NCBI GenBank assembly: GCA_032718475.1
Contig: JAUCBJ010007069.1
Location: forward strand, 1 to 34,717
Length of the DNA stretch: 34,717 nucleotides
Reading direction: 5' to 3'
DNA from: Nemertoderma westbladi
Lineage: Eukaryota; Animalia; Xenacoelomorpha
Every line of letters begins with the position of its first letter. Position 1 is the first letter of the stretch. Below the pieces are notes generated by a model, which saw only the letters and a program-made list of their open reading frames with translations, searched no databases and was not told the origin of the DNA. Below are positions 1-34,717 of the stretch, piece after piece. The translations under genes and the position numbers were made by a program.

Positions 1-3000
1 CCACCATTTTCACTGACCTTATGCTATGTTCTTCTAGTTCGTCCTGGGGGGTGGACAACGCTCCTACATAATAATCCGCTGTTATTGTAGATTTCCAAAC
101 TTGCATAATGCCGGACATGTTGAGCTTAGTTTGGAACTTGGGTTGTCCAGCAAATATGTCTTCGGCTAGCTCTTTGTCGATGAATGTTCCTGTACTACCG
201 GAGTCAAGGAGGGCGTTCACTACATAACTCCTCTTAGGTCCGTGAACCCTTACTTGCACCACAGGAAACTCTCGGATCCCTACATTGGAAGATGGCTCTT
301 TCCAAGATGGTTGTCGTTCAGAAGTAGTTAGAGTGAAGTCGCTGTCTGTATCCTTTTCATATGTGAGTGCTCGATACACTGCGGTATTTATCATATAACA
401 GGATTCGTTTTCGTCGGAGAACTCGTCCGTATAGAATCCTTCCATCTCAGATTGATCAGTGTCGTTCACATCACTGAATTGGACATGTAGTTCGGAATCA
501 CTTACCTGATTAGGACTATTTCGATCGAATTCAGCGTGCAACAAGATATGATGTTTCGCACCACACTTTGCACACCTTATGTCTGAGTAACAGGTTCGCC
601 GTTGATGTCCTTGTCTGAGGCAATTATAACATAACCGCTTATCCCACATGACTTCACGTCTCTCAGTTAATGATTTCTTTAGAAATTCATCACACATATT
701 CAAGCGATGGGTCCCATCACATAGCGCACATTTTGGTTTGATGTTACTCACCTTAATCTGAGTCACATTGTGTACACTTGCCTTTTCTTCGGGCTTTCTC
801 ACCTGAATTCTCTTGGGAGACGTAGGGGGAGTTTTTCTTACCTGTTCTCTCCTGTCATTTGTTCGAGACTTGAATTTACTTACCTGATCTTTAGGCATTT
901 TATTTACGTAATAAGATCTATCAGTGTCTTTCCCGCTATCTTCTCCTTGAGAAGTCTGGCTTTCACCGTCGTCTGTATAACACACTGGTGTTACCTTTCT
1001 CCTAGAGACGGGTTTTTCACTTACCTTGTTTTCCGGTGTCTTCTCTCTGGACAGTTTCAGGAGCTGTAATTTCACTTCTCCATCTAGGAATGACATGAGA
1101 TCAGCCATGGTAGGGTCTCTTCGTTGTTGTTCCATCATATATAACACTTTCTTATCCCAGCGTGTGCCTACTCCACCCTTCGGTAAAGTAGAAGCTACTG
1201 CTCTAATAACCATAGTGTTCTGATACTCATGAGACTTACCTAGCCAATCTAATTGTCTGCAGATCTCCTGGATCTCATCGGAAAACTCGATAATCCCGCT
1301 GCTAATAAACTTTCGGGGCGCTACCAACTTTGCATACAAATACCCAGCGATGTTATTCCTATTACCATACCTGATGTTTAGTGTATCCCAAACTTGTCTT
1401 AATCCGTCTGGATGTCCAATAAACTTTAACGCCATTAACTTGGGAGATCCTTCCAAGCACTCGATGAGGTATCTAAGTTTTTCTCCATTAGATAGTACAG
1501 AGTTCTGTATGTTATCTTTGTAATATTCATTAAAAGGTAACCATTTCATCTCATCTCCATTGAACTTGACGATCTCTCCCACCTTTACCGCTTGCCGGGC
1601 TTCGGTTCTAGCCATTTGACGCGTAAAACTTTCTTGGGCCATCGTGTTATTTAATATCGAGTTATCGGTATATAAATTTCTCGGATTATGATCCGTTCTA
1701 TATGGAATATCATTATCAACAGGTCTATAATTACCCTTAATAGGGTTCACTATAGGAGTTTCTACTTCGCTAGCAGTATAGATGCGTGTAGGCTCCACAC
1801 CTTGCGCATGCGATACTTCAGACCTAACAGGTTGACACATTGTTACAGAGGGTGGTGGTATACCCTTTTGTGTATTTACTAATTTATCGCGTTCTAGCGC
1901 GATACTTTGCTGCACTTCTTGCAACTCTAGCCTACTTTCCCTTACTGTGCCTTTGAATTGTTGAACAGTCTCCTGCATCTGTCCGAGCAGGAGATCCATC
2001 CCCCGTCGTCTCTCGTCCACCCATTCGACCGCCGAAGCGGGAGTCGCCAACGTTGTAGCGGGCGGACGAGGGACAACGGGCGACAAATCCTGAATATTTC
2101 GCTCGGGGTCCAGGACCTGAACTGTCTCCTGGGCAGTTCTACTGGGCACAGGTAGCTTAGTGCTATGCAGAGGGAATTTAGAGGTAGTTTCAGGGAGCAC
2201 AGGTGTGTCTATCACCGAAGGGGTGATTTCAAGAACAGGCCTAATTATTTCAGGCTCATCTACTATAGTAGGGAGTCTTTCTATTTTAATTATTTGGTCT
2301 GTGGGCTCTGTACTACCTAAGTTGGTGTTATTTAGTTGCCTTCTAACAGCTGGAGGCAAATCAGGCAATTTCTGACGGTGGAATGTTCTTTTACGTCTGC
2401 TTAGACGAGATCTATTTCCTTTGCCTTCAGTATCGGTGGTATCGCCTTCTTCAGATGATGTATATCCCTGTCTTTTGGGAGTAGATCGATTCATCATCTG
2501 CATATTACTAGCTGTTAACTGTTTATTTATGCAGTCTTGATTCTCCTGAATGTTTTCCAATTCTAATTGGGTGGTTTCTTCAGTCGCTCTCCGTTCTGCT
2601 TCTGCCACTGCCTCTGCCGCCTTTCTTTCAGCTTCGGCCGCTTTTGCTTCTGCAGCTGCCGCTGCCGCTGCCGCTTTTCTTTCAGCTTCGGCCGCTTTTG
2701 CCTCTGCCGCTGCCTTTGCCGCTGCCGCTGCCGCTTTTCTTTCAGCTTCGGCCGCTTTTGCCTCTGCCGCTGCCTCTGCCGCTGCCGCTTTTCTTTCTGC
2801 TTCTGCAGCTACCACTGCTGCTTTCTTTCTGTCTTCTATGCGTTTTTTCTTTACTTGTTCTTCTTGGACTCGTGTCAGGCGGAGTTGTTCATCAAATTTA
2901 GCCTGATTCGCAGCCCTCATTTCCACATCGATGGCATCCAACACAAGCTTGGTTCCTTCACTATTAGGGCTAAGTCCCTCTAACCTTCTCCTCAACTCGT

Positions 3001-4000
3001 CATCACCTAAAAAACGTTGATAGTCTGACAGATAGATGTCAATGGCATCCCTCTTATGCGGTTTCTCTGCCGTCGCTTCACTTTCCACTTGGGAAAAAGT
3101 AGCGTCTGTTGATTCTCCATGGGTTGATCGCTCCTCCAGCTGAGCTTTCCACTGAGCTGTTCCTTGAACCTGGAGACTCACCCGTTGAAACCAAGTCTTT
3201 ACGGCAACTTGCAACGACGTGTCCTGTCTTCGTTTAGAAGCCTCCTCAAAGGCTGATAAGATTAGCCTGATTCGCAGAATTCTTTCTCTAACTTGATAAA
3301 GCAGTTGTCCCTGCTCTTGAGGTCCTTGTGGTTGTTGAAACAGTTGTCCTTTTACTCGCTCCATAGAGCTGAAGAATCCCTGTGCGTATCCGGCTGCGGA
3401 CCTCTTCCACACAGCTGGATCGATGGTTTCCTTGGCTACTCCCATCCGGTGTATGTCTTCCCAGGCAGCTTCTGATAAATCAAACGGGAGTCCGGGTCCG
3501 GGGAAGTTCCATTGCGACTCGACAATAGACTTCAGTTCTTCACTCGTGTATCCCGCATAATTATCTTTAGTTGATCGTTGACTTCTCGCCCAATCGATCT
3601 GGTGTTCTTCCACTGCAATCAATAACCTAGTGAGTACGGCTGCAGGAAGGATGAGAAGGGGATCTGAATAAGCCTCATCCGTCATCCTTGCTCCGCGCTC
3701 GGGTGTCAGTTCTGCAGTATCTTCACTACTGGAGCTGTCGGGCCGCTGAGAAATAAGTTCTTGGCTCGCGGGTTGTCGCTGTTCCGCTGCTTCTTGGTTC
3801 CGCTTGACCTGAGCTCGCGTGCCTATGATAGACCTACGATGTTGGACCAGCCTAGGTTCTCTTATTACTACTGGAGGGATGACCTTCCTCACAGTGGGAG
3901 GTGAACTGAACTTACGACTAGACGGTTCTACGCCTCTATCTGAGTCGCAGATAGTTACATCTAATAAACTGTCTGACAGGTTCTGCTTAGTATCAGACAT
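1..4000 (-). CDS. BEL/Pao Gag-protease(-Pol) polyprotein, 3'-partial (>1330 aa)
   Basis: Manual translation from ATG at 4000 (MSDTKQNLSDSLL...). Same frame holds VKFNGDEMKW...KLRYLIECLEG (DUF1759-like Gag, ~1570), CALCDGTH...CYNCLRQGHQRRTC...CAKCGAKHH (~730-550) and ALLDSGSTGTFID (~205). Absent from the ORF track, consistent with no stop inside the window. Confidence 0.9.
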   Translation of the reverse strand, partial: MSDTKQNLSDSLLDVTICDSDRGVEPSSRKFSSPPTVRKVIPPVVIREPRLVQHRRSIIGTRAQVKRNQEAAEQRQPASQELISQRPDSSSSEDTAELTPERGARMTDEAYSDPLLILPAAVLTRLLIAVEEHQIDWARSQRSTKDNYAGYTSEELKSIVESQWNFPGPGLPFDLSEAAWEDIHRMGVAKETIDPAVWKRSAAGYAQGFFSSMERVKGQLFQQPQGPQEQGQLLYQVRERILRIRLILSAFEEASKRRQDTSLQVAVKTWFQRVSLQVQGTAQWKAQLEERSTHGESTDATFSQVESEATAEKPHKRDAIDIYLSDYQRFLGDDELRRRLEGLSPNSEGTKLVLDAIDVEMRAANQAKFDEQLRLTRVQEEQVKKKRIEDRKKAAVVAAEAERKAAAAEAAAEAKAAEAERKAAAAAAKAAAEAKAAEAERKAAAAAAAAEAKAAEAERKAAEAVAEAERRATEETTQLELENIQENQDCINKQLTASNMQMMNRSTPKRQGYTSSEEGDTTDTEGKGNRSRLSRRKRTFHRQKLPDLPPAVRRQLNNTNLGSTEPTDQIIKIERLPTIVDEPEIIRPVLEITPSVIDTPVLPETTSKFPLHSTKLPVPSRTAQETVQVLDPERNIQDLSPVVPRPPATTLATPASAVEWVDERRRGMDLLLGQMQETVQQFKGTVRESRLELQEVQQSIALERDKLVNTQKGIPPPSVTMCQPVRSEVSHAQGVEPTRIYTASEVETPIVNPIKGNYRPVDNDIPYRTDHNPRNLYTDNSILNNTMAQESFTRQMARTEARQAVKVGEIVKFNGDEMKWLPFNEYYKDNIQNSVLSNGEKLRYLIECLEGSPKLMALKFIGHPDGLRQVWDTLNIRYGNRNNIAGYLYAKLVAPRKFISSGIIEFSDEIQEICRQLDWLGKSHEYQNTMVIRAVASTLPKGGVGTRWDKKVLYMMEQQRRDPTMADLMSFLDGEVKLQLLKLSREKTPENKVSEKPVSRRKVTPVCYTDDGESQTSQGEDSGKDTDRSYYVNKMPKDQVSKFKSRTNDRREQVRKTPPTSPKRIQVRKPEEKASVHNVTQIKVSNIKPKCALCDGTHRLNMCDEFLKKSLTERREVMWDKRLCYNCLRQGHQRRTCYSDIRCAKCGAKHHILLHAEFDRNSPNQVSDSELHVQFSDVNDTDQSEMEGFYTDEFSDENESCYMINTAVYRALTYEKDTDSDFTLTTSERQPSWKEPSSNVGIREFPVVQVRVHGPKRSYVVNALLDSGSTGTFIDKELAEDIFAGQPKFQTKLNMSGIMQVWKSTITADYYVGALSTPQDELEEHSIRSVKMV
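2590..2830 (-). repeat. Coding repeat giving an Ala/Glu/Lys-rich predicted coiled coil (AEAERKAAAAEA...) in Gag
   Basis: Repeated GCTTTTCTTTCAGCTTCGGCCGCTTTTGC and GCCGCTGCC units on +; explains the spurious + strand ORFs here. Confidence 0.85.
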
Positions 4001-4084
4001 GTTTATGTGTACACTTGAATGTCTACTGCTGTATTACAGTCTGAGCAAGTCTAGTAACTCAGTATTAACTGCTAGCCTAGTAAT

Positions 4085-4500
4085 TAATTACCGGTACTGC
4101 TACTCAGTGTAGCGTGATATATATAATATATTAGAATACCGGTATGCTTATAGTATATATAACTATTATTACAGACTAGGTTTATCACAGAATACCGGTA
4201 TAATTTTAGCACAAATATATATAAATATATAATAGGCCTATCGGAATACCGGTATACAGCTTACAGTTTGTAGTATATATAATTCTGGACTAGAATTAAT
4301 TACAAGTACCGGTATAATTTCAGCCTAAATTTATAGAAATAAAGATAATAGGCCTATCGTAAATACCGGTATGCAGTTTACACTTATAGTGTATATATAT
4401 AAGTATAATTACAAACTAGAATTAATTACAGAATACCGGTATGATTTCAACCTAAAATTTATAGAAATAAATATAATAAGCCTATTGTAAATACCGGTAT
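4085..4500. repeat. Degenerate AT-rich repeats (~50-70 bp spacing) with TACCGGTA core in the leader of element A
   Basis: TACCGGTA at about 4089, 4137, 4193, 4247, 4307, 4364, 4433, 4492 with alternating related flanks. Confidence 0.75.
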
Positions 4501-5496
4501 ATCAATTATTTTAAATAACAGAATTTCTGAATTTCAAGAGTTACTTGGTTACCTTACTTACTTTATTACCGTTATTTGAGCAGTAATCCAACTGATATTG
4601 AGACCTAATGGTTGTATGGCAGGCCTACTATTTATAAATCGTTAGATTTGATTTATAATAAATATATACCCGTTTTAATGGGCTTTAGTCAATGCTTGAA
4701 ATAAATGTTATTATTTCTGGGGAGTAATCACTACACAAAGCGGTGCGCTTTTAGTGAAGTGTTACTTATAGGACACTAAAACAAATAATGCTAATTTACC
4801 TAAGTTACTTAATACTACAAATTACGTACAATTCGGGTGAGATTACAATCTCTAAATAAACACAAAAATTTACAAAAACACAAAATACGAATTTTCAGGG
4901 TAATTTTACAAGAAGTCTACAAACCAGCCTAACAAAGGGTTAGAATTCTGGTTATTACAACGGACAGGGTACTGCGGTATTTGAAAATAATACGTAGTAG
5001 TAAATACACTGCGTTGTCCAGATAGGAAAATACCACCGCCTGACGACCTATAGCCGTATCGCTATAGGTACTACGTTATGTATCACGGAGTGTTCCTACC
5101 TAGAAGTTAATAGAGCTAATCGAACGTGCCTATCAACCACTTTACAACACAAATATAATGCCTACACTAATTACTTTCGGAAAGCACTGTACACTAAACC
5201 CTAAATTAGGTACGAGTACTTGTACAACATATAATCAGTAGTTAAATATACTTGAACAGCTAAAAGAACCACGGCATCTGCTGGAGTGACCGGTGCACAA
5301 AATCACCAGTCTTTACCTACGCCAAGCAGCCCGTGTAGTACCGGGGTTAATTTAACTATAGCGGTATGTATAACAAACACAATTATTGTAGGAACAAACT
5401 TGGGGAATGAATGTTGCGAATAATCGCATAAACTCTGAATAATAAATATTACGCTACGCGTACAAACCACTCAAACAAAATGCAGACCAAACACTG

Positions 5497-6014
5497 ACAG
5501 ACTACTATCAAGCCTAAATAAACTACAGGACATGCAGACTCCGAAATGATTAGGTAGTATGCGTTCTAACCCAGTAGTACGACTTATTCTTTAGTTGGGG
5601 GTTTACCTTACAGCATTGGCTGCCCCTACTTCCTAACCGTTCTTTATCGGACAGAGGCTCTACACACACTGCAATCCGTTCAGACCTAATAACAGCCAGA
5701 CAACTATCCAGCCTACAAATTATCTAAATAAATATTATACCCTACCTGTACAGACTTACACAAACAAAGTACAGACTAAACGATGGCAGACTACTCTCAA
5801 GCCTAAATAAACGACAGGACATGCAGACTCCGAAATGATTAGGTAGTATGCGTTCTAACCCAGTAGTACGACTTATTCTTTAGTTGGGGGTTTACCTTAC
5901 AGCATTGGCTGCCCCTACTTCCTAACCGTTCTTTATCGGACAGGTGATCTACATACACTGCAATCCGTTCAGACTTAACAGCAATCAGACAACAGCCCAG
6001 CCTACAAATTGTCT
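5497..6014. repeat. Two-copy direct repeat, period ~289 bp
   Basis: CATGCAGACTCCGAAATGATTAGG...CTTTATCGGACAG starts at 5531 and 5820, core identical. Confidence 0.9.
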
Positions 6015-6210
6015 GTACAATATGATCAGGCTTACACGCCTTCTGTTCAATACTGGCCTACAAATAAATAAAACTGACAGAAATAAGTAAGCTCCAAAAG
6101 AAACAAGGGGTGTACAGTCCCTAATCTCTTAAACAGCCTACCGGTATGCAACAATCAAATCGAATAATACTAATGTACTTATACGGGAAGTACCGGTTAG
6201 GACAGTTAGG

Positions 6211-6310
6211 CCTACGGACCTACAGAAGTACCGGTTCTGGCAGTTGGACCTACGGACCTACGGCAGTACCGGTTCTGGCAGTTGGGCCTACTGACCTACA
6301 GATGTACCGT
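6211..6310. repeat. 38-bp tandem repeat, ~2.6 copies
   Basis: CCTACGGACCTAC...GTACCGGTTCTGGCAGTTGG repeated. Confidence 0.8.
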
Positions 6311-7019
6311 TCAGGTTTACCGGTTGACCGGTACTTTCAACTTTATTGCTTACTGCAATAAAGAAGATATATCCGTTATTGTTCGCGCTTTTAGACCTTT
6401 GGCAGTTTAACCCGCCAAATTAGGATGTCTTCTAGATAATAAATCACTTTTAGCCTATGACAAGTATTTAATTCACTACACTAGTCGAAACCAATCTGTG
6501 CGCGATCATTCACCCGCTGGATATACCCGGGAGATTGGGTTCGACGGCTTAATCTTATTGCTATGTAAGCTTAATGTATTATTCGACTGACAGTATTATA
6601 TAATCTCTGACAATATTATTCACCTTCGGGGAATATTAACAGTTCCTTTAGGACGTGGCGCTCTATCTATATAAACAGAGTTATGACTTAAACTACTCAC
6701 AACGATATGGCTTAGTTATAATTCACATATATGGCGCATTCTTTAGGAAATGCTTCGTTATCAGTCTCACTCATACACAATGCTGCACAATACTGCACAC
6801 TAATCTGCCGATTTTCACTGATTTTAGTCACATATAAAAGGAACACGGACCGACTCATGTAGGGTCTATCAAATAACATTAGATTCACTTCAAACCACTT
6901 TAACATAAGTCACAATCGTTATATATAACCTTTCTCTCTTACCTTCGGTATATCAAGAATATTGGGTTTTCGGGGTTATTTATCATTATTCCAAATATAA
7001 TAATTCATCAACCATATTA

Positions 7020-7464
7020 TGAAGAACCGACAGTAAATAGCAGTATAACAATATAAACGTATGCACAGGTATGTGGTACATGCAGATCATCAGTCAGTTA
7101 TGGTTTGTTGAGTTGAGTTATGTTTAGTTCATTAGTTTGATAACGGATATATGTCCTTATAATTAAGCCTACTAGTGTTAAGCTAAAAACAGAAAGGCAC
7201 AAAATATTTCCAAGCCGGTCTCTCCTGGCTCAGGACTGAATGTAAATACTGCACATAAAGCATTACGTGATTTCTAGGAAATTTCTCTACAAGAGCCATA
7301 AAAATGCTCTGATTGGCTGACTGAACTGAGAGACGCCGTAGAACAAAGAAAATCAACACGTATGAATATCAGCTGTTAACCGTAGTCATAGTAACTACTG
7401 TTCAAGAGTAGCTATCACCCTTTGCGTCATGGAATTGCCATAGAATCATCAACTATGCCTTTCA
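7020..7464 (-). repeat. Candidate 5' LTR of element A (~445 bp)
   Basis: TGAA...TTCA inverted ends; on - followed by TAATA then TGG (PBS-like position, 7014); internal CCAAT and Inr-like CATTCAGT on -. Partner LTR is outside the window so unconfirmed. Confidence 0.4.
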
Positions 7465-8508
7465 CAGTACACATACGGAGGAAATAGGTCTTAGATCCTC
7501 TAAAAAACACCGATACAGCAATAATACGGTCTCTTACACCTATTAAATCAACTACAGAGTATTTTAATGTAAAAGATAATAAAAATAACGGGGCAATTCA
7601 GCAAAGGCTTTTACAACTGACACTAATGTGGAACAGCTAGGATATTTGCGCTTTGTTTGTGTTTTAGTTTTAGTAACTATAGCTACCCCTTTCTATTGTT
7701 AGTTTTGTTCTATAATGCAGCATTGGTTGATTGCCTTAGCAGTCGGTGTTGTAATATTCGTATGGAAATGGAGTCGCATTTATAATATAGGGTGGTTCTA
7801 TGGTGGGTTCAGGGTCATCACACGCTCGGTGTCCTGGTTGTGCATCATGGGCATTTTTTCATAAATATTCGGTAATCTTATATCTTGTAAACGTGCTTGA
7901 TAATGAAATTATTTGCTTCATATTATATTTTTGTTAGTGGTAGCAAAGTTTAATTTTTTATTATGTGGGACGATCCACAAAGTCAGCTAGCCTCACGCCT
8001 TACAGTTTAGACAATTGTTTAGTTTAGGCCTACTTACTAGGCCTACAGCTGACTGACATAGTTCATTTGTAATAGTCTTGGCTAGGATTCTTCCCCCCCG
8101 GGCTCCTTCCAGCCAGTTCGCTGTCTTTCTAGTTTACATAGGCCTATAAATGCTTCAAAATTTATACAACTTTTGAAAAAAAGGTGACAAAACGTGGTTC
8201 CATATTTTTCGAACAAACGGTTTATGAAGCTATCTACAGTATTTTCGTGTTCATAGTATAAAAGATCACCAATCATTTATAAATATATAAAAACAAAATT
8301 TATAAATAAAAAAAATAGATTTGGGGTAATGTTATTATTCATGGTATTAATGATATTAAGGGATAAATTGTACATTGAATTGTAGTTGTTTAGAACAGTT
8401 TCTGGGTATGTCTATGATGTGACATATCACTCATCTCACTCGGTGGCCACAGGAGTTGTAATATAAATGAATTGTAGTTGAGCTGTTAATGCAACTTTAA
8501 TGAATGAT

Positions 8509-8669
8509 ATTGTAATAAGTTGTTCAGAAATGGTAAATATGAGAAAACGGGTCACCGGGGGTTGAACCAGCGCATTTAGTATCACCACAGTAGCGCACCA
8601 GTACATTTCGGCCTCCGTTTCCGGTGACGCGCTTTCTCATTTTCTTCTTCTCAAACAACTTATTACAAT
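8509..8669. mobile_element. Small MITE-like element with ~50-bp imperfect inverted repeats
   Basis: ATTGTAATAAGTTGTT...ATGAGAAAACGGGTCACCGG (8509-8558) mirrors CCGGTGACGCGCTTTCTCAT...AACAACTTATTACAAT (8621-8669). Confidence 0.65.
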
Positions 8670-9933
8670 GATATTAAGGTGTAATATATTAAAAATTAAA
8701 GTTTGAGAAATTCTACCAAAACCATTACACTTTTTATAGCAAAGGGTTTATAGGCATAATATGCAGTTTAGTAATGTTAAAATTCTTGAATAAAACTATA
8801 ATCGCAAAGTACTTATTATTAATGTACTTAGTACTAATTTGCACGCAGTCAGTCATCCAGCGAAAATACTTTATATTTCCTTCAGAACATTTTCACCATT
8901 TCTGTTGTTTTTAGCAGCTTTTTCTTTTGAAAGGATTTGCGGAAAAATATAAATTTTCGGGCCATTTTTGGAAATTACTAAAATGTGCCTTAGGGCCACC
9001 AGAGGCTTAATCCGGCACTGTGCGATACATGCGGGAAATGTTTTTCCCAACGCCATCATGTATCGAGCCACAAATGTATCCGCAGTGGGGAGACTCTGTA
9101 ACTGTAATGTTTGTAAGAAACGTTTCTCTACTTCCGGTGATATTGTTGGACACAGATTAACTAAAATTATGTATGTGGGTCGTTCTCACAAAAAGTGGCC
9201 AAACTTTTATGTCAAAATGGCCATGCATTCGCACGGTTATATTTCCAAACGACACAGATTTAACCCCATGAACCTATATACCAATCGGAAGAGCGGAAAT
9301 CTGCTCATATTTCAGCAAATTTTCAACAGATTCCTTCCACAACCTAGAGAATGACACCATTTCAAATATCGAAAATGCATGTTTTTTGAAATGTCACATT
9401 GAATTATTTTTAAGTATTTGGCTTCTGAGCTAAAGCAATGAAAGCAAAGGTTCCACATACCATACATCAAAATAAAGCAAATTTAATGCTCTTTCACATG
9501 CTATTGGTGGTTTTCAACCGAAGCTACTCACATTTTATATATTTACTATTTACTAACAATTAATTACGCCGTCACTAGGATTTTGTCCACCATGTAACGC
9601 TCGTTTTCATGACATCGATTTTTTTTATTTATTCACAACATCTCCAAGTAAGATATTTCTAAACGGCGATTTATTTAGCTACCAGCCCAGCAGGTAAAAG
9701 AATTATAGGAATTCGTTCATTAGAACTCGAGCATTGTGCGAAAACGTAAATCTACAAAAAATACCGTCATTAGGAATGTACCTAGTACTACGTAAAGGGT
9801 TTAGGAAAAGCTCATGATTTTTTACCTTTCTTTATTTCGGTTCTAAAACAGTACTTCTTAAAGTCAACGTCATGCCATTACAATTGTCAAACGGAATTAG
9901 GCGTGTTGTGTCGGGTAAGAACTTCTTGATTGA

Positions 9934-10352
9934 AGTTAGTGATGGCGTTACACGTGAAGGACTTAGAGATTAAGTTAGTGATGGCGTTACACGTGAAGGA
10001 CTTAGAGATTAAGTTAGTGATGGGATGGCGTTACACGTGAAGGACTTAGAGATCAAGTTAGGGATGGCGTTACATGTGAAGGACTTATAGATTAAGTTAG
10101 TGATGGCGTTACATGTGAAGGACTTAGTTACACGTGAAGGACTTATAGATTACGTTAGTGATGGCGTTACACGTGAAGGACTTAGAGATTACTTTAGTGA
10201 TGGCGTAACATGTGAAGGACTTAGAGATTAAGTTAGTGATGGGATGGCGTTACACGTGAAGGACTTAGAGATTAAGTTAGTGGTGGCGTTACATGTGAAG
10301 GACTTAAGATTAAGTTAGTGATGGCGTTACACGTGAAGGACTTTAAGTTAGT
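9934..10352. repeat. 39-bp minisatellite, ~11 copies
   Basis: Unit AGTTAGTGATGGCGTTACACGTGAAGGACTTAGAGATTA with small indels; no unique spacers. Confidence 0.95.
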
Positions 10353-10370
10353 GTTCCTGCCCAAGGGTTA

Positions 10371-10540
10371 AATAACCGGGAAAATAACTCAATAATAGGG
10401 TAATAAGTGTGTTATTCCCCATTATCTTCACTCACCTACGAGTAATTTATTTCTTAAGGCTTCAAACATTTCTAAAAGGGTTTTGTTTGGGGGGAGTTGA
10501 TTAAAAATGGGGCTTGGTATTTTTGGGGGGAAATAACTAT
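10371..10540. repeat. Dispersed repeat, related to 12570-12710
   Basis: ACATTTCTAAAAGGG...GTTTGGGGG...AAAATGGGGCTTGG...TTTTGGGGG occurs at ~10466 and ~12636. Confidence 0.6.
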
Positions 10541-11284
10541 GCATATATATTTTATCACTATTATTTTCCTATATGGATACGATTTAATTCAACGACTATG
10601 ACTTATGGTAGACATTATTTCAGTAATCTTATTTTATGTCTATTATTTCAGTCATTTTTAATGCTTTCATATGTGGCCTTTCTGCGCAGTAGAGCAATCA
10701 ATACATTTATTAAATTATGTATTTATATAGTAGGTAATAGCGTAAATTTTTTAGCTCTATTTCTCAGATTTATTTCCCAGCTAGATAAGGGGACTTTCGA
10801 CGGAATAAAAAGCGGGTGTAACAAGGGCGCATTTTTTCTTGCAAATGGTAACTAAATGAGTACCGGTACTGGCTTTTCCTCTGTGGAGTATAGTTCGAGG
10901 GGGCCCGCACTGTAAATAGGTCGCCCGACTTTGCACGTAATCCCTTGCCTAACGGTCGAATAAAAGTTTTACTTTTTTTACTTTTATACCGCTCCAGGGT
11001 AAAATCGACGCAAATAACAGCTGATTACTCCTAAAAAATACAACTGTAACCTGTTCTATTGTCTTTAACTTATTGTTTTGGTTAGAATAGAGAGTGCAAT
11101 TGTAAACGCTCATTTCCCTTAATTTTTAATTTAACATTAAGACGAAATATAAATTCGCCGAGATGGGATTTGCGTCCAACAACGTCCCCCCCCCCCCCCC
11201 CGTCTCCTTAGCGATCGATCTTTCTTGAATAACGTACTTTTGTTATAACAGTTTTGCAGATTTGGGGACTGAATCTTGACGTAG

Positions 11285-11920
11285 AAAATATTAAAACTAA
11301 GGTAACAGTTCCGTATCCGCATAGCACTACATTTTTATACCATAAATCATGGTTACCATGGCAACATTGTAGAGTTCTAGAACAAAATATAAATATTATA
11401 CAGTGACACAAATTCTAGAACTTAAATAAAATTAAAAATATAACGTTCTAGTACATAGCTAGTTATTTTTCAATTTTTAATTAGCTTGTAATTTAAAAAA
11501 ATATAAAAATTGTTTTATTAATGTTTGGTGCTTTGGTAATTTTCAATATTAATTTAAATGTAGGCCTATTCAGAAATTTATTTAAAAATAAATTTTTTGA
11601 TTTACTAGGTATTTTAATTAAAAAAAACTAGCTACCGGTATATGTTAGAAATATAACAATTTTCAATATTCATTTAAATGTATTCAGAAATTCATTTAAA
11701 TACTTTTTTTTAATTTACCAACTATTTTAAAATTAAAAATAAACTAGCTATATGTTCTAGAACGTAATATTATTTTATTTTATTTATGGTTTATAATAGT
11801 ATATAATTATTTTCATTTGTTCTACAACTCTTCAACGTTGCCAATGATATAAGTTTTAAAAATGTAGTGCTATACAGACCTCTAGTCAAAACGGTATTCC
11901 TTCTAGAATAATATTTTTTA
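11285..11920. mobile_element. AT-rich foldback/MITE with long degenerate inverted arms
   Basis: ATAGCACTACATTTTTA (11321) vs TAAAAATGTAGTGCTAT (~11857); further arm matches around TGGCAAC...AGAGTT.TAGAACAAA and ACGTTCTAG..ATAGCTAG. Confidence 0.6.
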
Positions 11921-12469
11921 AAAGGAACTAGTATAATAAATTGAAATTATATTTAAAAATTAACAAGTGCTACGATAACAATTTTTTTACGGGAAAGTAG
12001 GAGAACGGAACCAGTGTCGAAAATCATAGCTATGCTTACCTAAAACATAGCTACCGTAAAATTTAGTTGCTTGAATATCAAAGGGACATTTGATCATTGA
12101 AGGAATTGCAACAAATGTGAATTTCTAGAACTCTCCTCATATTATCAGGTCTCAATCTTTAAAATCAGTTCCAGATTTAATATACATCTTCCACGTATGC
12201 AAGCGCCTCTGTACATTACTGTCGATGTCTTAAGTTATAATCAAAGTGGTTGTGAATTGTATCCATGGTAGCTAGTGGATGGAACCTATTAATATGCGAA
12301 TATTTTATATTTTATTATTATATTCTAATTGATTGGCTGTAACTAAGCTACCAAAAGCGGGATAGGAATAATAACTGGTTATTTTCCCTAGGGCGAATTC
12401 GGATATTTTTTTACATAGCCCACCATTGTATTGTTATTTTAAACAGTTTTTAATGGGGAATAACATAAT

Positions 12470-12603
12470 TTATTACCAGGTTATTTAGTTATTTTACGAG
12501 TTATTTACCCGAGGGACATGTTATAGACCCGAGGCGAAGCCGAGGGTTTATAACTGGCCCGAGGGTAAATAATGAGGAAAATAACTAAATAACCTGGTAA
12601 TAA
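12470..12603. repeat. Long palindromic hairpin centred on GAGGCGAAGCCGAG
   Basis: TTATTACCAGGTTATTTAGTTATTTT pairs with AAAATAACTAAATAACCTGGTAATAA; inner CCCGAGGG units give tandem GA mismatches. Confidence 0.8.
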
Positions 12604-13128
12604 GTGAGTTATTAACCAATTTTACCAGGATTCCCACATTTCTAAAAGGGCTTTAGTTTGGGGGCAGAAGTATTAAAATGGGGCTTGGATATTTTGGGGG
12701 TACAAATATAATATATTTTAAATTTTGTAATTCTTTATGTGTATTATATTTTATTTCAAGACGGTTATTATTCCCTGGGGAGAAATATCTGAATTGGTGA
12801 TGAATATCACCGACATTCATGTCCCGCATTTCCTGTCCAGTTCGACAACTAAAGTACATGCATAATAAGCAATAAAGAGTATTGATAACATAAGTGGTGT
12901 GTGTACACATCCAATTAGCCCCTTCTCCTTCAAAATTTTAAAATCGTCCACATCTAAGGCCTCACTTGTAGAATCTCATTATCAGCTTCATCCATCAGTG
13001 TCAACTGATCCCTATCCAATTGAATCTCTAATACATCTAAACATCCCGCCACCATATATCCACCCCCACCCAGTCCATCCCGCCACCGCCACCATCTTGT
13101 CAAGAAAGAATTCGCTTGCGGGGCGAGC

Positions 13129-13381
13129 CACGAAGTGAGCGAAGCCTTAGCATATATATGGGTGTCATTAACGAGTTGCCTGTCGTCGTCGTCTGTCGTC
13201 GTCGTATATTTTTGATCGCTAATAACTCGGTCATTCCTTGTTTAAATTAAACGAAATTTGGTACGTATATACGTACAGTAGTCCGGCAAAAGTTTAGAAA
13301 GAATCGGAATTTTGTTAGAAAACGAACGACAAACAACTCGTTAATGGGTCCCCTATATGCTAAGGCTTTGCTCACGTCGTG
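13129..13381. mobile_element. MITE-like element with ~48-bp inverted repeats and internal (GTC)n
   Basis: CACGAAGTGAGCGAAGCCTTAGCATATA...CATTAACGAGTTG (13129-13178) vs CAACTCGTTAATG...TATATGCTAAGGCTTTGCTCACGTCGTG (13334-13381). Confidence 0.75.
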
Positions 13382-14524
13382 TTGCGCGAACACCCCACGA
13401 ACGTTTAAGTTCAACTTAGATTATATACTGTAGTATATATATTTTATAGAGTTTAACTAAGTTAAACTATATCTACGGTAGGCACTAGTGTAGCCTGTGT
13501 GACCTTATTTGAACTTTAAAAAATACTGTATTTTTTTGTCTTTTGTTATTGTTTTCTAAAACATTAGTATAGGCCTATATGTTTTTTATGGTAGCTCTGT
13601 AATGTTTTTTTACTAGCTAGTATTTTTAAATTATTATAAAAAATATGTGATAACATTGGTATTTCAGGTTTAAACAGTTATTGCTGACCAAAAAATATGA
13701 CCAAAAATATTAATGATATTTCTTGTAATAGGTTACATTTTTTTATTTTTAAAACATACTAGCTAGTAATCTACTAGCTACCATTGAAAATATCTGCTAA
13801 GGTTCTAGAACATTCACCAATATTAAAAAACACCAAAAAAACAATATTACCTTTTTTCAAGATATACTATCTAGTAAAAAAAACACTAGCTAACATAAAA
13901 AATATCGGCACTACTGAACTTAAGGGCCCCAAAATTGACTGGAACCAAACAAATAATATTGCAAAGGAGATTCAGGTGATGATATATTTTTTAGCATCAT
14001 TTACGTTTTTTAATACTTAACTGCAATTGTAACAATATATATTCTAGAATGTCTATTTTACTATAATTAAACTAAACAAATTAGTACCGCTAGTAAGCTT
14101 ACTGCATGTACTGATCTGACAGTGATACAGAATGATTACTCAGCAGTTATTATTCCCCGGGATAGAATAACTCAGCAATAGAACTCTATGTTAATCTAGT
14201 TATTTTTAATAAGTAATAATATCGGAAAAACCCGATTAATTGGTTAATAACTTTAATTATGTTCCAGAATATTTTCCTACTGTTACCATCATTTGTCTAA
14301 TTTCTACCTTTTATTCTATTTTAATTTAATTCAATCCTACTACTGTGCTACTACTTATTCCTGCCAATGGATTATTCTATTTTATAATCCACATTCTGGC
14401 CTACTCTGTGGGCTTGTGCAGTACAATAGTATGGGTCGCGTGGCCTATACGATTTATCCAGCTGTACTCACGTGCCCCCCTCTCGCTACTCACTACTAAC
14501 TAATACTTATATTATACATACCCT

Positions 14525-15285
14525 TCTACCACTAACTCTTACTAACCGGTACTACGTACCCTCTTACTAACTTCTAACTCCACTAACTCTTACTAACCGG
14601 TACTACGTACCCTCTTACTAACCTCTGACTCCACTAACTCTTACTAACCGGTACTACGTACCCTCTTACTAACTTCTAACTAACTCCTACTAACCGGTAC
14701 TACATACCCTCTTACTATCCTCTAACTAACTCCTACTAACCGGTACTACGTACCCTCTTACTAACCTCTAACTAACTCCTACTAACCGGTACTACGTACC
14801 CTCTTACTAACCTCTAACTAACTCCTACTAACCGGTACTACGTACCCTCTTACTAACCTCTAACTAACTCCTACTAACCGGTACTACATACCCTCATACT
14901 AACCTCTAACTAACTCCTACTAACTGGTACTACGTACCCTCTTACTAACCTCTAACTAACTCCTATTAACCGGTACTACGTACCCTCTTACTAACCTCTA
15001 ACTAACTCCTACTAACCGGTACTACGTACCCTCTTACTAACCTCTAACTGACTCCTACTAACCGGTACTACGTACCCTCTTACTAACCTCTAACTCTCTC
15101 TCAACTAACGGTACTACGTATCCTCTTACTACTAACTAACTATCTAACTAACGGTACTACATACCCTCTTACTACTAACTAACTATCTAACTAGCGGTAC
15201 TACGTACCCTCTTACTACTAACTAACTATCTAACTAGCGGTACTACGTACCCTCTTACTACTTAACTAACTATCTAACTATCTGC
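14525..15285. repeat. Tandem array, ~16 units of 51, 46 and ~43 bp
   Basis: Core AACCGGTACTACGTACCCTCTTACTA at 14544, 14595, 14646, 14692, then every 46 bp to 15060, then ~43-bp variants. Confidence 0.95.
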
Positions 15286-15695
15286 CTACTTACTCTTTCT
15301 TTATTTATTTATTTTTTTTATTTTTATGTGTGGGAAGGGCGTCTCGCCCTCAATCCCACCCCCCTCAGTCCAAAACTTGGACGACTAAACTAAACTCGAC
15401 TAAGGTGCGCCCTCTAGCAGGCAGTTCTCCCACTGCCCCCCTGTAGGACCTCTGATTCTTCGCCCCGCTCTCCTTGTCAATTCCAACTCTCTTGGAATTG
15501 ACCTTCCCTTTTCTCCTGTCCTTAAATTTGGAAAGTGCTGCCTGTTCTCTATGTCTCTGATCTCCTCGTGGTCGTCCCTTGGCGGCAAAGTGCCACCCTT
15601 CAACTTGTCGTTCGGCAATATAATGCCGCCCCTGTTTTCATCCTTAATCTTAGATGCCACCTCTGCTGGCCTCCCCCTTAATATGTGCGCTGGCA

Positions 15696-18600
15696 TTAAA
15701 GGCCTGATGACCCCTGTTCATCCTTCGGTATACACGATGTCTGCATATGTAATGCCCCCTCGCACTGTGCCAGTCCCGTGTGCGTGTGTAACACACCTTC
15801 TACTTTCCTGGCTTCTTTGTTACCTTTACTCTTGGGCTTCTCTGCCCCTGGTCTAATCATCTCACATCTTCTCCCTTTCCATCTTGTCTTCTTACTCAGC
15901 CTCTCCCTCTTCGGTATGCCTCTCAACCGGACCGGCGTCTCTTCCGGACGTTCCTCCGGACACTCCTCCGGACGGTTGTCCTCCTGACATCTCGCCGTCC
16001 ACTCCTCTCCATCCCCATACCGATACTTGCTGGGAACATCCTTGTTCCATCCCATTGCCTCTAAATCTTCTGCATCCAAGCCATTCTCCTCCGCCCACTC
16101 TCTTGGTGTTGCTTCCACTTCTAGCTGTCTCCCCCTATCGCCCGTCTCTTGTTTCTCCTCTATCTCCTCAACAGTTCCTGGCACCATGCACCCTGAACTC
16201 TCGGTTACACTGAATGGTATATTGGTTCTGATTGGGCCGGTTAGCGTCCACCCGAATGGTGTTAAAATCGCCACCGGGTCACACTGCCTGTCTTCGCCGA
16301 AGACCGTTTGCATTCTCTCGTGGGCCGTCGGGCAGTCCATTCCTACTATAATGGATACCTTCCTAACGTCCACCTCTGGGATTGAGAAGTCGATACTGTC
16401 CAGGAATTTATATTGCTCGACCTCGATGTTGGTTGGTCGCCTGGCGTTGATATTTATCGACTCTATCACCTGGACGGGGTCGATGGTCGCCCCGTAGTCG
16501 CATCCCGGTGCTATCGCTGCTATTGCGCACCGTCCGGTCCTCATCTCCAGGACCTCATCTTTGCTGGAGATGGTTGTTACCGCCATTCTACTTGGCCTCA
16601 TTCTCAATCCTATCTCTTCGGCCACCCAGTCCTCAACCAGCGTGAAGGCTGCTCCACTGTCGACCAGCATCAGTGTGGTCACTGATCGATTGCCTTCCCC
16701 AATTATCCTTACTGGTACTACCCCTAGTAGTACCGTTCCTCTCTTCTTCGCCCCTACGGTGCTTGTTGCCATCGTCTGACCTTTACTTTGACCGAACTTA
16801 ATTGGCGTTTCCTTGCATTGGTTAGCTCTATGTCCACTCATCACACATTGAGAACAAATTTCATTTCTCCTCGCGTATTCTACCTGATCTTCCCTGGGTA
16901 GTGCTTGCCAGTACCTGCAGTTCATGGTCTGATGAAGTGCATTTGTATGTAATTGGCATTTGTTCTTTGGGTTGTAGCCATCCTTATACAGTGCGCTGCG
17001 TATCGCACTTGCGTTTGTACCAAAGTCCCTACTGTTCTTATTGCTTGGGTTCGGCCTACTGGGTGTGCTGGGGTTATGTTTATTTGTGTTGTTATTTTTC
17101 CCCTGTCCGCTCCATGGTGTGGTCTTACCCCCGGCTACTTGTGGACTAGCAGTCCCCTGCGTTGCCGCATACGGCAGTGATTGTCTGAGCTTTGGCAATG
17201 CGTTCGCCGTGTTATGTTCTGGTTTCGGCCTGTGGTATTCGGTCTTTGATCCCTTTCCCAGGCTATCCTCACTATAGACTGGGTCCGTTATTAGTTCGGC
17301 TTCATAGTTTAAGAAGCTCGACATTTCTTCTAAACCCGGTTCCGCACCCTTCCTGTCTCGAGTGGAGAAGGCGATCTTCCTCCTCTTGTTGCGCAACCAC
17401 ATCGGCAGTGCCTGCGCTATCGTGGTGATGTTATTGGATGCGTTAAGTTCGTATGGCGCGTCCAGCGTCTTTAACACGATTAGCGCTTTCTCGACTTTGT
17501 TAGCGAATGTCTTTATGCTAACGGGGTTATCCTGTAGGCCACCCGATGTTATACCTCTCAGGGTTTGCCGGATGATCTTGGCTGGGTGCCCGTACTCCCT
17601 GTCTAGTGCCCGCCATGCTGTCGTGAAGCCACCCTCGATGCCCTGGTATTGCCTCACGATGTCGTATGCTGGGCCTCCTGTATACACTTGCAGATACTTT
17701 AGGCACTCCGCTTGTGTCAAATTCTTCGTTAGTATTTCATTACTATACATGCGCCGAAACTGTAGGTATTCTTCCGGTCTACTTCCATCGAATTTAAATG
17801 GTTCTACGGGTGGTAACTCGATCCTAGTTTTTAATGCATCGATTAGTGTAGCCATTCCCATTGCTTGTGCTTCCAATGGGTTCGATGGATGCTGTATAGA
17901 TTCTCCCGTTGGGTGCGGTCTGTTCGTCCTGTCTGCTGCTTTCCTTTGACTCGGATATATCATTGGGGGTAGCGGCCCCCTCCATATTTCGGTGTCGCAC
18001 GATCTATTCTCGTCCAAGGGGTTCGATGTTCTTATTCCTATTGGGGTGTATTGTTGATATTGTGATGGGGGAATGTCACCCTGTCCCCCCCCCCCCCCCC
18101 CCACCGGTATGTTTGGTACTGGGGTTGATGTTAATATATTGGGGCCCATACACCTATCCGCAATAACTCTCCCCTCCCCTGGATATATGTTATGTCCTTG
18201 CATGCTGTAGTCATACTGCTGTGCTGGTACCGGTATAGGCCTATCCACTTCTGGCCTACCTGCCGGTATGTACTCCGCGACTTCCGGGTTTAATCCCGTC
18301 GTCCGCGCTATCCTATCGCCTACATTATCTCTCCCAGCATGGCCTATGGTATGTGCAGTAAGGCCTACAGTATGTCCTGCAGTCTGTATGTGTCGCTCGG
18401 GATCGAAGTTTAATCTTCTCGAATAATCCTCCCCGTGGCTACCGTACTCTCGATCGCTAGGCAGATCCCGTCGGGAAGTTTCTCTTCGACCCCCTCTACT
18501 GCTCTCGTCCTCGTACCGGTGCATCCCGTACCCCTCTCTCGACGCGTAGTACGCCTCATCAGGTCGCGTTTCCCCGGGACGACGGCAATCTCCCGAAGTC

Positions 18601-18941
18601 CGACCCCACTGACTCTCCGTCTCCATCTCTACTACCGACGGCTCACTATCCGTCCTCGCTCTCCTGTCGTTCGTGACGACACTTCTTCTACTCTCTTTCC
18701 TTCTTCTCTCTGCAGTGCAGTATCCCCATTCGTGAGATCTCTCGTCGACCTCCCGGTTAAACTCCACTGTTCTTCTTCCCTCTTCTGATCGGGCTCGACG
18801 TTTCGTCGCCCGCCCTCTCGCGACGTCAACCTGTCTCTCTCTGCTCGATCGCACGCCGCCAGGGATACTCGTAACCCCCTTACTATACTCCATCGCCAGG
18901 TGCTGCGGTTCACCTAATTCGCCTCGCGCATTATCCGCCAA
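15696..18941 (-). CDS. BEL/Pao Gag core, Cys/His knuckles and aspartic protease (C-terminal part of polyprotein)
   Basis: FKFDGSRPEEYLQF...LKYLQVYTGG...LDREYG (DUF1759-like); CQLHTNALH...C and CSQCVMSGHRANQC; LVDSGAAFTLV; AILTPFGWTLTGP. Frame stays open upstream to the C20 tract at 19007. Confidence 0.88.
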   Translation of the reverse strand: MADNARGELGEPQHLAMEYSKGVTSIPGGVRSSRERQVDVARGRATKRRARSEEGRRTVEFNREVDERSHEWGYCTAERRRKESRRSVVTNDRRARTDSEPSVVEMETESQWGRTSGDCRRPGETRPDEAYYASREGYGMHRYEDESSRGGRRETSRRDLPSDREYGSHGEDYSRRLNFDPERHIQTAGHTVGLTAHTIGHAGRDNVGDRIARTTGLNPEVAEYIPAGRPEVDRPIPVPAQQYDYSMQGHNIYPGEGRVIADRCMGPNILTSTPVPNIPVGGGGGGQGDIPPSQYQQYTPIGIRTSNPLDENRSCDTEIWRGPLPPMIYPSQRKAADRTNRPHPTGESIQHPSNPLEAQAMGMATLIDALKTRIELPPVEPFKFDGSRPEEYLQFRRMYSNEILTKNLTQAECLKYLQVYTGGPAYDIVRQYQGIEGGFTTAWRALDREYGHPAKIIRQTLRGITSGGLQDNPVSIKTFANKVEKALIVLKTLDAPYELNASNNITTIAQALPMWLRNKRRKIAFSTRDRKGAEPGLEEMSSFLNYEAELITDPVYSEDSLGKGSKTEYHRPKPEHNTANALPKLRQSLPYAATQGTASPQVAGGKTTPWSGQGKNNNTNKHNPSTPSRPNPSNKNSRDFGTNASAIRSALYKDGYNPKNKCQLHTNALHQTMNCRYWQALPREDQVEYARRNEICSQCVMSGHRANQCKETPIKFGQSKGQTMATSTVGAKKRGTVLLGVVPVRIIGEGNRSVTTLMLVDSGAAFTLVEDWVAEEIGLRMRPSRMAVTTISSKDEVLEMRTGRCAIAAIAPGCDYGATIDPVQVIESININARRPTNIEVEQYKFLDSIDFSIPEVDVRKVSIIVGMDCPTAHERMQTVFGEDRQCDPVAILTPFGWTLTGPIRTNIPFSVTESSGCMVPGTVEEIEEKQETGDRGRQLEVEATPREWAEENGLDAEDLEAMGWNKDVPSKYRYGDGEEWTARCQEDNRPEECPEERPEETPVRLRGIPKRERLSKKTRWKGRRCEMIRPGAEKPKSKGNKEARKVEGVLHTHTGLAQCEGALHMQTSCIPKDEQGSSGL

Positions 18942-20734
18942 CGCCTGTGGGACATTCTTTGCCCCCCTCCTCTCGCCGCTATTCTCTCGTTGTGGGGCTC
19001 CTGTAGCCCCCCCCCCCCCCCCCCCCGCTCGCCGCCTATCACTCCACTACCTCTTACTTCACTTCTACACCCCTCTCTAGTCGACACACTAACCCTACTG
19101 CGGCTGGGTCCGTTCACCCCCGCCTCTCTCTCTACTACTGTGTGGCCTACCAGGCCACCCTCGGGTTGACTCAACCCCGCCACTTCCTGCCTACTAACTA
19201 CGTGGCCTACAAGGCCCCCCTCGGGTTGGCTCAACCCCGCCACTTCCTGCCTACTGACTACGTGGCCTACCAGGCTCTCATTGGGGTTTCTCACCCCCGC
19301 CACCTCCTGCCTACTGACTACGTGGCCTACCAAGCCCTCATTTGCCGGGCTATGCACGTCCGCCACGTTCATATTAATAGCACCATTACCAGTATTATCT
19401 GTTAAATCAATTAAGTCCTCCAAATCAATTAAATTATTTTGCACGCCTAAATTAGAAACGGGATTATTCTGTTCGTTTGAAATAAGATTATTTGAATTAT
19501 TTTGCGTAATTATATTATTTGAATTATTTTGTAAATTCGAATTTAGATTATTTGAATTATTTTGTAAATTCAGATTTAGATTATTTGAATTATTTCCTAC
19601 GTTTATATTAGAATGGCTCGGATTTAAATTACTACCATCAGACAAAATGTTATTTCCTGCAACAAAAGTTTGATTAGGGTTATCCACTACGGTACTATTA
19701 ATATTAACGTCCTCTACTGTATTATTATCATTATTACCCCCCCCCCCCCCCCCCCCCCCCCTGCCCGTACGGTCACACCAGTCTCGGGTCTGTCGTCCGG
19801 TCCCTGTAAGTGGGGTATTAATAAATGTTTCCCTAACTCCTGGCTCCTCGTAAATACTACTCGAGCCAGCCTCACTCTCTGACAGCCCCATCTGTGCCAG
19901 TTCTAGTCGGCGCTTCTGTTTGGCTTGATATTGCATAAGCCCCCTCAACCGGGCGTGCATATCATCCCGCACACGCTTTCCCGTTATTTCTCTCTCTCTA
20001 TCCTCTCCTGAACTCTGATCGGCTAACTCCGCCTCTCTCACAACTCTCTCCAGTCGTCTCGCCTCGCGCTCTTTTCGCTCACTCTGCTCTCTCGCCTCAC
20101 GCTCTTCACGTCTATTCTCCTCTCTCGCCTCACGCTCTTCACGTCTATTCTCCTCTCTCGCCTCACGCTCTTCTTGCTCCTTCCTTTCTATCCTCCCTAT
20201 TTCCTCACACTCCTTAAAACTTCTCGCGACCTTTTCGGCTCTCTCTCTGTTCTCTCTAGCCAGTTCTTTCTCCTTTTCTAATAACGCACTCCCTTCTTCC
20301 AACTGTCTCTCTAATTCTCTCTGGTCTAGCGCCGCCAGATCGAGTTGGCACGCCAGATCTATTTCTAGCACCCGTCTTACTTTTGCGGAGGATGTAGCAG
20401 ACTTATCGGTTGCGACGGACTCCCTCCGCCTTCCCGTCCTACTAACTTTCCCCCGCCTTCCGGAATTTTCGCCGACCGACGAGACCGAATCCTCGGGGTT
20501 AACCTCGGATTCGCCCTCCTGCGGTCTCCTCCAACCCACTAATTTAATTCCCCGGGCATCGACTAAGTATGGCCCTATGTACACTACACCAGGCTCCATA
20601 CCCCTGCATTCCCACAGTTCAAACAGTTCGGTGGCAACCCCTCTCGCTCTCTCATCGGCTAGTTCTCCCTGCCCAAAGAGCACTAAGTAATCAAAATGTT
20701 TATTCGACTCACCTAGCCGCTTCTCTAGCTCCAC
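18914..20734 (-). CDS. Gag N-terminal extension: Glu/Arg coiled coil, Asn-rich tract, GLVGHVVSRQEVAG repeats
   Basis: 606-aa ORF overlapping the downstream Gag ORF in the adjacent frame; EEREAREENRR repeats; 60-bp coding repeats at ~19140-19340. True start uncertain. Confidence 0.7.
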   Translation of the reverse strand: MELEKRLGESNKHFDYLVLFGQGELADERARGVATELFELWECRGMEPGVVYIGPYLVDARGIKLVGWRRPQEGESEVNPEDSVSSVGENSGRRGKVSRTGRRRESVATDKSATSSAKVRRVLEIDLACQLDLAALDQRELERQLEEGSALLEKEKELARENRERAEKVARSFKECEEIGRIERKEQEEREAREENRREEREAREENRREEREAREQSERKEREARRLERVVREAELADQSSGEDREREITGKRVRDDMHARLRGLMQYQAKQKRRLELAQMGLSESEAGSSSIYEEPGVRETFINTPLTGTGRQTRDWCDRTGRGGGGGGGGNNDNNTVEDVNINSTVVDNPNQTFVAGNNILSDGSNLNPSHSNINVGNNSNNLNLNLQNNSNNLNSNLQNNSNNIITQNNSNNLISNEQNNPVSNLGVQNNLIDLEDLIDLTDNTGNGAINMNVADVHSPANEGLVGHVVSRQEVAGVRNPNESLVGHVVSRQEVAGLSQPEGGLVGHVVSRQEVAGLSQPEGGLVGHTVVEREAGVNGPSRSRVSVSTREGCRSEVRGSGVIGGERGGGGGGLQEPHNERIAARGGGQRMSHRRWRIMREAN

Positions 20735-21335
20735 CTGGTCTATCTTGGCCCCTCCTTTGGCTTCTCTTAGTTGCTTCCGGATCGCGTTGTAGGCTCATCG
20801 GAGCCGGTCGCTGACCCCGACGTCCTCGTCACCGACGTCTCCTCTATCCCTCCGTGTCCGGCGTCGTACCGGCGGCCCCACCGTCGCCATTCCGGTGGGC
20901 TGTCCGTCGCCCTCGGCCTGTGGCTGGCCGGCGACATCGGCACGTCGACCGCCGTCGTGTGTCTGTCGACTCGTCTCTCTCCTCTCTCGACTCGTCCTCT
21001 CGCTGTAGACGGCCCCCCTCCGTTTGGATTGCCGGATCGCCTATGGTCGACGGATCCGGCGTCGTGGGTCGGTACCGTCGCGTCGCGGCCTCGCGGATCG
21101 TTAGGTCGCCATCCGGGGTCCGCGGCGGTGTCGTCTCTCCTTCTCGACTCATCTTTATCGATGGCTGGCAGTTACAGTTAGTTTCGGGTGTCTTATCGTA
21201 TCGCGGTATCGGGCAGCTGCTGGTTCTTGTCACTGTGACGGGATCCGAGAATCCCGATTTATCCGGTTATCTTGTTTACGCGTCCCCGCCGTGTGTGTGA
21301 AAAGAGTTCTGATATTATTGAGTTGCTCTGACCAT

Positions 21336-21800
21336 TGTTGGTAACATATGTATAAATATATATAATAAAGTATAAGCACAGTTGGCAATAAAGTGATAGT
21401 TGAGTACCGGTAATATAGTTGAATGATGATGGCGGCAGTGGACGGTGACAAGAGTTACCGTTCTGCCCTAACTGAACTGACTAACTGAGTAAATGAATGT
21501 GATACACCGACCGGTAATATACTGCTCTAGTTTGGCCATATTACTCAGCGGATGCCTGCCCCCCCATTGGCTGATAACCTAATTCTCGCCCTCCCATCTC
21601 TCTGGGAGTGTTCTCCCCTCACTACTGTCACTCTCTCTCTCTCGGAGGTATAACCTCTGACCCCCTTTGTGTGTGTCCTTTGGGGTTTCTCGTCCCCGTT
21701 TATTGGGGTGATACGAGGTTGATTGGCAATCAACCTCGTGCTCCTAATATTGCTTAAAGCTAACTTTGTGGGGTGGTTAGCGGAATTGAATTCGCTAACA
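21336..21800 (-). repeat. Candidate 5' LTR of element B (~465 bp) followed by PBS-like TGGTCAGAGC
   Basis: On -: starts TGTTAGC, ends TACCAACA (TGTT...AACA), then one base and TGG at 21334; TCAGT Inr-like motifs and CCAAT inside. No second copy in the window. Confidence 0.55.
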
Positions 21801-22361
21801 GATTATGTTGATTAAATTTAAAAACAGTTAGATTATCAGAAGAAATTTAAAGAACCAAATATTTACATTTTAACTTTATGTTATGTGCAAATGATTTATC
21901 GCGAAGTGTGAAATGGATGTGGGGAAAGTTGGATATATGTAAACCAAATTGATTCAGCTGTTATTACCAAATAAATTCTGACTCACCCACTAAGAAGGGG
22001 GGATGGCAAACTATCTCTGTTACACATTTTTTGCAATTTTATTATTATTAAAAAATATTTATAAGACGCCGTATACACGATGTTCTAGACTTACAGTAAA
22101 AAAATAATAACTTGAATATAAAATAACATAAAATTATTTGAAAAAGGTTCAATAAAGAAAATGAAAACGTATTACTGTATTTGTACGCTCTAATTCTACC
22201 GCGCAATGTGAAAAGACAGTAAAGTCGCATTTTTCCAAAATTAACTTTTACACTTTTTCTAGTTCTAAAAAATGCTCTCTAAACGAGAACACCGTATCTA
22301 CTCTAGTTCTCGTGACATTCAATTGAAAAAGGCCGGAAGTCACAACATATGTATAGTGTTA

Positions 22362-23053
22362 CAGTACAGGCCACCAGAAAAAGCAGATCTCATCCAATGT
22401 GATCACATGTGAACACATTTGCTCAAGTCATCTGATTGGCAGGTTATGGCGAGTTATCTTCTAGATCACACAGCAGGAGGCTAACTTGCTGGGACCGACA
22501 AAGGCTTTGTGTGCGGTGCGCCTGTATGTCTGATATCAGGTAGATGAGAGAGCCCCCAGGGCATAACATTGCGGACATGGGCTGTATTGGTAGAGAGAGA
22601 ACTACATACAAGACCACATGGAGGTTCATGGAGTGTATGGGAGTGGATGGGTATGTGGATGGAGGAGCCTAGACCATTGAATAATTAATTTAGTGCAGGG
22701 AGATGTCGCGCCTAGTCTGACACCGAGAGGGCACAGAGAAACACCAGAAGAGATGCCTTAACATCACTAACTATAGGCCTGCCTACTAGACACTATTAAC
22801 CGCACACTATAAAGGTAAACAAATCCTTATCGCATTTCCAGCTGCAGTGAGTGACAGTTCGCGGCAAACTACAGAGAGTTTCCAGATTACTAAGCGTTTC
22901 AAAAGTATTCAATTGTATCCTTTGGCGAAAAAATTTTGGTTGTTGCCAATTCAATTATGTCCAAATGTTCAACAAAATTACATTACACTGGTACACATTT
23001 GATAAAATGTGTTCACAATTGTACAAATCTGCGTTTTCTGGTGGCCTGTACTG
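22362..23053. mobile_element. Tc1/mariner-pogo type MITE (692 bp) flanked by TA
   Basis: TIR CAGTACAGGCCACCAGAAAA.GCAGAT at 22362, reverse complement ending at 23053; TA at 22360-61 and 23054-55; no transposase ORF. Confidence 0.8.
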
Positions 23054-24745
23054 TACAAAGGAAAAAGACCCTAAGTGTAATACAAAAGACCGCAACTACT
23101 TAAATTTTTTGCAAAAACACCGTAAGTCAGCGAAACTTCGGTTTTTTATCATTGCATAGATAATAAGAAAACGCACACGGTTTTATTGAAATATAATATT
23201 TTGACGACTTACTGTTATTTACTATTAGCTGAAAAGGCGCGAAATACAAAATTGAATTTTCACCAAATGATTTGCGGAGTTTATCATCATCATATCGTCG
23301 GTAAAAAGGCAAAAGGGCATTCGATAAAAAAATTGTTCAGGAGACACTAAAAACCTTATGTCTTTATTGGTTCAACCAAATTTAATATATTTGGTATCTG
23401 GTGAAAGCTCTTTATCATTTTATTTGTTATTTTTTATTTTATTTATACTTTATTCCAGGTAACAATTAATATTAAAATTAACATCAACCCATAATACAGT
23501 AATAATTAATAGCACAGGAGAAGTTGTATAATGTAATTAAAAGTTGGATATTATCGTCGTTAAGCGACTATACTGTATGTAAATTATTATTGACAAATAA
23601 TAATCAGCAGCTTGGTCTATTGGTGTGGTGGCATTCCTGGGCTTCCAATTATGAAGCACTGATTCTATCCCTAGATCGGGCAGCACTGTTTGGGCCCAGT
23701 GCTTTAAATGCTGCAGCCTAGCCCAAACCTGGCTTGCTGGCTTTCATCTTTAACTGGTCGATAAATGGGAACCAAGGCTACTTGGGAAACAGTGTGGAAG
23801 GGTTTACTGTGGAAGATCACCCATGGTGGTGAACAGGCATTCCTTGGCTTAACGACCCTAAAAGATTCTCTCATTCATGATTGACAAATATGTTATTGAA
23901 GATCCTAGAACTATGTATTGTGCACCTATTAACCAGTGAAACAATATTATTTTTAGACACATTAACCCTATCGTACAAACTTTGTATAGATCTATATCGA
24001 ATGTGAATGAAAGACGGTATGTTAATTTTAATTTTATGTTAATTTGAATTTTGGTATGTTAATACCAAAAAATAATGACATACTAGAACGGAAAGGCAAT
24101 TTGAATATCATACGTGCAGCCTAATTATAAGCAACCTTAAGACGGTCTATTCAGAATAATTCTGAGCGGACCATAATGCGTTACAATAAAGAGGCGTGAT
24201 ATATGACCTAAAAAATGTAAATTTCACGGTGTTAGTGCAATGGGGTAGACGACTCGGAAATTTTTTTTCGAGTTTTCGTTGGTTTCATGTGAAAGAGCAT
24301 GTGAAAAAACCCCAGAGAGCAATTTTACTTTAAAAAAAATACTATTGGCCGAATTAGCCCTTTCCGGCCGACTGTATATTTTTGTATACACTGAATTTAT
24401 TTCACTATGAATTGCATAATTTTAACTAATTATAGTTGGTTTCATCCAATTGAGACCCTATCACACTTCCTTTACTTATAAATTACCGATTCTGATTGGA
24501 TAATTGTAGTAGAAGGCTTCAATGAACGATTTTAGATGCTGTGTTTTCAGGTATTGACATGATGACTACCTGGCATAGGAAAGATGGCTATTTAAATGCT
24601 TTGGCAAAGCGATATTGAGAATTTTGATTGGGTATTCCAAAGATGGATTGTCCAATGAGATAATAATACTTCCAGGATAAACGTTACAGTACAGGTAGGC
24701 TGGTAGTGTTATTGAAGTAGTATGGGTATAGCCTTCTTTGGCCCA

Positions 24746-25375
24746 GTGTCTGCCATAGCCCATCATTGATGTCAATCATCGAATGCCTGCGTGTGTCTGC
24801 CATAGCCCATCATTGATGTCAATCATCTAATGCCTGCGTATTGACGACTATTAACAACCAATAGGAACGCAGGAATAATCACAGTTTAACCAATAGGAAT
24901 GTAGGAATGTGATGGCGGCAATATCCTACATTCCATTCCCGGTCATTGACCTCAACAGATTTAGCGCTTCCTTACTCGAATGCTTGTGAGTGTCTGCCAT
25001 ACTTTATCATAGATGTCAATCATTGGATGCCTGCGTATTGACAACTATTATCAACCAATAGGAACGCTTACAGTTAAAGAATGCAGGAATAAATCACAGT
25101 TTAACCAATAGGAATGTAGGAATATGATAGCAGTAAAATCCTACATTGAACAGTTTAATCAATTAGCAAGTCGTCGAACTTGATTACTTAGATGTCAATC
25201 ATTGAATGCCTGCGTATTGACAACTATTATCAACCAATAGGAACGCTTACAGTTAAAGAATGCAGGAATAAATCACAGTTTAACCAGTAGGAATGTAGGA
25301 ATATGATGGCAGTAAGATCCTACATTGACCTCAACAGATTTAGCGCTTCCTTACAGTTTTTAACTAATAGGAACA
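24746..25375. repeat. Composite repeat: 48-bp duplication plus three ~180-200 bp CCAAT-rich units
   Basis: GATGTCAATCAT...TGCCTGCGTATTGAC...ACCAATAGGAACGC...AGGAATGTAGGAAT...ATCCTACATT at ~24815, ~25012, ~25191. Confidence 0.85.
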
Positions 25376-25536
25376 CAACATTATGGTGAAGCAAGATCTC
25401 AGTTTTACAGAATCACCATCCACCAATATTTAATGCCAAATCAAATTGTCTATATGTTGTTGTAGACGGACATATTTTGTTGACAAGCCGGCACAGCATT
25501 CTTAATAATGCAGCTGCAATGCAGCATGCCGATCCT

Positions 25537-25553
25537 AGTAGTAGTAGTAGTAG
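25537..25553 (+). other. Candidate Maverick terminus (AGT)5AG; preceding GATCCT is the candidate 6-bp TSD
   Basis: Polintons begin with 5'-AG, often short AGT/AG repeats, and have 6-bp TSDs; lies ~700 bp beyond the last ORF. Could also be a simple microsatellite. Confidence 0.5.
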
Positions 25554-26242
25554 ACGGATGATGCAGTGGTGCTGTCATAGAAGTAGCGTATGTAAGCCCA
25601 AGTTATTGCCGCTCTCCATGAATTGAAAATGAATTGAAAGATGACTTTAATTGATTATATTAACTTAAGAATAATCTACTGTACTAAACATGTAAATAAG
25701 CCCCTACTGTATGTACAGTGACAGAGCTTGGAAGAGAGTGAGTGCATTCTGCCAAACATGGCAAAGCCTTTTTATCTGTAGTATTCACATAGGCATCAAC
25801 ATGACCTTAATTAATTGTTAATTAACGGTCTGATATTGAATGTTGTGGTGTACAGAATGTGGCTATTATGGTGTCACTATACAAACAGTATTACATAAGG
25901 GTGACGACACATTGTGCACGGTTAACAATTTAAATGATATTAAATTAATTACAACACCCGCCACCACAATATTGTATGACGTCGCATATTGGTTTTCATG
26001 ACAGGTGCCTTCCCGATGATGGAGTTGTTATCTTAGCCTATATAATTCAACAAAGTTTAAAGTTTTACTTTGTGTCTTTGATGAAGTCTATTTCATTAAA
26101 TTATTTATATTTATACAGTATTTATATATTAAAAACGGATATGGGGAGGGAGGGTGTTATTGAAACAGTTGTCAATTATTGTTTTACTTACCTTGTGTAT
26201 ATGTAATATACTCTATCTTAAATTAATTATATATAATAATAA

Positions 26243-26485
26243 TTAATAAAACTTACCTTCTTTCATTGCACCTTTTTCGAAAATTGATTTACCATTTCTG
26301 TATTCACAGTATCTTAAATGATGCGCTTGTTCCGCTTCAGCAAAGAAGTGTGAGTCATGATTTGGACATTGAATCATTTTCTGATGTGGATGATTTTTTC
26401 GACATTTTCTAATATGTCTGACAAATCTGTCCGCATGGATCCTATGGCAAGGGTCATACGGACAGACAATGTATTCGTTATCCAT
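26243..26485 (-). CDS. GTSF1/Asterix-like tandem CHHC (U11-48K type) zinc-finger protein, 80 aa
   Basis: MDNEYIVCPYDPCHRIHADRFVRHIRKCRKNHP...QCPNHDSHFFAEAEQAHHLRYC: two C-x5-H-x9-H-x3-C fingers with GTSF1-like CPYD, RF..H..KCRKNHP signature. ATG at 26485. Confidence 0.88.
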   Translation of the reverse strand: MDNEYIVCPYDPCHRIHADRFVRHIRKCRKNHPHQKMIQCPNHDSHFFAEAEQAHHLRYCEYRNGKSIFEKGAMKEGKFY

Positions 26486-26938
26486 TATTATTATTACAAT
26501 GTTAACCAATTAATTAATAAAATTAGACTGTAAAAATTAGACTAATACTGTAAATGTATCGATAAGTTGTTGACAGCAAAACTAAATTTAACTAATATTT
26601 TAATATACCTTTTATATAAACTAATTATGCACACATCTGACGGTTGTATTCATTATAACCATAATTAACCCACAAGTTCGTTAACCACCCCAATATAGAA
26701 GATGACACATTTTCCCAAGTTAATTGCGGCAACACGCGTGCGTGAGGAGCGATGGTTGATATAGCTCGAGTAGATCTGATGCTTTAAGTTATAACTAATT
26801 AGTCACACACACACACACATGTTATATGTAATTTTTGTCAAGAATTACACTGTTCGGTTGAATGAATTTATATTAACTAGCGGTGGGGCATGACTCATAT
26901 ATTGATTGTGGGACGGTTGTAAGTATTTGGCTACCATT

Positions 26939-27679
26939 ATGTACATTATGGCTAGCAAACTTGACAATAATACGACTGACGACGCATTATTGAAAGACAT
27001 CTGTATCCGTAATGGTATTGTAAATGTATCGCCACACCTGATTACTTTCCCCTCCGATGACAATAGTTTTTATTTCCATGTATATGGGTGTATATTTAAC
27101 GACTCAAAAAGGAGTTACGGATACATTTTAGAATTAGTGCTGGACCCAATTAGCAATAAATATATTGTATTCACGGATGACCTTTGTCGAGCTATCGCGG
27201 ATACAGATATTCTAGAAAGCAATGAAGATTGCGACCTCATAATGCTCGGGTTAGAAGTCCATTCGAATGCTCAGCTGAAAAAACTGACAACATTAAATTG
27301 CGAGAAAACGAGCATTGTTTTAAGCCAGTATGAACCCGGATATGACACGGTCCAAATAACTCTGGAACGTACCCCTTGGAACAGTTGGGCCGCTGGCAGT
27401 CTCTACGGCCATTTTAGATTGTGGGAAATATTGACCACGGGTTTGGGCTACACTACAGATGGACGGAATATATGTGGCACGGAAACAATTCCGATGTGGG
27501 TTGGGAATGCGCGGGACTTCGACGGGCAATTACCTCTCACAGGCTCGGATTGCATGGATAAAATAAAAGAATGGAGTTTAGAGGCCATTAGAGATCGTGT
27601 TTCAAATAATATCGATGGTTTGGGTTTAAGCACCATAGACCGCATTATAAACAATATTACCATGGTTGAATTGGATTAA
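26939..27679 (+). CDS. Hypothetical acidic protein (~245 aa), Maverick cargo
   Basis: Long ORF in AT-rich surroundings, first ATGs at 26939/26948; globular-like composition; no motif recognised. Confidence 0.7.
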   Translation: MYIMASKLDNNTTDDALLKDICIRNGIVNVSPHLITFPSDDNSFYFHVYGCIFNDSKRSYGYILELVLDPISNKYIVFTDDLCRAIADTDILESNEDCDLIMLGLEVHSNAQLKKLTTLNCEKTSIVLSQYEPGYDTVQITLERTPWNSWAAGSLYGHFRLWEILTTGLGYTTDGRNICGTETIPMWVGNARDFDGQLPLTGSDCMDKIKEWSLEAIRDRVSNNIDGLGLSTIDRIINNITMVELD

Positions 27680-27961
27680 TATCTTTGGCCTCTGGTGAAG
27701 GTGTTTTTATTTGTGCTTTATGTTAGAATTAGATTAATATATTTGGCCTTTGGTGAATGTGGTTTTTTTTTTATTTTTATTTGTACTTCATGTTTATTTA
27801 TAAATATTTACTTTCAACAACTAATATAGTATAATATCAATATAAATATCATTATAAATATTTCACCAATACACCAATTTACACCAACTACAACAACAAC
27901 GACAAGTTATATATGTAATTGTAATATAATTGTTAAATATATATTCCCGACCTAAAATAAA

Positions 27962-28414
27962 TTATTTTATTAATAATAACAGTCCATAAACCCATTTCAA
28001 TAATAATAAATCATTATAATGTAAATTATTGGAATTAAATATTTCCATGGCACGAGGGTTTCTTGGAGATTCGGTCAAATAATATAAAGAAAACAAACCA
28101 CACTGTGTTGAATGTGGACCCTGATATACTTTTCTATTAAAAGTATACCTTTCAGTATATTTGTGGAGCCAGTACGACAGTTTAGGCGGGGGGGATCTAC
28201 CGTAAGAATCCATATAATAACCTATTCTATCAACTACACGAACTGAACTCCAGTGCTGCCCTGGAAGCCCCACTCGTTGGTTATTAACAATAAAAGAATA
28301 TTTGTTTTGTTTCTTCTTCCTTTGTAGCTGTATTTGATCTAATTGGTCAATAGCGTATACACCGAGGTATTCGGGCCCTACCGGAAATTTTGCCAATTGT
28401 ATTGAGTCCAACAT
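27962..28414 (-). CDS. Adenain-like cysteine protease (Maverick PRO)
   Basis: GQHW (His), YMDSYG (Asp), YQGPHSTQCGLF (Gln, Cys); likely start MLDSIQ at 28414. Confidence 0.93.
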   Translation of the reverse strand: MLDSIQLAKFPVGPEYLGVYAIDQLDQIQLQRKKKQNKYSFIVNNQRVGLPGQHWSSVRVVDRIGYYMDSYGRSPPPKLSYWLHKYTERYTFNRKVYQGPHSTQCGLFSLYYLTESPRNPRAMEIFNSNNLHYNDLLLLKWVYGLLLLIK

Positions 28415-28558
28415 CTTGATATGTATGTAATCCACCAAAGGCTTAGAAAGAATCCAAGGTTTGACCAAAACGAACGAACACAACGAGCCAAAATGGAAGA
28501 TATAAGTATTTTTGAGATGGTGATGAGCTCTGACAACTCGTCGATGGTAAGCCTTTAC

Positions 28559-29809
28559 TTACTCTGTAATTATTTCTTTAGATTCTGAAATAGATAGAAC
28601 GCTATCGTAACTTGCCATGACGATTACATTAATTGTATGCTCTAGCGCTTCCCTGAATTTTAAAATCAAGTGTCCAGTTGTATGAATGTTGGGTTGTATC
28701 TCGTGACTCTGATCACCTCCAGCGGTAAGATCGAATACAATTAAAGGAAATTGGGTTCGGTATGTTTCAGGAGTGAGCGAACAGTATGCATTAGATAAAC
28801 TTTTGAAGACGTTCATTAAAGTCTCAAATTCTAGCATATAGTTATTTTCACCGAAGTTGGGTCTATAAGGGTAGCCATGTACCACCTTCGAATCAACATT
28901 CAATTCCCCATAGTTTAAGTTGAAATGATTGAAATTTAGCGGATTGCTACCCAATTCTCCATTAAAGCTAGCATTAGTGAGCATGCCCAACAGAATATAT
29001 TTCGGTAACCTCCCTTGAATTATACTTGAGTGAGTATAACTTGACTGCCCGCCCGCAATTGTGAAGGTCTTCACATCTTGCTTCAACAAGTTATATATAA
29101 AGTCATTTTTTTGTGAACCTACAAGATGCGCTCGTGCCACTTCGTCATCGATTTTATGGCGTTTTATCTTTAGATTGATGGCCATTATTTCTACTCTCGC
29201 ATTTGTTAATCCGGCAGGAGGCTCAACCTTCAGGAAAAAATTATTCGACACGCGGTCCATACGAATTCGAGCAGAAATTCCAGGTGGCAGAAGTTTATCC
29301 TGAGCAGCCAAATCCATAAAGAGTGGCGCAATGACGAATTTGATATAATTCCCACGGATGTTGTTGTCAGTGCCAACAGGGACACCACCCTGGTTATTCT
29401 CATTATTCTCATAGCCACCAGCCCTCAAGATGCCACTTTTTTCATTTGCGTCTGTGAGTAGCAATGTTTGAAATATAGACTTATAAGCATAGAACCCATT
29501 CGAGGTTTCGACAAGTTTTTCGTTTAAATATAAAGAGCAATTTTCAAAGAGTGTGCCGCCGGGATAATTGAGATGGTGGAGGGTAGTATTGTCGTTAGCT
29601 CTATCGCCGTCCCAGGTAATTTTATATTTGATGTGGAATTTGGAATTTTTCAAATCTGTATAAAGAATGTTTGATTCGGGTACAAAAAATTCGATTTGGC
29701 GCGCATTTGCATCGAGAGTAGAAATCGGGTAAATGTCCAACCAGTGTGAAGATGTGTATTCTCTTTGATTAGCTTTACTCGAAAATAAAGATAATTCTCT
29801 TTTGCTCAT
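28559..29809 (-). CDS. Major capsid protein (double jelly-roll, Maverick PY/hexon-like)
   Basis: 416 aa; ELSLF...Q...W..IYP N-terminus, LF....LYLN....YAYK, GRLPKYILLGM...SFNG....NPLNFNHFNL, FDLT motifs typical of Maverick MCPs. Confidence 0.88.
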   Translation of the reverse strand: MSKRELSLFSSKANQREYTSSHWLDIYPISTLDANARQIEFFVPESNILYTDLKNSKFHIKYKITWDGDRANDNTTLHHLNYPGGTLFENCSLYLNEKLVETSNGFYAYKSIFQTLLLTDANEKSGILRAGGYENNENNQGGVPVGTDNNIRGNYIKFVIAPLFMDLAAQDKLLPPGISARIRMDRVSNNFFLKVEPPAGLTNARVEIMAINLKIKRHKIDDEVARAHLVGSQKNDFIYNLLKQDVKTFTIAGGQSSYTHSSIIQGRLPKYILLGMLTNASFNGELGSNPLNFNHFNLNYGELNVDSKVVHGYPYRPNFGENNYMLEFETLMNVFKSLSNAYCSLTPETYRTQFPLIVFDLTAGGDQSHEIQPNIHTTGHLILKFREALEHTINVIVMASYDSVLSISESKEIITE

Positions 29810-29862
29810 AGTTTCAGTTTTATTTTCATTTATTATGCAAATACATCATTGCAATGATTATT

Positions 29863-30396
29863 TCACTTTTTACGCCTAACGTTCATACCCACAGTTGGGT
29901 GTCGCCGTTTGCCCCCCTTCTTTTTTTTAGTTGTTGGCTTGTTGAATTCGTCGTATACGCGCTGGGCAATTCTACGCGTCTTAGGCCTCATACGGCCCGC
30001 CGCTTTATTCAACAAATCATCCGCTTTGCGACGCAAGAAACGTTTACCTTCGGGAATTATATATTTTCGTGCCGCTTTTGCCACCTTTGGAAGTGCTTTA
30101 GTTAGTACTTTACGCCCTAACTTACGGGCTAATAATCCAAGCCCAGTTGTCAGCATTCCTTTTCCCCGCTGTTTATTGGCTCGCCCTTGTCTGAGTCTAT
30201 TATTAATCCACCCACGCCGCTGCCTGAGTCTATTACTCCAAATAGGCCCAAGTAAGTTACTTTTAGGTGGGTTAATTTGGGTTATATTACCTGGAAGAAT
30301 GGCACCACCCTTAAAAACTGGTATGTCGTTATAACCCCCTCCCCCTCGTTGAGCATGCGGGCTGCTATATAATTTAAATAAATTTGAATCTGCCAT
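29863..30396 (-). CDS. Arg/Lys-rich putative virion core protein (adenovirus pVII/pX-like role)
   Basis: 177 aa, highly basic, QRGGG and QRGKG motifs followed by an amphipathic segment; directly upstream of MCP. Confidence 0.7.
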   Translation of the reverse strand: MADSNLFKLYSSPHAQRGGGGYNDIPVFKGGAILPGNITQINPPKSNLLGPIWSNRLRQRRGWINNRLRQGRANKQRGKGMLTTGLGLLARKLGRKVLTKALPKVAKAARKYIIPEGKRFLRRKADDLLNKAAGRMRPKTRRIAQRVYDEFNKPTTKKKKGGKRRHPTVGMNVRRKK

Positions 30397-30659
30397 TAGT
30401 TTTATTTATTTATTATATCATAGGTCCTATAATAAAATAATAAGAATAACTATCACCGCATACGTATATGCACAAACAATAAACATTAGATATTGCATAT
30501 AACTGCTATAAACATAGTACTACAACAACAACAACAACAACAACAACAGTAAATATAATGAAAACCACCAACAAATTAAAGTTGTTTTACTAATCAACAA
30601 TATTAACAACATTTTACTTTACAATTTGATGGTTTAAATATTATAATTTGACGTAATAA

Positions 30660-31238
30660 TTACTTTAATAACCATTCACCATAGCCAGCGGCGAGTTTGA
30701 TGGAACAGTAATTGGAACACGCATCGCCAATATCAGAATGAAATGCACACTTTGTTACTAGAGTATCATGGTAAGGGCATTTTACATTATAAGCAACATA
30801 TTTTTCATTTATCCCATAAGACTCTAAAAGTTTTGCACTGACTTTAAATTCATTTTTTAATATATATAATTTTGGTGCTCCGCGAATTAAAATTTCAAAT
30901 CCTCGACGTGCCTTTTCCCGCAACCATTCCTGTATAAATATCTTGAATGTATTTTGATCAATAAAACCATAATCAAAATTTATATGATGGCTTATATTGC
31001 GGACATGGGTGAGGCGTTCGCATTCACTTGAAGTTAATTCTTTGGCAGTCGGTCCGTAAATGAACCAAACATTTTCAACAGATTCAGTAATACTGTTATA
31101 TACAGCAAACTCTTTGAAGTAAATGGTTCCAATGGGTTGGCTGTTCTGCGAATGGATTGTATAATACTGGAAATCTATTATTATCCCAGGCTTACCAAGG
31201 GGAGGATAATCACTGTCGCGACTTAGGTATTTGTTCAT
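30660..31238 (-). CDS. DEDD/DnaQ-derived protein with Maelstrom-like E-C-H-C zinc motif
   Basis: IIDFQ (ExoI-like, DxE to DxQ), YFKEFAV, HHINF, C-terminal CAFH-x9-YCS; domain call by eye. Confidence 0.55.
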   Translation of the reverse strand: MNKYLSRDSDYPPLGKPGIIIDFQYYTIHSQNSQPIGTIYFKEFAVYNSITESVENVWFIYGPTAKELTSSECERLTHVRNISHHINFDYGFIDQNTFKIFIQEWLREKARRGFEILIRGAPKLYILKNEFKVSAKLLESYGINEKYVAYNVKCPYHDTLVTKCAFHSDIGDACSNYCSIKLAAGYGEWLLK

Positions 31239-31313
31239 ATTGATGACAACAAATAAAAATGTTTACAAAAATTTTGGTGAAACGTTTCTTCCAAGTTAAT
31301 AATTGAAGCCACC

Positions 31314-32120
31314 TCATTTGTCAATTCGTATAAAATGAAGTGTTAAAATTGAATCTCCATAATGAAATTGCAACAAATTTCCTGAATCTCCAATCAACCG
31401 AACTCGTATATAACGTAAATTAGATGTTAAATTAACTTTTTTATAGTAGACTTCCTCAACTTCTCGACTAATAATTTGCCCATATTCCCCTTCTATGGGT
31501 ATGCTACGCAACAGAGGGTATTCGCTATTGTCTACAAATTGAGGTTCGACGCAATTGATATGTATATTTATGTTGGGTTCCAGTATTTCGACAGCATCAG
31601 GATGCTTATGGCAGTTGTACTTATTATTCCGTGAATCAATCCTTAGCAAGTGATAATCCCCTACAGCATTTTGTACACACATAAAACCTTTGCCATCAAC
31701 CTCGTGTTCTATTAATCCTAGGTAACCACCCAAACGTTTACTGACAAATATCGACAACTGTTTGCCTTTAAAATGTATGGTTATATTACCAGAGCGTGCT
31801 CTATTATCAATTATATTAATTTGGCCTTTAATAAGGCTTTTGTTGAAGTATTCAATGATCCTTTCCAATGATAGGAAAGATCCTTCGGGGAGAGTAACAT
31901 CTCTTGTAAACATTTTTTTATTTTTTATGGCCTTTATATAAATGTCGCTATTGTCATACCTGATACTAGATACGTACGTTATACCGGTTAAACCTACTAA
32001 CCATTGCCCTCTAGCGAAAGGTAAAGGAATTTGCAAATTTGTTTGGAAATCGCTGGCGCTATTACGTGGGAATTCTATGGGGTTTGCGTTTGAGGGTAGT
32101 ACAACGTAATAACTGTTCAT
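31314..32120 (-). CDS. Minor capsid protein (penton, PX-like) 2
   Basis: YVVLPSNA...FPRNSASDF..L..P, W.VGL..I.Y, PLLRSIP, I.V.L....G....F..G...LTLHF. Confidence 0.85.
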   Translation of the reverse strand: MNSYYVVLPSNANPIEFPRNSASDFQTNLQIPLPFARGQWLVGLTGITYVSSIRYDNSDIYIKAIKNKKMFTRDVTLPEGSFLSLERIIEYFNKSLIKGQINIIDNRARSGNITIHFKGKQLSIFVSKRLGGYLGLIEHEVDGKGFMCVQNAVGDYHLLRIDSRNNKYNCHKHPDAVEILEPNINIHINCVEPQFVDNSEYPLLRSIPIEGEYGQIISREVEEVYYKKVNLTSNLRYIRVRLIGDSGNLLQFHYGDSILTLHFIRIDK

Positions 32121-33001
32121 TCTTGTAGTTTTTGTCGCCGTTGTTGTTTTTTGAGTTCTAGAACTAAAATTGTTTTACCTCCATGAAAGACTATATGCTT
32201 TCCTTTATGGTCGCGAAGCGTTATACTAATTGTATCGAGCACTTTTTTATTTCTTAATTGTTTGTAATGTGTGTTTTTGAATTCCTGGTTGATGAATGAG
32301 TATGGTTCCCATTTCAAGGGGATTATCCGCAAAAGAGGCGCCATCGAATGTCCTACGTGAGAAGATTCAATCATATCTGTATATATAAACATTGTGTGTC
32401 TATCCCTCGTTATATCGCAAGGTTCGGGGAATTCAACTCCATCCATTTTGTTTGTATCCTTACAGCCTAAGTTCAATAAACCATCATCTTCGTTGTAGTG
32501 TATTGCCCAAAGCGCCCCAAGACCCATTAAATTATTTTTTAAACTCGATAACCCGAAAATATTTATTATATCTCCATAGAATTGGAAATAGCGACCTTTC
32601 TTACAATGTAGATGAATTTTTGATGTATGTTTTTGGTAGTTAAACTTAACATCTTTGAAACCGTGGTGGGATATTGAGGGATTTTTCAAATAAACACTAA
32701 TATGGTTTAAAATTGACTCAATAGAAGCATATAGCCCAAGATTAAAATCGATTTCTATAAGATTGTATGGAGCTATATGAAATTCCAAATCCTCATCATA
32801 CATATATTCACCAATTCTAATTCCGGATCTTTGTTCAATATTTCTATAGGTCGACACATACTGTATTTCCTTTAGACCCGCGACCCAATCTGTGCTGACG
32901 GGGATAGGTTTGGACAACTCAATCGTGAAATCGCTGGGAGTGTTATCGGGATATTTATCTAGACTGGCGTCGGAAGTCAACGTTAAATGTAAGTAATCCA
33001 T
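32117..33001 (-). CDS. Minor capsid protein (penton, PX-like) 1
   Basis: LTLTSDAS...YPDNTPSDF..L..PI, W.AGL.EI.Y, FIYTDMIE...VG....PLLRII, ISITLRDHKG..I.F.GG; overlaps next gene by ATGA. Confidence 0.87.
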   Translation of the reverse strand: MDYLHLTLTSDASLDKYPDNTPSDFTIELSKPIPVSTDWVAGLKEIQYVSTYRNIEQRSGIRIGEYMYDEDLEFHIAPYNLIEIDFNLGLYASIESILNHISVYLKNPSISHHGFKDVKFNYQKHTSKIHLHCKKGRYFQFYGDIINIFGLSSLKNNLMGLGALWAIHYNEDDGLLNLGCKDTNKMDGVEFPEPCDITRDRHTMFIYTDMIESSHVGHSMAPLLRIIPLKWEPYSFINQEFKNTHYKQLRNKKVLDTISITLRDHKGKHIVFHGGKTILVLELKKQQRRQKLQE

Positions 33002-33018
33002 AATAATATAATTAATTA

Positions 33019-34104
33019 TTATTGTACGTGATCAACCCTTCGATGTGTCGTAAAACCAACAAATTTAACCAAATATTGCTTTTTGCCGCTTTTATTTACT
33101 TTTTCTTTAATTATTTTTTCAATTGGTAAGAAATTAAATGGTTCTTTTACCTTTTGGATTTCATGTCGATAAAATGTCCCCTTTATAACATGCCCATTCG
33201 AGTCCACAACTTCGTACATAGGGTACGGCTCTCGATCCAATCTTATTCTATAAATTTCAAAAATTTCTACTGTATAATTAGGTGTATAACCTTTGTCAAA
33301 TGGCTTTCTAGCTAAACTCAGCCGCACCTTATCACCAACCTTGAAATGAACTCGACGCTGCGCACGGCGTTTTCTTTTATTGGGATGACCCACACTCCCA
33401 TATAGTTTTAAAAATAGGTCAGTTTCATTCTTTTTATTGACAGAGTTTGGTGCCATACCAATGGTTCTATGTATTGAATTATTATATGCAACCAATATTT
33501 TTGGCAATATACTCATCCATTCTCTATTCTGTCTCCTCGTGAAAATTCTGTACATGCGAGATTTGAGGGTGCGATTGAGCCTTTCACAGATACTAGCTTT
33601 AAATTGGCTAACTAATGTATAAAAATGAACATTATTGTTCTGTAAGAAATCTTTCACCAATTTATTAACAAACTCAGTTCCTTGATCAACTGCTAGTCGT
33701 TTAGGCTTCCTTTCTTCGAATATCGTGGCTAGGGCCCTTTTAATTTCGACCCCTGTTTTACGTTTTAGACCCAACGCCCACGCCTTCCGACTAAAACAGT
33801 CAATACAAGTAAGTATGTAACCGTAGCCATTATTCTCGCCCCTAAAAGGTTGCATATCACACAAATCCGCTTGGTATAGATCGCCAATACCACCCGTGAA
33901 GATTTTTGATGTAGGATAATGGCGTCTAGCCGGAGCGTGTAGAGAGTAGGTCCGTTGAGAGCTCAGCCATTCATTCGCGCGGTTTCTCGAGACCTTCGCG
34001 GCCTTGGCGAGTTTGGCCACACTCGCGAAGCCAGCCGCATGTGAAGCGTCGTAATATATTCTTCCTAGCCGTTTGTTTATTAGATTTTCCTTGATCCTTC
34101 CCAT
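33019..34104 (-). CDS. Retroviral-like (rve) integrase with C-terminal chromodomain-like segment
   Basis: IYYD..H.AGF N-terminus; YQADL, AVDQGTEF, ICERLNRTLK (D,D(33)E); FKVGDKVR, FDKGY; IEKII...QYLVKFVGF. Confidence 0.95.
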   Translation of the reverse strand: MGRIKENLINKRLGRIYYDASHAAGFASVAKLAKAAKVSRNRANEWLSSQRTYSLHAPARRHYPTSKIFTGGIGDLYQADLCDMQPFRGENNGYGYILTCIDCFSRKAWALGLKRKTGVEIKRALATIFEERKPKRLAVDQGTEFVNKLVKDFLQNNNVHFYTLVSQFKASICERLNRTLKSRMYRIFTRRQNREWMSILPKILVAYNNSIHRTIGMAPNSVNKKNETDLFLKLYGSVGHPNKRKRRAQRRVHFKVGDKVRLSLARKPFDKGYTPNYTVEIFEIYRIRLDREPYPMYEVVDSNGHVIKGTFYRHEIQKVKEPFNFLPIEKIIKEKVNKSGKKQYLVKFVGFTTHRRVDHVQ

Positions 34105-34186
34105 CTGTAGTATCGAGTCGTGACGGAAAACATTTACAATGGCAGTTAATACTTAATATGAAACGCTCAAAAAACATAATATTTGG

Positions 34187-34630
34187 TTAGGGCACCACGT
34201 ATTGTTTCCACGCGCTGTCACGTTTTGTAAGGGGAGGAGGAGGAGCCGCGCGCGCCCCCCGTCGTTTCAACCAACCGCGACCAATTAATTTTCTTGGCGT
34301 CCTTAAACGTTTTAATAGCCCTATGAATGCCACTTGCCCCGGAATTATGTGTGTATTTTTCTTATTTTTTTTGTTAGTCAGCAATTCAATCAAATGGGAA
34401 ATATTCGCCTTAGGTATAAGTTTATTTTCTATAAAGAGTTGATTATTACTATCGTCCCATCGCACCCTGTCACGCGAGAAGCGCATTAAATAGCTTAATA
34501 ATCTTTTGCCTTTCCGAGTTGAAATTGCTACACCATCTAGCGGAGGTATTGCAGTATTGCTTCTTCCCTGAGTATCTGGTAATAAAGTTGGAACTAAATA
34601 CAATTTTTTAAAATTTCCGACAGCAACCAT
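34187..34630 (-). CDS. Basic hypothetical protein upstream of integrase
   Basis: 147 aa, same orientation as the cluster; W....LFI....IP.ANI..LI..L pattern resembles ORFs I associate with this position in Mavericks. Confidence 0.65.
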   Translation of the reverse strand: MVAVGNFKKLYLVPTLLPDTQGRSNTAIPPLDGVAISTRKGKRLLSYLMRFSRDRVRWDDSNNQLFIENKLIPKANISHLIELLTNKKNKKNTHIIPGQVAFIGLLKRLRTPRKLIGRGWLKRRGARAAPPPPLTKRDSAWKQYVVP

Positions 34631-34717
34631 TTCATTATACTGCGCTAGAGCTCACGTTTATGGGTTGATAGACTGTTTGTCCCAACGGATTAAATATATC
34701 TCCCCTAACTCTGATAT

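Follow-up and report, generated by a model that had tools for sequence, protein, structure and literature searches.

Many viruses are known to encode proteins that suppress RNA silencing, and some plant transposons encode anti-silencing proteins; our literature searches brought up no mobile element that encodes a homologue of a PIWI cofactor. PIWI* consists of target-engaged PIWI together with GTSF1 and Maelstrom (PMC13269885; bioRxiv 10.64898/2025.12.16.694471), and the two cofactors contact target positions 21-23 and 23-25, according to the available text of a further report (PMC13618286). That Maverick elements carry host-derived cargo is already clear from the accessible parts of two studies (bioRxiv 10.1101/2022.07.12.499685; PMC8502044). 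The first of these describes nematode Mavericks with wasp proteases and krma kinases, which resemble the gene reported here in being intron-bearing and poorly conserved and in occupying the few kb between a terminus and an intronless core; the cargo there is a protease or kinase, whereas the gene here is homologous to a silencing factor of hosts. The second concerns adintoviruses and Polintons, the same kind of element, whose host-like accessory genes include Bcl2 and IAP homologues, Oncoid and MAEL. In the portion of the supplement of Starrett et al. 2021 (PMC8502044) that was searched, the terms GTSF, U11, CHHC, gametocyte and Asterix occurred zero times, as did GTSF in the main text, and CHHC, U11 and GTSF are absent from the accessible text of PMC3597677. 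We found no report in print of a GTSF1-like Maverick cargo (subscription journals, Repbase and bioRxiv supplements could hold one), in keeping with an earlier note on this DNA, which was not aware of a description of such cargo.

The gene lies on positions 1 to 34,717 of a contig of Nemertoderma westbladi (JAUCBJ010007069.1), a stretch of 34,717 nucleotides that we call the window (Table 1). Translation gives an ORF without internal stops, with zinc ligands C8-H14-H24-C28 and C40-H46-H56-C60, that is, two tandem fingers of the form C-x5-H-x9-H-x3-C, which a profile of 126 homologues matches with an E value of 1e-20. The linker of 11 residues is the commonest length (105 of 129 two-finger rows, the query counted), and the two-finger pattern appeared in none of 3166 block shuffles of the window. 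Pfam zf-U11-48K, the family named as a check by the earlier note, matches at E 2.1e-8, with finger 1 alone passing; mouse GTSF1 (6x46) matches at 6e-12 and the GTSF1 chain of 9nhb at 7.4e-8, and U11-48K itself reaches 0.013, so GTSF1 is the closer relative. HMMER over representatives returned 614 matches to the protein at E<=0.001; word-index searches with the 80-aa protein at near and longer lengths gave no candidate. Identity to any two-finger homologue is at most about 59%, and 51% over the 61 columns of the tree alignment. By sequence comparison, then, the ORF is confirmed as a GTSF1 homologue. The earlier note was right about an uninterrupted 80-aa ORF with two correctly spaced CHHC fingers and zero Trp; its early stop also holds, at 20 residues past C60 rather than about 17 after finger 2. 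The donor-like site is preceded by 16 residues and one base after C60, and a TATA-like box stands at 26608..26620 (minus), which places it some 125 nt before the start codon.

Compared with GTSF1/Asterix proteins (mouse 6x46, the 9nhb chain, and the tunicates Ciona savignyi, Styela clava and Clavelina lepadiformis), the element gene shares the tandem fingers, the 11-residue linker and three of four basic residues. It differs from them in its multi-copy mobile setting, its drifted second finger and its lack of an intron between the fingers. The ORF has no aromatic central region, the part of GTSF1 that binds PIWI and that nematode members also lack; among 109 homologues, 61 carry a D/E/N-W-D/E motif no more than 70 aa from finger 2. 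Short host GTSF1 proteins likewise have little or no tail, with lengths of 95 aa in T. spiralis (PMC13650160, available text), 71 aa in Anopheles and 78 aa in Condylostylus. These are annotated host genes, and in Anopheles and Condylostylus finger 2 keeps a C-P-aromatic-N motif, unlike that of the element.

Table 1. Features of the element in the window and the evidence for each
Feature	Position	Strand	Evidence or remark
6-bp left flank of element	24710-24715
Likely left element end, starts AGTAGT	24716..24721	plus	X1 contig breakpoint and motif
Subterminal tandem repeats, families D7, D10, D12	24732..25380	.	repeat analysis
Very-high-depth short repeat (79 bp) with TAG-repeat tail, retroposon-like insertion	25471..25549	plus	9-bp duplication, 25462-25470 and 25550-25558
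431-bp solo LTR (TG...CA)	25573..26003	.	5-bp duplication, 25568-25572 and 26004-26008
Second strong donor-like site (26191)	26186..26194	minus	motif
GTSF1-like double CHHC zinc-finger ORF, 80 aa if unspliced	26243..26485	minus	translation, Pfam, HMM, shuffles
Splice-donor-like site AAG|GTAAGT, cut 26257|26256	26251..26259	minus	variant contigs diverge here
Likely first coding exon of CHHC gene	26485-26257	minus
ORF of no known family, 246 aa, divergent from CHHC gene	26939..27679	plus	no family matches
Cysteine-protease-like ORF, 150 aa	27962..28414	minus	H54-D68-Q/C104 region motifs in expected order
416-aa ORF, major-capsid-like candidate	28559..29809	minus	position
Basic 177-aa ORF, possibly virion-core-like	29863..30396	minus	composition
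Maelstrom-like 192-aa ORF	30660..31238	minus	Atlas, residue order
Pair of related ORFs (268 aa, 294 aa), candidate minor-capsid-like proteins	31314..33001	minus
Retroviral-type integrase with C-terminal chromodomain-like part	33019..34104	minus	Pfam
ORF of no known family, 147 aa	34187..34630	minus	element runs off window

The ORFs to the right of the CHHC gene form an intact, intronless core. Their order and the integrase (rve, E 2.7e-11; Chromo, E 0.0027, below the cut-off) fit a Maverick/Polinton, for which PolB and a packaging ATPase would be expected beyond 34717. The 150-aa ORF is a candidate adenain-like protease, for which Pfam gave Josephin alone (E 0.013) and the PDB no match. The 416-aa ORF may be the major-capsid-like protein and the 268- and 294-aa ORFs may be the minor-capsid-like ones; they have a fitting size and order, but no fold or family match (model pLDDT 31). 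Models folded from single sequences were of too low quality for use with both the 192-aa and the 416-aa ORF. Family searches and the Atlas gave no match for the 246-aa ORF, none of ten element proteins is present in the exact-sequence collection, and searches of viral contigs with the CHHC protein, its alignment, the integrase or the 192-aa ORF found no related locus. Rfam and tRNA searches of the window were without a match.

Contigs of four public DNA runs (X1 to X4; X1 and X2 are one sample, X3 is from another study) were aligned to 24500-28600. On the left, the sequence 24500-24715 belongs to a higher-depth repeat, one X1 contig of which follows the window up to 24715 and continues unlike it; the element appears to have inserted into this repeat. 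The AGTAGT at 24716 is presumably the Maverick terminal motif; our literature search found no paper confirming an AGTAGT terminus. Because AGTAGT occurs 12 times on the plus strand of the 34.7-kb window, its coincidence with the breakpoint of this one contig is unlikely to be due to chance. Position 24716 is thus the likely left end of the element, which would place the CHHC gene about 1.5 kb inside it. A second candidate, an AGTAGT run at 25537-25551, was rejected, since it is the tail of the inserted short repeat, as the 9-bp duplication and the contigs joining across it indicate. The earlier note had placed the gene between the Maverick genes and a candidate terminus: linked contigs bear out its position inside the element, and for the terminus, to which no coordinate had been given, 24716 is the better of the two candidates.

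The link between gene and core is seen in both studies. Overlapping contigs connect the protease gene with the ATG at similar depth in X2 (72.8, 67.9, 84.1, 69.2, 68.5 and 65.2) and likewise in X3 (99.6, 108.2, 113.2, 77.6 and 62.1). Past the CHHC gene, X2 (72.7) and X3 (126.8) contigs join 26004 to 25470, skipping both insertions; other contigs, of 1.6-3.5 kb, fit the solo LTR and then continue unlike. The subterminal repeats are partly at core-like depth (X3 contig, 24879-25113, depth 124). Core depth is about 3.0 times that of the repeat-junction contigs in X2 and 4.3 times in X3, a rough sign of several element copies, given that contig depth does not equal copy number. Very probably, therefore, the CHHC gene is Maverick cargo. 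The window holds a single likely element end, and a matching TIR and target duplication would fall outside it, as might also be expected if the ORF were an exon of a host GTSF1 locus beside a Maverick, or an assembly artefact. Such an origin is made highly improbable by the core-depth contig chains on both sides in two studies, by an atypical finger 2, and by the intron that most host-type loci have between the fingers. The single host GTSF1 locus, which the earlier note had named as a refuting case, is also at odds with the multiple variants found.

Contigs of X2 and X3 aligned to 26150-26530 contain at least four variants of the CHHC exon, the other copies that the earlier note had suggested looking for. 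Variant depths are 112.7 and 86.2 in X2, with 88.3 and 37.8 by subtraction, and 108.2, 69.8, about 72 and lower in X3. The two closest variants differ from the window in X2 at 9 and 18 of 154 sites, and the exon is 6-12% divergent, compared with about 1% for most element-core pieces. Overlapping contigs link a single variant, the closest, to the core, and the location of the remaining ones could be different.

Both of the closest variants follow the window precisely as far as 26257, where they diverge from it; some ten letters further on they have another donor-like motif. This is the site, AAG|GTAAGT, that the earlier note had singled out as a strong splice donor. From the downstream side, X2 and X3 contigs match to 26256 and then carry 397 and 516 unlike letters, so that contigs stop at 26257|26256 from both sides, and the join present in the window is spanned by none of the 16 listed of 33 aligned pieces. 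The X3 contig (depth 28.3) also matches the promoter region over 30 nt, starting from 26578, in the part that precedes its 26256 side, which suggests a second promoter-exon unit. As the simplest reading we infer tandem promoter-exon units, of which the window copy, damaged or chimeric, would be a chimera or a deletion.

The donor at 26257 is probably used, and splicing of the CHHC gene in intact copies seems fairly probable; a 25-nt mini-exon between the donors at 26257 and 26191 is possible. With a donor that is probably real, the family probably makes something other than the 80-aa product. An exon encoding the aromatic central region was not found among 2211 six-frame fragments of the window (best E 1.7; none in 24716-26257), and a spliced tail in other copies would lie beyond what the window shows. 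The earlier note had proposed that a gene trimmed to its finger module could act as a decoy or dominant-negative suppressor, which in its exact form means an unspliced 80-aa protein. The nearby stop, the missing Trp and the lack of a tail exon in the window all suit that model. Trimming is nevertheless doubtful, given that the donor is the very point at which the two closest variants part from the window, with a further donor-like motif nearby and with contigs ending at a join that the listed pieces do not span. The kinetics of mutant GTSF1 (see below; PMC9385479) point the opposite way as well, and we regard the exact model as quite improbable.

Conservation is uneven along the protein. The conservation of finger 1 is that of a typical GTSF1, with lower scores in 73 of 126 homologues. 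It retains R20, K27 and K30, corresponding to mouse R29, K36 and K39, with His in place of mouse R26, so that three of the four RNA-binding residues are retained in the comparison. Finger 2 is near the bottom of the range (2 of 126 homologues lower) and lacks the otherwise conserved F/Y42, N43, A44, P49 and D62. Among 19 listed differences between variants, 6 are synonymous and 13 are not. With 39 S and 189 N sites this amounts to a rough ratio near 0.45, based on a small set that mixes paralogues and in which sites near contig ends are unlisted. The sole listed difference at the eight zinc ligands is synonymous. Signs of decay are also present: the short repeat is inserted at 26429, within finger 1, in one copy (X2 27.8, X3 41.4), finger 2 seems by eye to be interrupted by a stop in a single X2 contig of a distant variant, and two insertions lie 0.2-0.8 kb downstream of the exon in the window copy.

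We consider it probable that the gene is retained for a function, and the drift of finger 2 is equally well explained by relaxed selection. The CHHC gene could instead be a neutral passenger, in which case a piece of GTSF1, once captured, would have been duplicated in a plastic subterminal region and would be decaying slowly. The interrupted copies, the downstream insertions, the drifted finger, the 13 non-synonymous among 19 differences and an exon more divergent than the core are all in favor of this. Against it, all eight ligands and the linker length are kept in the window despite the low identity to homologues, ligand changes among the variants include no non-synonymous one, and an ATG and TATA-like box are in place; such passive carriage is in our view unlikely.

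The gene was likely captured from a host. Finger 1 is closest to tunicate GTSF1: with five further residues it is identical at 21 of 26 positions to the GTSF1 of Ciona savignyi, and equally to an ENA protein that carries no name. Trees of 61 columns (a quick tree of 127 rows, and one of 35 selected rows) do not place the gene, and a tunicate clade for it is not rejected in the 35 selected rows (AU p 0.574). A metagenome search with the single CHHC protein found no related locus; a closer alignment found 16, of which 13 match finger 1 alone and 3 look like transcripts, and 8 of the 13 have a donor-like site after finger 1 or the linker. No Maverick gene was seen at these 16 loci (a 36-aa match in L012/L013, E 0.004, was taken as chance), and thus a second species with CHHC cargo was not found. 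Most host-type loci have an intron between the fingers and the element copy has none, consistent with RNA-mediated capture or with loss of the intron. Both fingers apparently share one exon in some homologues (P0016, P0026, P0027 and P0031), so the absence of the intron is not decisive on origin.

The 192-aa core ORF may supply a partner. Its best named Atlas family is Maelstrom PF13017 (0.90, 172 of 256 features); unnamed Atlas clusters score 0.94-0.95, one of them 46% viral and most commonly from Preplasmiviricota. Residues E43, H78, H84/85, C164, H167 and C178 follow the EHHCHC order given for Maelstrom in the accessible text of Zhang et al. (PMC2628886), and D22 is kept with Gln at the second acidic site, leaving the DEDD set incomplete. 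The Pfam scan of the ORF was empty; Maelstrom bears these residues on an RNase H/DnaQ fold, and a fold search from the poor model gave Z<=4.2. The protein is likely Maelstrom-like, of the MAEL class. A MAEL gene is already known as a label, since the available supplement of Starrett et al. 2021 (PMC8502044) has four "MAEL" labels on adintovirus maps. The element thus likely holds look-alikes of both PIWI* cofactors.

If the CHHC gene has a retained function, we lean slightly toward anti-silencing. In this scenario, finger 1 with its basic ridge would occupy the site of GTSF1 on target-engaged PIWI and bind the guide-target RNA there. Finger 2, having drifted, and a tail that may be missing would fail to complete PIWI*, and the Maelstrom-like protein would do likewise at the neighbouring site. 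A likely Maelstrom-like gene within one and the same element adds weight to piRNA-pathway interference in the wider sense. That the two proteins together may blunt PIWI-piRNA silencing of the element is possible, though somewhat short of probable. The fullest version, in which a Maverick would encode mimics of both PIWI* cofactors that sit on target-engaged PIWI and leave it incomplete, as a two-part piRNA suppressor, with the GTSF1-like family under diversifying pressure, we hold to be doubtful. MAEL-like genes are widespread in such elements with no GTSF1 partner reported, which speaks against interference, and the co-occurrence here may be due to chance.

Biochemical work on mouse GTSF1 bears on the direction of any effect. 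Without its three Trp residues the protein binds PIWI 60-fold more weakly and activates slicing equally at saturation, and an RNA-binding mutant does not activate slicing (Arif et al., PMC9385479, available text). From the Trp-mutant kinetics, one would expect weak activation, or no activity, from fingers on their own. Loss of finger function with the tail preserved would be the more natural design for a dominant negative, and the slicing that Trp-less GTSF1 still activates (same source) argues against the idea of the earlier note that a finger-only protein could be dominant negative. A finger-led protein could also help PIWI, or be too weak to matter.

Along the same lines, the gene may be functional cargo that is no antagonist. 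Its protein might activate PIWI, fully or weakly, or it might bind RNA in the service of transcripts made by the element, or serve another partner such as an RdRP. It could then sharpen the silencing of competing transposons or limit the activity of the element itself. Activation by Trp-less GTSF1 at saturation (PMC9385479) is consistent with this, as is the binding of the RdRP RRF-3 by the fingers of nematode GTSF-1 alone, described in the accessible text of PMC13650160. T. spiralis GTSF-1 and the finger-only host proteins noted above show that short forms exist, and a spliced tail could restore PIWI binding. It is less obvious what an element would gain by boosting the pathway that silences it, and the five conserved residues missing from finger 2 count against a working cofactor. 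We find this explanation rather unlikely and give some preference to interference with silencing as the function of the gene. The GTSF1-like variants and the Maelstrom-like gene are defined candidates for mobile elements that fight the piRNA pathway directly, and assays exist in PIWI slicing with GTSF1 and in PIWI* assembly. A stimulating effect, if true, would be equally informative, as a case of an element arming host silencing.

Several minor observations concern the runs and the rest of the window. Core depth in X1 is 24 times that of its junction contigs, against 3 times in X2 from the same sample, and amplification or library bias is possible. X4 contigs, which show presence only, cover the LTR and the short repeat and neither the core nor the CHHC exon. 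Neither the X1 ratio nor the X4 coverage enters the reasoning above. X1 shows a 1-nt deletion at 27503 in the 246-aa ORF, which lies head to head with the CHHC gene. The same TAG-tailed short repeat was inserted twice, downstream of the gene in the window copy and in finger 1 elsewhere. A motif of 44-70 bp occurs both inside and outside the element (23382-23447, 27676-27719 and 27734-27802); this D16 repeat (23382 versus 27676/27734) was not accepted as evidence for an element extending to 23.4 kb. On the minus strand, 2-4000 and 15696-20599 hold gag-protease ORFs of BEL/Pao type (DUF1759, aspartyl protease), the latter ending without a pol region and with a 561-aa low-complexity ORF upstream. 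Tandem arrays occupy 14531-15271 (46 bp), 9928-10343 (39 bp) and 5472-6014 (289 bp), and inverted-repeat pairs of MITE-like size lie at 22360-23055, 13129-13381, 12470-12603 and 11316-11878.

Follow-up and report, generated by a model that had tools for sequence, protein, structure and literature searches.

A GTSF1-family zinc-finger gene in a Polinton of Nemertoderma westbladi, a candidate competitor at PIWI activation

In this study, we show that a stretch of 34,717 nucleotides from Nemertoderma westbladi (the whole of which is called the window here) contains an open reading frame that, judged by its sequence, is a clear homologue of GTSF1, located in a Polinton/Maverick element. We found no report in the literature of a GTSF gene in a Polinton. 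Our preferred reading, which we put forward as plausible but tentative, is that this gene was captured from the host and that its product competes with host GTSF at PIWI activation, a second, Maelstrom (MAEL)-like ORF being older and separate. The viral protein would then occupy the RNA/PIWI site that host GTSF uses and leave the activated complex incomplete, and slicing or silencing of Polinton transcripts would drop. For this model we infer host capture, selection on the protein, expression in the germline, an inhibitory sign and the boundary of the element. It is an open question how large DNA viruses that integrate can persist in germlines guarded by piRNAs, and the anti-piRNA cases considered here act through captured DNA fragments and small RNAs. 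A Polinton-encoded GTSF protein would offer a small candidate inhibitor of PIWI activation at the protein level, one that can be tested directly and for which existing slicing assays are suited.

Results

The element and its genes

The window contains a module of retroviral-type integrase, capsid and protease genes, the combination by which a Polinton/Maverick is recognised (Table 1). Based on gene order, we take the ORF at 28559..29809 to be the major capsid protein, that at 27962..28414 an adenain-type maturation protease, and that at 31314..32120 a minor capsid protein. Homologues of the major capsid-like ORF were found in 42 of 96 related loci, those of the protease-like ORF in 39 of the 96 integrase loci, and those of the first minor capsid-like ORF, which is 24% identical to the second, in 47. 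The integrase has 465 homologues, and its Chromo match (E=0.0027) lies below the Pfam cut-off. For the 147-aa ORF there were 7 matches at E≤0.05 and, in a separate search, two at E<1e-3. No PDB sequence match was obtained for the major capsid-like ORF, no homologue was detected for the basic 177-aa ORF, and the 246-aa accessory ORF had no match in Pfam, PDB sequences or the 96 related loci. Direct scans of the loci with the window's capsid and integrase gave no match; the capsid alignment led to one known locus. The earlier note had spoken of intact morphogenesis genes, and this holds for the integrase and protease ORFs and for the major and both minor capsid-like ones; neither pPolB nor a packaging ATPase is present in the window.

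Table 1. Features of the Polinton in the window
Feature	Position	Strand	Basis or remark
Polinton left terminus, (AGT)2 end motif	24716..24721	+	likely; breakpoint, and motif as in PMC8097293
Subterminal tandem repeats, 47-bp and 179-bp units	24732..25328	.	likely belong to the terminal repeat region
Secondary insertion, 79-bp 5'-truncated SINE/LINE-like end	25471..25549	+	(TAG)n tail and 9-bp direct repeat
Secondary insertion, 431-bp solo LTR	25573..26003	-	TG...CA, 5-bp target duplication
GTSF1-family tandem CHHC zinc-finger ORF, 80 aa	26243..26485	-	Pfam, PDB phmmer, motifs
Consensus splice donor	26251..26259	-	overlaps final codons of the GTSF-like ORF; exon end would be 26257
Accessory ORF, 246 aa	26939..27679	+	family without match
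Maturation protease-like ORF (adenain-type)	27962..28414	-	label from gene order
Major capsid protein-like ORF, 416 aa	28559..29809	-	label from gene order
Basic 177-aa ORF, PW/core protein position	29863..30396	-	position per Maverick gene order
Polinton 'MAEL'-type DEDD-fold pseudo-nuclease, 192 aa	30660..31238	-	predicted fold, ESM, family HMM
Minor capsid-like ORF 1	31314..32120	-	label from gene order
Minor capsid-like ORF 2	32117..33001	-	homologues in 55/96 loci
Retroviral-type integrase, C-terminal chromodomain	33019..34104	-	Pfam rve E=2.7e-11
147-aa ORF	34187..34630	-	weak homologues immediately upstream of integrase in other Polintons

In vertebrate Mavericks (Barreat and Katzourakis 2021, PMC8097293) the order integrase, minor capsid, PW, major capsid and protease runs on one strand, after which come an accessory region and, at the end, (AGT)2, which matches the window. 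The present element differs from these in that the minor capsid gene is present as two paralogues, the module also includes a MAEL-type gene, and a GTSF-like gene occupies the accessory position that the same authors describe.

That the GTSF-like and MAEL-like ORFs share a single element, as had been claimed, is supported on the left side, where an end motif stands at a contig breakpoint; the right end lies beyond the window, which stops at 34717. A contig of run X1 matches the window over 24436-24715 and is unlike it from the breakpoint at 24716 onwards. Since the hexamer AGTAGT occurs 12 times in the window, it is the breakpoint and not the motif that serves as evidence for the left end, and 24716 is the likely element boundary. 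The tandem repeats that follow have no inverted partner within the window. Another AGTAGT run, at 25537-25551, was rejected as a Polinton end, since it forms the tail of a SINE-like insertion present in many copies, upstream of which very many contigs carry other sequence. For the solo LTR, PBS-like and PPT-like sequences were seen in the loose ends of other copies.

The GTSF1-family gene

The coordinates given earlier proved correct, both ORFs lie on the minus strand, neither has internal stops, and the GTSF-like ORF has a start codon. Its proposed likeness to GTSF1 was borne out by a match to Pfam PF05253 above the family cut-off (E=2.1e-8), and by phmmer matches in the PDB to mouse GTSF1 (6x46, E=6e-12) and to the GTSF1 chain of the SIWI-piRNA-target-GTSF1 structure (9nhb, E=7.4e-8). 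As U11-48K is matched only at E=0.013, the nearest solved relatives are GTSF1 rather than U11-48K or TRM13. Like GTSF1/Asterix, the viral ORF carries the CP-x4-H-x9-H-x3-C finger twice and in register (residues 8-28 and 40-60), with all eight zinc ligands present. These are the only two such motifs in the six frames of the window; in 200 shuffles their mean number was 0.0. A word-indexed search gave no candidate for this ORF, and short tandem-CHHC proteins are common among eukaryotes (one cluster of 78-aa proteins has 191 members). Residues R26, R29, K36 and K39 of mouse GTSF1, which are required for PIWI activation, align to H17, R20, K27 and K30, so that three of the four RNA-binding residues are kept and R26 is replaced by His. 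Apart from this replacement, the viral ORF differs from GTSF1/Asterix in residing inside a Polinton, in comprising 80 aa as a single ORF, and in lacking the tryptophan region unless it is spliced.

This last point deserves attention. The single-ORF product contains no tryptophan and extends just 20 residues beyond finger 2; the central aromatic PIWI-binding region (W98, W107 and W112 in mouse) is thus absent from it, and the ORF ends on a splice donor. In diverged copies from runs X1, X2 and X3 the match to the window ends exactly at 26257, and in the sister copies, which show 9 and 18 differences over 154 nt, similarity extends through the exon and is lost at the donor. Because the ORF ends on this shared donor, an aromatic tail may exist, and the 80-aa ORF is possibly the first coding exon only. 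Diverged copies that match over the exon and stop at the donor are as expected of a selected, spliced exon, from which we infer selection on the GTSF-like protein; the listed differences between copies are few, and both silent and residue-changing positions were seen among them.

The tail also bears on the sign of any effect. When mouse GTSF1 lacks the tryptophans that bind PIWI, its binding is about 60-fold weaker, yet it still activates at saturation. Such a protein is a weak activator and not an inhibitor, so that a short tail does not in itself imply inhibition; the short viral form might have no activity or activate weakly.

The Maelstrom-like gene

The likeness of the second ORF to Maelstrom stood in part: a predicted DEDD/DnaQ fold, a pseudo-nuclease pattern and four ESM matches to Maelstrom speak for it, and a match to Pfam (PF13017 included) or to PDB sequences was lacking. 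Sequence searches yielded no homologues, and one spurious repeat match among 1.84 billion representatives. The predicted fold (model pLDDT 59) comes without the catalytic tetrad; D22, Q24 and E43 are present, together with the candidate zinc ligands C164, H167 and C178. With Foldseek the model matched 3'hExo (E=2.7e-4), and with VIA the best match reached a Z of 9.0 (rmsd 3.3, 121 aligned), DnaQ-type domains dominating the list. Lassa NP ranked 47th (Z 6.7), and Maelstrom structures were absent among the listed fold matches. The top viral fold match, a protein of Drosophila-associated adintovirus 2, is partly circular, the alignment behind the model having been built from Polinton relatives. 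The fold predicted from the single sequence was unusable (pLDDT 34.7, no Foldseek match at E≤0.001, best Z 4.2). Among the 30 matches listed from the ESM Atlas, 24 unnamed arthropod or Preplasmiviricota clusters (0.95) come ahead of four Maelstrom clusters of PF13017 (0.90).

Like the MAEL domain of cellular Maelstrom (Bombyx, Drosophila), the window ORF has a predicted DEDD/DnaQ fold with candidate E-C-H-C ligands, and neither it nor metazoan Maelstrom has the full DEDD tetrad. E43, C164, H167 and C178 fit the zinc spacing; a second C-x2-H exists at C154/H157, the alignments disagree on the register of the site, and this part of the model has pLDDT<50. The window ORF differs from Maelstrom in having no PF13017 match, in this low-confidence zinc-site region and in the absence of an HMG box, as only 17 residues precede the first strand and there was no HMG match in Pfam.

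A family HMM scored the ORF at 11.5 bits (E of about 0.04 in some 4,270 sequences), a score reached by none of 1,739 scored shuffles. This sequence evidence, weak but consistent, suggests homology to a family of small DEDD-like Polinton ORFs, in which a D-x-Q...KE-x-A and C-x2-H...C pattern is common to five Polinton loci and the window. The ORF likely belongs to the 'MAEL' family already labelled in print for many adintoviruses/Polintons, whose members are small, have a DEDD fold and lie within or next to the capsid block (Starrett 2021, PMC8502044, Fig. S2; Pannagram, 10.1101/2025.02.07.637071). Its assignment to the published label is judged by motif and gene order, and it is only 15-22% identical to the relatives found. 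Whereas the published genes follow the hexon, the window ORF has the minor capsids on one side and the basic protein on the other.

Discussion

The earlier note had joined the two genes into a counter-silencing module, and this part found no support. Among the 96 related loci, which are mostly partial (30 of them at least 8 kb long), the MAEL-type family occurs in five and a GTSF-type finger in none, which leaves co-occurrence unsupported; the MAEL-type family occurs without GTSF. In the window itself, four ORFs separate the genes, the MAEL-like gene lying in the virion gene block and the GTSF-like gene in the likely terminal accessory region. A MAEL-type family without GTSF, already mapped in print, counts for separate acquisition: the MAEL-like ORF likely belongs to the standard, older gene set of Polintons, and GTSF is likely a lineage-specific capture from the host. 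As for why such a capture would be altered, GTSF proteins are described as acting in small-RNA silencing, and an unaltered activator of that silencing would bring no benefit to the element it silences. Furthermore, transposons repeatedly capture piRNA-pathway genes for anti-silencing. Against the competitor reading weigh the commonness of short tandem-CHHC proteins in eukaryotes, the lack of a GTSF-type finger in all 96 related loci and the two secondary insertions in the window's copy.

It is rather unlikely, in our estimation, that the GTSF-like gene is a neutral passenger, a host GTSF paralogue exon carried without a role by one Polinton lineage, with the MAEL-like gene serving the virus in some unrelated way, for instance by binding RNA or shielding it from antiviral sensing. 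The absence of a GTSF-type finger from all 96 loci would fit this, as would the diverse ORFs housed in Maverick accessory regions (PMC8097293) and the commonness of short CHHC proteins. However, the ORF is open and retains all of its zinc ligands in a copy old enough to have received two secondary insertions, and the likeness among diverged copies is limited to the exon. On the passenger reading, the result amounts to no more than a new cargo gene.

Could the two genes nevertheless act together? The viral GTSF-like and MAEL-like proteins might fill both cofactor sites of a target-engaged PIWI; an old viral mael and a GTSF of recent capture would then form a dead-end complex, an 'anti-PIWI' that works at the protein level in the manner of anti-CRISPRs. 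We regard this as quite improbable, attractive as it is given that the host proteins share one PIWI complex. The premise that GTSF and Maelstrom are joint Piwi cofactors agrees with passages in reviews, which place both with PIWI in one target-engaged complex, and with the title of a PDB entry. As in metazoan Maelstrom, the viral ORF retains the first Asp, has another residue in place of the second acidic one, and carries a Glu together with C-x2-H...C, and its ESM features reach Maelstrom clusters. Against this stand the spread of the MAEL-type gene without GTSF, the location of the two genes in different modules, and the small size (192 aa) and missing HMG box of the viral protein. The arenavirus NP exonuclease, which unlike the window ORF keeps its catalytic residues, moreover uses the same zinc motif for a non-piRNA purpose. 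If true, a dead-end complex would also explain what the widespread Polinton mael gene does, and the element offers a natural test of whether this long-labelled, uncharacterised gene acts on the piRNA pathway.

The window Polinton resembles the Drosophila TART/nxf2-type captures in that a mobile element carries sequence of a host piRNA-pathway gene. By this precedent (at least nine captures in telomeric transposons, eight of them of piRNA-pathway genes), the GTSF-like DNA might yield antisense piRNAs against host GTSF mRNA, the protein being incidental. Copies with 88-94% nucleotide identity do occur in the same runs, one of which could be the host gene. The precedents, however, are fragments of 140-235 bp that act via piRNAs and fail below about 82% identity, whereas the start codon, two whole fingers and donor in this DNA virus-like element suggest a protein-coding gene, and we consider such anti-silencing at the RNA level very unlikely. 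A repurposed RNA-binding or scaffold protein, its fingers aiding viral gene expression by binding viral RNA, tRNA or a partner other than PIWI (an RdRP, for instance), appears more improbable still, since no result indicates a partner and the case is one of analogy, to CHHC fingers that bind structured RNA and tRNA and to nematode GTSF-1, which binds RdRP via its fingers alone, without the tail, the basic residues here being mostly kept.

Some observations on the locus itself may be added. In run X4, most of 26080-31155 has no cover, the GTSF-like exon included, meaning that either the element is absent or the run incomplete. Three joints bypassing the GTSF-like gene (26247-27764, 26256-26578 and 26066-26281) were distrusted, their short sides being 21-30 letters in AT-rich DNA. 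In the copy presented here, both secondary insertions fall downstream of the splice donor of the GTSF-like ORF.

Gene content and boundaries of the element

ORF calling places a minus-strand gene block in the right third of the window (Table), in which the capsid and protease labels are presumptive and follow gene order; a capsid profile found no match among PDB sequences. Homologues were counted in 96 loci fetched by integrase alignment (16 viral and the best 80 of 570 metagenomic). The block keeps the order of the vertebrate Maverick module, int-mcp-pw-Mcp-pro and then an accessory region, as given in the accessible part of PMC8097293. The earlier proposal of one viral element with morphogenesis genes holds for the integrase, capsid-like and protease-like ORFs, while ATPase, pPolB and the right end of the element fall beyond the window. 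The tandem minor capsid-like paralogues are 24% identical to each other, and several fetched loci (e.g. L012, L038, L048) also carry more than one such gene.

Table. Features of the window; homologue counts are at E<1e-3 among the 96 loci.
Feature	Position	Strand	Remarks
Minisatellite	9928-10343		39 bp, 10 copies
Minisatellite	14531-15271		46 bp, 16 copies
BEL/Pao-type gag-protease ORF	15696-20599	-	DUF1759, aspartyl protease (Pfam)
Probable left end motif AGTAGT	24716-24721		hexamer present 12 times in window
SINE-like end	25471-25549		79 bp; 9-bp duplication
Solo LTR	between left end and GTSF-like gene, ending before 26004		431 bp; 5-bp duplication
GTSF1-like ORF	26243-26485	-	80 aa
Accessory ORF	26939-27679	+	246 aa
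Protease-like ORF		-	gene block; 39/96 loci
Major capsid-like ORF		-	gene block; 42/96 loci
Basic ORF		-	gene block
MAEL-like candidate	30660-31238	-	gene block; 192 aa
Two minor capsid-like ORFs, paralogous	31314-33001	-	gene block; 47/96 and 55/96 loci
Integrase with chromodomain		-	gene block; Pfam rve E=2.7e-11
147-aa ORF		-	gene block

The GTSF-like gene probably lies inside the element. AGTAGT is the commonest end motif of vertebrate Mavericks (PMC8097293, accessible part), and a contig of sequencing run X1 matches the window over 24436-24715, followed by 124 unlike letters starting at exactly that base. The motif is followed by tandem repeats with 47-bp and 179-bp units, and the window's copy has received two later insertions between the left end and the GTSF-like gene, the SINE-like end and the solo LTR. 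Since the loose ends at 26004 in X1 and X3 match sequence left of the LTR, these runs contain copies without it. From 26004 to the MAEL-like gene, a stretch that no single contig spans, overlapping contigs run at similar within-run depths (X2 68-92, X3 108-134). Such depths do not give copy numbers, and the four runs compared represent at most three samples. The accessory ORF, divergently oriented relative to the GTSF-like gene, yielded no family; one X1 contig has a 1-nt deletion in it at 27503, which the X2 and X3 contigs lack.

The GTSF1-like and MAEL-like genes

The likeness of the smaller ORF to GTSF1 is borne out by matches to PF05253 (E=2.1e-8) and, in PDB sequences, to two GTSF1 entries, the mouse protein (E=6e-12) and the chain in SIWI complex 9nhb (E=7.4e-8), with U11-48K much weaker (E=0.013). 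Both fingers satisfy CP-x4-H-x9-H-x3-C, a motif found twice in six frames of the window and on average 0.0 times in 200 shuffles. The best Atlas cluster (78 aa) has 191 members; PF05253 was present in 28 of 30 matches, and the clusters listed were all from Eukaryota. According to the accessible part of PMC9385479, PIWI activation requires R26, R29, K36 and K39 of mouse GTSF1, whose equivalents here are H17, R20, K27 and K30. PIWI binding by GTSF1 is mediated by a central aromatic region (PMC9539491 and PMC9385479, parts available), whereas the single ORF has 20 residues beyond finger 2, none of them Trp. The gene is probably spliced, and may thus continue into a tail, because a consensus donor overlaps its last codons, so that the exon would end at 26257, and because diverged copies in X1, X2 and X3 (two of them, for example, with 9 and 18 differences over 154 nt) lose similarity at precisely this point and run on into a different donor-like sequence.

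For the other ORF, a likeness to MAEL is indicated in part, by language-model comparison and a predicted DEDD/DnaQ fold; plain sequence searches, including Pfam and PDB sequences, returned no match. ESM features of the ORF alone placed 24 of 30 matches in unnamed arthropod and Preplasmiviricota clusters (0.95), followed by Maelstrom PF13017 clusters (4 matches; 0.90, 172 shared features). Motif scans and gene maps identified a protein with D-x-Q/A...KE-x-A and C...H...CA in five Polinton loci (L006, L007, L009, L017, L052). With an HMM of this family from which the window protein was left out, the window ORF was the top non-family sequence (11.5 bits, E~0.04), a score reached by none of the 1,739 shuffles that received a score out of 2,000 (maximum 7.0). 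Folded together with the five relatives (pLDDT 59, pTM 0.59), the model led Foldseek to DEDDh exonucleases (3'hExo, E=2.7e-4) and VIA-align almost exclusively to DnaQ-type domains (best Z 9.0, rmsd 3.3, 121 aligned); the top viral match, a Drosophila-associated adintovirus 2 protein (E=1.3e-5), is partly circular, as Polinton relatives entered the model. Against Bombyx MAEL D122/N124/E137/C290/H293/C302/R306 (PMC4408791, accessible part) the ORF sets D22/Q24/E43/C164/H167/C178/L182 in an uncertain register, a candidate pseudo-nuclease pattern with putative E-C-H-C ligands in a low-confidence part of the model. Arenavirus NP carries the same zinc motif (10.1101/2021.02.01.429129, accessible part), so the motif alone does not imply a piRNA role. 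In BFVD, the MAEL-type model also matched three Ichnovirus proteins, GfV-D6-ORF1, AsIV-cont00151-ORF1 and GfV-B38-ORF1, at E-values between 1.9e-4 and 1.3e-3; wasp polydnaviruses may therefore deliver this family as well.

Interpretation

The MAEL-like ORF probably represents a gene type already published for Polintons: Starrett et al. 2021 (PMC8502044) use the label 'MAEL' in Suppl. Fig. S2, and the Pannagram preprint (10.1101/2025.02.07.637071) divides insect Polintons into two groups, one of them defined by 'mael'. Among the papers listed by full-text searches of largely open-access literature, none was seen to describe a GTSF gene carried by a Polinton or a virus. 'GTSF' does not occur in the available text of that preprint, nor 'GTSF' or 'CHHC' in the readable part of the Starrett supplement, and the accessible part of PMC9808576 holds nothing on truncated GTSF forms. 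The element, of a known kind, thus carries a mael-type gene that is probably known already and a GTSF cargo gene that is apparently unreported.

Every functional step for both ORFs is one that we infer. Tentatively, we place first the reading in which the GTSF-like protein would compete at the PIWI activation step. A simple decoy is weakened, since mouse W98A/W107A/W112A GTSF1, which binds ~60-fold more weakly, retains activation at saturation (PMC9385479, accessible part), and since eukaryotes commonly encode short proteins with tandem CHHC fingers. Second, and rather unlikely, the gene would be a neutral passenger. The earlier note had proposed a two-component counter-silencing system; read as a two-component mimic, it is improbable and ranks third. 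The pairing is biologically coherent, because according to reviews target-engaged host PIWI, GTSF and Maelstrom form one complex (PMC13618286 and PMC13269885, accessible parts). However, a MAEL-type gene was detected in 5 of the 96 loci and a GTSF-type finger in none (motif, phmmer, tblastn), in a weak sample where only 30 loci reach at least 8 kb and mael genes that have diverged would escape detection. Mael thus occurs without detected GTSF in related loci, and the two genes of the window belong to different modules. The evidence fits a separate history for each gene, with mael long established in Polintons and GTSF captured in a particular lineage. Fourth, and improbable as well, is a knock-down of the host's GTSF through piRNAs, on the pattern of TART/nxf2 (PMC13534243, accessible part); a repurposed RNA-binding or scaffold role (PMC13650160, accessible part) is the least probable.

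Neighbouring repeats and contig depth

X1 and X2 are listed under a single sample record. Their summed contig depths, which are not copy numbers, differ ~1.2-fold over host repeats but, within 31156-34291 and 26228-31155, ~10-24-fold over the integrase/minor-capsid region and ~2-14-fold in element-specific bins; Polinton DNA, conceivably as free genomes, could be enriched in one library, or the gap could be library bias. Within 31600-34300, contigs over the integrase and minor capsid genes reach depths tens of times those seen for the protease, GTSF-like and MAEL-like genes, which suggests a much more abundant sister family sharing only this part at >=85% identity (mosaic Polintons). A 561-aa low-complexity ORF precedes the gag-protease ORF, and ORF calling in the window gave no RT ORF of at least 80 aa beside it. 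Pieces of repeats with very high copy number in this genome lie at 23735-23845 (a tandem unit of ~60 bp) and 25471-25549 (the SINE-like end).
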